A stretch of 64,000 bases of DNA, taken from the NCBI GenBank assembly GCA_963817385.1, contig CAWFOM010000005.1, forward strand, positions 194,596 through 258,595, in the 5' to 3' direction. The DNA comes from an uncultured delta proteobacterium (GTDB lineage: Bacteria > Desulfobacterota > Syntrophia > Syntrophales > UBA5619). The first letter of the stretch is position 1. Each line of letters opens with the position of its first letter. The position numbers and the translations under genes are program-made. Shown here piece by piece: positions 1-64,000 of this stretch. The notes beneath the pieces are model-generated. The model worked only from the letters and a program-made list of their open reading frames with translations. It was not told the origin of the DNA and did not search any database.

Positions 1-650
1 TCCTGCTGTTCGACGAGGTGGTCGGGCACATGCGGGAACGGTTGGCGATACCCGAACCCGGAGAGATCCCTCTGGTGGAGCGGCTCAAGACGTCGGTGCG
101 GGAAGGGGTGGATTACCATCCCTACCTGCCCCGGGAGGACGGCCGTTTGCCGATGTCGGATTTCGGCGGGATACACCGGTACAACGTGACGGGCCTGTTC
201 CATGACATGTGGGGATTCCCCTCGGACAATCCGCAGGTCGTACACGACCTCCTGCGCCACCTGGTGGATAAGATCGAGACCCACGTCGATGAAGTGACGC
301 GCTACAAGGAATATTTTGTCGACGACGCGGAGATGCTCTTGATCTCGTACGGTTCATCGGCGCGTTCGGCGCTGCACGTGGTGATGGATCGCCGCCAGCA
401 CGGGGAGAGGATCGGGCTCCTGGAGCTCCAGACGCTGTGGCCCTTCCCCGCGAACCTGGTGCGGGAGAAGGCGGGGAACGCCCGCTACGTGGTGGTGGTG
501 GAGATGAACATGGGTCAGATTCTGCAGTCGGTCAAGCTGGCTGTGGATAAGCCGGAGCGGATCTTCCTGGCAAATCGTGTGGACGGGGTATTGATTACGC
601 CGGCGGATATACGCAACATTCTGCGGCTGATCCAGGGCAAAGGAGTCTGA
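1..650 (+). CDS. korA: 2-oxoacid (probably 2-oxoglutarate):ferredoxin oxidoreductase alpha subunit, C-terminal part; 5' end lies outside the window
   Basis: The reading frame is open to the window start. The C-terminal region (VVVVEMNMGQILQSVKLAV...) looks like alpha subunits of 2-oxoacid:ferredoxin oxidoreductases. The beta subunit gene follows after 1 nt, then gamma and sucCD. Confidence 0.85.
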   Translation, partial: LLFDEVVGHMRERLAIPEPGEIPLVERLKTSVREGVDYHPYLPREDGRLPMSDFGGIHRYNVTGLFHDMWGFPSDNPQVVHDLLRHLVDKIETHVDEVTRYKEYFVDDAEMLLISYGSSARSALHVVMDRRQHGERIGLLELQTLWPFPANLVREKAGNARYVVVVEMNMGQILQSVKLAVDKPERIFLANRVDGVLITPADIRNILRLIQGKGV

Positions 651-651
651 C

Positions 652-1455
652 ATGGCCGTAAAGGAATACATCCGGGAGAAGTTCTTTCCGCACATCTGGT
701 GCCCGGGCTGCGGACACGGGATCGTGCTCAACGGCCTCCTGCACGCCGTCGAGAACATGGGGTTGAAGAAGAACGACCTCGTGATGGTGTCGGGGATCGG
801 CTGTTCGTCCCGGATTGCCGGATACCTGGATTTCCACACGCTGCACACGATCCACGGGCGGGCGCTGGCGTTCGCCATCGGGGTGAAGATGAGCCGTCCG
901 GAGCTGACGCTCCTGGTGCCGATGGGCGACGGAGATGCATTGTCGATCGGGGGAAACCACTTCATCCATGCGTGCCGGCGGAATATCGATATGACGGCGA
1001 TCGTGATGAACAACCGGGTGTACGGGATGACGGGCGGCCAGTATTCGCCGCTTTCGGGATACGGCACCATGGCGACGACGGCCCCGTATACGAACATCGA
1101 TCAGGAGTTTGACATCGTCAGCATGGCAACGGCTTCCGGGGCGACGTTCGTGGCGCGCACCACGGCGTATCACGTCCAGCAGATGACCGATGTCCTGGAG
1201 GAGGCGATCCGGCACAAGGGATTTTCGGTCGTGGAGGTGATGTCGCCGTGCCCGACCTACTTCGGCAGGAAGAACAAGGAGGGAAGCGCGGTGGACATGA
1301 TGGAGAAGCTCAAGACCACGACCACGCCGATCGGCTCCAAGGCAAAACAGGAGGACCCTTCGCTGATCGAGCGGGGGGTGTTCGTGAAGAAGGAGATGCC
1401 GGAGTACTGTGACGAATATCAGAAGATCATCGAGCGGGCGATGAAGGGGAAGTGA
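652..1455 (+). CDS. korB: 2-oxoacid:ferredoxin oxidoreductase beta subunit (TPP-binding)
   Basis: 267 aa. It has the N-terminal WCPGCGHG motif and the GDGD...GGNH thiamine-PP motif (PMGDGDALSIGGNH) typical of beta subunits. Confidence 0.92.
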   Translation: MAVKEYIREKFFPHIWCPGCGHGIVLNGLLHAVENMGLKKNDLVMVSGIGCSSRIAGYLDFHTLHTIHGRALAFAIGVKMSRPELTLLVPMGDGDALSIGGNHFIHACRRNIDMTAIVMNNRVYGMTGGQYSPLSGYGTMATTAPYTNIDQEFDIVSMATASGATFVARTTAYHVQQMTDVLEEAIRHKGFSVVEVMSPCPTYFGRKNKEGSAVDMMEKLKTTTTPIGSKAKQEDPSLIERGVFVKKEMPEYCDEYQKIIERAMKGK

Positions 1456-1458
1456 GCT

Positions 1459-2004
1459 ATGGAGCGATGCAGGATGGTGTTTTCCGGTTCGGGCGGGCAG
1501 GGGGTGATCACGGCGGCGATCATTCTGGCCGAGGCCGCCGTACTGCATGAAAATCTCGTTGCCGTCCAGTCCCAGTCGTACGGTCCGGAGGCGCGAGGCG
1601 GCGCCACCCGCGCCGATGTCATCATCGCCGAATCCCCGGTCTACTTTCCGAAGGTGATCCAGCCCAATGTCCTGGTGTGTCTGACGCAGCAGGCGTATAC
1701 GAATTATTATTCCATCCTCCGTCCGGGCGGTCTGTTTGTCACCGACAGCCATTACGTCAAGCTGGGCAAGAAAGTGGATGCGCGCCAGGTGGAGCTGCCG
1801 ATGTTCGAGACGGTAATGGCAAAGGTCGGCCGGCCGATCGTTTTCAACATCTGCATGCTCGGAGCGGTGATCGGATTGACGAAGCTGGTCCGGCCCGATT
1901 CCATCATGAAGGTGCTCGAAGCCCAGATTCACCCCGGTTTTCTCGAGATGAACCGGCAGGCCCTCGATATCGGCATGAAACTGGTTGAAGGAATCGGCGA
2001 TTGA
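1459..2004 (+). CDS. korC: 2-oxoacid:ferredoxin oxidoreductase gamma subunit
   Basis: 181 aa with the GSGGQG motif near the N-terminus. It starts 3 nt after korB. Confidence 0.9.
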   Translation: MERCRMVFSGSGGQGVITAAIILAEAAVLHENLVAVQSQSYGPEARGGATRADVIIAESPVYFPKVIQPNVLVCLTQQAYTNYYSILRPGGLFVTDSHYVKLGKKVDARQVELPMFETVMAKVGRPIVFNICMLGAVIGLTKLVRPDSIMKVLEAQIHPGFLEMNRQALDIGMKLVEGIGD

Positions 2005-2256
2005 ATGCGTGTTCATGCATATGAGCCCACCCTTCCCCGGTCAGAATCACCGGGCTTTCATTGGGGGAAGCAACCATGCGCATTCCCGGAACAAATCAGT
2101 ATCTGATGCCCTCAAACAAGTACATTCCCCCCATTTCCATCCCCACCCGAACCCACCCCCATCGAAGAGGAGGAGCGTTCGGACATGGTGCGAAACCGTC
2201 AGAATATCGCCGATACTTGATATTCGGAAGGTGCGCAGGGACCACGGAGGTACGAC

Positions 2257-3420
2257 ATGAAGATCCATGAATACCAGGCAAAGAAACTGTTGCGGGATTA
2301 CGGGATTCCGGTGCCCCGCGGCGAGGTCGCCGCTACCCCGGAGAAGGCGCGCAGGCTCGCGGCTAAGCTGGCAGGACGGACCGTCGTCAAGGCGCAGATC
2401 CACGCCGGCGGCCGGGGGAGGGGCGGCGGCGTGAAACCGGCCGCTTCGCCGGATGAGGCCACTGCGGCCGCCCGGTCGATCCTCGGGATGCAGTTGGTGA
2501 CCCACCAGACGGGTCCGGAGGGGAAGAAGGTGCGCACGGTTCTCGTGGAGGAGGCGTCTGCTCCGCAACGGGAGTTGTACCTGAGCCTGGTAGTGGACCG
2601 ATCGCGGGGGAAGGAGTGCGTGGTGTTCATGGCCTCGGAGGCGGGCGGCATGGACATCGAGCAGGTGGCGGCAACAACCCCGGAGAAGATCGTCAAGTGC
2701 GCGATCCATCCTGCCGTGGGGTTCAGCCCGTTCCAGGCGCGCAAGCTCTCCGTCGGCCTGGGGCTGGACCCGGAACAGGGCCGGGAGTTCGCCCAGATCG
2801 CCCGGAACCTGTACCGGCTCTTCCTGGAGAAGGACTGCTCGCTGGTGGAGATCAACCCGCTGGCGATTACGGAAGCGGGCCGCCTGCTGGCGCTTGACAC
2901 GAAGATCACCTTCGATGATGACGGCCTGTACCGCCATCCCGAGATCCGTGAGCTGCGCGACCCGGACGAAGAGGAGCCGCTGGAGGTCGCCGCCAGGAGC
3001 GCCTCCGTGAACTACATCAAGCTGGACGGAAACGTCGGCTGCATGGTCAACGGGGCGGGACTGGCGATGACGACGATGGATTTGATCAAGATGGCGGGGG
3101 GCGAACCGGCGAACTTTCTCGACGTGGGAGGCAGCGCATCGCCGGAACAGATCGAGAAGGCCTTTCGCATCCTGACATCCGATCCGAGCGTGAAGTGCAT
3201 CCTCGTCAACATCTTCGGCGGGGTGCTGCGGTGCGACCGCGTCTCCGCCGGACTGATCCAGGCGGCGGGAAAGATCGATATGAAGCTGCCGATGGTCGTG
3301 CGGCTCCAGGGGACGAACGTGGAGGAGGGGCGCCGGATGCTCAAGGAGTCCGGGCTCAGCTTTACGGTGGCGGACGGCCTGTACGAGGCGGCCCAGAAGG
3401 CCGTTGCCCTGCTGGGATAG
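2257..3420 (+). CDS. sucC: Succinyl-CoA synthetase (ADP-forming) beta subunit
   Basis: 387 aa with the MKIHEYQAKKLLRDYGIPVP ATP-grasp N-terminus and a full-length SucC-like sequence. A GGAGG RBS lies upstream. Confidence 0.97.
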   Translation: MKIHEYQAKKLLRDYGIPVPRGEVAATPEKARRLAAKLAGRTVVKAQIHAGGRGRGGGVKPAASPDEATAAARSILGMQLVTHQTGPEGKKVRTVLVEEASAPQRELYLSLVVDRSRGKECVVFMASEAGGMDIEQVAATTPEKIVKCAIHPAVGFSPFQARKLSVGLGLDPEQGREFAQIARNLYRLFLEKDCSLVEINPLAITEAGRLLALDTKITFDDDGLYRHPEIRELRDPDEEEPLEVAARSASVNYIKLDGNVGCMVNGAGLAMTTMDLIKMAGGEPANFLDVGGSASPEQIEKAFRILTSDPSVKCILVNIFGGVLRCDRVSAGLIQAAGKIDMKLPMVVRLQGTNVEEGRRMLKESGLSFTVADGLYEAAQKAVALLG

Positions 3421-3457
3421 GTAGTCGCCGTGCGCCAGGGGGCTTCACCGCGGCGCT

Positions 3458-3505
3458 GGACATTTTCCGATCCTGCCCGGCGGCAGGATACCCCGGAAAA
3501 TCTCC
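3458..3505. repeat. REP/MITE-like imperfect palindromic element in the sucC-sucD spacer
   Basis: GGACATTTTCCG-ATCCTGCC-cggc-GGCAGGAT-acc-CCGGAAAATCTCC, followed by CAATGCGCC. The same arms recur at 46091-46211. Confidence 0.6.
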
Positions 3506-3619
3506 AATGCGCCGCCTGCTGAAGCCCCACTGCCACCCGGCTGAAGGTGAAAGTAGTAAAACTACTGAAATGAGTCTTAAGCGGCGGGAAGGTGATTCCC
3601 CAAGTGCTCAAAGGAGATT

Positions 3620-4504
3620 ATGATCATGGCCATATTGCTGGATCGCAATGCGCGCATCGTCATCCAGGGGATCACGGGCTCGGAGGGGAGCTTTCACACC
3701 CGGGAATCGGTGAAGATGGGGACCGCGGTCGTGGCCGGGGTCACGCCCGGCAAGGGCGGAACGGATCTGGACGGCATCCCCGTCTACAACCGGGTCATCG
3801 ATGCGGTGGAAAAGCACGGCGCCAACGTTTCGGGGATCTACACGCCGGCGGCGTTTGCACCCGATGCGATCTTTGAGGCGATCGAGGCGGGGATCGGGCT
3901 CATCGTCTGCATGACGGAGGGTATCCCCGTGCTCGAGATGATCAAGGTCAAGCAGGCGCTCCACGGTTCGGGCAGCCGGCTGATCGGCGCGAACTGTCCG
4001 GGGATCACGACCCCCGGGGTGGGAAAGGTCGGCTTCATGCCCAACTTCATCCACCGGGAGGGGAACGTGGGCGTCGTCTCGCGCAGCGGAACCCTCACCT
4101 ACGAGATGATCTGGCAGCTGACCACCCTGGGGATCGGCCAGTCCACTTCGGTCGGGATCGGCGGGGATCCGATCGCGGGGTCCGGTTTCATCGATATCCT
4201 GGAGCTCTACCAGCAGGATCCGCAGACGGAGGCGATCGTGATGATCGGCGAGATCGGGGGAACGGCGGAAGAGGAGGCGGCGGAGTTCATCCGGAGGCGG
4301 GTGACAAAGCCGGTGGTCTCTTTCATCGCCGGACGGTCTGCCCCCCCGGGGCGGAGGATGGGCCACGCCGGGGCAATCATCTCGGGCGGGAAGGGTACGG
4401 CCGAGGAGAAATTCACGGCCCTGGAGAGGGCCGGCGTCATTGTGGAAAAGAATCCCGCCGAGATCGGCAGTCGCGTGCAGGAGATCCTGAAGGCACGGAA
4501 ATAG
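3620..4504 (+). CDS. sucD: Succinyl-CoA synthetase alpha subunit (start may be the second ATG at 3626)
   Basis: 294 aa with [14 protein letters not shown] and the catalytic His loop [10 protein letters not shown]. An AAGGAG RBS lies at 3611-3616. Confidence 0.97.
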
Positions 4505-4624
4505 GACGGCGCCTCCTCACACGACGGGAGGCACCGGCACCCGCCTGGCCTCCCCGGCGGCGCGGGTGATCTGCTCCTCGTGGCAAAGCGCACCGCAGCA
4601 GATGAGTGTTTTTTCGACAGCCTG

Positions 4625-5563
4625 TCAGTCGATCTTGATAAAATCGGCTGCCGGCGGCGGACAGGTAAAGAATTCGGACCGTAAAATTCCCGCCCATTGC
4701 GCGTAGATTTTCAGGACCGACGTCGCGTCTTCCTGGTCCCACCCTCGGTACTGGGCCTGGAGCAACAACTGCTGATAGAGTCCTCCCACGGGCAGCATCA
4801 CGCCCAACTGCTTTGCCCGCTCGACGATGAGCCCCATATCCTTGACGGCCACGCTGACCTGTCCCTTGGGAGTAAACCGGCCGGCGAGCATATCCTTTCC
4901 CCTGGCCATGATCAGATCGCTCGAGGCCGCCCCGGTGGTGATGACATCGAGCATGACGGCTGGGTCTAAACCGGCCTTCATGCCCAGCGCCAGCCCTTCG
5001 ACAGCCGCCGCCTCATTGAGATAGAGGATGAGGTTGACGACCAGTTTGAGCATCGCCCCGTCGCCGTGTTTTCCCGCATACACGGTTTTTTTGCCGATCC
5101 GCTCCAGGACCGGCTTGACCTTGTTGAATATCGACTTTTTCCCCCCGGCCATGAAGACCATGTTGCCGACCCGCGCCTGGGCGGAGGAGCCCGAGATGGG
5201 GATATCCATCCAGTCGATTCCCTTGGCGGCCATGGTCTTTGCCATGGCTATCGTTTCCTCCGGAGGGGAGGTGCTCATATCGACGATAATCTGACCCTTG
5301 CGGACGCCCTTCAATATACCGGCCTTTCCCGCGACGACCTCCTGGAGAATCTTCCAGTTCGCCAGGGAGAGGATGATGAGATCCGCGTCTTTGACGGCCT
5401 GTTTGGGAGACGCCGCCGGCTTCATCCCCTGCGGGACGAGATCGGCCATCTGTTTTTTGACAATATCATACCCCGTAACGGAATATCCCGCCTTGAGGAG
5501 CAAGGCGGAAATGGGCGTCCCCATCATTCCCAGACCGATCACCGCAATCCTTTTGATCCCCAT
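4625..5563 (-). CDS. NAD(P)-dependent 3-hydroxyisobutyrate/6-phosphogluconate dehydrogenase-family oxidoreductase
   Basis: 312 aa with the Rossmann motif IAVIGLGMMGTPIS and overall HIBADH-like architecture. It is a paralog of the genes at 46295 and 47187. Confidence 0.85.
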   Translation of the reverse strand: MGIKRIAVIGLGMMGTPISALLLKAGYSVTGYDIVKKQMADLVPQGMKPAASPKQAVKDADLIILSLANWKILQEVVAGKAGILKGVRKGQIIVDMSTSPPEETIAMAKTMAAKGIDWMDIPISGSSAQARVGNMVFMAGGKKSIFNKVKPVLERIGKKTVYAGKHGDGAMLKLVVNLILYLNEAAAVEGLALGMKAGLDPAVMLDVITTGAASSDLIMARGKDMLAGRFTPKGQVSVAVKDMGLIVERAKQLGVMLPVGGLYQQLLLQAQYRGWDQEDATSVLKIYAQWAGILRSEFFTCPPPAADFIKID

Positions 5564-5862
5564 TTCTCACCGCCCGTTTTCGCACGTTTGCCCGGTATCC
5601 TCATTATTATCGCCTCCCGGTAGATGCATCGCCAAATTGAAGATCGAAGGGTGGAAGGCTATGGGAAAAATAACCGCTTGTCAATATGAAAAAAGACCGG
5701 CAGGAAGAGTGGGTTTATGAGGGTAAAAAAACTATTTTCATAAATGGATTTCACACTTGACAAAGCAGAAAATTCCTGTTACCGAAAGGTCCGTTTTGCC
5801 ATTGACAGGCCCTTGCCGCAGCAGGGGGGTGTCGTTTCCTTGAAACTATGCAGGGGGGGTGT

Positions 5863-6171
5863 ATGTTCATCTGGCTTTTTCACCGTATCAGCGGTGCAAC
5901 CCTGATCGTCCTTTTCAGCATCAAGATCCTCACCAGCTATTTTCTCTTCACCAAGGATAAAAAGCCCGACTGGGCCCTCAGCCTGCACCGGAACCCTGTC
6001 CTGGATATCCTGATCCTGATCCTTTTCACCTTTCACAGCCTCTACGGTCTGCGGACCGTAGCGATCGACCTCGGTTACCGGAAAGAAAAGCAACTGTTCT
6101 GGGTCTCGAACATAGCCGCCGCCCTCATCTCCGCGGCATTAATTTTTCTCTACGTAAAGGCTCAATCGTAA
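5863..6171 (+). CDS. sdhC: Succinate dehydrogenase/fumarate reductase membrane anchor, cytochrome b-type, single 3-TM subunit
   Basis: About 102 aa from the ATG at 5863 (G-rich RBS just upstream). It has three hydrophobic helices and the HRISG and FHSLYGLR His motifs reminiscent of SdhC/SdhD heme ligands. Its stop overlaps the sdhA start (TAATG). Confidence 0.65.
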   Translation: MFIWLFHRISGATLIVLFSIKILTSYFLFTKDKKPDWALSLHRNPVLDILILILFTFHSLYGLRTVAIDLGYRKEKQLFWVSNIAAALISAALIFLYVKAQS

Positions 6172-7881
6172 TGATTGCTCACGATATCCTCATCGTCGGC
6201 GGCGGTTTGACAGGGCTTCGGGCGGCCGTCGGCCTGTGCGACCGGTTCAACGTGGGGCTGATCTGCCAAGGTCTACCCGACCCGATCCCACTCCATTGCG
6301 GCGCAGGGAGGCCTCAACGCGGCCCTTACCAACAACCCCGAGAGCCGGGACGATTCCTGGGAAAAACACACCTTCGACACCGTTAAAGGGAGCGATTATC
6401 TTGCCGACCAGGATGCCGTGGAGATCATGTGCAAAGAGGGCATCAAGATCGTCTACGAGATGGAACATTGGGGATGCCCGTTCAGCCGGTTTCCCGACGG
6501 CTCCATCGCCCAGCGCCCCTTCGGCGGCGCCGGCTATCCCCGGACCTGCTACTCCGCGGATATCACCGGCCATGTGCTCCTCAACACCCTCTATGAGCGG
6601 GCCGTGGCAAAAGGGGTCAAGATCTATCCGGAATGGTTCGTCACCTCGCTGTGCATCGAAGAGGGCCTCTGTCACGGCGTCATCGCGCTGGATATTCAAA
6701 AAGGCACACTCATCCCGGTCCGGGCAAAGGAGACCTTCTTCGGCACCGGGGGCTACGGGCGGGTCTTCCAGCAATCCACCAACGCCCTGATCAACACGGG
6801 CGGCGGCATCGGGATGGCCTACAAGGCGGGCGTTCCCCTCAAGGACATGGAGTTCGTCCAGTTCCATCCCACCACGCTCATCGGCACCAACATCCTCATG
6901 TCGGAGGCCTGCCGGGGCGAGGGCGCATACCTGGTCAACAACCAGGGGGAGCGCTTCATGCAGCGCTACGTCCCCACCGCGATGGAGCTGGCGCCGCGGG
7001 ATATCGTCTCCCGGTGCATCCAGACGGAGATCAATGAGGGGCGCGGATTCGACCACCCCCTGGGGAAGCATGTCCATCTCGACCTGCGGCACCTGGGGGC
7101 ACAGAAGATCCTGGAGCGGCTTCCCGGCATCCGGAACATCAGCATCGATTTTCTCGGAATCGATCCCATCACCGACCCGATCCCCATCCAGCCCGGCCAG
7201 CACTACTCCATGGGGGGCATCGACGTCAACGCGCGGTGCGCCTCGGAAGTCCGCGGCTTCTACGCCGGCGGGGAATGCTCCTGCGTCAGCGTCCACGGCG
7301 CCAACCGCCTGGGCGGCAATTCACTCCTGGAAACCATCGTCTTCGGAAAACTGGCGGCGCAGGCGATCGACGAGGATATGACGACGAGCCCGCTGCCCCT
7401 CCCGGATGAAAAACCCCTTCTCCGGCTGAAGGACAAAATAGACGCCAAGATCCGGCGGCTGGCGGAGCCCGGCCGTCAGGAGAAGTACTACCGGATCCAC
7501 GCGGAGCTGGGCGCCACGATGACCGAAAAGGTGGGGGTCTTCCGGACCCGCACGGAGCTGGATGAGGCGCTGCAGGTCCTCATCGGCCTCAAGGAGCGTT
7601 ACCGGAAGGTCGGCATCTCCTCGGCGGTCCGGTACATGAATTACGAACTGATCAATGCCCTGGAGCAGGAGTATATGCTGGAAGTGGCCCATACGATCAT
7701 CCTGGGGGCCATCCTTCGGGAGGAGAGCCGTGGCGCCCACTTCCGGCTGGATTTCAAAACCCGGAACGACCAGGACTGGCTGAAGCACACCATTGCCCGG
7801 ATCGGCCCCGACGGTGAACCGGCGATCTCTTTCAAGGAGGTGACGATGACCCGGTATACGCCCATGGAGAGAAAATATTGA
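6171..7881 (+). pseudogene. sdhA: Succinate dehydrogenase/fumarate reductase flavoprotein subunit, interrupted by a single-base frameshift at about 6264-6265 (a sequencing error is possible)
   Basis: The N-terminus [19 protein letters not shown]...GLI is in frame 0. The conserved continuation (S/A)KVYPTRSHSIAAQGGLNAAL...DAVEIM runs in frame +1 from 6262 and joins the 487-aa ORF 6418-7881. Removing one base from ATCTGCCAAG restores I-S-K-V-Y. Confidence 0.9.
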
Positions 7882-8050
7882 TGACTTCGGAAAAAGCCCA
7901 TAGGCCGCGTTGCGCTTCCCCCCTCGTCGTTGCGGCGTACGAAGCAGTACGCCTCACTCCTCAGGGGTCGCGCGCCTTGCCTCCAGGTCTTTTTGCGAAG
8001 CCATCTGCCGCTGCCGGCTGTCTTGCGAAATTATTGGGGAGGCAGGAATA

Positions 8051-8794
8051 TTGATCAAGGCGAGTGCATACACCTTCAAGATTCTCCGGTATGACGCGCA
8101 GGACCCGGGAAGCGAACCCCGTTTTGCGACCTACCGGATCAGTGTCATCCCGGGACTCACGGTGTTGGCGGTCCTGAACCGGATCCGCGATGAGATCGAC
8201 GGGACGCTCGCTTTCAGGTCCTCCTGCCGGTCCGCCGTCTGCGGCTCCTGCGGTATGGTGATCAACGGGAAGATCGATCTCGCCTGCCGGACCCAGGTCG
8301 CCGCCTTCGGTACCGATACGATCATCCTGGAACCCCTGCCCAATCTCGAGGTGATCCGGGACCTGGTCGTCGACCTGACGCCGTTCTGGCGGATGTACGA
8401 GAAGATCCAGCCCTATCTGATCCGGAAGAGCCCCGCCCCCGAAAAGGAGATCCTCCAGAGCGAGGCGGAGCGTCAGCGGATCGACCAGTTCGTCAACTGT
8501 ATCCTCTGCGCCTGCTGCTACGGCGCCTGTCCGGTCCTCGCGAGAGAACCGGACTATGTGGGCCCGGCAGCGGCGGCCAAGCTGGAGCGGTTCGTCCTGG
8601 ATTCGCGGGATGAGCGGTCCGGCGAAGCCCTGGGGATCGTCAACGATGAGAGGGGCGTCTGGGCCTGCGACACGGTATTTCGCTGCATCGACGCCTGCCC
8701 GAAGGATGTGCGGCCCACCGATGCCATCGTGGGTCTTCGGAAAGCGATCGTGAAAAACCGTTTTCAAAAGATGCTGGGGAAAAGCGAACCATGA
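8051..8794 (+). CDS. sdhB: Succinate dehydrogenase/fumarate reductase iron-sulfur subunit (TTG start inferred)
   Basis: All three Cys clusters are present: CRSAVCGSCGMVINGKIDLAC, CILCACCYGACP and CDTVFRCIDACP. There is no in-frame ATG before the conserved YTFKILRY. The TTG at 8051 lies 8 nt after a GGGGAGG RBS. Confidence 0.85.
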   Translation: MIKASAYTFKILRYDAQDPGSEPRFATYRISVIPGLTVLAVLNRIRDEIDGTLAFRSSCRSAVCGSCGMVINGKIDLACRTQVAAFGTDTIILEPLPNLEVIRDLVVDLTPFWRMYEKIQPYLIRKSPAPEKEILQSEAERQRIDQFVNCILCACCYGACPVLAREPDYVGPAAAAKLERFVLDSRDERSGEALGIVNDERGVWACDTVFRCIDACPKDVRPTDAIVGLRKAIVKNRFQKMLGKSEP

Positions 8795-9261
8795 AACTTG
8801 ACTATTCCCTCATCACGAGGAGGACCTTTCTCAATACGCTCTTCGGCGGCTGGCTCGTCGCCTTCTTCTCCGGGACGATCTTCGCCCTGATGCGATTCGC
8901 CTTCCCCACCCTGGGCAAGGAGCCGGACTTCGTCGTCCTCAACCGGAGCGATTTTCTGGATCTGAAGAACAATTCGATCAAACGATTCCCCTGGGGCGGT
9001 ACGGTCGGGTTCTATTTCAAAAAGGCCGACGGCAGCATCCTGGCGCTCAAGGGCGTCTGCAGCCACATGGAATGCAACGTGGACTACAAACCGGCGGAGA
9101 AAAAGTTTTACTGCCCCTGCCATCAGGGATGGTTCGACGAAAACGGCAAGAACATCGCCGGGCCGCCCCCCAAACCACTCGAGATCTTCGTGATCACGGA
9201 GGAGGGTGAAAAGCTGATCATCGCCAGGAAGGGGGTCAAGGTTGAACTGCCCAAGGCTTAA
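8791..9261 (+). CDS. Rieske [2Fe-2S] protein of a cytochrome bc/b6f-type complex, with a twin-arginine signal
   Basis: 156 aa with a TRRTFL Tat-like motif plus a TM helix. The Rieske boxes CSHMEC and CPCHQG are present. Its ATG overlaps the sdhB stop (ATGA). Confidence 0.88.
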   Translation: MKLDYSLITRRTFLNTLFGGWLVAFFSGTIFALMRFAFPTLGKEPDFVVLNRSDFLDLKNNSIKRFPWGGTVGFYFKKADGSILALKGVCSHMECNVDYKPAEKKFYCPCHQGWFDENGKNIAGPPPKPLEIFVITEEGEKLIIARKGVKVELPKA

Positions 9262-10306
9262 AGACTGGCTCGAAGAGCGCTACGATCTGGAAGGGATGAA
9301 GAAGCTGGCGAAGAGCAAGCTCGTCCCGGAACACCGCTACGACCTCTGGTACTACACCGGCGGGATCACGCTCTTTCTGTTCATCGTCCAGTTTATCACG
9401 GGGATGCTGATGGCCCTGTACTATGTCCCCCATATCGATTTTGCCTACAAGAGCATCATCGAGATCGTCACCAAACTGAACATGGGCTGGTTCTTCCGCT
9501 CCCTCCATCACTGGGGGGCGCAGCTCGCCATCGTCTTTCTGTTCATCCACCTCTTCGGTACGCTGCTCTTGAAGTCCTACCGCAAGCCGCGGGAGTTCGT
9601 TTGGATTACGGGATTCATCCTCCTGGGCATCTCGATCTTCTTCGGGCTGAGCGGCTACCTGCTTCTCTGGGATGAGCGCGCCTTTGCCGCCGTCCGGGTG
9701 GCGACGGGCGGGGCCGGCGCCTTTCCGGTTATCGGGTGGTTCATCAAGGCCTTTCTCCGGGGGAGCATGGATGTGACCGGCGACACCCTCCTGCGCTTCT
9801 ACGCCTTCCATGTGGCCATACTGCCGATCATCACCCTGGGCCTGATCGGGCTGCACATTCTGCTGGTGCAGTATCACGGGATGAGCCTCCCCCTTTCCCT
9901 GCAGAAGGAGAAACGGCGGGAAATCCCCTTTTTCCCGAATGCCTTTTACCGGGATCTGGCGATCTGGCTGGTCGTCACGGGGGTTCTCGTGACCCTCACG
10001 GTGTACTTGCCGCCGGAGATCGGCGTGAAGGCCGATCCCCTCGCCCCCCCGCCGGAAAACGTCAAGCCCGAATGGTATTTTCTCTTCCTGATGCAGACCC
10101 TGAAGCTCTTCCCCGGCTCCATCCTGGGGATGAACGGGGAGACCATCGCCATCGTGATCGTCTCCGCTGCGATCTTCTTTTTCTTTCTCATCCCCTTTTT
10201 CGACCTAAAATCATCCCGGGGCGAGAAGAGCCCGCTCTTCACCTGGATCGGCGTGATCTATCTTCTCTACTTCCTCACGATGACGGCGGTGGGTTTTCTG
10301 AGTTAA
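9242..10306 (+). CDS. Cytochrome b (b6 plus subunit IV-like fusion) of a Rieske/cyt b complex; TTG start inferred
   Basis: 354 aa. The N-terminus KDWLEERYDL...YYTGGITL is cyt b6-like. Two His pairs are present, in HHWGAQLAIVFLFIHLF and FYAFHVAILPIITLGLIGLH. It overlaps the end of the Rieske gene. Confidence 0.88.
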   Translation: MNCPRLKDWLEERYDLEGMKKLAKSKLVPEHRYDLWYYTGGITLFLFIVQFITGMLMALYYVPHIDFAYKSIIEIVTKLNMGWFFRSLHHWGAQLAIVFLFIHLFGTLLLKSYRKPREFVWITGFILLGISIFFGLSGYLLLWDERAFAAVRVATGGAGAFPVIGWFIKAFLRGSMDVTGDTLLRFYAFHVAILPIITLGLIGLHILLVQYHGMSLPLSLQKEKRREIPFFPNAFYRDLAIWLVVTGVLVTLTVYLPPEIGVKADPLAPPPENVKPEWYFLFLMQTLKLFPGSILGMNGETIAIVIVSAAIFFFFLIPFFDLKSSRGEKSPLFTWIGVIYLLYFLTMTAVGFLS

Positions 10307-10315
10307 GGAGCTTCT

Positions 10316-10642
10316 ATGCGAGGGATCAGTATCGTCAGAGCGTTTCTCAGCCGGTTTTCTTTTACTCGGTCCGCGCGGCTGATGACGGCGGCGGTCCCGG
10401 CATTCCTGATGAACCCCGCCGTCTCCCCGGCAGCGGAAAAAGTGGCCGAAAAGGTGGCGGAAAAGATCGCCGTCTTTCCCACGGCACCCTACTACCAGTA
10501 CATCGCTTATGAATGCCTGGCCGTCTTCTGGATCGCGATCCTCGGCCTGCTCGTCATCATCCGTATGAAACTTCGGGAAATCGAACGTATCCAGGCACTG
10601 GGCGTGGAGCGGGATGACCAGGACGCCCCCTTGCTGCAGTAA
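10316..10642 (+). CDS. Hypothetical small membrane protein, last gene of the sdh-Rieske-cyt b operon
   Basis: 108 aa. An AAGGAG RBS lies 5 nt upstream and the gene starts 9 nt after cyt b. It has an EKVAEKVAEK low-complexity stretch followed by one TM helix (CLAVFWIAILGLLVIIRM). It has no CxxCH motif. Confidence 0.55.
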   Translation: MRGISIVRAFLSRFSFTRSARLMTAAVPAFLMNPAVSPAAEKVAEKVAEKIAVFPTAPYYQYIAYECLAVFWIAILGLLVIIRMKLREIERIQALGVERDDQDAPLLQ

Positions 10643-10763
10643 GCTCCGGGATCCTCATCACATCCCCCGAACCTCAGAGCAGCCCGTTGTCCGCTGCATC
10701 GCGTGGTCTATCCCTCTTTTTTCACAATGCAGGTGGGAGGTGTTCGGAGTTACGGTGGGCCGC

Positions 10764-11336
10764 TCAATACCATCCCATCAATCGGGAACGCAGATATTTC
10801 CGGGCGTCCTTATTGCCCATTTGAGCGGACACCTTGATGTTATCGGTGCCTTTGTAACCCTCTCCGGGCATGCCCCTCTGGATAAGGCCGAGAAAGAAAC
10901 GGGCTTCCACATGCTTTGGGTCCATAGCGACAACGTCGCTAAAATCCATCACGGCCAGATGGTATTCTTCCTCTCTTGCGAAGGCGATACCGCGATTGAA
11001 GCGAAACATCGCCTCATCGGGGTCGATGCCGATCGCCCGATTGTAATCCTGGATCGCCAAGCGGTAGTTTCCCAATTCGCTATAGGCGACACCCCTGTTG
11101 TTATACGCATGCGCGGAGTTGGGGGTCAGCTCGATAACCCGGCTGAAGGCCTCGACAGCCTTACGATAGTTGCCTATTTCTCCCATAAAACGTCCGCGGT
11201 CGAACCATTCCTGGGCGCTCAGCGCCGCATCCCGGCCTGCCGCCGAAGCAGGACAGATCGGTAAGCACAGATACGCAAAGACTAAGGTAAAAAACGAAAT
11301 CCGGATGAGTCTGATACGTAGCGCCAGTGTCTTCAT
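10764..11336 (-). CDS. Secreted/lipoprotein-like tetratricopeptide (TPR) repeat protein
   Basis: It has the signal-like N-terminus MKTLALRIRLIRISFFTLVFAYLCL and several TPR units (GNYRKAVEAFSRVIELTPNSAHAYNNRGVAY...). The start is taken at the internal ATG at 11336. Confidence 0.8.
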   Translation of the reverse strand: MKTLALRIRLIRISFFTLVFAYLCLPICPASAAGRDAALSAQEWFDRGRFMGEIGNYRKAVEAFSRVIELTPNSAHAYNNRGVAYSELGNYRLAIQDYNRAIGIDPDEAMFRFNRGIAFAREEEYHLAVMDFSDVVAMDPKHVEARFFLGLIQRGMPGEGYKGTDNIKVSAQMGNKDARKYLRSRLMGWY

Positions 11337-11560
11337 GAATGCCCGCCATGGGAATCCCGGCAGCACGGCATTATGTCCGTCCGGTCGATCGGCCCGGAGA
11401 TCCGCCGTACCCTGAGAATACTCATTTATTATCGGCAGAATTTCCGAAATACTTTATCCACCCCCGGTGGTTGTACCGTTAATCAAGGACATTAATAACT
11501 CTTGACAAACCTGTGGATTCCGATGCAGTCTGAAATACATAGTTAGGATGAGAATCATTC

Positions 11561-11851
11561 ATGACTGCTTCTGCTTCGCTTCATAAAAGGAAAACGCTGC
11601 TTCTCGTTGTCCTTTTTCTCGGTTTTTCCGCTTTCACGGCGGATATCCTGGATCTGCGCGAAGAACTTCACATCCTCTCCTGCCCTTACAGCAGTCTGGA
11701 CAACAACGTCTCGACCGGTTTAACCAATAACCATCCCTTCGTGCCGGAGCAGATTCCCACCCTGTGCTCCGTTCACCTGAAGGGATCGGCTAAAATATCA
11801 TTTCTGCATCTATTGCCCTACGGTTACCGCGCGCCTCCCTCATGGTCTTAG
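11561..11851 (+). CDS. Hypothetical protein with a signal-peptide-like N-terminus (weak call)
   Basis: 96-aa ORF in an AT-richer region with a hydrophobic N-terminus (LLLVVLFLGFSAF). It has only a weak RBS and no recognisable motif. Confidence 0.25.
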   Translation: MTASASLHKRKTLLLVVLFLGFSAFTADILDLREELHILSCPYSSLDNNVSTGLTNNHPFVPEQIPTLCSVHLKGSAKISFLHLLPYGYRAPPSWS

Positions 11852-12078
11852 GACCACTCGTTGTTCGGATTCCTTAGCTTCGTTCCAAATCCTTATGACC
11901 CACCGGCGGAAGGATAGCTGACGTATCTTTCGCCCCAGGGAAGAGTTTCCGAACATTTTTTCCGAAACATAATTCCATGATCTGCAGAATGTCTACGACA
12001 TGCGTTTGACGTTATTGATGTTTCCATAACATCAGGGATATTTGAAGATTCTCATGATGAAGGGAGGTGAGATACCGA

Positions 12079-12174
12079 ATGGACTCACGATTGATCGGAC
12101 TAGTCTTGGTAGCGGCGATGGTGTGTTGGGCTGCCTATAAAGTTTGGCAGATGCGTAAGGATAAGAAGCAATAA
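12079..12174 (+). CDS. Small single-TM peptide (31 aa), absent from the ORF track
   Basis: MDSRLIGLVLVAAMVCWAAYKVWQMRKDKKQ. A GGAGG RBS lies 11 nt upstream. It is a paralog of the next sORF. Confidence 0.45.
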   Translation: MDSRLIGLVLVAAMVCWAAYKVWQMRKDKKQ

Positions 12175-12237
12175 GGCGATCCGGCCCAGGAATAACCGCT
12201 GGGAGGATTTCCCCTTAAAGGATGGAGGATAAATAAC

Positions 12238-12336
12238 ATGGAGAGCTCATGGTTCGGCGGAATCATCATGCTGGTTATGGTGGTGGGTCTCGGCGTGTGG
12301 ATATGGCGGATGATGCGGCAGAGTAAAGAACAATGA
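12238..12336 (+). CDS. Small single-TM peptide (32 aa), absent from the ORF track
   Basis: MESSWFGGIIMLVMVVGLGVWIWRMMRQSKEQ. A GGAGG RBS lies 9 nt upstream. It has the same architecture and W-x-W-R/Q-M...K-x-Q tail as the sORF at 12079. Confidence 0.45.
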   Translation: MESSWFGGIIMLVMVVGLGVWIWRMMRQSKEQ

Positions 12337-12461
12337 AGGCTCAAGGGGCGACGGGATATTCCCGTAAGGTTGTATCTCCGTCAGCTCTTCGGATGGTGGA
12401 GTTTCATTGGAGGTAAAGCCGCGGAGAAAACAGTACCGTTCTCGTCCGGGAGGAAACCATT

Positions 12462-12686
12462 ATGACTGCAAACAAGACCTATAGTCACCATTGTACCAAA
12501 TGCAACAAGGAAACGACGCATGTACCGGCGCGTTCCCTGTCCGTGCGGGTCGCAATCCGCACCTGGAAAATTTTCATCTTCTTTATCAGCGCGGGGATGG
12601 TGTATCCTCACCCCCTTCCGTCTGATGAGGATGCAGTTGAGATAACCTGTACGAAATGCCTCACGCACAGCACCATCAACGGATAA
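12462..12686 (+). CDS. Small zinc-ribbon-like protein with a central hydrophobic segment
   Basis: 74 aa with two CTKC (CxxC) motifs, one near each end, flanking WKIFIFFISAGMVY. A GGGAGG RBS lies 8 nt upstream. Confidence 0.5.
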   Translation: MTANKTYSHHCTKCNKETTHVPARSLSVRVAIRTWKIFIFFISAGMVYPHPLPSDEDAVEITCTKCLTHSTING

Positions 12687-13079
12687 CATGCCCTCAGCGA
12701 CAGGCTGTTTCCGGGAGGTTCCGATCATGACGGCGTTTTCACGAAAGAAGCGCCGTCATGATCTCCCCGGTCGCCAAAAAAAAGGGATGGCCGGATCAGA
12801 AGAACGGGCAGATAAAGAAGAATCGTCATGCAGCCTGCCTATCCCTTCCAAAGGGGTTGAAGAAACATCCTTCTGCTGTTATAATCACGGATAATCGTTG
12901 TCGGCCTACCGGTGGTTCAGCGGGCGAGTCATGTAATGGCAGCGGGACCTGAAAGAGATTTTATTATCCAGAGAAAGCACCGCCATTCCCGGAATGAAGG
13001 GATTCGGATTCCCGTGCTAAGACATCCGTAACCAAGTCTCGCGTACCGTGGATATTTTTGACGATGAGGTTTCAATTCT

Positions 13080-14870
13080 ATGATCAGTTCCCTTGACTTA
13101 GGGTTGATCGGCAACGGCCGTATCGGGGCTTTGATTAATGACAGCGCCGAGATCGTCTGGAGCTGCCTGCCCCGTTTTGACGGCGATCCGGTTTTCTGCT
13201 CCCTGCTGAAGGAGCATCATGATGGTGAAGACTTCGGTTATTGCACCGTTGAGCTCGTCGATCTGGCTGCATCCGAGCAGTACTACCTCACCAACTCGGC
13301 GATTCTCGTTACGCGGATGACCGACACCCAGGGCGCCGTCGTGGAGGTGACGGACTTTTGCCCCCGCTTTCATCAGTACGGGCGCATGTTCACTCCCATG
13401 ATGCTGGTCCGGCAGATCAGGCGGGTGGACGGCGCACCCCGTATCCGCCTGCGGATCAGACCGGCATACGACTATGGCCGCCACCGCTGCCCGGTGACCT
13501 GCGGCAGCCATCACATCCGCTATGTGGCGCCTGATTGGGTTCTGCGGCTGACCACCGATATGTCCCTGACAGCGGTTCTCGAGGAGACGCCGTTCTTTCT
13601 GGAAGACAAGGCCACGCTGATCTTAGGGTCCGATGAGACCATTCCAGATACCATTAGCGAGCTGTCCCGTCGTTTTCTCGATGAGACGCTGGCCTTTTGG
13701 CACGAGTGGGTGCGGGAGATCGCCATTCCCTTCGATTGGCAGGACGTGGTCATCCGTTCCGCCATCACCTTGAAGCTCAATACCTTCGAGGATACGGGCG
13801 CCATTGTCGCCGCCATGACCACTTCCATACCCGAGGCGCCGGATTCAGTGCGCAATTGGGACTACCGTTACTGCTGGATCCGGGATGCCTATTTTGTGGT
13901 CAACGCCTTGAATCGCCTCAGCACGACCCAGACCATGGAGAAGTATCTGAGTTTCCTCGTCAACGTCGTGGCCGGCGCTCCCAACGGACGTATCCAGCCC
14001 GTGTACGGCATCGACGGCAGGGCTCGTCTGGACGAACGCGAGGTCGATTCGATTCCCGGGTACCGGGGCATGGGACCGGTGCGGATCGGCAACCAAGCCT
14101 ATGAGCAGATTCAGCATGACGTGTACGGATCGGCGATCCTGGCCGTCGCCCACGTCTTTTTCGACCGCCGTCTGGTACGCCGGGGGGACGAGGCGCTTTT
14201 TCGAAGACTGGAATCCTTGGGGGAAACGGCCGTCGCCGTCCACGATCAGCCGGACGCCGGGCTGTGGGAGCTCAGAGGGAGACTGCGCGTCCACACCTTC
14301 TCCGCCGTGATGTGCTGGGCAGCCTGTGATCGTCTGGCAAAGATCGCAGCGAAGCTGGGCCTTAGGGAACGTTCCGTCTACTGGCGCGACCGGGCGGATC
14401 GTATCCACACCGTCATCTGCAAGCGGGCCTGGAACGAGAAGAAACGGGCCTTTGTTGCCGTCTTTGAGGGAGATGCGCTTGATGCGAGCGTGCTGTTGTT
14501 GCACGATATCGGATTCCTTGAGGCCGGCGATCCCCGATTTTCCATGACGGTGGCGGCGATCGAACGGGAGCTCAAACGTGGCGATTACGTCTACCGCTAT
14601 ATCGAGGCCGACGACTTCGGCGTGCCGGAGAATGCCTTCGTGGTCTGCACCTTCTGGTACATGTACGCCCTGGCGGCGCTCGGGCGCATGGATGAAGCCC
14701 GGAATCTATTCGAAAATCTGATTGCCAGATGCAACCGCCACGGACTTCTTGCCGAACATATCAATCCCCGAACGGGTGAACAGTGGGGCAACTTCGTTCA
14801 GACCTACAGCATGGTGGGACTGATCAACTCGGCCATCCGGCTCAGCAGGCGCTGGGACAGGGCGTTCTGA
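13080..14870 (+). CDS. Glycoside hydrolase family 15 protein (glucoamylase/trehalase-like)
   Basis: 596 aa with the N-terminus LGLIGNGRIGALINDSAEIVWSCLPRFDGDPVFCSLL and a WDYRYCWIRDA motif typical of GH15. It sits upstream of otsA-otsB. Confidence 0.9.
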   Translation: MISSLDLGLIGNGRIGALINDSAEIVWSCLPRFDGDPVFCSLLKEHHDGEDFGYCTVELVDLAASEQYYLTNSAILVTRMTDTQGAVVEVTDFCPRFHQYGRMFTPMMLVRQIRRVDGAPRIRLRIRPAYDYGRHRCPVTCGSHHIRYVAPDWVLRLTTDMSLTAVLEETPFFLEDKATLILGSDETIPDTISELSRRFLDETLAFWHEWVREIAIPFDWQDVVIRSAITLKLNTFEDTGAIVAAMTTSIPEAPDSVRNWDYRYCWIRDAYFVVNALNRLSTTQTMEKYLSFLVNVVAGAPNGRIQPVYGIDGRARLDEREVDSIPGYRGMGPVRIGNQAYEQIQHDVYGSAILAVAHVFFDRRLVRRGDEALFRRLESLGETAVAVHDQPDAGLWELRGRLRVHTFSAVMCWAACDRLAKIAAKLGLRERSVYWRDRADRIHTVICKRAWNEKKRAFVAVFEGDALDASVLLLHDIGFLEAGDPRFSMTVAAIERELKRGDYVYRYIEADDFGVPENAFVVCTFWYMYALAALGRMDEARNLFENLIARCNRHGLLAEHINPRTGEQWGNFVQTYSMVGLINSAIRLSRRWDRAF

Positions 14871-14891
14871 CGGATAGGATGTGAGGATGTC

Positions 14892-17151
14892 ATGAAGCTT
14901 CGGGCGAAAAGAAAAGCACTGTTTCGTTCCCTGCGTCTCTCGCTGCGGTTCATCGTTCCTCTCGCCATCGCACTGGCGATACTGGCCTATTCCGTCGTGC
15001 CTCTTGTCGATAGGCTCAATCTCCGCTGGTCCGTCCGTGACATGGACATCCGTGCAAAGCTCATCGCCAGCACTCTTCAGGAACCTCTCACCGATCTTCT
15101 GCAACAAGGCAACAAATCCAAAATCAACGCCTTGTTCGCGCGTGCGCTTCGGGATGAACGGCTCTTTGCCCTCGGTTACTGCGACGAGGGGGGGAACATG
15201 CTCCATCGCACGCCGACATTTCCGAAGGATCTCAGTTGTACCTCGCCCGGTCCATCGGCGGATAAGCCGGGCCTTCTGCTGAAATTGCCCCAAGGGCTGG
15301 TCCATGTTGCGGTAAGTCCCTTGGCCTATGAAGGCATGCCCGCCGGGACCCTGATACTGGTCCATGACATGAGTTACGTCGAGAGGCGAAGCACCGATAC
15401 GCGGAAATATATCATCCTGCTGTTTGTCGTTCTCGGTGTGGTTACCTCACTGATCACGGTCTTCGTGGCCCACCTGAGCTGGCGCGGCTGGATGGAGGGC
15501 GTCAGGGCGATGTTGCGTGGCGAAGGGATACTGCGACCCTTCTCACGGCCCACAAACTCCGAATTGGAACCGCTCGTGGGCGATCTGCGCAGCCTGCTGC
15601 GGACGATTGACGAAGAACGGCGTTTTGCCGACGATGCCACCATCTCCTGGACGCCCGATACCCTGCGGGGCCTTCTCCACAAGCAGCTGTCCGGCGACCA
15701 GGTGCTGGTCGTCTCCAATCGGGAGCCCTACATCCACATGAAGAGTGAAACGGGCATTGAAGTGAAACGGCCGGCAAGCGGACTGGTCACAGCGGTCGAA
15801 CCGGTCATGCGCGCCTGTTCGGGGACATGGATTGCCCATGGCGGGGGCACCGCCGATCGGGAGGTCGTGGACCGGCACGACCGGGTGTCGATCCCTCCCG
15901 GGCATGCCGATTATACGCTGCGGCGCATCTGGCTCACCAAGGAGGAAGAGGACGGCTATTACTACGGGTTTTCCAATGAAGGTCTCTGGCCTCTGTGCCA
16001 CATCGCCCATGTTCGCCCCATTTTCCGCACCAGCGATTGGGAACAGTATGTGGCGGTGAACCAGCGCTTTGCCGATGCCGTGGTCGAGGAAGCCGACAGA
16101 GACGACCCGGTGGTCCTCGTGCAGGACTATCATTTTGCCCTCCTGCCGGCCATGATCCGCAGGCTCCTGCCCCGGGCGACACTGATCACCTTCTGGCACA
16201 TTCCCTGGCCCAACCCCGAATCCTTCGGCATCTGCCCCTGGCGTGAGGAATTGCTCCAGGGCATGCTCGGCAGCACCATCCTCGGCTTCCATACGCGTTT
16301 TCACTGCAAAAACTTTCTGGAAACCGTCGACCGCTATCTTGAAACCCGCATCGAGCACGAATCGTCGACCATCTCCCACGGCAGCATGCTGACCCTGGTG
16401 GAGAGCTATCCCATCTCGATCCAATGGCCGCCCCCCTGGCAGGAGACGCAGCCATCGGTGGAAGAGTGTCGCGCCTGGGTACAGCAGGCCCTGCACCTGG
16501 ATAAGGATCGCCTGATCGGATTGGGTGTGGACCGTCTGGATTACACGAAGGGCATCCTCGAACGCCTGCGGGCCGTTGAACTCCTGCTGGAACTGCATCC
16601 CGAGATGATCGGCCGCTTCACGTTCATCCAGACTCGCCGCCCCCTCCCGTTCCATCCTTGAAGACTACCAGGCCCTGGACACCCGGGTACGCTCCCTGGC
16701 CGCACGGATCAATGAACGGTTTTCCCGCGGTTCGTATCAGCCGGTCTGTCTCAGGATCGAACACCACGAACCCGAAGTGATCAACCGCTACTACCGCGCC
16801 GCCGATGTCTGCATGGTGACGAGCCTCCATGACGGCATGAATCTCGTGGCCAAGGAATACGTGGGCTCCCGCGACGATGAACGGGGCGTTCTGGTGCTGA
16901 GCCAGTTTACCGGCGCGGCTCATGAACTGCACGAGGCCCTGATCGTCAACCCCTATCACATAGAACAGACGGCGGATGCATTGTTCCAGGCCCTGACGAT
17001 GCCCGATTTCGAACAACGGGAAAGGATGTGCAGCATGCGCGCCCTGGTGAGGGACTTCAATGTTTATCGCTGGGCCGGGAGGATGCTGATCGATGCGGCG
17101 CGCATCCGGCAGCGGGAAAAGCTTGCCGTCCGGATCGGTCGCCCGTTATGA
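14892..17151 (+). pseudogene. otsA: Trehalose-6-phosphate synthase (GT20) with an N-terminal 2-TM extension, interrupted by a single-base frameshift at about 16632-16633
   Basis: ORF 14892-16661 carries the GT20 core (VLVVSNREPY..., GFSNEGLWPLCH, LVQDYHFALLP). The C-terminal part continues in frame +1 (IAAPSRSILEDYQ...[25 protein letters not shown]) through ORF 16777-17151. Deleting one base restores the conserved FIQIAAPSR. Confidence 0.9.
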
Positions 17152-17933
17152 CACGACGGGCGGCCATGACCTATCTGTTCAGTGACGCCGGACTCGCGGC
17201 CTTGCACGCCTTCATCGATCCTGCAACCCTGTTCGCATTTGATCTCGACGGGACCCTCGTCCCCATTGTCGCCGGCCCCGGAGACATCCGGGTGCCGCAG
17301 GCTGTTCGTATGGCACTCGCCGAACTTAAGGATCGGGCGGCGATGGCGATCATCACCGGCCGTTCCCGAATGGACGCCCTGCATCATCTCGGCGTCGAAC
17401 CCCGGTACCTTGTCGGAAATCATGGGTCGGAAGGGCTCCCCGGGTGGGAACGGTACGAGGAGGATTTCAGGCGGCTGGCGGGCGAATGGGAACGGCAACT
17501 GCACGGGATGATTCCCGATGGAGAAACTTCAGGTATTGTGGTCGAAAACAAGGGCATGTCGGTTTCGATCCACTATCGCGGTGCCGGAAACAGGCCGGCG
17601 GCCCGATCTCTTGTGCTTAGCGCCATTGGCCGGCTCGTCCCCCAACCCCGGGTGGTCGGCGGGAAGTATGTCGAGAACCTGCTGCCCGAGGAAGCGCCCG
17701 ACAAGGGGGTGGCGCTCCTGCAACTGATGAGCCGGGCGGGATGTGCGAAGGGGTTTTTTGTGGGTGATGACCAGACCGATGAGGACGTCTTTCATCTGGA
17801 CCGGAAGGAGCTCTTCACCGTGCGCGTGGGGATCGGGACAAGAAGCAGGGCTTGCTTTTTCCTGCGGGACCAGGGAGAGATCCTGTTGCTCCTCCGCCAC
17901 GTTAATGATGCACTTGCACAAATGAATCCGTAA
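17148..17933 (+). CDS. otsB: Trehalose-6-phosphate phosphatase (HAD family)
   Basis: The HAD motif I FAFDLDGTLVPIV is present. Its ATG overlaps the otsA stop (ATGA). Confidence 0.85.
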   Translation: MTRRAAMTYLFSDAGLAALHAFIDPATLFAFDLDGTLVPIVAGPGDIRVPQAVRMALAELKDRAAMAIITGRSRMDALHHLGVEPRYLVGNHGSEGLPGWERYEEDFRRLAGEWERQLHGMIPDGETSGIVVENKGMSVSIHYRGAGNRPAARSLVLSAIGRLVPQPRVVGGKYVENLLPEEAPDKGVALLQLMSRAGCAKGFFVGDDQTDEDVFHLDRKELFTVRVGIGTRSRACFFLRDQGEILLLLRHVNDALAQMNP

Positions 17934-17982
17934 ACGCCGCGGAAAATGCGCTCGCGGAAGGATTCACCGGGAGGGAAAGAAC

Positions 17983-19350
17983 ATGTTGACACAAAGAGTT
18001 GCGAATTTTGTCGGCGGCGTACGGACAGAGGATATTCCCCGGGATGCGCTTGACAAAGCCCGCCTTGGGATTACCGATTTCATCGGTGTTGCCGTAGCGG
18101 GGTCGCAAGAAGAGTCGAGCAGGCTCATCAGGGAGTACGGAACCGCGATGGGCGGCGCGGCCGAGGCGAGCATTATCGCGGCGGACGGGAAAACGTCCAT
18201 CGAGATGGCGGCCCTGATCAACGGAACAATGGGGCACGCGCTGGATTACGATGACATGTCGGTTGCTCCGATCGCGCACCCGTCGGTATTCCTGGCCCCG
18301 GCCATTCTGGCGGTCGGCGAGAGCATCGATGCGCCGGGCCGGGAGGTCCTCGCGGCGTACGTCGTGGGGTATGAGGTTGCCTGTTGCGTCGCCGAGCCGA
18401 TGTTTCAGAGTCACTATGTCCAGGGATGGCACAGCACGTCCACATTCGGGAGCCTGGGGGCGGCGGCGGCGGTGGCGTGGCTGTTGAAGCTGAATCCCCG
18501 ACAGGTAACAATGGCGATAGGGATTGCGGCGTCCCTGGCGTGCGGGCTCAGGCAGAACTTCGGCACCATGACCAAGCCGCTGCACGCGGGCAAGGCGGGC
18601 GCGAACGGAGTTCAGGCAGCCTTTTTGGCCCGGGCGGGATTTACCGCCGATGCGAGTATTATCGAGGCGCCGCTGGGTTTTGCCAAGGTCATGGGACACA
18701 GCGCCGAGGTTGACTGGTCCGCCGTGGGAGCAAACTTGGGGAAGACGTTTGTGATTACCGGCCCGGTCGGCATTGCCATCAAGCCGTATCCGTCGTGCGG
18801 CTTTACCCACACGGCTATAGACTGTGCACTGGATCTCAGACAACAGGGGGTCAAGACCGAAGAGATCGTTGCGATTGAGTTGGGCACGACCCCCTTTGAC
18901 AGGCAACTGCTCATCCACCATCGACCCGGGACCGGATTGGAAGGAAAGTTCAGTCTTGAGTACTGCGTGGCCCGCGCTCTCGTCTCAGGGGCGGTCCGCT
19001 TGAACCACTTTTCCGACAAAGGGGTGCGGGAGCCTGATGTGCTCGGTTTGATGGGACGGATGAAATGGGTGGAGAAGTTCCCGATGCCGGTCATGGGGAC
19101 CCCGGAGGGGTTCGGCGCCAAGAGTGTGACCGTTACGCTGAGAAACGGCGAGAACCATGACTCAACAGTCCGTGTCGCCAAAGGGATGCCGACGAATCCG
19201 CTCAGTGCTCATGAATTCAACGCAAAGTATCGGGATTGCGCCTCCCGGGGTTTATCGGAGGAGGCGGTTGAGGAGTCGTTATCACTGCTGACCGGCATGC
19301 AGAGGGTGGATGCGGTGAGGAAAATTATGGAGCGGATATCCAAGGCATAA
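17983..19350 (+). CDS. MmgE/PrpD family protein (2-methylcitrate dehydratase-like)
   Basis: 455 aa with a PrpD-family N-terminus (RVANFVGGVRTEDIPRDALDKARLGITDFIGVAVAG) and full-length similarity. Confidence 0.9.
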   Translation: MLTQRVANFVGGVRTEDIPRDALDKARLGITDFIGVAVAGSQEESSRLIREYGTAMGGAAEASIIAADGKTSIEMAALINGTMGHALDYDDMSVAPIAHPSVFLAPAILAVGESIDAPGREVLAAYVVGYEVACCVAEPMFQSHYVQGWHSTSTFGSLGAAAAVAWLLKLNPRQVTMAIGIAASLACGLRQNFGTMTKPLHAGKAGANGVQAAFLARAGFTADASIIEAPLGFAKVMGHSAEVDWSAVGANLGKTFVITGPVGIAIKPYPSCGFTHTAIDCALDLRQQGVKTEEIVAIELGTTPFDRQLLIHHRPGTGLEGKFSLEYCVARALVSGAVRLNHFSDKGVREPDVLGLMGRMKWVEKFPMPVMGTPEGFGAKSVTVTLRNGENHDSTVRVAKGMPTNPLSAHEFNAKYRDCASRGLSEEAVEESLSLLTGMQRVDAVRKIMERISKA

Positions 19351-19373
19351 TTACCACTCCTTCAACAGCTTTC

Positions 19374-19432
19374 ACCTTGCTTACCCCGCGGAAAGCTGCG
19401 GGGAATGTTCTCGCGGCGGATTCAAGATTACC
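19374..19432. repeat. Intergenic hairpin repeat (CCCCGCGG-n4-CYGCGGGG family)
   Basis: TTGCTTACCCCGCGGAAAGCTGCGGGGAATGTTCTCGCGGCGGATTCAAG closely matches 57828-57886. Confidence 0.6.
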
Positions 19433-19607
19433 ACAACAAAAAAGGCGGAACTTTCACTCAACATGTGGTATGGACCTCGGTGTAGATCGGCCGGCGACAA
19501 CCGCAGAAAGCACATTCCTGCTTTCCGCATCGATACAACCTGGTTACGCGAGTCAGAACAATGCGCGGATGACACATCAACTATGATGACTGGATAGAGG
19601 AGGTATA

Positions 19608-21188
19608 ATGACAACTGAGGCCCCGGCTATTTCGATTCATAAATCCCCTACCCCTGAATATCCGTTAAAACCCGTGCATCTTCCAAAATCGACAAAACGT
19701 CCGGGTCCTATGATTCCCCGGATGCGAAAAGTCTTTTTGATCTATTCATTCCTGGCGAATGCCCTTCTTCTCGGTGTCGGAACGGGCACCTGCCTGGCTT
19801 CCGGAACGGCGGCGGCTCATCCCATCGGTCAGTCCCTGGCCGTCTGGACGATCATTCCCTTCGCGGGGATCCTATTATCAATCGCCCTGTGTCCACTTCT
19901 GACGCCCCATTTCTGGCACCGTCATTTCGGAAAGGCATCGGCGTTCTGGGCGCTCCTGTTTGCCCTTCCGTTTCTGTATGTCTACCGGGGCGTCGCCTTT
20001 TACGAGATCCTCCACATCTTCCTTATCGATTATATCCCCTTCATCATCCTTCTCTGCGGGCTCTTCACGATATCCGGCGGCATCGTGCTGCGAGGCTCGC
20101 TCCGGGGTTCGCCCGCCGTCAACACCGTCATGCTGCTGATCGGGACCCTGCTGGCCTCTTTGATCGGCACAACAGGCGCTTCCATGGTGATGATCCGGCC
20201 GGTCCTCCGGGCCAATAAAAATCGCGTGAAGAAATCACACATTATCTGTTTTTTCATCTTCCTCGTGGCCAATATCGGGGGCTCCCTCACCCCCCTCGGC
20301 GATCCGCCCCTCTTCCTGGGCTTCCTGCACAACGTCCCCTTCTTCTGGGTGACGACGCACCTCCTGCCCCACATGCTGTTAGCTTCCCTGCTCCTTCTGG
20401 CCCTCTTTTATGTCATCGACCGGCACTACTTCCGTAAAGAGGAGAGGGAATCCCTGCCGCCGGCAACAACCACGGAAAAAGGCGAGGCGTTCGGGATCGA
20501 GGGCGTCCATAATTTCGCCCTTCTGGCCGGGGTCGTGGTTGTCATTCTCATCAGCGGCTACTGGCGGCCAGGTAATATTTCGGTCTTGGGCGTCACCGTC
20601 GATCTTCAGAACCTGCTCAGGGACGGGATGATCATCGTGCTGGGGCTCCTGTCCCTGTATAGTACGCCGAAACGGCTTCGGGAGGCCAACGAGTTCAGCT
20701 GGTTTCCCATCCTGGAGGTGGCGAAGCTCTTCGCCGCGATCTTCGTGACCATCATCCCGGCCCTGGCCATCCTGAAGGCCGGCACGCAGGGCGCCCTGGC
20801 AGCGCTTATCACGGCGGTCGAGACGCCCGCCCACTACTTCTGGGCCTCGGGCGCGCTGTCTTCCTTCCTTGACAACGCCCCAACCTACCTGACCTTTTTC
20901 AACATGGCCCTGGGGAAAATCGGGCTCTCCGAGGCGGCGGTGCCGGCGGCCCTGGCGGCGGGTACGGCCGCGACGAACCCCATCTTCATCAGCTACCTCC
21001 AGGCGATATCCGCCGGGGCGGTTTTCATGGGCGCCAACACTTATATCGGAAATGCCCCGAATTTCATGGTGAAATCGATCGCCGAAGAGGCGGGGGTGAA
21101 CATGCCCAGCTTTTTCGGTTACATGTTCAAGTACTCCATACCGTTCCTGATTCCGGTCTTTATTCTCATAACGTTTATCTTCTTTTAA
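19608..21188 (+). CDS. ArsB/NhaD/CitMHS-superfamily ion or anion permease
   Basis: 526 aa and polytopic, with the GGSLTPLGDPPLFLGF motif typical of this permease superfamily. A strong GGAGG RBS lies 5 nt upstream. Confidence 0.8.
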   Translation: MTTEAPAISIHKSPTPEYPLKPVHLPKSTKRPGPMIPRMRKVFLIYSFLANALLLGVGTGTCLASGTAAAHPIGQSLAVWTIIPFAGILLSIALCPLLTPHFWHRHFGKASAFWALLFALPFLYVYRGVAFYEILHIFLIDYIPFIILLCGLFTISGGIVLRGSLRGSPAVNTVMLLIGTLLASLIGTTGASMVMIRPVLRANKNRVKKSHIICFFIFLVANIGGSLTPLGDPPLFLGFLHNVPFFWVTTHLLPHMLLASLLLLALFYVIDRHYFRKEERESLPPATTTEKGEAFGIEGVHNFALLAGVVVVILISGYWRPGNISVLGVTVDLQNLLRDGMIIVLGLLSLYSTPKRLREANEFSWFPILEVAKLFAAIFVTIIPALAILKAGTQGALAALITAVETPAHYFWASGALSSFLDNAPTYLTFFNMALGKIGLSEAAVPAALAAGTAATNPIFISYLQAISAGAVFMGANTYIGNAPNFMVKSIAEEAGVNMPSFFGYMFKYSIPFLIPVFILITFIFF

Positions 21189-21203
21189 CGGGGAGGGGGT
21201 ATC

Positions 21204-21791
21204 ATGAATGAGCAATATTACGAGGTTGTTGTCGAGGGTAACCTCGACCTGATGAAGGGGTTTGTGATGGGCTTTCTCGCGGGTCGGGGCATCGAAGGCA
21301 GCGTGTTCTTTGACCAAGAATGCCACATCGAAGGGGAGTGCTCAACGGGCCCTCTCATGCGGCTGATAGGCATCCGCGACAACGCCGGTATCGTGATCGT
21401 CGGATCGGGGCTCCATGACCTCCTCGTTGCCGTGCTGAACAGACATCCGCAGGTCATCCCGCTGCGCATCCGGAAAGTCCGTCAGGTGTTGAGCGCTGCA
21501 TTCGACTGCAAATTCCGGGCGTACTCCCGGGAGGTCGGCGCGGAGCTCAAGGAGATCTTCAGCCGGATTCCGGAAGGGGTTGACGGGGAATCGGGGTTTG
21601 AAATGCATGAAAAGCTCGATCCCGAGGGCAAGGGGTTGGAGATGTTCACCCCCCTTCACGATTATGAGTTGACGGGGAAGGGGCGGATAGCGGGTTCGGT
21701 AAAAGAGGTCCTGCATCTGTACCACCGGCTGGGACGCTTCGAGGTGGTCGAACTGGGTGAGCTGGAACTCACATTCGGGAAACCCTTGTGA
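21204..21791 (+). CDS. Hypothetical soluble protein, probably co-transcribed with the permease
   Basis: 195 aa. A GGGGAGGGGG RBS is present and the gene starts 15 nt after the permease stop. I recognise no motif. Confidence 0.7.
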   Translation: MNEQYYEVVVEGNLDLMKGFVMGFLAGRGIEGSVFFDQECHIEGECSTGPLMRLIGIRDNAGIVIVGSGLHDLLVAVLNRHPQVIPLRIRKVRQVLSAAFDCKFRAYSREVGAELKEIFSRIPEGVDGESGFEMHEKLDPEGKGLEMFTPLHDYELTGKGRIAGSVKEVLHLYHRLGRFEVVELGELELTFGKPL

Positions 21792-21938
21792 ATGCAGGTT
21801 CCGGCGCACCATACGGGGATGAAATCTCGATAAAATATCCTTGACACTCACAGCAGCCCATCGTAAACTCCCCGCGTGGAAAAGTAGGTCCTTATCAATA
21901 ACAACGTTCCAATGAAATGCAATCAAAGGAGGGAAACG

Positions 21939-22982
21939 ATGTTGAAGACAAGACCGAGTCACCAGTTCGCGGCATTCCTGGCGGCCCTTGCCGCCGTCTT
22001 CGCTTTTTCGGCGATCAATCCTGCTCATTCTGCAGAGCGCAAGTCGATCCGCTGGGCAACGTCCAGTACGGGCTCTTACGGCTATAAGGTCGCGGCCCAG
22101 ATGACCAAGGTGTTGGAGGACGCTCTCGGCGGCGAATATACCGTCACGGTCAATCCCTATCCATCGACCACCGCCGCCATGAAGGCGACGATGGACGGCA
22201 ATGGGGAGATCGGCTACACGGCCGACGTCGGGATGACCGAAGTCTATGAGGGCACCGGCGGCTTCAAGGACTACAAGGCCGCCAAATCGAATATGGTCCA
22301 CACCTGGTATGCATACCCGATGGAGTCGTTCATGGCCGTGTACGCGCCGAAAGCCGGCCAATTCAAGTCCTGGGGCGACTTCAGCGGCAAGCCGGTCTTC
22401 TTCACCCCCGCCGGCTTCATGAACTGGCTCAATTTCCAGCGCATCTTCAAGGCGCTCGGCTATCAGTTCAAACACGTCCAGATCGGCGAGGCGGCCCAGG
22501 GCGACGCGCTCCAGGGCGGCACCATTGTCGGCGCCGTCGCCTACACGACCGCCGGCCGGTCGCTCGCGTCCTACTGGCGCGAGACCGAGCTGCGCATCGA
22601 CATCAAGGTGATCAACCCGAGCCCGGAAGAGGTCAAGAAACTGACCGCGGCGGGCCTCGCCCCCGTGGAGATCGACCCGGCGAAGGCATTCAGCAAGGAC
22701 GTAGGCGTGAAGACGGTCCTGGGCGTGCCGATCCTCTTCGGCTACAACGTTCGCGCGGACATGCCCGAGGATGTCGTCTACAAGATGCTGGGCAGTTTCT
22801 ATAAGGAGCGTGACAACCTGGCCAAGGCCGATCCGGGTTTCGGACCCATGGCGCGCGACTTCGTCGGCATGCAGGTGAAAGGCATCAATGCCAATCCGAC
22901 CATTCCGGTGCATGCGGGGCTGGTGAAGTTCCTCAAAGATCATAAGGCGTGGAACGACAAGTGGAAGATCGCCGGCAAGTGA
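21939..22982 (+). CDS. TAXI-family TRAP transporter solute-binding protein
   Basis: It has a signal peptide (FAAFLAALAAVFAFSAINPAHSA) and a TAXI-like core (RWATSSTGSYGYKVAAQM...). An AAAGGAGGG RBS precedes the ATG at 21939. Confidence 0.88.
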   Translation: MLKTRPSHQFAAFLAALAAVFAFSAINPAHSAERKSIRWATSSTGSYGYKVAAQMTKVLEDALGGEYTVTVNPYPSTTAAMKATMDGNGEIGYTADVGMTEVYEGTGGFKDYKAAKSNMVHTWYAYPMESFMAVYAPKAGQFKSWGDFSGKPVFFTPAGFMNWLNFQRIFKALGYQFKHVQIGEAAQGDALQGGTIVGAVAYTTAGRSLASYWRETELRIDIKVINPSPEEVKKLTAAGLAPVEIDPAKAFSKDVGVKTVLGVPILFGYNVRADMPEDVVYKMLGSFYKERDNLAKADPGFGPMARDFVGMQVKGINANPTIPVHAGLVKFLKDHKAWNDKWKIAGK

Positions 22983-23254
22983 TCGGACAACGGGCTTGCC
23001 GGGGGAGGGGAACCTGCGCCGCGACGGCGCCGGCTCCCGCCCCCGCACCTTACCAATCGCATGCAATTCGAAGAATCAGCGAAGCGAAGATAATACCATG
23101 GTCCGCGTGCGGCCGGGATCGGGTGCACGCAATAACGACGGATGGGAAAGTTCGTCTGTGCATTGTTTTGCTCTTTGCTGAGCATCGTCACTTATCGTAT
23201 CGGCGCTGTGGGCCGGAAGGCCGCAGACGCTTCGGGCCATAAAGGGGGGAACCC

Positions 23255-25216
23255 ATGCTGAGTGACCGGATTACGCGCCACGTTAACCTTCAGAACCTGA
23301 TATTCCTCTTGTCGATCTTCATGTTTGCCTGGCTATGCTGGTACTTCTACACCGGCTACGGCGGCCCGACCGAACTCGTGGCAAACCTTGTGCCGATCGC
23401 CCTGATGCTGCAGATCCTGCACCTGCACAAAAACGGTTTTATCTACAAGCGGCTGCCGCCGCTCGCGAATCATATCATCGTCGTTGTCTACCTCGCCGTC
23501 TGCTGTTACGCCTTCTACCATTTTCATGTGGAGTACGAGCAGATCTCGATCTGGCGGCAGGGTTCCTACACCACGGAAGATTTCATCATGGGCCTGTTGG
23601 TCTTCCTCCTGGTGATGGAGCTCTCACGGGTCGTCCATACTGAGTTGTTCTGGATGAACGCGGTTCTGGTGGTCTATACGCTTTGGGGTTACCTGAGCCC
23701 GGTCGACTTCTTCTGGCATCCGGGCACCTCCTTCTACCGGGTGATCACCTCGAGCACGGTCGAACTCTCAACCGGCATCTACGGGCAATACGCCCAGATC
23801 GCTCTGACGACGATCGCGGCGTTTTTGCTTCTGGCGGCGGCGGCGCGCGGCTTCGACGCCCAGGGGGCGATGGTCAGTTTCATGCAGCGGATCGCCGGAA
23901 AGTCGCGGCAAACGATCCCCCAGACGGCGGTGCTCGCCTCCTCCGCGGTCGGCATGATCAGCGGGAGCGGCGCGGCCAACGCCACCGTGGTCGGCGCCTT
24001 CACGATCCCGCTGATGAAACGCTACGGCGTCCCGGGGGAGTTCGCCGCTGCGGTGGAAACCGCGGCATCGATGGGCGGGCTCATCATGCCGCCGGTGATG
24101 GCGGTCGCCGGTTTCGTGATGGCGGAATTCCTCGGCGTCTCCTACTGGAGCGTGACGCTCCGCGGCTTTTCCCTCGCCTTCATTTACTACTCCACGCTCT
24201 CCCTGTCCGTGTATCTGCTGAGCGTGAGGCTGATGCCCTCCACGCCGATCGAGAAGATCACGTTGCCGGCCTACGACCAGATCAAGACGGCGATTTTCTT
24301 CATCGGGATCATCTTTCTCACCGTCCTGATGGGAGTGCTCAACTACGGGGAGCAGCTCGCAGGGCTCTATACCGGGGCCTTCATGTTCTCGCTCCTCATC
24401 CTGCTCTATCTCTATTTCAAGTATCTGCGGAAGGACCCGGCGGCGGACAAGGATTCGCTCTGGGCAAACATCCGCATCACGATCGAGACGCATGCCGAGA
24501 TGACCTCCTTCCTGACGCTGCTCCTGGCGACGCTCGGCATCATGGTCGGCCTGTTCACCGTTACCGGCTTCATCAACCGGATGGGAGGGATAATGCTGCG
24601 CGTCGGCGAGTGGAACGTCGTCGCCCTCATCCTGATGGCCTGGGTGTTCGGCTGGCTCGTCGGCGCGGGGCTCCCGCCGACGGCGACCTACATCGTTCTC
24701 GCGGTCATCATCGTGGACCCCATGCGCAAGCTCGGCATCGACCCCTGGATCGCGCATTTCTTCTGCTTTCTCTTGGCCGTGTGGGGCGAGCTGTCGCCGC
24801 CGACTTCGCTCGCCGCGGCGGTCTCCGCGCGGATCGCGGAGGCGTCATTCATCAAGACCATGTGGGAGGCGCTGAAACTCTGCCTGCCCATCACCATCAT
24901 GACATTTGCCATTTTCACCCGCTCCGACATCGTGGTAAGCCCGGGCTGGTGGCAGGTCGCCGATACCTTCATCGTGGCGCTCGGCTGCTGCAGCTTGACC
25001 TTCGCCCTGTTCGGAAGGTTTTTCCACAACGGGCGGGCGGACCTGATCATGCGCGCGGTATTTGCGCTCGCCGCGTTCGTGATGCTATTCCACCCGAATG
25101 ACAATGTACCCCGGATGATGGTCGTGATCGTCCTGCCGGCGGTGATTTACGGCGTCGTGCGCCACCGGCGGATCGCCCCGCCGAAGAGCGAGCCGCAGCC
25201 CCAGCCGGCCGTCTAA
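23255..25216 (+). CDS. TRAP transporter fused permease (TAXI-type DctQ-DctM fusion)
   Basis: 653 aa and highly hydrophobic. Its length and position next to the TAXI receptor fit this class. Confidence 0.9.
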   Translation: MLSDRITRHVNLQNLIFLLSIFMFAWLCWYFYTGYGGPTELVANLVPIALMLQILHLHKNGFIYKRLPPLANHIIVVVYLAVCCYAFYHFHVEYEQISIWRQGSYTTEDFIMGLLVFLLVMELSRVVHTELFWMNAVLVVYTLWGYLSPVDFFWHPGTSFYRVITSSTVELSTGIYGQYAQIALTTIAAFLLLAAAARGFDAQGAMVSFMQRIAGKSRQTIPQTAVLASSAVGMISGSGAANATVVGAFTIPLMKRYGVPGEFAAAVETAASMGGLIMPPVMAVAGFVMAEFLGVSYWSVTLRGFSLAFIYYSTLSLSVYLLSVRLMPSTPIEKITLPAYDQIKTAIFFIGIIFLTVLMGVLNYGEQLAGLYTGAFMFSLLILLYLYFKYLRKDPAADKDSLWANIRITIETHAEMTSFLTLLLATLGIMVGLFTVTGFINRMGGIMLRVGEWNVVALILMAWVFGWLVGAGLPPTATYIVLAVIIVDPMRKLGIDPWIAHFFCFLLAVWGELSPPTSLAAAVSARIAEASFIKTMWEALKLCLPITIMTFAIFTRSDIVVSPGWWQVADTFIVALGCCSLTFALFGRFFHNGRADLIMRAVFALAAFVMLFHPNDNVPRMMVVIVLPAVIYGVVRHRRIAPPKSEPQPQPAV

Positions 25217-25358
25217 GCGGGCCCTGGTCGGGTGTTGAAACACCCTGCTAAGATCAAACCATCAGTGCTCCAGGGAGCAAGGGGGACGGCCGCACCTTCC
25301 GGGTCTCTCCGATACGGCACACGGGAAGGTAGGAACAGTCAACTACGGGGAAGACGCG

Positions 25359-27041
25359 ATGATTTTTCATGACATTGTGATCGTCGGCGGGGGGCTGACG
25401 GGGTTGATGGCCGCCGTGGAGGCGCCGCCCGGTACGGACGTGGCCGTCATCAGCAAGATCTATCCTACCCGCTCCCACAGCGGGGCCGCCCAAGGCGGTT
25501 TCAACGCCGCCATGGGGGCGGATGATTCGGTGGAGAGCCACGTGTTCGACACGGTGAAGGGCGGCGACTATCTGGGGGATCAGGACGCCATTGAAGTGCT
25601 CTGTTCCGAAGGTCCGGAGGTGATCCGGCAACTGGAACAGATGGGCGTGCCCTGGTCCCGGACCCCGGACGGCCGCCCGGCCCAGCGTTCCCTGGGGGGC
25701 GCGGGCTTTCCCCGGGCGTGCTACGCCGCCGATATCTCCGGCCACGTGGTGCTCCACACCCTGTATGAGCGTGCGCTGGGCGCCGGGGTGCGCATCTACC
25801 CCGAGCGGCACCTGGTGGAACTGCTCCTGGAAGACGGCGCCCTGGCGGGGCTCCTGGTGTACGACCTCGCCACAGGGCGGCTGGAAGTGGTCCGCTGCCG
25901 GGTGGCGCTCCTGGCCACCGGCGGATACGGACGGATATTCCGCAAGACCACCAACGGCCACGCCAACACCGGGGACGGCACGGCCGTCGCCTACCGGGCG
26001 GGGGCCGTCCTGGCCGATATGGAGTTCGTGCAATTCCACCCCACCACCCTTTACGGCACCAACATCCTGATTTCCGAAGCGGCCCGGGGCGAGGGTGGCT
26101 ACTTGCGCAACGCCTCCGGGGAGCGGTTCATGGCCCGGTACGCTCCGCAGAAGATGGAACTGGCGCCCCGGGACGTGGTTTCCCGCTCGATCTTCCAGGA
26201 AATCAAAGAAGGACGTGGGTTGGGCGACGGCTACATTGATCTTGATCTTACCCATCTGGGTCCGGACAAGATACTCCGGCAGCTGCCCCAGATAAATGAC
26301 CTGTCCCACCTTTACGCGGCGGTGGACCCGGCCCAAACGCCGATCCCCATCGAGCCCGCCCAGCATTACAGCATGGGCGGCATCCGGGTCAACCTGGACT
26401 GCGAAACCACTATCCCCGGGCTCTTGGCCGCCGGTGAAACGGCGAACGTAAGCGTGCACGGGGCCAACCGCCTGGGCGGCAATTCGCTCCTCGAAACGGT
26501 GGTGTTCGGCCGCCGGGCCGGCAGGCGCATGCTGGAGACGGCGAAGCGTCCAATCCCACCGCCCCCGCACGCTTCGCTGGATCTGGCCATGTCACGCTGG
26601 CGGGCCAATTTCGGCGCCGGCAAACCCCGCAAGCCGGGCGACTCCGCATCCGCGATACGCGGAGCCATGAACCGCATCATGACGGATAAAGTGGGAGTGT
26701 TCCGCACCGGGGGGGAACTCCGGGAGGCCGTGGAGGATCTGGCCGCCCTGCGCCGCCGCTACGAGAAGCTGCGGGTCCCCGCCGGGGAGCGCCCCTTCAA
26801 CAGCCAACTCATCGAACACCTGGAACTGGGCTGTCTGCTGGAACTCAGCGAGATTACCGCCGGAGCCGCCTGCAGGCGCACTGAGAGCCGCGGCGCGCAC
26901 TACCGGCTCGACCACCCACGGCGAGATGATGCCAACTGGCTGAACCATACGTTGGTTCGGCGGGGCGGCGACGGGCAGCCGATGTATGAGGCCGGCCCCG
27001 TCACGATCACCCGGCTCCAGCCCCAGGAAAGGGGGTACTGA
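25359..27041 (+). CDS. Fumarate reductase/succinate dehydrogenase flavoprotein subunit, second copy
   Basis: 560 aa with [56 protein letters not shown] and RGAHYRLD motifs. Confidence 0.93.
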
Positions 27042-27042
27042 T

Positions 27043-27693
27043 ATGCGGCTCACCTTGAACGTCACCCGTTTCGACCCGCAAGCCGACGACAAACCCTCCT
27101 GCCGAACATACACCGTCGACTGGGAACGGCACGAAACCGTGCTGGATCTGCTCATGAGAGCGAGGCTTCAGGACCCCTCCCTGGCCTTCAGGCGCTCCTG
27201 CCGCAGCGGCATCTGCGGCTCCTGCGGTATGCACATCGGGGGCCGTTCCCGGCTTGCCTGCCAGACGCTGGTCCGGGAGGTGGCCGGCGACGGGGGCGGC
27301 CTGAGCATAACGCCGCTGCCGGGCTTCCGGCAGCTCAAAGATCTGGTGGTGGACATGGATCCATTCTTCGATGCGCTCAAGAGGGTGCTCCCCTGGGTCA
27401 TCACGATTCCGAACCATAACGGGCTGATTTCACCGGAGGATTCGGGGCTGATCGAGCCTCCCGCCACCTGCATCCTGTGCGGCGTCTGCGACGCCGAGGT
27501 GCATCCAGGCGGCAGGATTACCCCCGCCGCCCTGGTGAAAAACGTGCGGCTGGCGGTCGATCCCCGCGACGCCCTGGGGGGAGAGAGAATGAAGATCACC
27601 GGACTGTCACAAGAAGGACTGCACACGTTTAGGGAACTGCTCGCATCGGTCTGCCCCAAGGGGATCAAACTTCCTCCCGTGGCTCTGGAATAA
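27043..27693 (+). CDS. SdhB/FrdB-like iron-sulfur subunit lacking the [3Fe-4S] ligand set
   Basis: 216 aa with the 2Fe-2S motif CRSGICGSCGMHIGGRSRLAC. CILCGVC is followed by DAEVHP (no fourth Cys-Pro). Only one distal CP (SVCPKG) is present. The gene starts 1 nt after the flavoprotein stop. Confidence 0.85.
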   Translation: MRLTLNVTRFDPQADDKPSCRTYTVDWERHETVLDLLMRARLQDPSLAFRRSCRSGICGSCGMHIGGRSRLACQTLVREVAGDGGGLSITPLPGFRQLKDLVVDMDPFFDALKRVLPWVITIPNHNGLISPEDSGLIEPPATCILCGVCDAEVHPGGRITPAALVKNVRLAVDPRDALGGERMKITGLSQEGLHTFRELLASVCPKGIKLPPVALE

Positions 27694-27823
27694 AGTCGGG
27701 GTATCGAATCAGCGAGAAATGGGTCAATTTGAAATGGGCCGACGTAACGTAATCGGAAACCTTTCCCGAAAGCCTGATTATAGGATTCATCGATAGAGAT
27801 CTCAGCGGGATCTGCAAACGTTA

Positions 27824-29689
27824 TTAAAGGTCTTTTATACTATCTCCGAGGTCCAGCTTTTTCAAGGTCTCCGCTATGGGTTTACCGGTTTTGGGATCCC
27901 ATCCCATGAGGGTGTAATAATTTTCAATCATCCAATCCCATTTTTCCATGATATTTACCCCTTTCGCCGGACCATCGACCGGTATTGATCCATAGCGGGC
28001 GGAAGGACGCTCCAGTTCTTTCTTGAGACCGTGCCGGACGTTGAACATCCTCAACTGGTTGATGATACGTAGCCCTAACGTAAAAGCGTCCTCAAGGGTC
28101 CAGTTCCAGCCGGTGACTGCATTAAAGCATGCCAAGACCATTTTCGGGGCAGGTGATGCCAGCCGGCAGATGCCGACACAATCGTCAAATTGCCGGATAC
28201 CGTTGTATTTGGCGTTAAACGTGGAAATCTCTTCGTGTGAGAACTGATTCTCAACCGGCTCCATATTTACCAGCTCCGGTTGCACGCCCGCCCAGGTTGC
28301 CTCGATGGTGCCGGTGTTGGATAAACACGTGTCCATCAGTTCGAACCATCGGGTCTTCCCCCGATGATCATGCCCTCTGGGAGCAGCGCCTTTTTGCGTA
28401 TAGACCGCCCAATCTGCCGCTTCTCCACCTACTGTTCGGGAAGCCCGCATCACCCCTTCAGCAAGCAAATTCCCGAGATATCCCTCTCTTTTGGCGATAC
28501 GATTGAGAAGCTCCTTAACCGACTCCACCTTTCCCCAGGAAAGATCGAGGCCATCGGTATCCTTGGTAGTAAAGATGCCCTTCTCGAAGCATTCCATAGC
28601 CCAGCCGACGACCCAACTCGCTTCGTTACAATCTATCCCCAGTTTGTCCACCTCATTAGCGAGCATCACAACGGCGCCCAGGTCCGTGTTTCCGATTTGG
28701 GGGCCCCATGCCGAGAGTTGTTCATACTCAGGCTCTTCCCCAACAAACCCCGTGTAGGGACCTTCCGTGACGGTAGCTTCCTTGACGTGGGCAAGTCCGC
28801 ATTTATAACAGGGTTTAGAACGGATTTTAAAATGGGTTCTCAAATATTGACCGCTCATTCTCTCATGTTCGGGGAAAATGTTCGTGGTGTAATTCTTGAC
28901 CGGCAGGGATCCATCAGCATGGATTCTCGAAAAACTTCCGCCGGTGCCCCATTGATAATACTGTCCGCCCGCGCGAGTCTTTGCATACTCGATCAGCTCT
29001 TTGGCTTTCTCCTTGAGCAATCCTGGATCGAGTACGCCGAAGGCGGGTTTTGCCCGGTACGCCACGACCGCTTTGAGATTTTTTGAACCCATCACCGCCC
29101 CGAGACCGTTGTGCCCTGCCACGTGGCCTTCATCTCCCGTGATGCAGGCATAGCGAACCAAATTCTCGCCTGCGGGCCCAATGCCGTAAATGCTGACTTC
29201 CATCTTTTTTACCGCCAGATCGGATCGAATCTGACGCTCGGTGTCGCTGACATCCTTTCCTGCAAGATGTTCGGCATCATGAATCGTTGCGTTCCCGTCT
29301 TTGATGACCACGTAGATCAGTTTCGGGGATTTGCCCCTGAATATGATCCCGTCGTATCCGGAAAATTTCAGATAAGCGCCGAAGAATCCATTTGCCTGAG
29401 ACGAACCCGCAAGATTCGTCATCGGGCCCTTCGCCATAATATTTATTGTTGCAGCCCCCGCAACATCGGTCCCTGCTAAAGGTCCGGTGGTCCAGATCAA
29501 TCTGTTTTCCGCATCGGACCACTCTACCCCCGGAGGAACTTCCTCATATAGATACTTTGCCCCCAGGCCGACCCCACCAACCCATTTTTTGACATCAGCC
29601 AGACTCAATTCCTCTGATCCCGTCTTTCCGGTGGAAAGATCAATCCGTAAAACCTTTCCCGCATACCCGATACGTGTCAAGTCTGTCAT
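27824..29689 (-). CDS. aor: Aldehyde:ferredoxin oxidoreductase (tungstopterin AOR family)
   Basis: 621 aa with the N-terminus GYAGKVLRIDLSTGK...GGVGLGAKYLYEE and full-length AOR-family likeness. Confidence 0.93.
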   Translation of the reverse strand: MTDLTRIGYAGKVLRIDLSTGKTGSEELSLADVKKWVGGVGLGAKYLYEEVPPGVEWSDAENRLIWTTGPLAGTDVAGAATINIMAKGPMTNLAGSSQANGFFGAYLKFSGYDGIIFRGKSPKLIYVVIKDGNATIHDAEHLAGKDVSDTERQIRSDLAVKKMEVSIYGIGPAGENLVRYACITGDEGHVAGHNGLGAVMGSKNLKAVVAYRAKPAFGVLDPGLLKEKAKELIEYAKTRAGGQYYQWGTGGSFSRIHADGSLPVKNYTTNIFPEHERMSGQYLRTHFKIRSKPCYKCGLAHVKEATVTEGPYTGFVGEEPEYEQLSAWGPQIGNTDLGAVVMLANEVDKLGIDCNEASWVVGWAMECFEKGIFTTKDTDGLDLSWGKVESVKELLNRIAKREGYLGNLLAEGVMRASRTVGGEAADWAVYTQKGAAPRGHDHRGKTRWFELMDTCLSNTGTIEATWAGVQPELVNMEPVENQFSHEEISTFNAKYNGIRQFDDCVGICRLASPAPKMVLACFNAVTGWNWTLEDAFTLGLRIINQLRMFNVRHGLKKELERPSARYGSIPVDGPAKGVNIMEKWDWMIENYYTLMGWDPKTGKPIAETLKKLDLGDSIKDL

Positions 29690-29801
29690 GCTTTTTCTCC
29701 TTCAATCTCGTGGATCGATCACGGATGATATATCGTGGCTTCAGATTTCTACAACCACTATCATAATTATCTGAACGTTCATGTTCTTATGAACGGCAAC
29801 G

Positions 29802-30365
29802 TTATCGGGAACCGTTAACCCGATAACGGGATCTCCCCTCTTCGTAAAGATCACCGCCATATATATCGTTGATAACCGTCACCGGAAAATCCTGCACGTC
29901 GATCCGCCGGAGGGCCTCCGCCCCTAAATCTTCATAGGCGATGACCTCAACCCGCCTGATGCAGCGTGAAATCAGGGCGCCTGCGCCGCCGATGGCTCCA
30001 AGATAAACGGCCCCATATTTTTTCATCGCTTCCCGCACTTTCCGGGATCGCATCCCCTTGCCGACCATCCCTTTGAGCCCCTCGGCCATAAGCCGGGGGG
30101 AGTAGGCGTCCATCCGGTAACTGGACGTTGGTCCGGCGGATCCGACGATCTTCCCCGGTCTTGCCGGAGTCGGCCCCATGAAATAGATCACCTGGCCCTT
30201 CAGATCAACGGGAAGCCGCTCCCCCGCCTCCAGGGTTTCGATCATCCGTTTATGGGCCGCATCGCGTCCGACGTACATCACCCCCGTGAGAAGGAGCTCG
30301 TCGCCCGTATGGAGCGTTTCCACAACATCATCGCTCAGGGGGAGTTTTACCAGTCTGGCAATCAT
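29802..30365 (-). CDS. Class I (Fe-S) fumarate hydratase, beta subunit
   Basis: 187 aa with GVMYVGRDAAHKR and GPTSSYRMD motifs. It lies immediately downstream of the alpha subunit gene. Confidence 0.92.
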   Translation of the reverse strand: MIARLVKLPLSDDVVETLHTGDELLLTGVMYVGRDAAHKRMIETLEAGERLPVDLKGQVIYFMGPTPARPGKIVGSAGPTSSYRMDAYSPRLMAEGLKGMVGKGMRSRKVREAMKKYGAVYLGAIGGAGALISRCIRRVEVIAYEDLGAEALRRIDVQDFPVTVINDIYGGDLYEEGRSRYRVNGSR

Positions 30366-30380
30366 TCCCTCCTCCCTCCC

Positions 30381-31226
30381 TCAGAGAGTCGCTCCCCGGT
30401 GTCTGACACTGTGACATTGGAGATTAACCGCCACGGGAAGGGCGGCGATATGAGTGGGAAAGACCTCGACATGAACGGCCAGGGCGGTGATCCTCCCTCC
30501 GTAGCCCATAGCCCCGATCCCCAGGGCATTGACGCGGTTTAATATCTCGTTTTCGAGCCCGGCAATCTCGGAATCCGGGTGCGGATCGCCTACCCTGCGG
30601 AGAAGCGCCTGTTTAGCCAAGAGCATGCATTTTTCCGCAGTCCCCCCGATCCCCACACCGACGATAACGGGCGGACAGGGGTTGGCGCCCGCCGCATCGA
30701 CAGATTTCACGACAAAATCGATGACTCCCTGACGCCCCTCGGCGGGGGTCAGCATCGCGAGCCGGCTCATGTTCTCACTGCCAAACCCTTTCGAGAGGGC
30801 GGTAATTTTCAGCTTTTCGCCCGGTACTATCGCGGTATGGATCACCGCCGGCGTATTGTCCCCGGTGTTTGTTCTCACTGAAAACGGTTTCTCAACTATC
30901 GATTTGCGCAGGTATCCATCGGCATACGCACGACGCACGCCCCCCTGAACGGCCTCGTAAAGATCCCCTCCGATGACATGCACGTCCTGTCCCAGCTCCA
31001 GAAAAACTACCGCCATACCTGTGTCCTGGCATAACGGGACTTCATCCCCGGCCGCGGTTTGCGCGTTTTCCCGCAATTTGGCAAGCACGTTGCGAGCCGC
31101 CGGGGATTCTTCCCGTTCCTCCGCCAGCATGAGGGCGGTCATCACGTCTTCCGGGAGGTGGTAACAGGCATCCTGCAGAAGCGTGGAAATGGTTTCCGTC
31201 ACCAGGTTTGCATGGATTTCCCGCAT
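30381..31226 (-). CDS. Class I (Fe-S) fumarate hydratase, alpha subunit
   Basis: 281 aa with PLCQDTGMAVVF and GVGIGGT motifs. Confidence 0.92.
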   Translation of the reverse strand: MREIHANLVTETISTLLQDACYHLPEDVMTALMLAEEREESPAARNVLAKLRENAQTAAGDEVPLCQDTGMAVVFLELGQDVHVIGGDLYEAVQGGVRRAYADGYLRKSIVEKPFSVRTNTGDNTPAVIHTAIVPGEKLKITALSKGFGSENMSRLAMLTPAEGRQGVIDFVVKSVDAAGANPCPPVIVGVGIGGTAEKCMLLAKQALLRRVGDPHPDSEIAGLENEILNRVNALGIGAMGYGGRITALAVHVEVFPTHIAALPVAVNLQCHSVRHRGATL

Positions 31227-31302
31227 AGGGCCGCCTCTTCAGACCAGCGTTAATCGACCACCGGACAATCGGTAATCTTCAGGAGTTGGAACGATCCGGC
31301 CT

Positions 31303-32052
31303 TTACTTCTTCCCGGACAACTGCCCCGCCACCGAGGCGGTGGCCTTGGCAACGGCCTCCTGGTCGCCCAGGTAGTAGTGGTTGACGGCATGGAGCTGAT
31401 CATCCAGTTCATAGACGAGGGGGATCCCCGTCGGGATATTCAGCTCCGTGATCACCTCGTCGGGGATCTTGTCCAGATATTTCACCAGGGCGCGCATGCT
31501 GTTTCCGTGGGCCGCGATGAGGGCCCGTTTCCCCCTGCGGAGGTCCGGAACGATCACCTCATGCCAGTAGGGAAGGACCCGTTCGAGGGTGTTCTTGAGC
31601 GATTCCGTCCGCGGCACTTCTTCCGGCTTCAGACCCGCATATCGGGGATCTCGTCCCGGGAACCGTTCGTCCGACTCGTTGAGTGCCGGGGGGGGAGTAT
31701 CGTAGCTCCGCCGCCAGACATGCACCTGCTCCATCCCGAATTTTTCGGCGGTCTCCTTCTTGTTGAGCCCCTGCAGGGCGCCGTAATGGCGTTCGTTGAG
31801 CCTCCAGGAGCGGGTGACGGGGATCCACATCAGGTCCATCTCGTCCAGGGCGATCCAGAGCGTCCGGATCGCCCGCTTGAGGACCGATGTGTAGGCAAGG
31901 TCAAATACATGGCCTCTCTCCTTCAGGAGCCTTCCCGCCTCGTGCGCCTCGCGGATCCCCTGTTCGGTCAGATCGACGTCGGTCCAGCCGGTAAAACGGT
32001 TCTCCAGGTTCCAGGTGCTCTCCCCATGACGCAGTAAAACCAGCCTGATCAT
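31303..32052 (-). CDS. gpmA: 2,3-bisphosphoglycerate-dependent phosphoglycerate mutase
   Basis: 249 aa with [25 protein letters not shown] and a full-length match. Confidence 0.95.
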
Positions 32053-32161
32053 CGCTCTCCTCCATTATGATTCATGAATGGTTTCTGAAGTTCATGCCGC
32101 TTCGACCGAAGTCTAAGAAGTATGGCATATCTTGAGAGTAACGGCAAGGGTCTAAAAGTGT

Positions 32162-32203
32162 CAAAAAAGGAAGAGGGCAGTCCCCGGGAAGGAACTGCCC
32201 TCT
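32162..32203 (-). terminator. Rho-independent terminator downstream of the 69-aa gene
   Basis: On the minus strand: AGAGGGCAGT-(12 nt loop)-ACTGCCCTCT followed by TCCTTTTTTG. Confidence 0.65.
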
Positions 32204-32345
32204 CTTTACCCATTGCAGGTGCGTCTTGAACCGCTCGCTTCATCGAGAAGCGGGGGCGGCGATAAAAAACCTGCCCGGATCCTGCACCCAAAACCGAACA
32301 AGCATCCGGCTCAGCCATGCATCGGGATGCTGTTACTCTTGTAGT

Positions 32346-32555
32346 CTAACCGACCTTGGGGGCCGTCTTGACCCGGCGGGATGATGTCAAAATCGGCCCC
32401 TCGGAGAAGACAATCACAATACCGATAAGGCAGACAAAGGCGCCGACAAACGCACAAATAATTTGGACGAATGTCGGTGGCTCAAAAACACTTATAAGAC
32501 ATAGCCCCGTAATTGCAACAATTATGGTAACGAGCCCACCCAGCTTTTCTAACAT
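32346..32555 (-). CDS. Small 2-TM membrane protein (69 aa), copy 1
   Basis: MLEKLGGLVTIIVAITGLCLISVFEPPTFVQIICAFVGAFVCLIGIVIVFSEGPILTSSRRVKTAPKVG. A GGGAGG RBS is present. 55 of 69 residues are identical to the ORF at 34817-35026. Confidence 0.65.
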   Translation of the reverse strand: MLEKLGGLVTIIVAITGLCLISVFEPPTFVQIICAFVGAFVCLIGIVIVFSEGPILTSSRRVKTAPKVG

Positions 32556-32676
32556 ATTTACCTCCCTGCATATGTGATTCGGAAAATCAGGATACCCTGG
32601 TCCGACTACCAGCACGGATCCTCGGACCAGATATGTAAGTGAATGATCGCTACTAATGTAGTTAATGATTACTTGT

Positions 32677-32706
32677 ATAATAGTTAATACTAACTTATAA
32701 TGTCAA
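32677..32706 (-). promoter_or_regulatory. Sigma70-like promoter for the 69-aa gene (TTGACA-18-TATTAT)
   Basis: Minus strand: TTGACA (32706-32701), 18-nt spacer, TATTAT (32682-32677). The spacer shares AAGTTAGT...CTATTA with the promoter at 33670-33698. Confidence 0.45.
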
Positions 32707-32978
32707 GGTAATTTTTAACAGATAATTTTTCAGGCGGAAGATAAAAAAAGTCCATGTCCAAACGGTGACAATGGATAAGTAGAATGATGCGTTGTTGAAA
32801 GTTCCATTAAATCCGATTTTCGTTATGAGAGGGAAAAGCGTTAACATGTTGGCTGGCTTGAGTTTGAGTGATATGGAGCCCGGCTCAAGCCAGCTAAAAA
32901 TTGCGGAAGAAGGCTGAGGAAGCGTGCATCTAAATTGCTGCAACCACTAAGGCCGGCGTTATGAAAGGAAGCCCAGCC

Positions 32979-33305
32979 ATGGAATGGAAGAAAATTGTGG
33001 CCATCATTCGAAAGGATAAGCTGCGAGACGTAGAAGAGTGCCTGAAAGATCTTCGGGTAAAAGGTATCAGTGTGACGAGGGGAAAAGGCTACGGGGAGTA
33101 TGCAAACTTTTTTTCATCGGACTGGTGCGTGATGCATGCCCGGATCGAGATATATTGTGAACCCTCACGAACGGACGGGATCATCCAGGCCATTATGGAT
33201 GCAGCCCATACCGGGTCGGCGGGCGATGGTATCGTGGCCTTGATTCCAGTGGAAAAGCTGTACAGGATTAGAAGCAAGACAGAAGCGAAATATGAGGAAG
33301 AATAG
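32979..33305 (+). CDS. P-II (GlnB)-family signal-transduction protein with a short, atypical T-loop
   Basis: MEWKKIVAIIRKDKLRDVEECL...GISVTRGKGYG...GDGIVALIPVEKLYRIRS matches the P-II fold signature. It is not next to amtB or glnA. Confidence 0.8.
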   Translation: MEWKKIVAIIRKDKLRDVEECLKDLRVKGISVTRGKGYGEYANFFSSDWCVMHARIEIYCEPSRTDGIIQAIMDAAHTGSAGDGIVALIPVEKLYRIRSKTEAKYEEE

Positions 33306-33428
33306 GGAATTAAGCTTTCCCCGCGGGCAGCGAAAAAATACCGTCGGGAAGACGCCGCGGCCGCAACGGCAGATAGCTACAGCAATTGAACCATCATGCC
33401 CACCGCCTTGACTGCGGTCGCAAAGTTC

Positions 33429-33590
33429 CTATGAGCCATACCGCCTCAGAAAGGCCATGACGAACACAAGCACAAAAAAAGCCATCCCAACACATGCTAA
33501 GGCGATTCGTATATATTTCTTGGTCTTGCTTTCCTCCTCAGGTTGAGCCGTCCCTATAACGTCCCGTAATACGCTGCGTACTTCTTTCAT
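33429..33590 (-). CDS. Small single-TM protein (53 aa), absent from the ORF track
   Basis: MKEVRSVLRDVIGTAQPEEESKTKKYIRIALACVGMAFFVLVFVMAFLRRYGS. A GGAGGTG RBS lies 4 nt upstream, and a strong promoter lies further upstream. Confidence 0.5.
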   Translation of the reverse strand: MKEVRSVLRDVIGTAQPEEESKTKKYIRIALACVGMAFFVLVFVMAFLRRYGS

Positions 33591-33669
33591 GTCACACCTC
33601 CAAAAATAGTTATCAGATATGTCGAGTCATACTGCTTGCCTTACGATACATAAGTTATTGTTTGTATAT

Positions 33670-33698
33670 TTAATAGTGAATGATAACTAACTTGTCAA
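33670..33698 (-). promoter_or_regulatory. Sigma70-like promoter for the 53-aa gene (TTGACA-17-TATTAA)
   Basis: Minus strand: TTGACA (33698-33693), 17-nt spacer AGTTAGTTATCATTCAC, TATTAA (33675-33670). Confidence 0.45.
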
Positions 33699-33843
33699 GA
33701 GGAATTGGTGCAGAGAAAAAAATGCGTTCTTGCGGGGAATGACTTCTATGCAACGGAGATTTTTGATGGACTCGTGGGAATGGGAGCGGCGACGCATCCT
33801 GCGGGTAAAAAATTGTCACCGAAGGCGAACCCGGCAGAGGATT

Positions 33844-34446
33844 TTAGCGACGGGCAACGGCGTCGCGGTAGATCTGCCAGAGGGAGGTGTACTTTTCGAT
33901 CAGCTTGAAGCTGCCCTCGCTGAGGGACCAGATGTTCACCAGTCCCTGGATGAGGGCGAAGAGCAATGTCGCTGAGGCCTCCAGGTCAATGTCTTTGCGG
34001 ACAGCGCCGTCTCGGACCCCGTCGGAGAGGAGTTCCTTCAGACGGGAGATGTATTTGCTGATCGCCTGAGACGCCTGTTTGTTAAGTTTTCGATCGCCGA
34101 GGCTGATGATCTCGGCAATGACCTGAAAGGAGATTCCCTTGCGCAGGTCGATTGCGGAAAAATGATTCCCGATGATTTTCTCGATGGTGTCGAGTGTAAC
34201 CGGTTCAGCACCCGCACGCTCCGGCGAGATGTCCCGGAGAAGGATCTCTTCGATATGGCTGAGCAGGAAGGAGAGGATACTCTTCTTGCTCGTGAAATGG
34301 CGGTAGATGGCCGCTTCGGAAATGCCGACCTGCGCGGCGATCCTCTTGACTGTTAGATGTTCGCTGCCGTATTTGAAGATCAGCTTCGCTGCGGCCTCGA
34401 TTATCTGCTGCTGCCTGAATTCCGTATTTTTTCTCTTTGTGACCAT
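33844..34446 (-). CDS. TetR/AcrR family transcriptional regulator
   Basis: It has the N-terminal HTH FRQQQIIEAAAKLIFKYGSEHLTVKRIAAQVGISEAAIYRHFTSK. The start is taken at the ATG at 34446, which has an AGGAG RBS. Confidence 0.9.
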   Translation of the reverse strand: MVTKRKNTEFRQQQIIEAAAKLIFKYGSEHLTVKRIAAQVGISEAAIYRHFTSKKSILSFLLSHIEEILLRDISPERAGAEPVTLDTIEKIIGNHFSAIDLRKGISFQVIAEIISLGDRKLNKQASQAISKYISRLKELLSDGVRDGAVRKDIDLEASATLLFALIQGLVNIWSLSEGSFKLIEKYTSLWQIYRDAVARR

Positions 34447-34582
34447 CGCCCCCGCTCCTGGAATAGATCCACCGGACCATGCCCCGGTCATTTGGCCAAA
34501 AAGCCGCGTTAGTTTTGACGTACCGGGGGTACGAACGTATCGGAAGTTTCACTGCACGGGGATGCAATAAAATATCGGTATC

Positions 34583-34611
34583 AATATAATGAACCGCGAG
34601 GACAAAATCAA
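34583..34611 (-). promoter_or_regulatory. Candidate promoter of the TetR gene (TTGATT-17-TATATT)
   Basis: Minus strand hexamers lie at 34611-34606 and 34588-34583. The palindrome CGTACC-ggg-GGTACG (34519-34533) lies between the promoter and the start codon and could be an operator. Confidence 0.35.
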
Positions 34612-34816
34612 ACTATTTTCTCTGATATACAAATGGGTGGGCTAAGGGGTTGTTGCCGTGATAAGATCAACGGGTGAGGCCCCACGGAACGGCCGGATGG
34701 CCCGACTGATCTGCTTCCCGTCGGGATTGGTGATCGCCACCATCGCCAGTAACAGCAGAACAAGCAATATCGGCAGAGTTTAGGAAAATCACATCGGAAG
34801 CCGTTACTCTTGTAGT

Positions 34817-35026
34817 CTAACCGACCTTGGGGGCCGTCTTGACCCGGCGGTCTTTTGTAAGAATCTGCCCCTCAGCGAAGCAAAACACAACGCCGATAAG
34901 ACAGACAAAGCTGCCGACTAACGCACAGATAATTTGGACGAATGTCGGCGGCTCAAAAACACTGATAAGCGCTAACCCTATGACTGCGACGACTATGGTA
35001 ACGAACCCACCCAGTTTTTCCAACAT
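34817..35026 (-). CDS. Small 2-TM membrane protein (69 aa), copy 2
   Basis: It is a paralog of 32346-32555. Nucleotide similarity extends about 25 nt past the stop codon (GTTACTCTTGTAGT shared). Confidence 0.65.
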   Translation of the reverse strand: MLEKLGGFVTIVVAVIGLALISVFEPPTFVQIICALVGSFVCLIGVVFCFAEGQILTKDRRVKTAPKVG

Positions 35027-35045
35027 ATTTGATCCCCCATTACGA

Positions 35046-35309
35046 CTAACATTGAAATCCGCTCGCGACGGGCGCGGAGCCGGAGACAGGTCGTATGATC
35101 GATTTGTTCCGTATATTCGGTTTTCGTTGACGAATCGTTGTCCGGACCATTAGCCTTTTCCCGAAGTGCACAATGGTGTAAAGCATGAGACAGCCGACGG
35201 CAATCACCAGACAAAAAATGATCATGGCATGCACGGGCAGCTTGGTGATCAGCGACCACAGAATGAAATTACCGGCGATGGCGCCGACTACAGACAAAAA
35301 ATGTCGCAT
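35046..35309 (-). CDS. Hypothetical small membrane protein (87 aa)
   Basis: An AGGAGG RBS lies 6 nt upstream. It has two hydrophobic helices. It lies between dctM and copy 2 of the 69-aa gene. Confidence 0.55.
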   Translation of the reverse strand: MRHFLSVVGAIAGNFILWSLITKLPVHAMIIFCLVIAVGCLMLYTIVHFGKRLMVRTTIRQRKPNIRNKSIIRPVSGSAPVASGFQC

Positions 35310-35395
35310 CTTTTTCCTCCTGATGGTGGTTTTCGCGAATCAGGCAATTTTCATCCCCGCGTCGGGCGTTGAAATTCCCGGCTCGGAAGCCTCTG

Positions 35396-37334
35396 TCATC
35401 CCTTGTACACCAGGGACGGCACCCACAGACCGATCTGCGGGAAGAGGTAGAGCAAAAGATCGCCAAGCACCTGGATCACCATGAACGGCAGCATCCCGAT
35501 GAAGATCTGGTTGAGCGTCACATGCGGCGGCGCCACCCCCTTCAGGTAGAAGGCGGCCATCGCCACCGGCGGCGAGAGGAACGCCGTCTGGAGGTTCAGG
35601 GCCACGAGCAGACCGAAGAAGAGCGGATCGATGTTAAAGTGCGCCAGGAGCGGGATGAAGATCGGCATGAAGATGACGATGATCTCGGTCCACTCCAGCG
35701 GCCAGCCGAGGAGGAAGATGATCACCTGCGCCAGGAGCATGAACTGGGTCGGCGTCATGTCCATCGATTTCACCCAGTCGTTGATGATCTCCTGACCGCC
35801 CAGGAGCGCGAAGGCCGCCGCGAAGATGCTCGAACCGATGAAGAGCCAGCAGACCATGGCCGAGGTCTTGGCGGTGAGGAAGACCGACTCCTTCACGACG
35901 GTGAAGTTGAGCTGTTTGTACGCGGCCGCCAGGACAAACCCCCCGAAGGAGCCCATCGCCGCCGCTTCGGTCGGGGTCGCGAGCCCCACGACGATCGTCC
36001 CGAGGACCCCGAGGATGATAAGGGCCAGCGGGAAGAACGATCCGAGGAGCATCTTGAAGATCTCGAGACGGGCGAAGGTGAAGATTACATAAAAGATCAC
36101 CGTCCCCGCCGCAACGATGCCGAATGTGATCCAGAACACCAGGGGGGGGCGTTACGAGGCGGCGCCGTCGGTGCGGCCGGGGCAGTCTCGGCCACGGCGG
36201 CAGGCGGCTGCGGGGCCTCCGGTGCGGCCGGGGCAACCTGCGTCGCCTGACCGGGTTCGGCCGGGGGCTCCGCCAGGCCCACCGCGCCTTCCGGCTCCTG
36301 GAGACTGCCGGTGTCGGTCGAGACCTCCGTGCTCTCCGTTGACGCCATACCCATCTCTTGCACTCCCGACGTGTCGATTAACGAGGGGGCCGTCGTCCAG
36401 AGGTAGATCACCAGAACGAAGAGCGCGGCCGCGCGCCAAAGGAAGGATGGCGATGATCAGGTGACTGACCAATGTCTTCATCGGAACGTCGGCGTTCCGC
36501 TTCCCCTTGATCGCGCCGATCAATCCCGACCATGACGTTGTTGCTCTTCTTGGAGATCACTTCCGCGAACTTGGGCAGATCGACGCGCTGCTCCTCCTCG
36601 GAGAGGGGCGGGGCGATGCTCGGCTTGAGCTTCGCGGAGATGATGATGTAGCCGAGATAGAGGGAGGTCAGCATGAGGCCGGGCAAAAAGGCCCCAGCGT
36701 AGAGCTGGACGACCGAGACGCCCGCGGTCGCGCCGTAGAGGATCAGGAGGACCGACGGCGGGATCAGGATGCCGAGGGTCCCCCCCGCGGTCACGACCCC
36801 CGCCGAGAGACGGATGCTGTATCCGGCCTTGAGCATCGCCGGAAAGGCAAGGAGGCCCATGAGCGTCACGACCGCGCCGATGATCCCGGTGGCGGTGGCG
36901 AAGATCGCGCAGGTGATGACCGTCGCGACGGCGAGCGACCCGGGGATCCGGGAGGTCGCCAGGTGGAGACTCTTGAAGAGCCTGCCGATCAGGTTGGCCC
37001 GTTCGACGAGGTACCCCATGAAGACGAAGAGCGGTATCGAGATCAGAACGTCGTTGTTCATGACGGCATAGGCCCGCTGCGACACCAGATCGAACGTATG
37101 GTCCACCGCCGTATTCGGGTTTTGGCTGTAATAGGCGAAAAAGGCGAACATCGTCCCCATCCCCATGAGGGTGAAGGCGGTGGGAAAGCCGAGCATGATC
37201 GCGATGACGATCATCGCCAGCATTAAAAGGCCCAGGTGGCCGTCGGTCCACTGTGACGGCGGGGGCATCATCCAGAACACGCCGATCACCACCAGTGCCA
37301 TGATAGATAATCCGAACCAGGCTTCTTTTCTCAT
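35396..37334 (-). pseudogene. dctM: TRAP transporter large permease (DctM, FcbT3-like) with a long internal insertion and three frame disruptions
   Basis: The N-terminal part is ORF 36408-37334 and the C-terminal part is ORF 35396-36139. The segments between them read sensibly only by switching frames at about 36524, about 36430 and in the G8 run at 36142-36149. The insertion contains a Pro/Ala/Glu/Thr-rich tract. Confidence 0.85.
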
Positions 37335-37957
37335 TTGTCGCCCCCTTTTCCGTGCGTCACATACTCATCGAGCTTCGCGATATCATCGTCGGTGACGTGC
37401 ACCGTCGCCTTCAGTTTCTCGACGTCGACCTCCTCGACGTCCTGGATGCGCGAGGGCCACTTGCCATCCTTCAGGCACAGGACGCAGCGGACCATCTCGA
37501 CGAAGCCCTGCACGAGGATAAACGCCCCGGCGATCGGGATGATGGTCTTGAAGTGGTAGAGAGGCGGACCGTCGGCGGTGATGCTCGAATGCTCGAAGAT
37601 CCGCCAGGAGTCGCCGGCATAGTAGAAGCCGGCCCAGCAGAGGGCGGTCACCCCGGGGAGGAAAAAGAGGATGTAGAGCGTCAGGTCGAGGGCGGCCTGC
37701 ACACGCTGCGGGAAGAAACCGTAGAGGACGTCGCCGCGGACCATGCCGTTCTTCGAGAGGGTGTAGGCGCCCGCCATCATGAACAGGATCCCGTACATCT
37801 GGATCATGATATCGAAGGCCCACGAGTGCGGTGCGTCCATGGCGTAGCGAGCGTACACCTCGTAGGTGATCAGAAAGGTGAGCCCCACGATGAGCCAGGA
37901 GAACGCCTGGCCGGCAAATGTGCTGATCTTGTCGATGGTAAGCAGTAATTTCTGCAT
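37331..37957 (-). CDS. dctQ: TRAP transporter small permease (DctQ, FcbT2-like)
   Basis: 208 aa with 4 TM helices. Its stop overlaps the dctM start (ATGA). Confidence 0.85.
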   Translation of the reverse strand: MQKLLLTIDKISTFAGQAFSWLIVGLTFLITYEVYARYAMDAPHSWAFDIMIQMYGILFMMAGAYTLSKNGMVRGDVLYGFFPQRVQAALDLTLYILFFLPGVTALCWAGFYYAGDSWRIFEHSSITADGPPLYHFKTIIPIAGAFILVQGFVEMVRCVLCLKDGKWPSRIQDVEEVDVEKLKATVHVTDDDIAKLDEYVTHGKGGDK

Positions 37958-38028
37958 ATTTACACCTTTACTAAAAATCAGCCATCCGGGCGACGCCCGG
38001 ATGGCTGATCGATGATGTCGTGGACCTT

Positions 38029-39213
38029 TTACTTCTTCTTCGGTTCGGCCTTCGCGGGTTCAGCCTTTGCGGGTGCGGCCTTCCTGCCGAAGTAGTGGTT
38101 ATAGGCCATGCGCCGGTTGACGTTGGTATCCATGTCCCAGGCCACCGTGCGCTTGGCAAACTCTATCTGCGATGCGACGATCTCCTTGAACAGGGGGTTA
38201 TCCGCCGACTTCTTCTTCACGATCTCATCATAGAGGACGAGCTCCCTGGCCAGGATCGCGTCGGGGGTCTTGTAGAACTTCACCTTGTCCTTGGTCTGGA
38301 GCTCGATGTAGTCCTTCGAGTAGCGGTCAATCGACTTCCAGGACATGTCGGCCGAGGCGGCTTCCACGCCGTTGTCGATGATCGCCTTCAACTTGGCGGG
38401 CAGCGCGTCGTACTTGGTCTTGTTGAACAGGATTTCGAACTGCTCCGCGTTTTGGTGGAAGCTCTGGAGCATGCACACCTTCGAGACGTCGGGGAAACCG
38501 AGCAGCCGGTCGGACGAAGCATTGTTGAACTCCGCCCCATCCAGCAGGCCGCGATCCAGGGCCGGGACGATCTCGCCGCCGGGGAGGGCGTTCACCGCAC
38601 AGCCCAAGGCGGTGAAGAGGTCGACGGAGAGACCCACGGTCCGGAACTTGAGCCCCTTGAGGTCCTCGATCTTGGTGATGGGCTTCTTGAACCAGCCGAA
38701 GGGCTGCGTAAACATCGGCCCGTAGGGGAAAGAGGCGACGTTCGCGCCGATGGATGCATAGAGCTTCGCCAGCAACTCCTTGCCGCCGCCGTACTTGTGC
38801 CAGGAGAGGAGCATGTTGGCGTCCATACCGTAGCCGGGGCCCGATCCCCAGAGGGCCAGGGCGTTCTGCTTGCCGTAGTGGTAGACGATGACGCCGTGGG
38901 CGCCGTCGAGCGTCCCCTTGGAGACCGCATCCAGAACGCCGAAGGCCGGGACGACGGAGCCGGCAGGGAGCACTTCGATCTTGAGATCGCCGCCGGTCAT
39001 GTCGTTGATCTTCTTGGCGAAGTCAAGGGCATACTCGTGGAAGATGTCCTTGGTCGGCCAGGTGCTCTGCCATCTCATGCTGATCGGCCCCTGCGCCTTG
39101 AGGATCGAGGGGAACCCCAGGGTTGCGGCCCCGGCCGTCACTGCGGCAGCGGCGGTGAGAAAATTGCGGCGTGATACGCCCTTCGTCTCTTTACCCAGTA
39201 CTTTCTTTGTCAT
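38029..39213 (-). CDS. dctP: TRAP transporter substrate-binding protein (DctP/FcbT1-like) with a twin-arginine signal
   Basis: MTKKVLGKETKGVSRRNFLTAAAAVTAGAATLG is a Tat signal. A DctP-like core follows, then a Lys/Ala/Pro-rich C-terminal tail. An AAGGAGGAGGG RBS precedes the ATG at 39213. Confidence 0.88.
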   Translation of the reverse strand: MTKKVLGKETKGVSRRNFLTAAAAVTAGAATLGFPSILKAQGPISMRWQSTWPTKDIFHEYALDFAKKINDMTGGDLKIEVLPAGSVVPAFGVLDAVSKGTLDGAHGVIVYHYGKQNALALWGSGPGYGMDANMLLSWHKYGGGKELLAKLYASIGANVASFPYGPMFTQPFGWFKKPITKIEDLKGLKFRTVGLSVDLFTALGCAVNALPGGEIVPALDRGLLDGAEFNNASSDRLLGFPDVSKVCMLQSFHQNAEQFEILFNKTKYDALPAKLKAIIDNGVEAASADMSWKSIDRYSKDYIELQTKDKVKFYKTPDAILARELVLYDEIVKKKSADNPLFKEIVASQIEFAKRTVAWDMDTNVNRRMAYNHYFGRKAAPAKAEPAKAEPKKK

Positions 39214-39530
39214 AATACCCTCCTCCTTAGTTATTGGTAAAAATTGACTGCCTGACTTGAGAACCCATTCACCCGACACTAATTAACAGGACCTATGCCG
39301 AAACCCTGCGGTTTCGGTTAATCGGTTGCCATTTTACCGGTGTTCTGCGAATCGTTTATCCAATGCATGTAAGGCAGAGATGAGAGAATATGACGAGGGG
39401 ACCATTTCCTGCTGAACGCATCCGACATGTGGTTAATATCCAACATCAATCATCCCGTTCGCGAGAACCGCACAACCAAGGCATCTGAAAGATTGCTAAA
39501 TTATATTAATCACTTATATAAGCGCATCGT

Positions 39531-39575
39531 GTTGATAGGTGGTTGATACTAATCTCCGGAATCGTAATTTGTCAA
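39531..39575 (-). promoter_or_regulatory. Candidate promoter (TTGACA-18-TAGTAT) overlapping a GTTGATA direct repeat, upstream of dctPQM
   Basis: Minus strand: TTGACA at 39575-39570 and TAGTAT at 39551-39546. On the plus strand GTTGATA occurs at 39531-39537 and 39542-39548 (11-bp period). The site is about 330 nt from the dctP start, so the assignment is tentative. Confidence 0.3.
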
Positions 39576-39715
39576 GCAAAAACATCCCCTGGACGGGGTT
39601 CCGGGGCGGGAAATCGGACAGGCGGTCGCCATGACAATCCAAGCGGTCGAAAATCGCGCCCGACCGGCAGCTAAGAGACGGAGAAACGGACCTACCCTCC
39701 CGGACAGAACGCTCC

Positions 39716-40426
39716 TCAGAAGTGCAATTTGTCTCTCAGCACCCGAAGGTAGCGGCGGCTCACGGGGACAAGCCGGCCCGATTTCGTCTTGATGTCGGCA
39801 AGCATGTTTTCGCGGAGGATGATTTCGTCCACCAAATTAATATTGACAAGGAACTGCTTGTGGCATCGGACGAGCGGAGTCTTGTTCTCGATAACCTGGA
39901 GGGTGAGTTCCGTGTAAAACTCGCCGCCGGAGGTGATCACATACACCCCCGCCTCACCGGATCGGACATATTCGATCTCCTCCACATCGATGAGTTTGAT
40001 GGTAAAGGCTTGGAGGCAGGGAATCTTCTGAATATCGGAACCCGTAAACACCGTTTTACCGCCCTCGGCAAACCTTTTCTTGAGTTTCTCCACGGTCTTC
40101 AGGAGCCGCTCTTTTTCGACCGGCTTGAGCAGGTAGTCGAGGGCGTTTTCCTCGAAGGCCTTGAGGGCGTATTCGTCATACGCGGTGACAAAAACGACGT
40201 CCGGCATGAGATTCCCGTCGATCATCCCGAGCAGCTCGAATCCGTTGATCACCGGCATCTGGATATCAAGGAACAGCACATCGGGTTTTTCCTTCCTGAT
40301 GGCCTGTATCGCCTCCAGGGCGTTGGCGCATTTCCCCGCGACCGTAAATTCACCGGTCTCGTTGAGCATGGCCTCCAGTTCTTGACGGGCATAGATCTCA
40401 TCATCGACGATCAGGGCGCGCATCAT
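39716..40426 (-). CDS. LytTR/LytR-family response regulator
   Basis: 236 aa with a receiver domain (ALIVDDE...DVLFLDIQMP) and a C-terminal LytTR domain. Confidence 0.93.
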   Translation of the reverse strand: MMRALIVDDEIYARQELEAMLNETGEFTVAGKCANALEAIQAIRKEKPDVLFLDIQMPVINGFELLGMIDGNLMPDVVFVTAYDEYALKAFEENALDYLLKPVEKERLLKTVEKLKKRFAEGGKTVFTGSDIQKIPCLQAFTIKLIDVEEIEYVRSGEAGVYVITSGGEFYTELTLQVIENKTPLVRCHKQFLVNINLVDEIILRENMLADIKTKSGRLVPVSRRYLRVLRDKLHF

Positions 40427-42099
40427 GACGCATGGCTCTCCAGAGGAATTTGCACGGTAACCCGCGTGACCTCATTCGGCACGCAGGAGATCGCCACCCC
40501 GGAATCACTGCCGAAATGCCCCTTGAGCCGTTTGTCGACGATCTTGATCCCGTGGCCGTCGTCCGTTACCTTCTCGTGATAGATCCCGGCATTATCCTCG
40601 ATCTCGATGAACGCCCGGCCATCCGTCCGAAAGGCCTTGATCCTGGCCACCCCCGGCCCCATCGTCCGCGAAATCCCGTGTTTGAAGGCGTTCTCGACGA
40701 GCGGCTGCAGGGTGAAGGTGGGAAGGATCACCGTGAGCAGGGAGGGGTCGATATCGATCTCGACCGCCAAACGATCGTCGTAGCGCGCCTTCTCGATCTG
40801 CAGATAGGAATTCACCTGGTCGAGTTCCTCCTCCAGTGTCGACAGATCATTGCCGCGCTTGAGGTTCTTGCGGAAAAAGTTGGACAGATGGATGAGCAGA
40901 TCCTTGCACCGCGCGGCGTCGATCCTGAGGACCGCGATGATCGTATTGAGGGAGTTGAACAGGAAGTGCGGGTTCACCTGCGCCTGGAGGAGTTTCAGTT
41001 CGGACTGCACCAGGAGGTTCTTCTGCATCTCATAGCGGGCCTGGAGCAGCTGGTTCGACAGGAGACGCGCAATCCCCTCGCCGAGGGTTTTGTTCATATT
41101 GAGAAAGCGCTTGTTCTTGGGTTCGAAGAGCTGGATCGTCCCGATCACGTCATTGTCGATATGGAGGGGAACCACGAGCACGGAGGTCAGCGGGCAGGTC
41201 TCCGACAGCGGGCAGGTGTACCGGTCATGTCCGCCGGCGGCGAACATGACCCGGTTTTCCCGGATCGCCTTCAGGGAGAAGGGGGACGCGAGCTGATTGC
41301 CCGGCTGGTGGTGATCCGTACCCTGGCCGACAAAGGCCAGCACCTTCTCCTTATCGGTAATGGCCACCGCACCCACGCCGGTTTCCTTATGGATGATCTT
41401 CGCCAGCGCTACGGCCGATTCACCGGTGATGCCCTTCGCAAGGATGTTCAGCGTCCTCTCCGCGATCTTGAACGCCTTTGTCGAGGAGACGGCGGCAATC
41501 CGATCGACCATGTTCTTCTGGTCGCGGATGATGCTCATGAACAGGGCGGCGCCGACGGCGTTCGAGGCGATCATCGGGACGGCGATAACCTTGACCAGGG
41601 TCACGGCATTGTCGAAAGGACGGGAGATCAGGAGAATGACGGCCATCTCGAGAATCTCCGCGCCGAAGGCGGTGAGAAAGGCGATCTTCGGATCGAACAG
41701 GGACTCCGACCGGTTCTTCCTCGACAGATGCCAATGGACGAGCCCGCCGATCATCCCCGCGAGCGTGGTTGCGAGTCCGCAGGAGGTGGCGGTAAATCCT
41801 CCCAGAAAATAGCGATGGACCCCGCCGGTGAATCCTACGGCCGTTCCGAGCATGGGTCCCCCGATGATGCCTGCCAATACCGCGCCGATGGCCCGGGTGT
41901 TGGCGATGGCGTCATGGACGGGCGTGCCCAGATAGGTGCCCAAGATCGACAGGCACGAGAAGACGACGTAGAGGTAGAGTTTGTCGATCGCACTGATCGT
42001 GTCCGTGGTCAGGGACTTGAACAGCGGGGATTTGCAGTAGATGTAGGCGATAACCACAAAAACCGACATCGCCTGGGTCATACGAAAGAGAATTTCCAT
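40423..42099 (-). CDS. LytS/YehU(BtsS)/YpdA-type sensor histidine kinase (5TM-Lyt, GAF, His_kinase domains)
   Basis: 558 aa with a polytopic N-terminus, a central GAF-like region and the NPHFLFNSLN motif. Its stop overlaps the regulator start. Confidence 0.93.
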   Translation of the reverse strand: MEILFRMTQAMSVFVVIAYIYCKSPLFKSLTTDTISAIDKLYLYVVFSCLSILGTYLGTPVHDAIANTRAIGAVLAGIIGGPMLGTAVGFTGGVHRYFLGGFTATSCGLATTLAGMIGGLVHWHLSRKNRSESLFDPKIAFLTAFGAEILEMAVILLISRPFDNAVTLVKVIAVPMIASNAVGAALFMSIIRDQKNMVDRIAAVSSTKAFKIAERTLNILAKGITGESAVALAKIIHKETGVGAVAITDKEKVLAFVGQGTDHHQPGNQLASPFSLKAIRENRVMFAAGGHDRYTCPLSETCPLTSVLVVPLHIDNDVIGTIQLFEPKNKRFLNMNKTLGEGIARLLSNQLLQARYEMQKNLLVQSELKLLQAQVNPHFLFNSLNTIIAVLRIDAARCKDLLIHLSNFFRKNLKRGNDLSTLEEELDQVNSYLQIEKARYDDRLAVEIDIDPSLLTVILPTFTLQPLVENAFKHGISRTMGPGVARIKAFRTDGRAFIEIEDNAGIYHEKVTDDGHGIKIVDKRLKGHFGSDSGVAISCVPNEVTRVTVQIPLESHAS

Positions 42100-42354
42100 G
42101 GAGTATTAGCCGTCACGCTGCCGGCTTGCAGGTCGTTTGGTGGTACATGAAGTATTGCTAAATCATCTTGACCATTTACATGCATACTTTCCGATGCGGT
42201 GTGACGGTACCATCCGTACTAATTAGTTGTCAACGGAAAAAAGGTGACACCCCGTCTTTTTTATTTTCTCTTCCCGGAAAAAACTGATATAAGCTACCGC
42301 GCAGTTGCTCGGCAATCTCCCTGTTCCATTGAAGAAACATTGAGGAAGGAAAAA

Positions 42355-43320
42355 ATGAAAAAACAAATTTATGTCGCCCGAGAGGTTTTTCAAGAAGTCC
42401 TGGATTTTCTGGCGCCTCATTTTGCCGTTGCCGCCAATCAGGAAGACACGGTCCTCACCGCGGAGGAGCTGGCCCGGGTGCTCGCCGACAAGGACGGGGC
42501 CATGACGACGCTCACCGAACGGATCGACGAGGATCTCCTGAGCCGTTGTCCCCGCCTGAAGGCGGTCTGCAACATCGCCGTGGGGTACAACAATATCGAT
42601 CTGGCCGCCTGCAGCGCCCACGGCGTCATGGCCACCAACACCCCGGGGGTCCTGGACGACACCACGGCCGATTTCGCCTGGACGCTGATCCTCGCCACCG
42701 CCCGCCGGCTGAACGAGGCCGAGGCCTACGTCCGGGAAGGCCGATGGGACAAGTGGAAGCTCAAGCAATTCCTCGGCCTCGATGTCCACCATGCCACGCT
42801 GGGAATTGTCGGCCTGGGACGGATCGGCCAGGTAGTGGCCCGCCGCGCAGTGGGTTTCGAGATGGAGGTGCTCTACCACGATGTGCAACGGGCCGCCCCG
42901 GCAATCGAAGCCGCCTGCCGGGCCAGGTATGTGACCAAGGAGGAGCTCTTTCGCAAGGCGGACATCGTCACGATCCATATCCCTTACAGCAAGGAGACCC
43001 ACCATGCGATCGGCGCCCCGGAGATCGCCCTCATGAAAAAATCGGCGATCCTCATCCATGCCGCCCGGGGCGGGGTGGTGGACGATGCCGCACTGGTCGA
43101 GGCGCTCCGCAGAGGGACCATTGCCGGCGCCGGCCTCGATGTCTTCGAAGGGGAACCCGCCATCCATCCGGGATTCCGGGAACTGAAAAATGTGGTCCTG
43201 TCGCCTCATATCGCCAGTTCTTCCGAGCGGACCCGCTTCAACATGGCCATGAAGGCCGCGGAGAATCTTGTCGCCGCCCTGACTTCCGGCAATCCCCCGA
43301 ACCTTTTGAATCGGGGGTGA
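42355..43320 (+). CDS. D-isomer-specific 2-hydroxyacid dehydrogenase (glyoxylate/hydroxypyruvate reductase-like)
   Basis: It has VGLGRIGQVVARRA NAD binding and a GhrB-like sequence. The start is taken at MKKQIYV, which has a GAGGAAGGA RBS. Confidence 0.88.
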   Translation: MKKQIYVAREVFQEVLDFLAPHFAVAANQEDTVLTAEELARVLADKDGAMTTLTERIDEDLLSRCPRLKAVCNIAVGYNNIDLAACSAHGVMATNTPGVLDDTTADFAWTLILATARRLNEAEAYVREGRWDKWKLKQFLGLDVHHATLGIVGLGRIGQVVARRAVGFEMEVLYHDVQRAAPAIEAACRARYVTKEELFRKADIVTIHIPYSKETHHAIGAPEIALMKKSAILIHAARGGVVDDAALVEALRRGTIAGAGLDVFEGEPAIHPGFRELKNVVLSPHIASSSERTRFNMAMKAAENLVAALTSGNPPNLLNRG

Positions 43321-43356
43321 AAGCGAAGTAAGCGGATAAAAGGAGGTCGTAAAATC

Positions 43357-44682
43357 ATGGACAAGCCCATGCACACCCTGAGCCTGAGGGAAGCCGCAGA
43401 CGGGATCAAAAACCGGCGATTCACCTCCGAAGAGTACACCCGGGCCCTCCTCGCGAGGATCGCATCGATTGATGAAGCGATCCAGGCCTGGACCTGGCTC
43501 AAGCCTGAAGAGGCGATCGAGGCCGCCCGCCGTTCCGACCGTCATCTCCGGTCCGGCGGCACACCCGGCCCCCTCCAGGGCCTGCCGATCGGGGTGAAGG
43601 ATATCTTTGCCACCGCCGGCGTGCCCACGCAAATGGGTTCTCCCGCCTTTGCCGGCCATATCCCGACCGAGTCGGCCGCGGTGATTGCACGGCTCGAGGC
43701 CCGGGGGGCCTTTGTCATGGGGAAGACCGTCACCACCGAATGCGCCTTTCTCTCCCCCGGAAAGACCATGAACCCCTGGAATCCGGTGCATACGCCGGGC
43801 GGATCGTCGAGCGGCTCCGCCGCCGCGGTCGCGGCAGGCTTTGTCCCGGCCGCCCTGGGCACGCAAACCAACGGTTCCGTCATCAGGCCCGCCGCCTTTT
43901 GCGGGGTCGTGGGCTTCAAGCCGACCCAGGGGGTGATCCCCATCGCGGGCGCCCTGACGTTCAGCCACACCCTGGATCAGCCGGGCATCCTGACCCGAAG
44001 CGTGGAGGATGCCGCCTTCCTCGCGGCCTCCCTGGCCGACGAAGGAACCCCACTTTCTGGGTCGATCCCCGACTGCTCCGCGCCTCCCCGCCTGGCGGCT
44101 GTCAGAACGCCCGTCTGGGAGCAGGCCGAGGAGCACGCCAAACGGAATTTCCGGGAGACCATCGAAGCATTGCGCAATGGCGGCGCCCAGGTCGAGGAGT
44201 GCGAACTGCCCGAGCTATTCAGCCTCGCCCACCGGGCGATCCGGACCATCATGGCCGCCGAGTCCGCCTTGAACCTGGAGGCGCTCGCTCTCAACCATGC
44301 CCCCCTCCTGAGTGCAACCTTGGGGAATTTTCTCGCCGAGGGAAGGGCAACGGGGGCGGTGGACTATCTGCGGGCCATGAAGACGCGCCAGAGCCTGCAA
44401 ACGGAACTGGAGCGATTTCTCATGCGATACGACGCCATCATCACCCCTCCCACGACGGGAGAAGCCCCGGCTACGCTCGAACAAACGGGTAACCCCACCT
44501 TCTGCTCGATCTGGAGCCTCTGCGGCGTCCCGGCGATTACGATCCCGGTGGGATTCGGACCTCGGGGGCTGCCGCTGGGCTTGCAGATCGTTGGCCCGCG
44601 GGGGAAAGATGGACAGCTCTTGTCTGCGGCCCGCTGGTGCGAGGGGTTGTTTCCCTTTCCCCCCTGGAGGGAAAAACCTTGA
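43357..44682 (+). CDS. Amidase-signature family amidase
   Basis: 441 aa with the GGSSSGSAAAVAAGF signature and PIGVKDIF. Confidence 0.9.
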   Translation: MDKPMHTLSLREAADGIKNRRFTSEEYTRALLARIASIDEAIQAWTWLKPEEAIEAARRSDRHLRSGGTPGPLQGLPIGVKDIFATAGVPTQMGSPAFAGHIPTESAAVIARLEARGAFVMGKTVTTECAFLSPGKTMNPWNPVHTPGGSSSGSAAAVAAGFVPAALGTQTNGSVIRPAAFCGVVGFKPTQGVIPIAGALTFSHTLDQPGILTRSVEDAAFLAASLADEGTPLSGSIPDCSAPPRLAAVRTPVWEQAEEHAKRNFRETIEALRNGGAQVEECELPELFSLAHRAIRTIMAAESALNLEALALNHAPLLSATLGNFLAEGRATGAVDYLRAMKTRQSLQTELERFLMRYDAIITPPTTGEAPATLEQTGNPTFCSIWSLCGVPAITIPVGFGPRGLPLGLQIVGPRGKDGQLLSAARWCEGLFPFPPWREKP

Positions 44683-45965
44683 ATCTCCATCATCTTCTGA
44701 CGAAGAGGACCTGTGAAAAAGGTCCTCTCCGCGTCGGTCTGATCGGCGCCGGCAAGTTCGGCAGCATGTTTATGGCCCAGGCCGGGAGCACCGAGGGGAT
44801 TCACCTCGCCGCCATTGCCGACCTGGCCCCTGCGAGGGCCATCGCTGCGCTCAAGCGGACCGGCTGGCGTGACGGGCAAGGGACGGCCGCCTCCCTCCCG
44901 GATGCCCTGGCCAACGGGACCACCTTCATCACCGATGACGCTATCGGCATGATCTCCTCCCCCGGCCTGGACGTGATCATCGATGCCACGGGGAGCCCCT
45001 CCGCTGGCATCGCCCACGTCCTCGCCTGCTGCCGGCAGAGGAAGCATATCGTCATGGTCAACGTTGAAGCGGATGCCCTGGCCGGGCCGCTATTGGCACG
45101 GCGGGCGCATGAGGCGGGAATCGTCTACTCCCTGGCCTACGGCGACCAGCCGGCCCTCATCTGCGAGATGGTGGACTGGGCGCGCGCCTGCGGCTTTACG
45201 GTGGTTGCCGCCGGCAAGGGAACGAAATACCTGCCCGTCTATCACCGCTCGACGCCGGATACGGTATGGGGCTATTACGGCTTTACCGAGGAGCAGGTGG
45301 CGCGGGGGGATTTCAACGCCAAGATGTTCAACTCCTTCCTGGACGGAACAAAGTCGGCAATCGAAATGGCCGCCGTTGCCAATGCGACCGGCCTCCTTCC
45401 TCCCCGGGACGGGCTTCGCTTTCCACCCTGCGGCGCGGACGATCTCCCGCGTATCCTGAAGCCCCGTAACGCGGGAGGGCTCCTGGATGATGCCGGACAG
45501 GTGGAGGTGGTCTCCAGCCTGGAGAGGGACGGACGGCCCGTATACCGTGACCTGCGCTGGGGCGTCTTCGTGACCTTTACCACCGCAAATAGCTACTCGG
45601 CCCAGTGTTTCCGTGAGTACGGCGTCGTGACCGATGAGAGCGGCCGCTACTCGGCCCTCTACCGGCCGGCCCACCTGATCGGCCTCGAACTCGGCATCAG
45701 CGTGGCCTCGGTGGCGCTCCGCGGCGAACCGACCGGATCGGCGCAGGATTTCACCGGGGACGTGGCGGCCACGGCAAAAAGCGACCTGCTCCCCGGGGAT
45801 ATCCTGGACGGGGAAGGAGGTTCGACCGTCTACGGGACCCTCCTGCCGGCCCGCAAATCCATCGCCTCCGGGTACCTCCCCATCGGCCTCGCCCATGGGG
45901 TCAAGGTCGTCAAGAATCCAGTCACCGCCGGCGAGATGGTCAGGTGGGACGATGTCACTCTATAA
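44679..45965 (+). CDS. NAD(P)-binding, SAF-domain oxidoreductase (homoserine dehydrogenase-like, COG4091-type); TTG start inferred
   Basis: It has LRVGLIGAGKFGSMF Rossmann and C-terminal SAF-like GDILDGEGGSTVYG motifs. The start is uncertain; a TTG overlaps the amidase stop. Confidence 0.75.
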   Translation: MNLHHLLTKRTCEKGPLRVGLIGAGKFGSMFMAQAGSTEGIHLAAIADLAPARAIAALKRTGWRDGQGTAASLPDALANGTTFITDDAIGMISSPGLDVIIDATGSPSAGIAHVLACCRQRKHIVMVNVEADALAGPLLARRAHEAGIVYSLAYGDQPALICEMVDWARACGFTVVAAGKGTKYLPVYHRSTPDTVWGYYGFTEEQVARGDFNAKMFNSFLDGTKSAIEMAAVANATGLLPPRDGLRFPPCGADDLPRILKPRNAGGLLDDAGQVEVVSSLERDGRPVYRDLRWGVFVTFTTANSYSAQCFREYGVVTDESGRYSALYRPAHLIGLELGISVASVALRGEPTGSAQDFTGDVAATAKSDLLPGDILDGEGGSTVYGTLLPARKSIASGYLPIGLAHGVKVVKNPVTAGEMVRWDDVTL

Positions 45966-46090
45966 AGGACAGGACGAGACGGTGAAATTCCGCCGGGAGA
46001 TGGAGACCGTCTTCAAAAAGGAGTGGGGAATGTAAGGCGGACGGAAGCGGACGTACCTCGATCTTGAAGACGAGATCCCTCCGCGCCTGA

Positions 46091-46211
46091 GGACATTTTT
46101 CCGACCCTGCACCCCTCGCTTCGCTGCCGGGAAAAAACTCGCGCTTCGCGCTCGGACATTTTTCCCGGCGGTCGCTCCGCTCAAGGGGCAGGGTACTCCG
46201 GAAAAATCTCC
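46091..46211. repeat. Two tandem REP/MITE-like palindromic units of the same family as 3458-3505
   Basis: Unit 1 is GGACATTTTTCCG...CGGGAAAAAACTC (46091-46140). Unit 2 is GGACATTTTTCCCGG...CCGGAAAAATCTCC (46154-46211), followed by CAATGGCGC. Confidence 0.6.
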
Positions 46212-46294
46212 AATGGCGCTTCCGGGATCACATATCCAAGCCACCAAATGTTTACGATAAAAGAAAGCGCATCAGCAGACAAAGGATCACAAAC

Positions 46295-47176
46295 ATGAGC
46301 ATGAACGTCGGTTTCATCGGTCTGGGTATCATGGGAACCCCCATGGCCCTCAATCTCGCCCGCGGCGGCTATCCCCTGTGGGTTTGCGACCGCCGGGTCG
46401 AAGCGGCGGCGCCGCTTGTGGCCGCCGGCGCCCGAGCCTGCGCTTCTTCGGAAGAGGCGGTGCGCGCCGCCGAAGTTATCATTATCATGGTACCCGACAC
46501 CAGTGCGGTGGAGCAGGCGATCATGGGACCGAACGGGGTCCTGGCAGGGGCGAAACCCGGGGCTGCCGTCGTGGTAATGAGCACGATCTCCCCGGAGGCC
46601 GCCCGCTCCCTCGCCGCCCGGCTCTGGGAGCACGAAGTGGAGATGCTCGACGCCCCGGTATCGGGAGGGGAGGCGGAAGCCGCAGAAGGATCCCTGACGA
46701 TCATGGCGGGGGGAAAACCGGAAGTCTTCGAGCGCGTTAAGCCGCTCTTCGAGCGCCTAGGGAAGAATATCGTTCATGTCGGCCCCACCGGCGCGGGGCA
46801 GTTGGCCAAGGCCTGCAACCAGATCCTGGTTACGATGGCCATCGAAGGGGTGGCCGAGGCGTTTACCTTCGCCCGGAAAAACGGCGTGGATCCACACCGG
46901 GTGCGGGAGGCCCTCCTGGGCGGTTTTGCGGGCAGCAAAGCCCTGGAGGTCCAGGGGAAACGGATGCTGGATCGTGATTTCCAGCCGGGATTCAGGGCGC
47001 GTCTCCATCAAGAGGACCTGCGGATCATCATGGAGACAGCGCACGCGGCGGGTCTTGCCCTGCCCGGTTCCGCCCTGGCGGCCCAGCACATGAACGCCCT
47101 CATCGGAAGCGGAGACGGGGAGTTGGATTCTTCGGCCTTCGTGAACGTGATCGAACGATTGAATGAAGGCAAGTGA
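46295..47176 (+). CDS. 2-hydroxy-3-oxopropionate (tartronate semialdehyde) reductase-like HIBADH-family dehydrogenase
   Basis: 293 aa with VGFIGLGIMGTPMALNL and a GarR/GlxR-like full-length sequence. Confidence 0.88.
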   Translation: MSMNVGFIGLGIMGTPMALNLARGGYPLWVCDRRVEAAAPLVAAGARACASSEEAVRAAEVIIIMVPDTSAVEQAIMGPNGVLAGAKPGAAVVVMSTISPEAARSLAARLWEHEVEMLDAPVSGGEAEAAEGSLTIMAGGKPEVFERVKPLFERLGKNIVHVGPTGAGQLAKACNQILVTMAIEGVAEAFTFARKNGVDPHRVREALLGGFAGSKALEVQGKRMLDRDFQPGFRARLHQEDLRIIMETAHAAGLALPGSALAAQHMNALIGSGDGELDSSAFVNVIERLNEGK

Positions 47177-47186
47177 GAGAGACGAA

Positions 47187-48071
47187 ATGTTGACGAACGT
47201 CGGTTTTATCGGTTTAGGGGTGATGGGGAGACCCATGGCCCTGAACCTCATCAAAGGCGGTTATCGCCTCCGGGTGTACGGACGGCGGAAAGAGACGATG
47301 GCCCCCCTGCTGGAGGCCGGCGCCACCGCCTGCGGGTCGCCGGAAGAAGTCGCCAGGGGCTGTGACGTCGTCTTTACCATGGTGACCACCACCCAGGATG
47401 TCCTGGCGGTCGTTCTGGGTGAGCGGGGCGTTGTCGCCGGCGCCCGACGGGGCGCCATCCTGGTGGATATGGGGACCATCTCGCCCGCCGCCACGCGCAC
47501 GATCGCCGCACGGCTCGCAGAGGCGGGTATCGAGGCGCTCGACGCCCCCGTTTCGGGCGGGGGAATCGGGGCGATAAACGGAACCCTTTCCATCATGGTA
47601 GGGGGGAAACCGGAGATATTTGAGCGGGTCAAACCGCTTTTTTCCTGCATGGGGAAGAACATCGTCCATATCGGTCCGAACAGCGCCGGGCAGGTCGCCA
47701 AGGCCTGCAATCAGATCGTCATGCTCATGACCCTTCAGGGCCTGGCCGAGGCGTTCACCTTCGCGCGCAAGAACGGATTGGATCCGCAAAAGGTGTATGA
47801 GTCATTAGCCGGGGGCGCCGCCGAGTGCAGAATTCGGGAAGTGCTGGGGAAACGGATGGTGGAGAGAAATTACGTCCCCGGAATCGAAGCGCGTCTCCAC
47901 TACAAAGACATCCAGATCGTTCTCAACGAAGCCCATGCCCTCGGCATGGCGCTGCCGGGGACCGCCCTGGTAACCCAGATGTTCAACGCCCTCATCGGCC
48001 GCGGCGGCGGCAACGAAGATTCTTCACAGCTCGTGGAAGTGATCGAGACCCTATCGAAACCCCGGCAATAA
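47187..48071 (+). CDS. Second, tandem tartronate semialdehyde reductase-like dehydrogenase
   Basis: It is a paralog of the preceding gene (VGFIGLGVMGRPMALNL...). An internal segment is copied as a decayed fragment at 54375-54546. Confidence 0.88.
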   Translation: MLTNVGFIGLGVMGRPMALNLIKGGYRLRVYGRRKETMAPLLEAGATACGSPEEVARGCDVVFTMVTTTQDVLAVVLGERGVVAGARRGAILVDMGTISPAATRTIAARLAEAGIEALDAPVSGGGIGAINGTLSIMVGGKPEIFERVKPLFSCMGKNIVHIGPNSAGQVAKACNQIVMLMTLQGLAEAFTFARKNGLDPQKVYESLAGGAAECRIREVLGKRMVERNYVPGIEARLHYKDIQIVLNEAHALGMALPGTALVTQMFNALIGRGGGNEDSSQLVEVIETLSKPRQ

Positions 48072-48110
48072 AATACCCGGCCCTTGCAATCGAGGAACAT
48101 CCCTTGGGGG

Positions 48111-49308
48111 TCACTTTCTCACATTCATCATAAAGATCGGCAGGGCTGCGATCAGCATCGACGCTATCACCCAGAATGAAAGCTGATAACTATAACGGGC
48201 GATCAGGAATCCCGCCAGGATGGGGCCTGAGGCATGCCCTATGTCGAAGATCGTGCCGAAGGCGCCCATAGCGGTGCCGAAGTGCTTTTCCTTGCACAGA
48301 TCGGCGACCAAGGCGGCGCCGGACGACGTAACGACCGCTCCGCCCAGGCCGAAGAACGCCGCAGCGATCATAAGCATCGAGAAGCCGGTCAATAGCGGGA
48401 TCGCGCCGAACGATATGGCGCATATCAACAAGCCGATTGAGATAAGAGCTGTTCTTCCATACCTGTCCGACATTTTCCCCATGATCGGCTTGGAGAGGAT
48501 GGTCGTGACCACCTGCACACCCCACAAGATCCCGGCCTGAAATTCGTTGAGGCCGGCGACGGTTACCGCATAGATGGGAAGAAAAGCTTCCAAAGCCCCG
48601 ACGGTCATGTTCTGCAAGCCTTCCATGACTGATGTGATAACGATCCGTTTATCGCTCCCGACCTCTTTGATCCCTGAAACGAACCGCTTGATTGCCTCCG
48701 ATCGGCCGGTTCCCGCTTCAACGGATTTTTCATCCCTGAGCAATCCGAAGAGACAAGAGCAGCGCCATCATCCCGGTGATCCCGCTCAGGAGATAGGCAT
48801 AATGGAATTCTGTAAGGGACGGCGCGGCAGTACCAACAGCGCTGTGCAGGATGAACCCGCCGAGCGGCGCTCCGAGGAGATTCCCGATGATGGTGACGGA
48901 AGAGAACCACGACATCATCTCGCCCTTTTTATTGCCTGCAACATCCGCCACCACCGCCATGGATACAGGACCGTAAATCGCCGTTGCAAGGCCATGGATG
49001 AATCGGATGATGATGAGCGGATAATAGCTCTCTACCCAGAGATAAGCGAAGGGCATGAAGGCGAAGAAGAGCAGCCCGATGAGCATCGTCCTCTGCCTGC
49101 CGATGATATCCGAGAGAGCGCCAGCCGGCAGTTTGAAGAATATCCCCGTAACCGTTGAAATACCCACGGCAAACCCAATGGCTTCGGGTCCTGCGCCGAG
49201 ATAAAGTGCAAAGAGGGGAAGTACGGGGCTTCTCGCAAGGGCGTAAGAGAGCCTCGCGAAGAACCCGACAGTGCAGAGTGCGGTGAAGGGAGAGAGTAAT
49301 TTGTTCAT
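48111..49308 (-). pseudogene. MFS transporter interrupted by one frameshift at about 48740
   Basis: The N-terminal half is in ORF 48730-49377 (from MNKLLSPF) and the C-terminal half is in ORF 48111-48743. The two frames join at ...GMMALLLSL / LLRDEKSVE. Its ATG overlaps the chrA stop (ATGA). Confidence 0.8.
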
Positions 49309-50591
49309 ATGACGATGAATATCTTCCAGATATATCCCGCGCCAGCCGATCCAGCGATCACCGGGATCATCTCCCACTTGAAGCGTTGCATGCCGATGAA
49401 GGCGATCACGGCCGCCGCGAGGGCATACCAGTCAAATCCACCGGTGTCGGGTATGAGGGTATGATAGGTGAAGAGTACCGCGAGGTTTAACACGACCCCG
49501 ACCACCGCCGCAGTGATGGCCTTAAGGGCGGAACCCAGCTTCACATTTTTTCTGAGAGTCTCAATAAAGGGCGCAAGCAGGAAGATCATCATGAACGATG
49601 GGATGAAGGTGACCCAGGTAGCAAGCAGGCCGCCGATGGCGCCGCCAAGGGCAGGAGGCAGTCCCTGTGCATGATGGTACCCCGCAAGGTAGCCCACGAA
49701 CTGATTGACCATGATGAGCGGCCCGGGTGTGCTTTCGGCAAGACCGAGACCGTCCATCATCTGCTCGGGCATGATCCAGTGGTAATGGCTCACGGCCTGC
49801 TGACCGATATACCCCAGGACGGCGTACGCGCCGCCGAACGTGACTATCGCGGCCTTGCTGAACAGGATGCCGATGTCGATGAAGGTGTCGTTCCAGCCCC
49901 GCCAAAGTCCGATGATGATAAGGGGCAATATCCACAGAATGAGAAATACCGCGAGGACCTTGAAAAAACGTCCCCACGTGCGACGTGCGTCGACGCCGCT
50001 GTTCGGTGGGTCCGTTGGGGCTGGGGGTGTCGGCGGGGCATCACTGTTCGTCAGAGCGGTACCGAAAAAATAGCCGATCAGGCCGGCGGATAATATAATG
50101 ACCGGGAACGGCACGTTGAAAAAGTATATCCCGATGAATGCCGCGGCTGCAAGGGCAAACAGGTATCGAGTCTTCAGCGTTTTTTGACCGATACGAAGCA
50201 CCGCCTCAAGCACGATGGCCACCACGGCGGGTTTCAGCCCGTAGAAGACGGCAGTGACCATCGGCACCGCGCCGAGCGATGCATACAGCCAGGCGAGCCC
50301 CCAAAGGATGAAAATGGACGGCAGCACGAACAGACCGCCTGCCAGGATCCCGCCCCATTTTCCGTTCAGATGCCAGCCGATGTAGGTGGCGAGCTGCTGC
50401 GCCTCGGGACCGGGAAGGAGCATGCAGAAGTTAAGCGCCTGGAGGAAGTGATCCTCGGCGATCCATTTCTTTTTTTCGACCAGTTCTCTGTGCATCATCG
50501 CGATCTGGCCGGTGGGGCCGCCGAAGTTGATGAACCCGAGCTTCAGCCAGTATCGTATAGCTTCAGAAAAAGGTATGCCGCTTTGTACCAT
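49305..50591 (-). CDS. chrA: Chromate ion transporter (CHR family)
   Basis: 428 aa with LKLGFINFGGPTGQIAMMHRELVEKKKWI and a duplicated CHR domain. Confidence 0.9.
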   Translation of the reverse strand: MVQSGIPFSEAIRYWLKLGFINFGGPTGQIAMMHRELVEKKKWIAEDHFLQALNFCMLLPGPEAQQLATYIGWHLNGKWGGILAGGLFVLPSIFILWGLAWLYASLGAVPMVTAVFYGLKPAVVAIVLEAVLRIGQKTLKTRYLFALAAAAFIGIYFFNVPFPVIILSAGLIGYFFGTALTNSDAPPTPPAPTDPPNSGVDARRTWGRFFKVLAVFLILWILPLIIIGLWRGWNDTFIDIGILFSKAAIVTFGGAYAVLGYIGQQAVSHYHWIMPEQMMDGLGLAESTPGPLIMVNQFVGYLAGYHHAQGLPPALGGAIGGLLATWVTFIPSFMMIFLLAPFIETLRKNVKLGSALKAITAAVVGVVLNLAVLFTYHTLIPDTGGFDWYALAAAVIAFIGMQRFKWEMIPVIAGSAGAGYIWKIFIVI

Positions 50592-50901
50592 TATTGAATC
50601 TCTTCCGTTATTATGTTTTTGACTGATGCCGCATCTCGAATATAGCCATCCCTTTCTCCGGAAACATTTGATAAAAATCTGCTTTTGTGACGTGGAAGTA
50701 TACGATGGGCGGCCTTGTGAATCAATGAAAGAAAGAATGGCGATTACTATTTGAAATATTAGCCGGAAAGGAGATTTCTCCTGGCTGTTCGGCGCCGTGC
50801 TCTCAGCATCTTCGTCAAGATTGACGATTTGTGACCTACAGTCAATTAAGGATAGTCATCTGAAATCGAAACCTCGGCAATCATTATGATGCGATTCGAT
50901 G

Positions 50902-50946
50902 AAAAAAGGGGGGCGGCGGAGAGACCCGGAGGTCGTCCCGCCGCCT
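50902..50946 (-). terminator. Rho-independent terminator after tctA (copy 1)
   Basis: On the minus strand: GGCGGCGG...(interrupted stem)...CCGCCGCC followed by CCCCTTTTTTC. Confidence 0.7.
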
Positions 50947-50954
50947 TGGTAGGA

Positions 50955-52478
50955 TTACAGCGATTCCACGTTGAGGGTGACCTTCCCGTATCCGAGCTTC
51001 TTCATCACCGCGCGAAACACCGGCGTCAGATAGGCCAGGATGGCCGCCCCCATAAAGAGCAGCGAGATGGGACGGACAAAGAAGATGCTGAAATCACCCC
51101 CCGACAGCATCAGGGATTGGCGGAGCGAGTTTTCCGCCAGCCGCCCCAGGACCAATGCCAGGACCAAAGGCACGATCGGATACTTGAGCTTATTCATGAT
51201 ATAGCCCAGGATGCCGAAGCCGAGCATCATCCAGACGTCGAAGACGTTGTTGTTGGTCGTGAAGGCCCCGACCGTGGCGAAGATGACGATGAAGCACATG
51301 AGGATCGTATAGGGCACCCGCAAAAGCGAGACGAAGACCGGGATGAGGAAGATGTTCATCAGGACCAGGAGGAGATTCCCGATGAACTTGCTCGATATGA
51401 GGCCCCAGACCAGATCGGCGTTGTTCTGGAAGAGGAGCGGACCGGGCCTGATCCCCCACATCATGAAGCCGGCCAGCATGACCGCCGTCGTCGGGGAGCC
51501 GGGGACACCCAGGGCGAGGAGCGGAGCAAAGCCGCTGATCGAGGCGGCGTTGTTCGCCGCTTCGGGCGAGGCGATCCCCTCGATGATGCCGGTGCCGAAC
51601 TTCTCCGGATGCCTGGAGACCCGCTTCTCGGCGAGGTAGGCGAGAAACGAGGCGGTCGTGATCCCCCCGGCGGGGATGAGCCCGATGAAGAACCCGATGA
51701 CCCCGCCCCGGAAGATCGCCCAGCGCGACGCGATCCAGTCATCCCAGGTGAGGAACATATCCTTCAGCTTTATCTTCTGCTTGAGCAGTCCCCGCTCCTC
51801 CCCCTGTTCCAGGCTGTTGAACACCTCGGCCAGGCCGAAGATGCCGCAGATGATGACGATAAAGTCGATTCCTCCCATCAGTTGAGGGGTGCCGAAGGCG
51901 TAACGGGGGACGCCGCTCATAATATCGAGCCCGATGACCGAGATGAAAAGCCCCACCAGGGTGGAGATGATGATCTTCATGGGATCGCCCCCGCCGAAGA
52001 CGGTGAGCATCCCGAATGCCATCATCGCCAGGCCGAAGTATTCGGGCGGTCCGAAACGGAGCGCGAACTTGGCCAGGGCCGGGGCGAACGACATCAAGAG
52101 GACCACGGAGAGCGTTCCGGCGATCCAGGAGCCGATCGCCGCCACGGAGAGGGCCGCCCCCGCGCGTCCTTTCATGGCCATCTGATACCCGTCGAGGCAG
52201 GTCATCACCGACGAGGATTCCCCGGGGACGTTGATAAGAACCGACGTGATCGTGCCGCCGTAGGCCACGCCGTAGTAGATCCCGGCAAACAGGATGATCG
52301 CCGAGGTGGGGTTGACCGAGAAGGTCAGGGGGAGCAAGAGGGCGACCGCGGTGGGCGCCCCGATCCCCGGCAGGACCCCGACGAGCTGACCCACGATACA
52401 TCCGGCAAGGCAGTACAAGAGATTTTCCCACGTCAGGGAGATGGAAAAACCCATCATCAAATTGTTCCAGAGTTCCAT
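50955..52478 (-). CDS. tctA: Tripartite tricarboxylate transporter large permease
   Basis: 507 aa with the TctA-family N-terminus (LAGCIVGQLVGVLPGIGAPTAVALLLPLTF). Confidence 0.93.
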   Translation of the reverse strand: MELWNNLMMGFSISLTWENLLYCLAGCIVGQLVGVLPGIGAPTAVALLLPLTFSVNPTSAIILFAGIYYGVAYGGTITSVLINVPGESSSVMTCLDGYQMAMKGRAGAALSVAAIGSWIAGTLSVVLLMSFAPALAKFALRFGPPEYFGLAMMAFGMLTVFGGGDPMKIIISTLVGLFISVIGLDIMSGVPRYAFGTPQLMGGIDFIVIICGIFGLAEVFNSLEQGEERGLLKQKIKLKDMFLTWDDWIASRWAIFRGGVIGFFIGLIPAGGITTASFLAYLAEKRVSRHPEKFGTGIIEGIASPEAANNAASISGFAPLLALGVPGSPTTAVMLAGFMMWGIRPGPLLFQNNADLVWGLISSKFIGNLLLVLMNIFLIPVFVSLLRVPYTILMCFIVIFATVGAFTTNNNVFDVWMMLGFGILGYIMNKLKYPIVPLVLALVLGRLAENSLRQSLMLSGGDFSIFFVRPISLLFMGAAILAYLTPVFRAVMKKLGYGKVTLNVESL

Positions 52479-52492
52479 ACGCTAAACCCTTT

Positions 52493-52945
52493 CTACCACC
52501 CGATCATGCCCATGGGCAGCGGGATATCCAGCCACTGGGCAAAGACGATATGAATGAAGATGGCCGATATCACCGCCGTTACGCCGCACGTCATTATCTT
52601 ATGCTTCCCGATGATCCGCATGGCCGCGGCCGTGCAAAGAGCAAGCCCGACCGAGAATCCTACAAACGGGAACAGGAGAAAGGTGATGACAATCAGGGCC
52701 AGCATCTGGAATCCCAGTTTGGACCGTGGAGAAAGAAAAGCCCCCATATCGGCGCCGCCTTTCTTCCGGAAAACTTTGAGCACTTCGAAAACGCCGCCGA
52801 CCAAAACACCGATGCCGATCCAGAAGGGGAGGAATCCGGCACCCGGGCCCAAATCCGTGTAATAATGGAGCGGGAGGGAAAAAACGACGATGAAGAGACC
52901 GAGCAGCAAAACTGCCCCTGCCCCGATTAACTCAGCGCGCCACAT
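52493..52945 (-). CDS. tctB: Tripartite tricarboxylate transporter small permease
   Basis: 150 aa with 4 TM helices. It lies between tctC and tctA. Confidence 0.8.
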   Translation of the reverse strand: MWRAELIGAGAVLLLGLFIVVFSLPLHYYTDLGPGAGFLPFWIGIGVLVGGVFEVLKVFRKKGGADMGAFLSPRSKLGFQMLALIVITFLLFPFVGFSVGLALCTAAAMRIIGKHKIMTCGVTAVISAIFIHIVFAQWLDIPLPMGMIGW

Positions 52946-53188
52946 GCATTATTCTCCTTCACATTCCGATCGTCACCTACTCCCCGGACAGGACTTTCGG
53001 GGGAGGTATGTCAGGTAAATACGATTTCCGGTACTTCGCCGATATGCCCCCGGCTAAACTCCGTCCCGTCAGAGAAACACGCCGGGGGTAACGCGATCGA
53101 TCGGTCGCCACGGCAGGTAGTCCAGGCGATCATAAGCCGAACACACCTGCCGCGGCGCCATGTTTGATGTCATTGTACAACCAGAGGC

Positions 53189-54175
53189 CTATTTCAGGAT
53201 CTCCAGTTCCCGCAGGATGTCCCCAAAGAGCTTTTCATTCTTCACGACGAACTGCGAAAACTCCTTGCTCCCCAGGAAGTAAGGGCTGAGCATATACTGC
53301 TTCAGGTACTTTTCCTTCCACATTGTCGTCTCGGTCATCTTCTTCATGAGAGTCTCATAATAGGCGGCCGCTTCCGGAGAGATCTTCGGGGGGGCGGCGA
53401 TCCCGCGGAAGAAGAAAAAGATGACGTCATACCCTTTCTCCTTGAAGGTGGGAACATCCTTCAACAGGGTAAGACGGCTCTCCTTCGCCACGGCAAGGGG
53501 CCGGACCATCTTGGCGTCGTACTGCGGGACGAATTCGCTCGGATTGGCCCAGATCATGTTGACATGACCGCCCAAGAGCGCCGTGATGCACTCCCCGCCG
53601 CTGTTGAAGGGGATGTAGCGCAGCTTGATGCCCGCCGCCTTCTCGAAGAGGCGGTTGCACATCTGATCTTCCTGCCCCGTGCCCGTCCCCGCAATAGTCA
53701 GGGTCTGCTTTTTTGCCGCCGCGACGATGTCTTCGATCGTCTTATAGGGAGAGTCCGTCTTGACGACGATGAGCTGTTCATCCAGGGCCAGGTTGGCGAT
53801 CATGGTGAGATCCTTGTAGGTCGCCGACCCCTTCCCCACCACCATCGGAGCAGTGATCTGGCCGGAGATGAAGGTCACCAACATATGGTCATTGCCGGGC
53901 TGCTGGGCGACCGACGTCTGACCGATGGTACCGCTCCCGCCGGGCTGATTGACCACCAGAAACCGTTCCGGGCAGAGCTTCTCGCTCTTGATGGCGGTGT
54001 CGATGGAGCGGGCGAAGACGTCGCTGCCGCCGCCCGGCGCAAAGGGAGCGACTATGGTGATCGGTTTGGTCGGCTTGAATTCGGCGGCCAGCACCCCGGC
54101 GCTGTACACGAAGAACGCCAGCGTGACCAGCACGACTGCCTGCAACATCTTTCCTCTGTACGGGCTTGCTTTCAT
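53189..54175 (-). CDS. tctC: Tripartite tricarboxylate transporter substrate-binding protein (Bug family)
   Basis: It has a signal peptide and the PFAPGGGSDVFAR motif. The start is taken at MKASPYRG. Confidence 0.88.
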   Translation of the reverse strand: MKASPYRGKMLQAVVLVTLAFFVYSAGVLAAEFKPTKPITIVAPFAPGGGSDVFARSIDTAIKSEKLCPERFLVVNQPGGSGTIGQTSVAQQPGNDHMLVTFISGQITAPMVVGKGSATYKDLTMIANLALDEQLIVVKTDSPYKTIEDIVAAAKKQTLTIAGTGTGQEDQMCNRLFEKAAGIKLRYIPFNSGGECITALLGGHVNMIWANPSEFVPQYDAKMVRPLAVAKESRLTLLKDVPTFKEKGYDVIFFFFRGIAAPPKISPEAAAYYETLMKKMTETTMWKEKYLKQYMLSPYFLGSKEFSQFVVKNEKLFGDILRELEILK

Positions 54176-54317
54176 CTCTCTTCCTCCTTTAAAGTTAATC
54201 AAAAGAATTCCTGAACACCGTAACGTTTGAATTACCCTTATCGCGCAAATATCATAAAAACCATCTTTGCGGTAAAAAATTTTACGGCTCGAACGGAATG
54301 CACCGATGATGACATCG

Positions 54318-54368
54318 GGTGGCCGCCAGATAATCCAGCGCCGCCATCACCCCGCCTTGCTTGCGGGG
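54318..54368 (-). pseudogene. Fragment of the 3' end of a serine-glyoxylate-type aminotransferase gene
   Basis: It translates to KQGGVMAALDYLAA, against KQGGVMAAMDYLAAR at the end of the intact gene at 57881-59047. The nucleotide alignment is clear by eye. Confidence 0.7.
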
Positions 54369-54374
54369 GAGGCC

Positions 54375-54546
54375 CGCGAGGCCTTCACCTTCGCGCGCAA
54401 GAACAGATTGGATCCACGGAGAGTGTGTACAAGTCATTTCCCGGGGGGCGCCGACGAATACAAAATTCGGAAAGTGCTGGGGAAACGGATGGTGGAGCGG
54501 TACGTCCCCGGGATCGAGGCACATCTCCACTACAAAGATATCCAAT
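54375..54546 (+). pseudogene. Decayed internal fragment of the tartronate semialdehyde reductase-like gene at 47187-48071
   Basis: It aligns to about 47746-47934 (EAFTFARKN.LDP...VLGKRMVER.YVPGIEA.LHYKDIQ) with substitutions and indels. It has no start or proper end. Confidence 0.8.
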
Positions 54547-54553
54547 GCCCGAA

Positions 54554-56053
54554 CTACTTCGATAGGGCTCCGCGGAGCTTACCCCACAAAAGCGTAATCG
54601 CCGGCCAGAACAGCAGGAGGAGCCCGGCGGTCATAATCGCGCCGACAAGCCAGTTTGAAAAGAAAATACTCAATGCTCCCTGGGATCCCAATATGGCCTG
54701 GCGGAACGAGACTTCGGTCGGGTCTCCAAGCACTATGGCCAATATCAGAGGTGCCAATGGATAATCCAGCTTTTTAAAGACATAACCGATAACGCCGAAT
54801 AACAGCATGGTCCAGATGTTGAACATGGCATTGTTCACGGAGAAGGCGCCGATCGCACACACCACGACAATGACCGGGGCGATGATCGAAAAGGGGATGC
54901 GAAGGATCGCCGCGAAGAGCGGCACGGTGGAAAGAACGATGACCAGGCCGACGACGTTCGACAGATACATGCTGGCGATCAGGCCCCAGACAAAGTCCTT
55001 TTGCTCGATGAACAAGAGCGGTCCCGGCTGCAGCCCCCAGATCATCAGGCCGCCCAGCAGCACCGCCGCAGTGGCAGAGCCGGGGATGCCCAGCGCCATC
55101 ATCGGCAGGAGCGCGGCGCAGCCGGACCCGTGGGCGGCCGTCTCGGGTGCAAGCACGCCTTCCAGTTCACCGGTGCCGAATTTGTCGCCATTTTTTGAAA
55201 TTTTCTTGGCAAGGCCGTAGCTCATGAAGGATGCGGCGGTTGCGCCGCCCGGTTTGAAACCCATCCAGGCACCGATGACCATGCCTAAGAGCAGCGTCAG
55301 CCAGTACCTCGGCAACTTTTTCCATGTCTGCCACACGACCGACGGGTTAATCTTGGCGTGAACCCCTTCGAATTTAAGACCCTCTTCCATGCTGACCAGG
55401 ATTTCCCCGACGCCGAACAGGCCGATCACCACGACCAGGAAATCGACGCCCCTGAGCAGCTCGGACCAGCCAAAGGTGAGGCGGAGCGTGCCGCTGACGT
55501 TATCCATGCCGATTTGTGCCACGCCAAAGCCCAACATCAGGGAGGCGATGGTCTTGAATGGGTCCTTCCCTGTGCCGATGAAACTGGCAAAGGTAAGAAA
55601 ATAGACGGCAAAGAATTCAGGTGGGCCGAATTCCAGCGCAAAATTTGCCACCAGCGGCGCAAGAAAGGTGATCATCAAAACGGAAAAAAGGGCGCCGAAG
55701 AACGATCCGGTGAAGGAGGCAGTGAGAGCTTCACCGGCCCTCCCCTGCTGGGCCATGGGGTAGCCGTCGAACGTGGTGGCCACCGAATGGGATTCACCGG
55801 GAATATTGAACAGGATCGAGGTGATGGCCCCCGCAAACAAGGAGCCCCAATAGATGCACGACAGCATGACGATTGCCGAGGTGGGAGACATGGTAAACGT
55901 AAGCGGCAGCAGGATAGCAACGCCATTCGGCCCTCCCAGGCCCGGCAGCACGCCGACGAGGACTCCCAGTATAAGGCCGATCGCCATCATGCCGAGGTTA
56001 TACCAGCTCAGGATAACCGAAAAACCATGGAACAGATTTAACACGTTCTCCAC
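54554..56053 (-). CDS. tctA: Tripartite tricarboxylate transporter large permease, second system
   Basis: 499 aa, TctA family (GVLVGVLPGLGGPNGVAILLPLTF). Confidence 0.93.
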   Translation of the reverse strand: MENVLNLFHGFSVILSWYNLGMMAIGLILGVLVGVLPGLGGPNGVAILLPLTFTMSPTSAIVMLSCIYWGSLFAGAITSILFNIPGESHSVATTFDGYPMAQQGRAGEALTASFTGSFFGALFSVLMITFLAPLVANFALEFGPPEFFAVYFLTFASFIGTGKDPFKTIASLMLGFGVAQIGMDNVSGTLRLTFGWSELLRGVDFLVVVIGLFGVGEILVSMEEGLKFEGVHAKINPSVVWQTWKKLPRYWLTLLLGMVIGAWMGFKPGGATAASFMSYGLAKKISKNGDKFGTGELEGVLAPETAAHGSGCAALLPMMALGIPGSATAAVLLGGLMIWGLQPGPLLFIEQKDFVWGLIASMYLSNVVGLVIVLSTVPLFAAILRIPFSIIAPVIVVVCAIGAFSVNNAMFNIWTMLLFGVIGYVFKKLDYPLAPLILAIVLGDPTEVSFRQAILGSQGALSIFFSNWLVGAIMTAGLLLLFWPAITLLWGKLRGALSK

Positions 56054-56094
56054 TTGACAATCCTCCTATGCGGCAGTGCTTCAGTTGGAACAGT

Positions 56095-56610
56095 TCAATA
56101 GCCCAACAGGGATTCCAGCGGCCCCTTGGGGAGCGGAACCATGAACTGAATTTCAAACATATAAAAAAGCAGTACACTGATGCCGACGCTGACCAAGATG
56201 ACTTTAGGCCAACTGAACCGGGCCATCACCCGCATGAAACCGCCGATGAACAGGGCGGAGGCGACATAGATGCCGATGAATTGGGTGGCCAGTACATAGA
56301 AAACAGCAGGTATCAGCACGCAAAGCACCTGTTTGAAGCGGTCCCAGGAAACGAAGAGCTCATGATTGCGGTGTTTGCCGAAAAGCGCCCTGAGAAAAAC
56401 AACCACGCTTGAAATACTGATGATGGCCCCGGTGCGGAACGGAAAGTATCCCGCCTGAGGCCCTTCAGGGGCCCAACCCATCCCGATTCTCTGACCGTCC
56501 ATCATCATCACAACGCCGATGAGGAAGATGGCGACTGCCACGATCAGCTCCGCTGCCTGATACGTCAACCGGACTGAACGAGGTCGTTCCTGCGTTTGTT
56601 TCTGTTCCAT
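56095..56610 (-). CDS. tctB: Tripartite tricarboxylate transporter small permease, second system
   Basis: 171 aa with 4 TM helices. It lies between tctC and tctA. Confidence 0.8.
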   Translation of the reverse strand: MEQKQTQERPRSVRLTYQAAELIVAVAIFLIGVVMMMDGQRIGMGWAPEGPQAGYFPFRTGAIISISSVVVFLRALFGKHRNHELFVSWDRFKQVLCVLIPAVFYVLATQFIGIYVASALFIGGFMRVMARFSWPKVILVSVGISVLLFYMFEIQFMVPLPKGPLESLLGY

Positions 56611-56702
56611 GCACTACCTCCCATGACGAACGGGGAAACAGCGCGCCGGTCCGGCGGTTCGAGCTCGGTACCCGAACCCGCCGGAACCGGCGTGATTCTG
56701 AA

Positions 56703-57722
56703 CTATTTCTTGGCTGCAAACCCGGCTTCGGTCATCAGCTTCACGTGTTTTGCCATATCTTTTTTCAGGAAGTCGACAAACTCGTCTCCGGTGGCATAGT
56801 GCCTGGTGAGCGCCATGTTCTCGGTGTAGTCTTTCCACTCCGTCGTTTCGGAAACCTTTTTCAGCAGGTCGGCGTAGAACGCAACCTGTTCCTTGGTGGT
56901 TCCGGGCGGCAGGAAGAAAGCGCGCAGCATCTGGTATTGCACGTCGATTCCCTGCGACTTGCAGGTAGGGATATCGGACCATGCGATGTCGGCTACTTTT
57001 TTCTTGTAGTCCATGGGCTTGTCGGAGAAGACGCACAGGGCGCGCGCCTTGCCGGCCCGCCACTGGGCAACGTTCTCGCTGGGGTTGTTGACATTGGAAT
57101 CGATGTGTTTGCCAGCCAGTTGGATTTGAGCCTCGCCTCCGCTTTTATAGGGGATGTAGGTTATTTTCTTCCCGACAACTTTTTCGAATGCAACCGAGAT
57201 GATCTGGTCTTCCCGCTTCGAGCCGGTGCCGCCCATCTTGAAAGTCCCCTCCGGCGCCGCTTTTATGGCATTCACATAGTCCTTGGCTGTCTTGTACGGC
57301 GAATCTGAATGGACCCACAGGATAAAATCATCCAAGGCGATCATTGCCACCGGGTTGAAGTTTTCCCAGCCGAGCGGCAGATTCTGCGCGATCGGCAGGG
57401 TATAGATGAGGGAGAACGCTACCAGGAGTTTGTGGGGATCAGCCTTGGACTCTTTGACATCCATGGCGCCCTCGGCGCCGCTCGCGCCGCCCTTGTTAAG
57501 GATCATAACAGGCTGATTCATCAATTTGTACTTCAGGATGATGCCCTGGATTGTGCGCGCCATCTGGTCTGACGCACCGCCCGCACCGGCGGGAACAATG
57601 AACTCCACCGGTTTGGTGGGTTCCCAGGCGGCGGCGGGGGCTGCGGTTGCAACACTGGTCAGTGCTGCCACGACGAGCAGCAGCACTCCATACCATAATT
57701 TTCTGATCTTTCGTTTCATCAT
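56703..57722 (-). CDS. tctC: Tripartite tricarboxylate transporter substrate-binding protein, second system
   Basis: The start is taken at MMKRKIRKLWYGVLLLVVAAL, which has an AAGGAGG RBS. The upstream part of the track ORF runs through the hairpin repeat. It has the Bug-family motif PAGAGGASDQMAR. Confidence 0.88.
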   Translation of the reverse strand: MMKRKIRKLWYGVLLLVVAALTSVATAAPAAAWEPTKPVEFIVPAGAGGASDQMARTIQGIILKYKLMNQPVMILNKGGASGAEGAMDVKESKADPHKLLVAFSLIYTLPIAQNLPLGWENFNPVAMIALDDFILWVHSDSPYKTAKDYVNAIKAAPEGTFKMGGTGSKREDQIISVAFEKVVGKKITYIPYKSGGEAQIQLAGKHIDSNVNNPSENVAQWRAGKARALCVFSDKPMDYKKKVADIAWSDIPTCKSQGIDVQYQMLRAFFLPPGTTKEQVAFYADLLKKVSETTEWKDYTENMALTRHYATGDEFVDFLKKDMAKHVKLMTEAGFAAKK

Positions 57723-57778
57723 ATCCTCCTTATTAATTACGTGCATATTGCGGAACACCATGGTTCCGATTTGAAGCT

Positions 57779-57886
57779 CTCCGCAGCAAGCTGCGGAGAA
57801 TCTTCGATCCTTAAGAGGAACAAACCGGTTTTGCTCGCTTACCCCGCGGCAAGCCGCGGGGAATGCGCTCGCAGGCGGATTCAACG
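57779..57886. repeat. Two tandem hairpin repeat units (CTCCGCAG-caag-CTGCGGAG and CCCCGCGG-caag-CCGCGGGG) of the same family as 19374-19432
   Basis: 57828-57886 aligns with 19374-19432 over about 55 nt with few mismatches. It lies between the aminotransferase gene and tctC. Confidence 0.6.
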
Positions 57887-59047
57887 GGCAGCAAGGTAAT
57901 CCATCGCCGCCATCACACCACCCTGTTTATAAGGTACACCTGCGAGGGCGAAACCCATCTCGACGCCGCCGAGGGTCCCGATCAGCATCAGGTCGCTGAA
58001 TGCACCCAAATGCCCGATCCTAAAGACCCGGTCCTTCAGTTTGCCCAGGCCGCTTCCCAGGGACATGTTGAACTTGTCGAGGACCGCCGCTCGGTAGTCA
58101 TCGGCGCCTTTCTCCCCCGGCATCACCACGGTCGTCAGGACCGGGCTGTACTCATCCGGATTGAGGCAGAGGTTCTCCAGCCCCCAGGCCCGGACAGCCC
58201 GGCGTGTCGCCTCGCCGTGCCGCCTGTGGCGCGTAAAGACGTTTTCGAGCCCCTCCTCCGCAAGCAGGTGGAGGGCTTCCCGGAGACCGTAGAGCATGTT
58301 GGTCGCCGGAGACGAGGGGAAGAAGCCTCCCTTGTTGGCGTTCAGCATCTCATCCCACGCCCAGTAGGACTTGGTCAGCCGCGCGCTCTTTGACGCGGCG
58401 AGCGCCTTGGCGCTGATCGCGTTGAAGCCGAGACCCGGCGGCAGCATCAGCCCCTTCTGGGAACAGCCCACCGTGACATCCACCCCCCATTCGTCGTGGC
58501 GGTAATCGATGGAACCGAGGGAGGAGATCGTATCCACCATGAAGAGGGCCGGATGGCCGACGCGGTCGATCGCCTTGCGGATTTCGGCCACCCGGCTCGT
58601 CACGCCGGTCGAGGTCTCATTGTGCACAACCATCACGGATTTGATTGCATGACCGCGGTCCTCGGCAAGCTTCGCCTCGACCGCGGCGGGATCGACGCCG
58701 TGACGCCAGTCGCCGGGGACAAAATCAACCACCAGCCCCAGACGGAGAGCCATATTCCTCCAGAGGGTCGCAAAGTGACCCGTCTCGAACATGAGCACCT
58801 TGTCGCCGGGGGACAGGGTGTTGACCAGTCCCGCCTCCCACGCGCCGGTCCCCGATGAGGCAAAGATCACGACCGGTCCGGCCGTTTTAAAAATCTCCTT
58901 CAATCCGGCGAGCACTTCAAGACTCAGGGCCTTGAATTCCGGGCCTCGGTGATCGATCGTAGGCTTGGCCAGAGCCCGAAGCACCTGCTCGGGCACATTC
59001 GTCGGCCCGGGGATCTGCAAGAAATGACGACCGCTCGGGTATGCCAT
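57881..59047 (-). CDS. Class V aminotransferase (serine-glyoxylate / alanine-glyoxylate aminotransferase-like)
   Basis: 388 aa with HFLQIPGPTNVPEQVLRA, GCSQKGLMLPPGLGF (PLP-lysine context) and a full-length match. Confidence 0.9.
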   Translation of the reverse strand: MAYPSGRHFLQIPGPTNVPEQVLRALAKPTIDHRGPEFKALSLEVLAGLKEIFKTAGPVVIFASSGTGAWEAGLVNTLSPGDKVLMFETGHFATLWRNMALRLGLVVDFVPGDWRHGVDPAAVEAKLAEDRGHAIKSVMVVHNETSTGVTSRVAEIRKAIDRVGHPALFMVDTISSLGSIDYRHDEWGVDVTVGCSQKGLMLPPGLGFNAISAKALAASKSARLTKSYWAWDEMLNANKGGFFPSSPATNMLYGLREALHLLAEEGLENVFTRHRRHGEATRRAVRAWGLENLCLNPDEYSPVLTTVVMPGEKGADDYRAAVLDKFNMSLGSGLGKLKDRVFRIGHLGAFSDLMLIGTLGGVEMGFALAGVPYKQGGVMAAMDYLAAR

Positions 59048-59058
59048 ATCGTTCCTCC

Positions 59059-60793
59059 TTATTTTTTCTTCCAGTCAGTCCAGGGGTGATCCGTGACGGA
59101 CGGATCCGCCACGCGGTTGAAGACATTCAGAATCATCTTCGCCTTCGCCAACGGCTCCATTTTTTTGTCGGTGTGGACGATCAGCTTGGCACCGAACTTT
59201 TCATTACAGAGCTTCGAGAGAGTCTCCATCGTTTTAGGGCTCCCCGTAACCGGCAAGCAGGGCCAGAAGTAGGTCGAAACGCCCATCGCCACCAGGCTCA
59301 GGGCCTCGCCCACCTCGGCGCTCCGGTGGGCCTCGGCGAAGCAGGCCAGGATCGGCAGATCGCGGACGGCCTTCTTGGATGCCGCGGCCAGGGCGAGCAG
59401 GAATTCGGTCACACCGCCGTTCTCGCTGGTGCCCAGATCGATGACGGCGGGAAGGTTCTTGCCGGCGGCCTTGAGCAGATCGGCCACGGCCTTGCCGCAG
59501 TGCTTTTCACGCTGCTTGGGATTCAGGAGGCCGTATTTCGCCAGGCTCACGCTCGCATCTCCCTCGGAGAGGCACAGGATGCCGCCATTCAGGAATTCCT
59601 GCGCCAGGGTCACAAAGGGCAGATCCTGGGTGAACTTCACATTGTTCGTCCCCGCGAGGATCGCGATCCCCTTGATCTTTCCCTTGGCGAGGGCATCGGC
59701 GATCTTCTTGACGTCGAGATTCGCTGCGGAAAGCCCCATGAGGGCGGTCTCTTTCGCCTCGGGGATGTCCCGGGCTATCGAGCGGCGGAATTCAAACGCG
59801 TCTGACGGCCTTATCGACGATCGACTTGGCCAGGGCATCCGGGCTTTGCGCCTTGAGGACGCCCGTCGCGACAACAGATACCTGGTACTCCGCGGCGATC
59901 GCGGCCAGAGACGGGTTGACGAACTGATCACCCGTCACGATCAGATCGACGGCGCCGGTCATGAGCGGCAGCTCCTGGGAGCCGTAGCTCGTCACCGGGG
60001 CGAACGTATAGGGCGAAAGCAGCGGATCGGTGCAGACGCCTGCGACCGTCACCTTCTTCTTGGCCGCGGCGGCGGCGATCTTCGCCTTCAGGACCGGAGA
60101 GAAACGGCCGTAGAGCAGGATCGTCGCAGCACCAGTCTTCAGGACCCCCATGTTGACCTCGACCTCGGCCGGAGCGACGCCGAAGACCGCCTTTTTGAGT
60201 CCGCCCTGGAGCTTCTGGGCAAAGGCGCCCAAGAGCGCCGCCTTGAAGGCCCAGAAGAGCGTCTCCTCGACACCGGCGACGCCGCCTTCCACCTTCTGGG
60301 AGGCCTTGAACAGATCCTTGGCCACACCCTGCGGGCAGATCCCCACCTCTTCCCAGGCGGCGATGAGGGCCTTGGGGAAGGCCTTCTTCAAGGATGGAGC
60401 GCCGTCCTTCAGAAGGGCTTCGATTGAGGCAACAATCTTCTTCGTCTCGCCGACATTCTTGGGTTTCATCGCCCCGGAGGCGATCCCTTCCACAAAATCA
60501 CTGACCTGATCCAGGGAGGCCATGGTCCCCTTGAGGACCAGCTTCAGCAGGGTCTGGACGGCCAGGGTGTCCTTATCCTTCCCGCAAACGCCCAGCTTGT
60601 TGACGTCCCGGAAGGGGTGGCTGATGCAGGGCCCCTGGAGGCAATCCCGGCAGCTTAATCCCGATTCGCAGAAACCGCATTCGGGGAGCTGTCCCTCGAA
60701 ACGGTCCCACACCAGTTTCAACCCCTTGTCTGCCGCTTTCGGCAGGAAATGCTCTGCTGCGTTATCGGCAGTCTTCTTCTGGATGAACTCCAT
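59059..60793 (-). pseudogene. CooS/hybrid-cluster-protein superfamily protein (Ni-CODH catalytic subunit-like), one frameshift at about 59803
   Basis: It has the N-terminal Cys motif CGFCESGLSCRDCLQGPC...GVCGKD. The N-terminal 333-aa ORF (59792-60793) and the C-terminal ORF (59059-59931) join at ...SIVDKAVR / AFEFRRSIARDIPE after a one-base shift. Confidence 0.75.
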
Positions 60794-60869
60794 GGTAAAT
60801 CTCCTTTCTGATCCTTATCGTCCGCGACCTATTCGGTCATCGGTCAAATGGTGATTGACTCGTGTCTGA

Positions 60870-61322
60870 TTAGAATTTCTTTTTCCGATAGTCCTTCCTC
60901 TCGACGAGGGAGAGGGCTCCAGTCGGACAAACCTCCGCGCAGATCGGATAGCCCATGTTCCGGCAGCGGTCGCACTTGATCGCCACCTTCATGGACGACG
61001 AAGGGTTGATGATTCCGAAAGGACACACCATGACGCACATCCAGCAGGCTATGCAGGTCGGCTCGTTGACGTAAACCAGTCCCGTTTCCGGATCGCGACG
61101 CATGGTCCCGTTGGGGCAGGCGTCCAGACAGGGGGCGTCCTCGCAATGCCGGCATTGCAGCGCAAACGGCTGGCCCTCTACATAGACCCGGGGCACCGGA
61201 TGAGGCTCCTCGTTAATGGCCTTGGCGAGCTCCCTGGAATTGGACGCGATTTCCGTCCCGCACCAGAGTTCGCACTGATGGCATCCCGTACACTTTTGCT
61301 TGTCCACCATTAATACTTTCAC
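60870..61322 (-). CDS. CooF-like 4x[4Fe-4S] ferredoxin (GTG start inferred)
   Basis: Four Cys clusters are present: CTGCHQCELWC, CRHCEDAPCLDACP, CIACWMCVMVCP and CDRCRNMGYPICAEVCP. A GAGGAGGA RBS lies 4 nt before the GTG at 61322. The track fuses this ORF to the upstream gene only because of a frameshift. Confidence 0.8.
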   Translation of the reverse strand: MKVLMVDKQKCTGCHQCELWCGTEIASNSRELAKAINEEPHPVPRVYVEGQPFALQCRHCEDAPCLDACPNGTMRRDPETGLVYVNEPTCIACWMCVMVCPFGIINPSSSMKVAIKCDRCRNMGYPICAEVCPTGALSLVERKDYRKKKF

Positions 61323-61375
61323 ATTTTCCTCCTCACTCGAAACATGGTGCTCGTTATCGAAAACGGATCCGGGCA

Positions 61376-62685
61376 TTACAGGCCCGTATCCATCAGCTCC
61401 TTGTACTCCGGTTCGCGAAAATTTGTCGGCGTTTCTCCTGAGGATCGGCAGGAGATCCATGAAACTCAGCCGATCGCTCATCAACAGGGGAATGGAATCA
61501 GCGACGGGGATCTGCTTCTTCAGCAGCATCGACATCAGACCGGCCTTCTGGGTATGGCCGACCAGGATCGCCCCGATGAGTTTCCCATTTCTCAGGACCA
61601 GCTTCTTATAGACATCCTTCGTCCTCACCCGGATCTCCCGGAATTCGTCATCGTCGGAGGTCATCGCGCAGGATTCGGCATGGGTCACCCCCATAGAGAT
61701 GGCGGGGATCCCGATGAAGTTGCCGATGGAGTTGCGCCGGTAGGAACCGGGATACGCCGTCTTCTTGCCGGCCATGTTGAACCCGGCGATGCGGCCCTGC
61801 TCGAAGGCGCAGGGCCAGATGGCGTTGAGGAACCAGGTGTTCCGAGCGATGTCGTGGGTCTCCGCGGCATCGCCGGCGGCATAGACGTCCGGGGCGCTGG
61901 TCGCCATGAATTCATCGACCCGGATCCCCTTCATGTCGCCGATCGTGAGTTTCGCCTGGACGGCCAGATCGATCCGCCGGACGGACACCCACCGACAGGA
62001 CGACCATGTCGCAGGGAAGCTCGCGGTTGTCGGTCACGACACCCGTGACGCGCTTGTCACCCTTGAACTTCAGGGCCTTCTCCCCGGTGATTACCTCGAT
62101 CCCGAGGTCCTCGATCCGCTTGCGGACGATCTCGGCCGCCTCCGCATCGAAGACGGTCGGCATCACCTGGCCGAGCTGTTCCAGAAGGGTTGCCTTGATC
62201 CCCCGCCGGGTCAGGCTGATGCAGGCCTCGACGCCGATGGAGCCGGCGCCGATGACGACAGCCCGTTTCCCCTTCATGTTGTAGATCTTCTCCGCATCGG
62301 CCATGGTCTTCAGGGTAGAGATCCCCTCTTTGTCGATCCCCGGAATGGGCGGGACGATCGCCTTGCCGCCCGTGGCGAGCAGGAGCTTGTCGAAGGTGTA
62401 TTTCTTCCCATCGGATGCCTTGACGGTCTTGGCGGTGGGGTTCAGATCGGTGACCTTCACCCCCATGTGGGGGGTCACCTTGTTCTCTTCAAAGAAATCG
62501 GACGTCCTGAAATTGAGCAACGGCTTGGAAAGCTCCTCCGCAACGTAGTACGGCAGGAGGACTCTCGAAAAGAGGGGGGTCTCTTCATCGCTGAACAGGT
62601 CGATCTGGGAATCTTTATCCAGTGACCGGATGGATTCGACGGCACTGATCGCCGCGGCGCTCCCTCCTACAATGATGTATCGCAT
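61376..62685 (-). pseudogene. FAD/NAD(P)-dependent pyridine nucleotide-disulfide oxidoreductase (FNOR-like), two frameshifts (about 61978 and about 61420)
   Basis: It has MRYIIVGGSAAAISA and AVVIGAGSIGVE dinucleotide folds. The frames join at ...LSVGVRP / RIDLAVQAKL. The natural C-terminus (REPEYKELMDTGL-stop) is reached only after a second shift in the AAATTTTCG context. Confidence 0.8.
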
Positions 62686-62744
62686 CTTCTTCTCCTTCCT
62701 TCATTTTCTCAATGAATGGGACAATCCCGCTGACCGGCAGGATT

Positions 62745-63392
62745 TCAGTACAGGCTGTGCACCGAATAGAGGGGGAGCAGCTCCTTGAAGAGCTGAATGC
62801 CCCGGGTCACATTGTAGTTGCCGCAGGAACAGCACTCCGCCATTTCGAGGCAGCACTCCTCGATCGTTCTGCGCCCCCGTTTCACGTCGCGGACCATCTT
62901 GCGAACCAGATCCGAGGCGATCATCGCGTGACCGCACATAGTGACCGTCTGGAGGATCTCGAAATCGGGAAGCCGGCTCGTGTTGCCCCAGGTGCCGAGG
63001 GAGTATTCGAGGGAGTGAATCCGGCCCAGCCCCGCCTCCGTCATGCACTGCTGGACGATATCGGGAATGCCCGAGATGATGACCGAGATGCCGGGCCGGT
63101 CATCCTTGAGCTCCTTCAGGAGGGAGACGATCTTCTCCCGGTTGTCGAAGGTGCACTCGACGATCGTCCCGTCCGTCACGCGGCTCAGGATATCGTCCAT
63201 CGTCGTATTGTAGATGTTGCCGGTTTTCATATCGCCCAGGTTGATCGGGCCGTGCTTGTAGCAGATGCTCAGGAACTTCTTGGTCTTGGGCGCCGAACCC
63301 TTCTTGTTGACGCCGGTCGCCGGACAGCCCAGGACGACAAAATCGTTGCTCAGGCTCTCCCGGGTTCCCCTGCGGTGCAGACTGTGTGTCAT
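62745..63392 (-). CDS. Hypothetical Cys-rich protein
   Basis: 215 aa. An AAAGGAGGAG RBS is present. The C-terminal cluster is CCLEMAECCSCGNYN. I recognise no family. Confidence 0.7.
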   Translation of the reverse strand: MTHSLHRRGTRESLSNDFVVLGCPATGVNKKGSAPKTKKFLSICYKHGPINLGDMKTGNIYNTTMDDILSRVTDGTIVECTFDNREKIVSLLKELKDDRPGISVIISGIPDIVQQCMTEAGLGRIHSLEYSLGTWGNTSRLPDFEILQTVTMCGHAMIASDLVRKMVRDVKRGRRTIEECCLEMAECCSCGNYNVTRGIQLFKELLPLYSVHSLY

Positions 63393-63404
63393 GATACTCC
63401 TCCT

Positions 63405-64000
63405 TTACTGTTCTTCATCGGTGAACGTGAAGTGCGGTTCGCCCAATCCCATGTTGTTCTTGCTGTTGATGGAGTGCCACATGCCCAGCTTCTCGAAGAC
63501 CGGGACGATGGGGACTTCTCCCTTCGGCGGGACCTTCGTGATTACTTCCACGGTGAAGACCGTATCGAGCGTCTTGGCCACATCCTGGAGGATCTTGAGG
63601 ACCTCGGGCAGCCTCTCCAGCTTGCACTTCCCCTCGATGATGGCCGAGGTCGCCTTTTCGTTGACCACGTCGTCGCGGAGTTTTCCCGTGGTCTTGTCGG
63701 ACATGAAGTGGGTCACCGGGTTTTCCGCCGCCAGTTGATACCCGAGATCGGCCTTCATCAGCGCCATGGCCACGGTCTCGACATCCCGGAAATAGGCGCC
63801 CACCCCGGGGCGTCCCAGTTCGATGCCGACGCCCACCTCGCCGGGGAGGAAGGTGCCCTTGACGTCGTTCGTCTTCATCTCCTCCGTCCCGCGGCCGGGC
63901 GTCTGCGATCCCATGAACTCGATCATGGGATTGCTCAGAACGCCGCGCACCTCGCGGGGCCAGGGTTCTTCCGGTTGGAAAAGGGCATTCACCGGACAGA
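63405..64000 (-). CDS. Hypothetical protein; the 5' end probably lies beyond the window
   Basis: The frame stays open to position 64000; the track start at 63992 is only an internal GTG. The gene ends 12 nt before the next gene. I recognise no family. Confidence 0.6.
   Translation of the reverse strand, partial: CPVNALFQPEEPWPREVRGVLSNPMIEFMGSQTPGRGTEEMKTNDVKGTFLPGEVGVGIELGRPGVGAYFRDVETVAMALMKADLGYQLAAENPVTHFMSDKTTGKLRDDVVNEKATSAIIEGKCKLERLPEVLKILQDVAKTLDTVFTVEVITKVPPKGEVPIVPVFEKLGMWHSINSKNNMGLGEPHFTFTDEEQ

Follow-up and report, generated by a model that had tools for sequence, protein, structure and literature searches.

How did a PII-family gene, a gene for a 53-amino-acid (aa) single-transmembrane (TM) protein, and a TetR-type regulator gene come to lie between two similar genes for 69-aa membrane proteins, and what might such an arrangement do? 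For the 64-kb stretch of DNA analyzed here (the window), the original prediction was of a PII/53-aa/TetR cassette bracketed by duplicated genes, and of a small-membrane-protein regulatory module expanded by duplication. We call the first copy of that prediction 69b and the second, beside the TRAP transporter genes, 69a; loci used for comparison carry L numbers. Our preferred reading, to which we assign a probability of roughly 0.6, is that the region joins two units: a TRAP operon that includes 69a and a TetR unit that would repress small-membrane-protein genes until a ligand releases the repressor.

Results

The TRAP operon and its small genes

The features of the region are collected in Table 1. 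The placement of 69a and an 87-aa membrane-protein gene directly downstream of dctPQM was borne out, since the order dctP-dctQ-dctM-61aa-69aa is conserved in at least 14 loci (among them L001, L002, L006, L009, L018 to L022, L024, L026, L028, and L029). In these loci DctM is always about 645 aa long and has two extra helices, carried by an insert of roughly 200 aa between the two halves of the protein, in which a Pro/Ala-rich linker (about 90 aa) joins one extra helix to the other. The TIGR00786 model scored 255.6, just under its cutoff of 268.45. The LytS/LytTR pair upstream of dctP also precedes dctP in L002 to L005.

Table 1. Features of the region, with window coordinates, strand, and supporting observations
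Feature	Position	Strand	Remarks
Terminator region past 69b	32171..32310	-	Family-conserved hairpin and T-run at about 32262-32310; 15-bp-stem terminator at 32171-32204 (terminator scan)
69b, two-helix membrane protein, own promoter	32346..32555	-	ORF and translation
Three 69b boxes	32680-32697, 32658-32675, 32636-32653 (32636..32697)	-	PWM 20.9, 22.0, 18.2 bits
69b promoter TTGACA-18-TATTAT	32677..32706	-	11/12 consensus positions
Lineage-specific inserted segment carrying PII	32707..33358	.	Left edge approximate
PII-family gene, 108 aa from M7, short T-loop, solitary	32979..33305	+	PF00543, 54.9 bits
53-aa single-TM protein gene	33429..33590	-	Conserved downstream of TetR
53-aa promoter and two boxes	33651..33698	-	TTGACA 33698-33693, 17-nt spacer, TATTAA 33675-33670
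Two 53-aa boxes	33673-33690, 33651-33668	-	PWM 22.4, 13.5 bits
TetR-family regulator, FadR/YsiA-like, 200 aa	33844..34446	-	PF00440, 48.7 bits; PF08359 (TetR_C_4), 32.6 bits
TetR promoter TTGATT-17-TATATT (34611-34583) and conserved leader	34447..34611	-	
CCGG-N8-CCGG hairpin in TetR leader	34470-34487		In 15 close orthologue leaders
Palindrome CGTACCGGGGGTACG in TetR leader	34519-34533		CGTACC/GGTACG
tctA 3' remnant	34667..34795	-	Aligns, with indels, to tctA end in L002
48-nt perfect tract (= 32332-32379)	34803..34850		Longest identity between 69a and 69b copies; read as gene-conversion footprint
69a, membrane protein, final gene of TRAP operon	34817..35026	-	Conserved gene order
61-aa-family two-TM gene, 87-aa ORF in window, altered C-terminus	35046..35309	-	
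dctM	35396-37334	-	Pfam DctM; frameshifted in window
dctQ	37331-37957	-	Pfam DctQ
dctP	about 38029-39279	-	Pfam DctP
LytTR response regulator	39716-40426	-	Pfam; upstream of dctP
LytS-type histidine kinase (5TMR-LYT)	40423-42099	-	Pfam; upstream of dctP

Only the existence of the 87-aa gene stood, and not its length: the protein is of 61 aa in all relatives, and in the window an 8-nt insertion replaces the last 10 residues. Residues 1 to 51 of the 87-aa ORF are identical to those of the 61-aa protein of L009, a relative 98 to 99% identical to the window; comparison with L009 also places a 70-nt insertion in this gene at 35051-35120 and, against the intact 645-aa dctM of L009, three uncompensated indels in the window dctM. 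The 69a-bearing TRAP operon may be decaying in the window, or the assembly may be in error. In L035 the long dctM is followed directly by the TetR gene, without the 61- and 69-aa genes, which argues against an obligatory role of the small proteins in the transporter.

The small ORFs were shown by their substitution patterns to be under purifying selection (dN/dS of 0.26 to 0.7 at dS of 0.2 to 0.7; 0.3 to 0.7 for the 53-aa gene in relatives versus the window copy). The 53- and 61-aa proteins recur across many loci, and the 69-aa protein, when searched as the original prediction had suggested, returned 397 database matches; the 69-, 53-, and 61-aa ORFs are conserved genes, the 69-aa ORFs, on whose conservation as coding sequence that prediction hinged, included. 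The small proteins evolve 2 to 4 times faster than their neighbors, a point that we counted against our best explanation. The 69-aa family forms only 21 clusters in a library of 1.84 billion proteins, where no fusion to any known domain was found, and the 69b protein matched no family in Pfam or NCBIfam. AlphaFold models it as a helical hairpin (helices at residues 2 to 24 and 28 to 64; pLDDT, 69).

Ancestry of the 69-aa genes

The two window copies share 55 of 69 residues, as described before, and 175 of 210 nucleotides, and a repeat search returned the region as one 235-nt direct repeat with an offset of 2,471 nt, in agreement with the spacing of about 2.47 kb given earlier. The perfect tract runs through 31 coding nucleotides and the stop codon and continues for 14 nt; of the 9 nt that come next about 7 match, so the earlier figure of about 25 shared nucleotides beyond the stop was roughly right. 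Over codons 1 to 56, 69b is 91% identical at the nucleotide level (153/168) to the 69b of L025 versus 82% (137/168) to the window 69a, and its promoter and terminator are homologous to those of the L025 gene. The 3' flank of the window 69b is also found past the 69-aa genes of L001, L023, L025, and L033. Elsewhere, 69b proteins end in ...EERWGKKAPKVK; the window 69b ends in RRVKTAPKVG, a tail of the 69a type.

From these alignments 69b is orthologous to the L025 69b, with only its 3' end converted to 69a sequence, and we read the common 3' end of the two genes as a gene-conversion tract combined with a 3' flank conserved across the family. Because 69b is closer to the L025 gene than to 69a, and because another metagenome-assembled genome (MAG) holds 69a and 69b on different contigs (L016 and L025), the two genes are old paralogues and not products of a fresh duplication; expansion of the module by duplication was not upheld.

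The TetR core and the inserted PII gene

The 53-aa gene lies 3' of the TetR gene in L002, L009, L025, L033, L034, L036, L038, L054, and other loci, and a 69-aa gene stands just upstream of this pair in L002, L023, L025, L031, L033, L034, L036, and L038. TetR-53aa adjoining a 69-aa gene is the ancestral, conserved core in uncultured Syntrophales-like bacteria. In L002 and L034 an intact tctCBA operon separates the 69-aa gene from the TetR gene; the tctA remnant of the window marks a deleted tctCBA operon and shows that a deletion created the junction between 69a and TetR.

Homology with the sequence that follows the 53-aa gene elsewhere ends at window position 33359, and in L002, L025, L033, and L034 the 53-aa gene is followed by a 72-aa gene. 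The PII segment replaces the 72-aa small-protein gene(s) of relatives. PII occupies this position only in the window and L009, and the part of the segment that matches PII loci elsewhere (32974-33310) is the coding sequence alone. The description of a PII-family protein with a short, atypical T-loop was accurate: the loop lacks 7 residues relative to Thermus thermophilus GlnB, and the GlnB/GlnK equivalog models scored far below their cutoffs. Its start is most likely M7, as in all homologues. These homologues, in three other lineages, lie in clusters of heavy-metal P-type ATPase, YHS, DUF2933, and ICMT genes; no metal genes were found near the window PII gene, and the promoter scan detected no promoter for it. 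PII is the sole foreign piece of the arrangement, an unrelated late insertion.

A history in which tctCBA was deleted (giving 69a-TetR), PII replaced the 72-aa gene(s), and the 3' end of 69b was converted by 69a is well supported by these comparisons. In the synteny check first proposed, 69a follows dctM-61aa; a bracketed cassette or block insertion of PII/TetR found no support, PII alone being inserted.

For the TetR protein, M16 is the most likely start, and the nearest solved structures are those of Bacillus FadR (3whb and 1vi0; E = 1e-13). The NCBIfam FadR and SlmA models scored well below their cutoffs (FadR equivalog, 65 bits versus 200). A conserved leader precedes the TetR gene in L002, L023, L025, L031, and L033 as well. 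The palindrome noted in it is present, but a regulatory role for it was not borne out: it is only partly conserved, compensatory changes are absent, and it does not match the box motif described below.

Operator-like boxes at two promoters

The near-consensus promoters of 69b and the 53-aa gene have the sequences originally given, and the 69b genes of L025, L031, and L038 have promoters homologous to that of the window 69b. The promoter scan left out the 53-aa promoter because its -10 hexamer ends in A, and it was found by direct reading; this hexamer varies among loci, which we also counted against our best explanation. The motif said to be shared by the two spacers, AAGTTAGT...CTATTA, is real; it is box 1 of a recurring operator-like motif, an 18-bp pseudopalindromic box (AGTnAnnnnTnACTA) with a period of 22 bp that occurs three times at the 69b promoter and twice at the 53-aa promoter. 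The 69b boxes extend from the spacer between the -35 and -10 hexamers across the -10 hexamer itself to about 45 nt into the transcript. With a position weight matrix (PWM), no other site of at least 9 bits was found in the 64-kb window beyond these five, and the degenerate pattern AGTNANNNNTNACTA gave 4 matches versus 0.06 expected. The 22-bp spacing sets the boxes on one face of the helix. Dyad symmetry extends over 14 to 16 bp, as is typical of TetR operators, with reverse-strand scores of 10 to 15 bits.

The two-box layout of the 53-aa promoter recurs in L002, L009, L025, L033, and about 25 metagenome loci. Among 80 independent metagenome loci with TetR homologues, none of them used in training the motif, 57 carried boxes (102 boxes, with 27 exact 22-nt pairs); shuffles yielded 5 to 13 boxes in 4 to 11 loci and 0 pairs. 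Boxes with a TTGAC hexamer precede ORFs of 48 to 78 aa with one or two TM segments, and the motif accompanies TetR homologues whose identity ranges from 97% to 54%, whichever small gene is next. The suggested common regulation of 69b and the 53-aa gene is supported by this association, and synteny and boxes across loci alike point to a conserved small-membrane-protein regulatory module, as had been supposed. The PWM detected no box at the TetR gene's own promoter in the window, where the usual autoregulation is not evident, a further point against our best explanation; in L055 three boxes lie immediately 5' of the TetR gene.

Discussion

In the two-unit reading that we prefer, the first unit would be a TRAP uptake operon, dctP-dctQ-dctM-61aa-69a, in which 69a would be cotranscribed with dctPQM and whose promoter probably answers to the neighboring LytS/LytTR two-component system. 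The second would be a FadR-like TetR repressor gene amid small-membrane-protein genes (53-aa and 69b), each with a predicted strong sigma-70 promoter overlaid by tandem boxes; TetR dimers would bind cooperatively to the boxes and exclude RNA polymerase until a lipophilic or metabolite ligand released them, permitting a burst of small inner-membrane proteins. Two control systems would imply that one 69-aa protein is made with the transporter and the second on the TetR signal. Most likely, we infer, the small proteins bind and tune membrane transporters or stabilize the membrane during ionic or solute stress, and our best guess is that a ligand-released FadR-like repressor controls small membrane proteins acting on transport or membrane stress.

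The strict dctPQM-61-69 order, always with the long DctM, and the few, fusion-free clusters of the 69-aa family would also fit a special TRAP class with a 14-helix DctM, in which the 61- and 69-aa proteins would serve as additional integral subunits, with 69b as an alternative isoform swapped in under TetR control; tctCBA and a TAXI-TRAP are likewise followed by TetR modules. We regard this as possible but unlikely, given the long DctM of L035 without these genes and the 69b-type genes that lie away from any TRAP genes in L025, L031, and L038. Equally tentative is the view that the TetR regulon, composed of small membrane proteins only, responds to membrane, ionic, or osmotic stress, its link with TRAP being mere neighborhood. 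Distant TetR homologues stand beside MscS-type channels (L078, L099, and L039) and trehalose-6-P synthase (L078) and near Na+/H+ exchangers and Mrp (L039 and L002), with a CLC channel near the homologue in L025 and a permease-Usp fusion in L039, but only a handful of loci were annotated, and the homologues, at 56 to 60% identity, may belong to a different orthologous group.

That the boxes, though real, serve some other factor, or reflect shared promoter/leader architecture instead of operators of the neighboring TetR, is improbable. The boxless TetR promoter of the window, a MarR gene 1.5 kb upstream in L025, and the AT richness of boxes that overlap the -10 hexamer speak for it; the tracking of TetR homologues, the TetR-like symmetry, a partial likeness to the Bacillus FadR operator (PMC5397183), and the lack of other regulators as conserved neighbors speak against it. 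We consider a recent local duplication of the 69-aa gene, or recombinational insertion of the PII/53-aa/TetR block with the 69-aa genes as flanking repeats, very improbable: the direct repeats and the perfect tract across the stop codon would suit either, but the comparison of 69b codons 1 to 56 largely refutes recent duplication, 69b outside the tract sides with its counterpart in another MAG, three-box promoter and terminator included, TetR-53 adjoins a 69-aa gene in many genomes without PII or a second copy, the 69a-TetR junction carries the tctA remnant, and no transposase, integrase, or terminal inverted repeat was found in 31300-39300. Least probable of all is a function for PII within the module, such as regulation of the TRAP permease or the small proteins in the manner of GlnK-AmtB or SbtB-SbtA; the gene is intact, divergent from 69b, and set between two regulated small genes, yet its restriction to the window and L009, the confinement of homology to its coding sequence, its metal-cluster homologues, and the lack of a detected promoter all tell against such a role.

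The two-unit reading may be set beside several known systems. The window has the DctP, DctQ, and DctM domains of DctPQM/SiaPQM transporters but differs in its type of DctM (about 645 aa, with the insert) and in two extra small genes at the 3' end. Escherichia coli BtsSR and YpdAB are LytS/LytTR carboxylate-sensing systems that control pyruvate transporters; the window likewise has a 5TMR-LYT kinase and a LytTR regulator directly upstream of transporter genes, although here the putative regulated transporter is a TRAP system. In E. coli, AcrZ-AcrB, KdpF-KdpABC, and MgtS-MgtA exemplify small membrane proteins that tune transporters and are coregulated with them, AcrZ having regulators in common with acrAB. 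Like the window proteins, these are about 30 to 70 aa long, have one or two helices, and are encoded in or beside transporter operons or placed under a stress regulator, but the two sets share no sequence similarity. We know of no counterpart for two small-protein paralogues under two different control systems.

PII-NG, a clade of PII proteins associated with czcABC metal efflux (Sant'Anna 2009, as cited in PMC7726332), is a candidate likeness for the window PII, which falls outside GlnB/GlnK and has homologues in metal-resistance clusters, although these adjoin the P-type ATPase and associated genes and not czcABC. Bacillus FadR (YsiA), an acyl-CoA-responsive TetR-family repressor (PDB 3whb, 1vi0, and 5gp9; PMC5397183), is the nearest solved homologue of the window TetR (E = 1e-13 to 7e-11) and has the same TetR_N plus TetR_C_4 architecture. 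Its operators (GATGAATGAATACTCATTCAT; PMC5397183) are pseudopalindromes to which more than one dimer binds, and their TCATTCA half-site occurs in two window boxes. The window boxes, however, have the consensus AGTnAnnnnTnACTA and not TGAATGA...TCATTCA and are separate sites 22 bp apart, and the predicted targets are small membrane proteins in place of fatty-acid degradation enzymes.

Organization of the region

The locus is, as read from its sequence, a TetR repressor-operator system with orphan small membrane proteins as its putative targets, joined to a TRAP operon that carries two extra small genes (table). The predicted small-membrane-protein module was borne out, in the form of a conserved core of a TetR gene and small genes, although its boundaries and history differ from those first proposed. 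Beyond copy 1 of the 69-aa gene (69b) lies a gene that we take to be gpmA-like from its RHGESTWN motif. A scan of positions 31800-35600 with Rfam (E<=1) returned a chance miRNA match only, and so no known riboswitch or small RNA is recognized there.

Features of the region (window positions)
Feature	Position	Strand	Basis
LytS-type histidine kinase	42099-40423	-	Pfam
LytTR response regulator	40426-39716	-	Pfam
dctP	about 39279-38029	-	PF03480
dctQ	37957-37331	-	PF04290
dctM, frameshifted in window	37334-35396	-	PF06808
87-aa ORF (61-aa family)	35309-35046	-	ORF
70-nt insertion after 61-aa gene, before 69a	35051-35120		comparison with L009
69-aa ORF copy 2 (69a)	35026-34817	-	ORF
Palindrome in TetR leader	34519-34533
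CCGG inverted repeat	34470-34487	-
TetR-family gene	34446-33844	-	PF00440 + PF08359
Promoter of 53-aa gene	33698-33670		TTGACA-17-TATTAA
53-aa ORF	33590-33429	-	ORF
PII-family gene	32979-33305	+	PF00543
Hairpin upstream of PII	32849-32897	+
Promoter of 69b	32706-32677		TTGACA-18-TATTAT
Conserved element before 69b start	32556-32600	-
69-aa ORF copy 1 (69b), terminators after	32555-32346	-	ORF

Operator-like boxes and the TetR-family protein

Both promoters that had been predicted upstream of 69b and the 53-aa gene exist. When the promoters of 69b (window and comparison loci L025 and L031) and of the 53-aa gene (window, L002, L025, and L033) were aligned, the sequence after the -35 hexamer resolved into 22-nt units, of which 69b has three and the 53-aa gene two. 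The core of each 18-bp box, nnAGYnAnCnTTMACTWn, is an imperfect palindrome (AGTnA....TnACT), and its dyad symmetry is reflected in reverse-strand scores of 10-15 bits. Box 1 fills the spacer between the -35 and -10 hexamers and overlaps the latter, and boxes 2 and 3 lie over the transcript start. A matrix derived from 17 sites detected no sites of at least 9 bits in the 64 kb of the window other than these five boxes, and the pattern AGTNANNNNTNACTA had 4 matches against 0.06 expected.

An independent test set comprised 80 metagenome loci fetched with the TetR protein (54-97% identity) from among 454 TetR-homologue loci. These contained 102 sites of at least 13 bits and 27 exact 22-nt pairs, with 57/80 loci positive; local shuffles of the same loci gave 5-13 sites, no pairs, and 4-11 positive loci. 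Each site was accompanied by a TTGAC hexamer and lay 66-200 nt before an ORF whose 48- to 78-aa product has one or two hydrophobic helices and belongs to the 53-, 72-, or 69-aa family. L033 also had matches that had played no part in training, ahead of both an 84aa-57aa-69aa group and a second 53-like gene. The comparison thus gives good support to the original prediction that copy 1 and the 53-aa gene are regulated in common. From the co-occurrence of the boxes with the TetR gene, we infer that the neighboring TetR protein is their probable binder. The matrix scan found no box in the promoter of the window TetR gene itself. At L055 (positions 24-85), three boxes at 22-nt spacing directly precede the TetR gene, in what looks like the fusion of a 69b-type promoter to that gene; such an arrangement would give autoregulation at that locus.

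The TetR protein scored 48.7 bits against PF00440 (cut-off, 24), the N-terminal helix-turn-helix domain of the family, and 32.6 bits against PF08359 (TetR_C_4, YsiA-like; cut-off, 21), the all-helical C-terminal ligand and dimerization domain. It aligned over its full length with the structures of FadR, SlmA, and TtgR, and its nearest solved relatives were the Bacillus FadR proteins. Scores against the equivalog profiles for Bacillus-type FadR (NF053878; 65.2 bits against a cut-off of 200) and SlmA (NF007015; 76.9 against 120) were well below threshold. We regard it as a predicted FadR-like protein and not as a FadR orthologue.

Two elements of the TetR leader were considered separately. The CGTACC/GGTACG palindrome CGTACCGGGGGTACG, which lies within the conserved leader and had been pointed to as a possible TetR target, was discarded as an operator: it is only partly conserved, it carries uncompensated mismatches in other loci, and it bears no likeness to the boxes. 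A CCGG-N7/8-CCGG inverted repeat about 40 nt before the start codon was present in 15/24 leaders of TetR orthologues at least 78% identical (the window and L002, L025, L033, L035, L036, L038, L039, L045, L047-L049, L053, L056, and L058), a count that leaves out a match in L086, a 57% homologue with a different offset. Its distance from the start codon is fixed and its loops vary, with one compensatory change, from C-G to T-A, in L033; the repeat may act as DNA or, close to the ribosome-binding site, as a hairpin in the RNA.

The two 69-aa genes

The two 69-aa genes are as originally described, with 55/69 residues and 175/210 nucleotides identical, and the first reading was that a recent duplication had bracketed an inserted cassette. 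That reading was not sustained. Over codons 1-56, copy 1 has 153/168 nt (91%) in common with the 69-aa gene in L025, a locus of a Lac Pavin MAG, but only 137/168 nt (82%) with the window's own copy 2, and the "cassette" core is ancestral in relatives. Promoters of the copy 1 type also precede the 69-aa genes of L025, L031, and L038, and a 3' flank with a hairpin and terminator is common to the 69-aa genes of L025, L023, L033, and L001. Both types occur in the Lac Pavin MAG on separate contigs, as 61-69a-...-tctCBA (L016) and 69b-TetR-53-72-... (L025). Neither transposase or integrase genes nor terminal inverted repeats were found in 31300-39300, and the region does not have the makeup of a composite transposon or inserted cassette. 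Copy 1 is best described as an old paralogue and not as a fresh duplicate.

The resemblance of the two window copies at their 3' ends has a different explanation. Proteins of the b type have G(A/T) at residue 39, IGIVxVF, and EG(S/P)IL and usually end in ...EERWGKKAPKVK; the body of copy 1 has all of the b-type features, whereas its tail is the a-type RRVKTAPKVG. This tail sits exactly within a 48-nt tract (32332-32379, equivalent to 34803-34850) that is identical to copy 2, and derived bases within the tract are common to both window copies and absent from other loci. We read the tract as a probable short gene conversion of 69b by 69a. The remaining likeness beyond the stop codons is the family-wide 3' flank, which behind copy 2 ends at the deletion junction 34796/34795.

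A stretch of about 45 nt leading up to the 69-aa start codon (GGTTATCCnAATTTTCTGAATCACrTATGCAGGGAGGTTAAATATG) is conserved ahead of 69b and of the 69-aa genes in L001, L002, L006, L025, L027, L030, L031, and L033. Even the most divergent family members keep this element, which is more extensive than a ribosome-binding site needs; copy 2 has lost it, both in the window and in L009, a close relative. Folding revealed no significant structure in it. A structured leader was dropped from consideration, as the leader of 69b and the 3' flanks of 69b and the 53-aa gene folded no more stably than shuffled sequence (z, -0.4 to +0.4). An upstream mini-ORF, ATGCAGGGAGGTTAA, before the 69-aa genes was rejected, as it was not conserved in L027, L030, and L033.

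The TRAP operon

The products of dctP, dctQ, and dctM match the three TRAP families and are encoded together, with DctM intact in L009. The order dctP-dctQ-dctM-61aa-69aa was found in every TRAP-linked locus (L001, L002-L005, L006-L008, L009, L018-L022, L024, L026, L028, and L029), and the placement of copy 2 and the 87-aa gene downstream of dctPQM was accordingly upheld by synteny. The 87-aa gene is real, but its length is not typical: the protein is a member of the 61-aa family in which an 8-nt insertion has altered the last 10 residues and lengthened the ORF to 87 aa. A 70-nt insertion follows (window versus L009), for which no homologues were found outside L009, and no copies of either insertion (35046-35160) were found elsewhere in the window or the fetched loci. 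Gaps of 86 and 19 nt, together with the lack of a promoter or strong terminator match, suggest that the 61-aa gene and 69a are cotranscribed with dctPQM. The LytS/LytTR pair precedes dctP in the window and likewise in L002.

DctM of this clade is about 645 aa long, with an insert of roughly 200 aa between two Pfam half-matches (L009 877-2814, L002 5724-7658, and window 36100-36560). In the insert, two helices, the first of them hydrophobic, are joined by a low-complexity linker of about 90 residues that is rich in Pro, Ala, and Glu; with these helices, DctM becomes a 14-helix large TRAP subunit. The window dctM differs from the intact 645-aa gene of L009 (98% identical, same sample) by three uncompensated single-base indels, at 36521, at 36433, and in a C-run near 36141, which split it into ORFs of 308, 104, and 247 aa. 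Since other long genes of the window are intact, it is either a pseudogene or a local assembly error in the GC-rich linker region.

In L001 (8452-15476) and L006 (8485-13450), genomes without the TetR module, the genes after the TRAP-61-69 operon encode a 2-hydroxyacid dehydrogenase, a GntR/FCD regulator, an FAD-linked oxidase, and CCG-domain proteins; these suggest a lactate-, glycolate-, or pyruvate-like substrate for the TRAP system.

Assembly of the region and the PII gene

The evolutionary history of the region, like its cis-regulatory logic, is either demonstrated or strongly supported by the comparisons. In L002, which comes from Hainich groundwater, and in L034, the order is 69a-tctCBA-TetR-53-72, and window positions 34667-34795 align, with indels, with the last ~130 nt of the L002 tctA, which indicates that tctCBA has been deleted in the window. 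Both the promoter of TetR and the ~130-nt leader behind it are conserved in L002, L023, L025, L031, and L033. Downstream of the 53-aa gene, homology reaches window position 33359 and stops there; one or two 72-aa genes follow in relatives, and in the window and L009 (98-99% identical) the PII gene, on the opposite strand, takes their place. At L035 (1740-4000), the TetR leader comes immediately after the long dctM, without 61-aa, 69-aa, or tctCBA genes between them; this is another deletion variant at the same junction, which may be a rearrangement hot spot. Two more TctC/TctA gene pairs of the tripartite tricarboxylate transporter type lie some 16-22 kb away in the window (50994-57620, minus strand) and are 33-46% identical to the tctCBA deleted beside TetR.

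The PII protein matched PF00543 at 54.9 bits (cut-off, 25) and scored far below the GlnB/GlnK equivalog thresholds (NF008111, 43.6 against 202; NF007946, 41.5 against 181), membership of which also calls for a full-length T-loop of about 19 residues with a modifiable Tyr51. Its T-loop region has 7 residues fewer than that of T. thermophilus GlnB, so that the short, atypical T-loop was correctly recognized at the outset, as was the separation from amtB and glnA: within about 5 kb there was no linkage to amtB, glnA, or nif genes, the neighbors being 69b, the 53-aa gene, TetR, the gpmA-like gene, and the TRAP genes. As a member of the module, however, the PII gene proved to be a red herring, since the core in relatives lacks it. 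Only its coding sequence (32974-33310) has homologues, with 88.7% nucleotide identity to L010, and the 270 nt upstream has none outside L009. Homologues in three lineages lie amid genes for heavy-metal P-type ATPases, YHS, DUF2933, ICMT-like, SHOCT, and CueP proteins; a tblastn search of the window found no heavy-metal genes that would explain its presence. This restriction of homology to the coding sequence, the metal-gene context elsewhere, and the occurrence at this position in the window and L009 only all argue that PII is a late, solitary arrival outside the conserved module. Within the lineage-specific insert, about 85 nt ahead of the PII start, lies a strong hairpin (-27.4 kcal/mol; z = -4.6) with 14-nt arms and about 16 bp in pairs; it lacks a T-run, and no other copies were found in the window.

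Small-protein families

The 69-aa protein had 397 matches in a collection of 5.8 billion proteins, nearly all of exactly 69 aa. The family is narrow: 1.84 billion representatives yielded only 21 clusters at 50% identity and no fusions to known domains, the sole larger match being a repetitive protein of 1732 aa, probably spurious. Among 185,579 species genomes it occurred at 18 loci, all in Syntrophales/Syntrophobacterales-like "deltaproteobacterial" MAGs. An AlphaFold model of the protein is a helical hairpin with its turn at an invariant E-P-P and nothing beyond the hairpin. Pfam and NCBIfam profiles gave no match above curated cut-offs for the 53-, 61-, 69-, or 72-aa proteins, and a common origin of the four families was rejected, with hhalign probabilities of at most 13%.

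Measured against the window copies, 69a had a dN/dS of 0.26-0.64, and the 61- and 53-aa genes gave 0.2-0.45 (with one pair at 0.87) and 0.3-0.7, respectively; the neighboring dctQ, dctM, and TetR genes, at the same dS of 0.2-0.7, gave 0.05-0.3. Recurrence in databases and these ratios together indicate that the 53-, 61-, and 69-aa ORFs are conserved coding genes under moderate constraint. Constraint at the nucleotide level on the 69-aa gene was rejected, its dS (0.18-0.73) being about equal to that of dctQ, dctM, and TetR. In some genomes up to seven small membrane-protein genes (84, 57, 69, 53, ~31, 50, and 72 aa) surround TetR (L033 9407-10125 and 11532-12419, L025 5084-5873, and L104), including tandem 53- and 72-aa family copies and a 61-like gene; the set thus expands and contracts between lineages.

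Function and significance

For the biochemical role of the small proteins, we infer from genomic context, and two readings deserve consideration. The 61- and 69-aa proteins may be partners of the unusual TRAP permease, with 69b a second source under TetR control, a reading to which we assign a probability of about 0.25. The strict operon linkage of their genes to dctPQM speaks for it, and TetR modules also follow tctCBA and a TAXI-TRAP system, but L035 has a long DctM without the small genes and there are 69b loci far from TRAP genes. It is similarly unlikely, on our estimate, that the regulon answers membrane or ionic stress, even though more distant TetR homologues adjoin genes for MscS channels, trehalose-6-phosphate synthase, Na+/H+ exchangers, Mrp, and CLC; the loci sampled are few and their orthology is uncertain. 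Homologues with 56-86% identity lie in such neighborhoods in L078 (2528-6118), L099 (1332-3734), and L039 (15-8492), beside mechanosensitive channels of the MscS type, trehalose-6-phosphate synthase, an Na+/H+ exchanger, and a fusion of an amino-acid permease with a universal stress domain, and hint at an osmotic or ionic theme.

The partner reading can be extended into a bolder one, which we consider unlikely: the 61- and 69-aa proteins would be unrecognized membrane subunits of a distinct TRAP class with a 14-helix DctM, 69b would be an isoform swapped in under TetR control on a metabolic or membrane signal, and TetR would head a regulon solely of small membrane proteins (53, 61, 69, and 72 aa) that retunes transporters in syntrophs. 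A search of full-text literature found nothing relevant on extra small TRAP subunits or on TetR regulons of small membrane proteins. If the small proteins are transporter partners, they would give the TRAP family an architecture new to it and add a layer of control to the uptake of organic acids by syntrophic anaerobes; if they are not, a tidy and testable repressor regulon of small proteins only is left.

Small membrane proteins are hard to detect, and their regulation is harder still to establish. The locus offers four unannotated families (53, 61, 69, and 72 aa), a clear cis-regulatory code of tandem 18-bp boxes at 22-bp spacing, a candidate repressor whose conservation extends to many Syntrophales-like genomes from the environment, and a natural paralogue pair wired to two probable control systems, LytS/LytTR for the TRAP operon and the TetR regulon. 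It would be a clean regulon of small proteins in uncultured syntrophs and has a slim chance of revealing new TRAP subunits. It also shows that gene conversion between old paralogues can mimic recent duplication.

Two known systems invite comparison. PMC7726332, citing Sant'Anna 2009, describes "PII-NG," a metal-linked PII clade; homologues of the window PII are linked to metal P-type ATPase, YHS, and CueP genes and not to czcABC, and the window protein would be at most a candidate member of the clade. The operator of Bacillus FadR has a TCATTCA half-site (PMC5397183), and two of the window boxes carry the same half-site, which fits the TetR protein as their binder.

Follow-up and report, generated by a model that had tools for sequence, protein, structure and literature searches.

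A recombination scar of aminotransferase and dehydrogenase gene remnants between two tctCBA operons of an uncultured delta proteobacterium

Known recombination products and the tct locus

Homology-facilitated illegitimate recombination (HFIR) at microhomologies of 3-10 bp is an established route for the addition of foreign DNA, according to PMC6382021, which cites de Vries & Wackernagel 2002; the same source summarises its role in the uptake of foreign DNA from de Vries & Wackernagel 2002, Prudhomme 2002 and Meier & Wackernagel 2003. Here we analyse a spacer that separates two tripartite tricarboxylate transporter (TTT, TctCBA) operons, tct1 and tct2, and that carries a piece of a class-V aminotransferase gene (AT) joined to a piece of a dehydrogenase gene (dh2). 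The spacer lies at positions 54176-54553 of the window, as we call the whole stretch of 64,000 nucleotides analysed, between tctC1 and tctA2 in the ORF listing. It resembles the products of HFIR in that the join of the scar uses a short microhomology rich in GC (5 nt here, 3-10 bp in the literature), in that the other end of the exchange would lie in shared homologous sequence, and in that several kilobases of heterologous DNA appear to have been added, with a truncated resident gene at the illegitimate join. Two differences should be noted. The event is read here from a natural genome rather than observed experimentally, and the donor appears to have been a diverged version of the same locus, not unrelated DNA, so that the result mimics a tandem duplication.

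Indeed, the spacer has the form of a tandem-duplication join at a microhomology: the 3′ part of AT (the end of a unit) is fused to an internal part of dh2 (the start of a unit), and the intact dh2 (47163-48071) and AT (57881-59047) genes stand at the outer ends in the same orientations. Unlike the products of a simple duplication, however, the two units are not copies of each other. The proteins of tct1 and tct2 share only 43% (TctA), 27% (TctB) and 34% (TctC) amino acid identity, as opposed to 81-84% nucleotide identity between the fragments and the intact genes, and an MFS-chrA block is present in one unit only. The first-pass annotation of this DNA, made from the sequence alone, had described the Tct pairs as only distantly related and the scar as younger than their divergence, and both statements hold. 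The fragments can also be compared with the gene remnants found at the boundaries of genomic islands and replaced cassettes. Like those, they are short pieces of neighbouring genes lacking start and stop codons, are decaying through indels and a bias from GC to AT, and mark former neighbourhoods. Unlike those, they have neither an integrase nor a tRNA target nor mobility genes beside them at this scar; furthermore, the scars at this locus derive from chromosomal genes of the housekeeping type and recur at one place in several lineages. The two operons on either side are canonical TTT systems in gene order (tctC-tctB-tctA) and in Pfam domains, and here provide context only: the scar itself encodes nothing of the TTT family. 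The kind of event is thus already known, and the locus reveals no new mechanism or system.

The gene map of the locus was drawn from the ORF listing and a Pfam scan. On the plus strand, a gene for a DRL oxidoreductase (44637-45965) is followed by dh1 (46295-47176), which encodes a beta-hydroxyacid dehydrogenase, and by dh2, an intact member of the same family (Pfam NAD_binding_2 and NAD_binding_11) and the second gene of the dh1/dh2 tandem pair (58% identical). Homologs of dh2 with 80-94% amino acid identity carry the JGI name 2-hydroxy-3-oxopropionate reductase. The minus strand then carries a gene for an MFS transporter, split in two ORFs (48111-48743 and 48730-49377), the chromate transporter gene chrA (49305-50591), the tct1 operon (50955-54175; tctA1 50955-52478, tctB1 52493-52945, tctC1 53189-54175), the spacer, the tct2 operon (54554-57713; tctA2 54554-56053, tctB2 56095-56610, tctC2 from 56703 to about 57713) and the intact AT (Pfam Aminotran_5), to the right of which lies a hybrid-cluster-protein (Prismane) block. 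A hybrid-cluster protein gene in the window is split, as is the MFS gene. The TctA, TctB and TctC assignments of both operons are supported by the corresponding Pfam domains. TctC1 is 100% identical to the database entry P0121, and tct1 orthologs with 73-91% amino acid identity are found in L081-L086, L172 and L173. The GC content is 56% in tct2 versus 60-63% in its flanks, and 55% in the MFS-chrA block versus 63% in the left flank. In a self-comparison of the 44-60 kb region, the only repeats besides the spacer fragments are those due to the dh1/dh2 and tctA1/tctA2 paralogy.

Composition of the spacer

The spacer had been described as a piece of the aminotransferase gene and a piece of the dehydrogenase gene placed back to back, and blastn confirmed both (E values of 1e-5 and 9e-46, respectively). 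When the region 54150-54620 was compared with the rest of the window, positions 54321-54362 matched the 3′ end of AT (57887-57928) at 34 of 42 nucleotides (81%, E 1e-5). At the protein level, the fragment, hereafter AT′, reads GEGLAGLPRKQGGVMAALDYLAA and matches AT residues 365-387 at 18 of 23 positions (tblastn, E 2e-9). AT′ thus covers the last 23 codons (365-387) of the gene on the minus strand, at 54321-54389, and has lost the stop codon; the assignment to the last codons of the aminotransferase and to the minus strand was right, but the length had been put at roughly 15 codons.

AT′ had also been taken for a copy of the intact AT of the window, a view that the comparison with relatives contradicts. 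In the best 14 codons, AT′ and the intact AT differ at 8 nucleotides, and 7 of these differences are synonymous, which argues that AT′ diverged as part of a working gene and is not a recent copy. Outside the overlap with the neighbouring fragment, AT′ matches the intact AT of the window at 41 of 57 positions and the tct1-linked aminotransferase genes of L082 and L083 at 43-44 of 57; for the copy of AT′ in the metagenome contig L081, the latter value is 46-47. AT′ further has the signature AALDYLAA, as do the tct1-linked aminotransferases, and the intact AT falls, by its 3′ end, with the tct2-linked genes of L001, L162 and L089 (46-49 of 57 positions). This grouping points to AT′ being the remnant of a separate, once functional aminotransferase gene and not of the present one. 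Consistently, the sequence between AT′ and tctC1 (54176-54320, minus strand), which includes the ribosome-binding site of tctC1 and presumably its promoter, is collinear with the native AT-tctC1 intergenic regions of L086 and L083. In L086, a single alignment (positions 9797-10996, equivalent to 54381-53189 of the window) runs from the 3′ end of AT through the intergenic region into tctC1, so that AT′ together with 54176-54320 corresponds to a native AT-tctC1 junction from which most of AT is missing. By these alignments, AT′ is the remnant of the aminotransferase gene that natively stands ahead of tctC1 in the relatives L083, L086 and L082.

The second fragment, dh′ (54377-54544, plus strand), is a decayed internal piece of a dh2 allele comprising codons 196-251. 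It aligns with positions 47747-47914 of dh2 at 144 of 171 positions (84%, blastn, E 9e-46); indels are found at three sites (+2, +1 and -3 nt). At the protein level, it matches dh2 residues 196-251 at 43 of 57 positions, and it has neither a start nor a stop codon of its own. Its earlier description as an internal piece matching at about four-fifths of positions, with several indels and no start codon, is therefore accurate. Relative to dh2, dh′ has 23 substitutions (5, 7 and 11 at codon positions 1, 2 and 3, respectively), 10 of which are G to A. The two halves of the fragment have different characters: the 5′ half is decayed and resembles the window's own dh2, and the 3′ half shows mostly synonymous changes relative to dh2 and carries states of the L162/L163 type at several sites. 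The overall divergence of dh′ from dh2 (14%) falls within the range by which orthologous dh2 genes differ over the same 168 nt (11-21%). A closer homolog was looked for as the source of dh′, and among 120 database homologs the window's own dh2 is the best match. The 168-nt alignment is mosaic and too short to place dh′ phylogenetically.

The two fragments overlap in the pentanucleotide CGAGG (54377-54381), and a three-way register shows that both parent genes have CGAGG at exactly those positions; this is the 5-nt microhomology of AT and dh2 at the illegitimate junction. At the second junction (54542-54553), codon 251 of dh′ is joined 8 nt past the tctA2 stop codon, with a 3-nt microhomology, CCA (54542-54544). 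The homology of seven tct2-bearing relatives (L001, L002, L089, L162, L163, L167 and L171) always resumes at 54542-54549. About 25-60 nt 3′ of tctA2, the relatives have an intrinsic terminator, GAGCCGTATCC-GTCC-GGATACGGCTC followed by a T-run, which is absent from the window; the spacer contains no terminator-like site. As a consequence of this loss, tct2 and tct1 may be co-transcribed.

Two metagenome contigs of independent origin also carry the junction between AT′ and dh′. L081, recovered in a metagenome scan with TctC1, is 90% identical to the window in nucleotides across tct1 and has an identical AT′-dh′ junction, in which dh′ extends for only 57 nt before unrelated sequence begins. In L172, which comes from another assembly, the junction is recognisable, although it has diverged to about 84% identity and contains deletions. 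There, dh′ extends past its end-point in the window to the equivalent of dh2 position 47924, where the contig ends, which argues that the dh′-tctA2 join of the window is secondary and was produced by a later deletion. Since L081 and L172 independently carry the same join, it did not arise as an artefact of assembly. A further three loci (L085, L089 and L173) have tct2 followed by tct1. As judged from these contigs, a chimeric assembly is excluded for both the AT′-dh′ join and the overall architecture, and the misassembly that had been named as an alternative is not borne out. A second copy of the exact dh′-tctA2 join was sought by exact-protein look-ups with TctA2 and P0121, and the window remained its sole carrier.

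Arrangements of the neighbourhood in relatives

The shared neighbourhood consists, on the left, of genes for a 2-hydroxyacid dehydrogenase, an amidase, the DRL oxidoreductase, dh1 and dh2, converging on an AT-headed TctCBA operon, and, on the right, of the hybrid-cluster-protein block. It occurs with different transporter cassettes. The version with tct1 only is represented by L083 and L086, which are collinear with positions 64000-59062 of the window (the Prismane block) and continue with an intact AT and then tctC1B1A1; AT directly adjoins tctC1 also in L082, L109 and L123-125. The version with tct2 only, in which dh2 converges on tctA2B2C2-AT, was found among the contexts of dh2 homologs in L162, L163, L167 and L171. 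All four are collinear with the window at about 37.6-48.07 kb and again at 54.54-63.5 kb, and between dh2 and tctA2 they have nothing, a TetR region or an SBP gene. Both cassettes in tandem, separated by spacers different from that of the window, are present in L085, L089 and L173.

Additional observations concern the mobility of tct2. L001, a MAG labelled 'delta proteobacterium', contains the Prismane block, AT and tct2, and its nucleotide identity to the window is 91-93% in tct2, 78% in AT and 68-77% in the right flank. This high identity, together with the low GC content, is suggestive of a recent horizontal transfer of tct2, but would also be compatible with stronger constraint on that operon.

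Two of the tct2-only relatives retain traces of a more complex past. In L162, a 176-nt remnant lies between the dh2 stop codon and tctA2; it is equivalent to positions 50898-51071 of the window and consists of the tctA1 terminator and the sequence for TctA1 residues 470-507. In L163, the interval between dh2 and tctA2 contains an exact 18-mer of AT′, CCCCGCCTTGCTTGCGGG, with matching flanks. Of 167 loci, L081 and L163 are, with the window, the only ones to have this 18-mer. When the L163 intergenic region is aligned globally with the spacer, the result is ambiguous, and the solid part of the match is the 18-mer with its immediate flanks. The remnants in L162 and L163 imply that tct1, the AT′ scar or both were once present in these lineages, so that their simple arrangement is secondary, through loss or replacement, and not ancestral. 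The scar event is shared by lineages that are 10-16% apart in nucleotides and, on this comparison, is old.

The MFS-chrA block (48072-50864, minus strand), identified by Pfam and absent from L162, has a scar of its own. The last 17 nt of dh2 (48053-48069, plus strand) form the left copy of a direct repeat, and the right copy (50865-50881), 16/17 identical, belongs to a third scar at 50865-50897 (plus strand), which comprises a displaced 3′-terminal remnant of dh2 and its original 3′UTR and adjoins the tctA1 terminator. From 50865 on, the window aligns with the dh2 end and 3′UTR of L162, which there run directly into the terminator and 3′ end of tctA1. This alignment and the block's own repeat of the dh2 end indicate that MFS-chrA is a separate insertion, and tct1 without MFS-chrA is found in L081, L172 and L173. 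A second piece of dh2 is present in L170, after an amino-acid permease block.

Origin of the scar

We infer the order and mechanism of events from what was observed directly, namely the two fragments, their junction and microhomologies, the recurrence of this junction in separate assemblies, the loci with one cassette or with both in tandem, and the remnants that relatives retain. The explanation we favour, with a probability of about 0.55, is that one illegitimate crossover joined the 'dh2-tct1-AT' and 'dh2-tct2-AT' versions of the locus, and that a later deletion trimmed the resulting copy of dh2. In the first step, DNA in which dh2 converges on an AT-headed tct2 would have recombined with the version of the locus in which dh2 converges on an AT-headed tct1. 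One crossover would have been homologous, in the shared AT or the right flank, and the other illegitimate, at CGAGG, so that the incoming dh2, from codon 196, became joined to the resident AT at codon 365. Such an event, which can be described as HFIR or equally well as unequal crossing-over of diverged alleles, would have stacked the two transporters in tandem. Of the resident AT it would have left the last 23 codons, on their native intergenic region and tctC1, next to the 3′ part of a second dh2. In the second step, a deletion at CCA would have removed the rest of the dh2 copy together with the tctA2 terminator. AT and the right flank, where the homologous exchange would have taken place, are common to loci of the tct1 and tct2 types, and the 3′ end of the intact AT is of the tct2-linked type.

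A crossover between two versions of the locus would explain why both fragments have diverged to the level of orthologs, why AT′ is of the tct1 type and the intact AT of the tct2 type, and why tct2 has a low GC content and is similar across lineages. It would also account for the recurrence of scars at this place, that is, the 17-nt repeat of the dh2 end, the tctA1 remnant of L162 and the dh2 piece of L170. Several observations count against it. The remnants in L162 and L163 suggest that these loci descend from a tandem or from a replacement, rather than representing a pre-existing 'dh2-tct2' donor; dh′ is a short mosaic, like the window's dh2 in its 5′ half and like L162/L163 in its 3′ half; and a later deletion has to be invoked for the end of dh′ at codon 251. 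Among the contigs compared, the postulated recipient, dh2 converging on tctA1B1C1 with an intact AT, was not found in full, although its halves were: dh2 next to tctA1 as the remnant in L162, and AT next to tctC1 in L083 and L086.

The main alternative, which we consider a serious but rather doubtful possibility, starts from a genome with tct1 only. A tandem duplication from dh2 codon 196 to AT codon 387 via CGAGG would have produced the arrangement dh2-tct1-AT′-dh′-tct1-AT, and an AT-tct2 module gained by horizontal transfer would then have replaced the right-hand tct1, with or without its AT. In order and orientation, the fragments are arranged precisely as in a tandem-duplication join, the end of one unit running into the start of the next; the 3′ remnant of tctA1 beside the tct2 terminator in L162 looks as if tct2 had overwritten tct1 inside tctA1; tct2 shows signs of recent horizontal spread; and the similarity of the 5′ half of dh′ to the window's own dh2 is what such a duplication would give. 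Set against this, a duplication followed by replacement takes two rare events where one suffices, and it predicts that dh′ was copied from the resident dh2, whereas the 3′ half of dh′ has states of the L162/L163 type. The duplication and the crossover between two versions of the locus predict the same primary spacer, and the data do not separate them cleanly.

According to the first-pass annotation, the block at 48.1-54.2 kb (MFS, chrA and tctCBA-1) came in as one unit between dh2 and tctA2. The existence of relatives that lack the block while both flanks are collinear (L162, L163, L167 and L171), which the annotation had put forward as a check, is what the insertion of a single mobile block into a dh2-tct2 genome would predict. 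Nevertheless, this scenario is largely refuted and appears improbable. MFS-chrA has its own flanking 17-nt repeat and is itself missing in L162, where the 3′ end of tctA1 abuts dh2, and tct1 occurs without MFS-chrA in the three contigs mentioned above; the block is therefore not one inserted unit. Its absence from L162 and L163 is secondary, given the tct1 or AT′ remnants there, and in L083 and L086, which share the context on the right flank, tct1 comes directly after an intact AT. In addition, Pfam analysis of all substantial ORFs in 48.1-54.6 kb detected no integrase, recombinase or transposase, the only matches being to MFS, the chromate transporter and TctA/B/C, and neither terminal inverted repeats nor a target-site duplication were found at the ends of the 48-54 kb block. 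Insertion of an IS or transposon was rejected for want of a transposase, terminal inverted repeats and a target-site duplication, and a site-specific integrative element for want of an integrase or recombinase gene in the inserted block. The dh2/dh′ repeat flanks the larger block, but dh′ is an internal piece of dh2 without its 3′ end.

What stands of the earlier proposal is that the rearrangement is later than the split of the paralogs and that relatives without the block exist; its direction does not follow. Given the intact AT followed by tctC1 in L083, L086, L082 and L109, the event can just as well be described as an insertion of tct2 between AT and tct1. The direction of change would accordingly be read as insertion of tct2 with secondary losses at least as readily as insertion of tct1.

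The recurrence of scars admits another, quite improbable interpretation, namely that transporter modules are shuffled at this locus by a cassette exchange of a kind not yet recognised, which works without an integrase and docks preferentially at the 3′ part of dh2. The modules would be tct1, tct2, a third type of TctA, SBP, MFS-chrA, the amino-acid permease and TetR, and dh′, the 17-nt repeat of the dh2 end and the dh2 piece of L170 would represent remnants of attachment sites rather than accidents.

It is still less credible that the fragments have been co-opted as a regulatory element or a small ORF (for example, 54306-54764) kept by selection. Across the junction (54336-54433), L081 has a single difference from the window in 98 positions, compared with about 80-83% identity in the adjacent intergenic sequence, an exact 18-mer of AT′ is kept in L163, and the frame of dh′ is not interrupted by a stop codon. 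Selection as a general explanation of this near-identity was rejected, however, because L172 has diverged at the same place to about 84%, with deletions. Other indications of function were sought without success: the predicted RNA fold of 54300-54560 (minus strand) is no better than that of shuffled sequences (MFE z-score 0.00), Rfam gives no match at E <= 0.1 in 47.9-58.0 kb, neither a promoter nor a terminator was found in the spacer on the strand of the operons, and none of the three spacer ORFs has a Pfam match. Moreover, L173, L084 and L089 have in place of the entire element an SBP gene, alone or together with an FAD oxidase gene. The spacer is thus a non-functional recombination scar with no sign of function, the outcome of an ordinary kind of bacterial rearrangement.

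Finally, a chimera of two similar loci made during assembly is barely conceivable, because the split MFS and hybrid-cluster protein genes, which suggest indel errors typical of long-read assemblies, and the restriction of the exact dh′-tctA2 join (54544/54546) to the window are outweighed by the AT′-dh′ junction in two independent assemblies and the tct2-then-tct1 order in three more.

If the two versions of the locus were joined as proposed, the scar records the gain of a second, distantly related uptake system while the first was kept. Two 'alleles' of one neighbourhood, differing in the transporter cassette, would have been stacked by a single illegitimate crossover, and either cassette would later have been lost in different lineages. 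The junction can serve as a practical phylogenetic marker, being common to the window, L081 and L172 and, in part, to L163. It also carries a warning for annotators, because ORFs called in the spacer are not genes: the ATG-initiated ORF 54306-54764, for instance, which passes in frame through dh′ and lacks a Pfam match, is probably spurious.

The direct repeat flanking MFS-chrA

The MFS-chrA block (48072-50864, minus strand) is bounded on both sides by a 17-nt direct repeat with 16 of 17 positions identical (48053-48069 and the start of 50865-50897), the unit of which corresponds to the final 17 nt of dh2, the intact beta-hydroxyacid dehydrogenase gene. The right copy runs on into the original dh2 3′UTR and the terminator of tctA1, and the same arrangement is found in the related locus L162. 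The first-pass annotation had reported that the spacer between tct1 and tct2, the two tripartite tricarboxylate transporter (TTT) operons, is built from aminotransferase and dehydrogenase fragments; the repeat at MFS-chrA adds to that finding and is the third dh2/aminotransferase-type scar of the window.

Within the block, the MFS transporter is represented by two overlapping ORFs (48111-48743 and 48730-49377, minus strand), as is the hybrid-cluster (Prismane) protein elsewhere in the window (59059-59931 and 59792-60793, minus strand). These split genes are either real frameshift pseudogenes or products of indel errors in long-read assembly.

The spacer junction and its traces in relatives

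Across the junction of AT′, the last 23 codons of the tct1-linked aminotransferase, with dh′, a decayed internal fragment of dh2, the window (54336-54433) and locus L081 (115-212) differ at a single position in 98 nt; identity in the neighbouring intergenic region is ~80-83%. The L172 counterpart of this 98-nt stretch is ~84% identical and carries deletions. Selection seems a less likely explanation of the near-identity between the window and L081 than local gene conversion or chance.

An exact 18-mer of AT′ is shared by the window, L081 and L163 and is absent from the rest of the 167 loci. In L163, it lies in the dh2-tctA2 intergenic region (11032-11049) with matching flanks, and the genome is devoid of tct1. 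The genome of L162 is likewise devoid of tct1, and between its dh2 and tctA2 genes the stretch 10898-11073 is left over from the tctA1 terminator and from TctA1 residues 470-507. A decayed AT′ remnant was also observed in L085, ~145 nt upstream of tctC1 (~4416-4470); downstream of tctA2, the same locus contains a 46-nt inverted copy (4035-4080, 93% identity) of the sequence between the intact aminotransferase gene (AT) and tctC2 (window 57765-57809).

Possible co-transcription of the tct operons and possible horizontal spread of tct2

In relatives, a strong intrinsic terminator is located directly 3′ of tctA2 (L162 11118-11150, L163 11081-11110, L167 ~8100-8130). In the window, this terminator is deleted (54546-54553) and the spacer contains no remaining terminator-like site, and for these reasons tct2 and tct1 may constitute a single transcription unit. 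The tctC1-tctB1 intergenic region (52946-53188), which has no match in Rfam, spans ~240 nt in the window, whereas the L081 counterpart measures only ~15 nt; L172 retains a portion of the longer region (1483-1579, equivalent to window 53155-53058, 75% identity).

The tct2 operon (54554-57713) shares 91-93% nucleotide identity with its counterpart in the MAG L001 (8294-11505), which is much more diverged outside the operon (78% in AT and 68-77% in the right flank). Furthermore, the GC content of tct2 is 56% versus 60-63% in the flanks. Together, these sequence comparisons suggest that the tct2 cassette has recently spread by horizontal transfer. The cassette is also carried, at 76% nucleotide identity, by a 'Chloroflexia' MAG (L002).

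Other rearrangements at the locus

A second, partial copy of dh2 (codons ~150-220, 84% identical to dh2 of the window) was detected in L170 (5251-5450), and likewise in L169. In L170, it is located downstream of intact dh2, from which it is separated by an ORF insertion and a gene for an amino-acid permease, and is free of dh′-specific substitutions; it is an independent instance of the scar style seen in the window. L172 encodes an apparent 142-aa hybrid of dh2 and its tandem paralog dh1 (10442-10870; 5′ 155 nt of dh1 and 3′ 195 nt of dh2) in a rearranged neighbourhood, with the Prismane block downstream of tctA1; either a deletion that joined the two tandem paralogs or an assembly error may account for the hybrid. 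In three related MAGs (L164-L166), dh2 converges on a third type of TctA, 38-39% identical to TctA1, so that, across the clade, no fewer than three distinct TTT transporters occupy the position following dh2.
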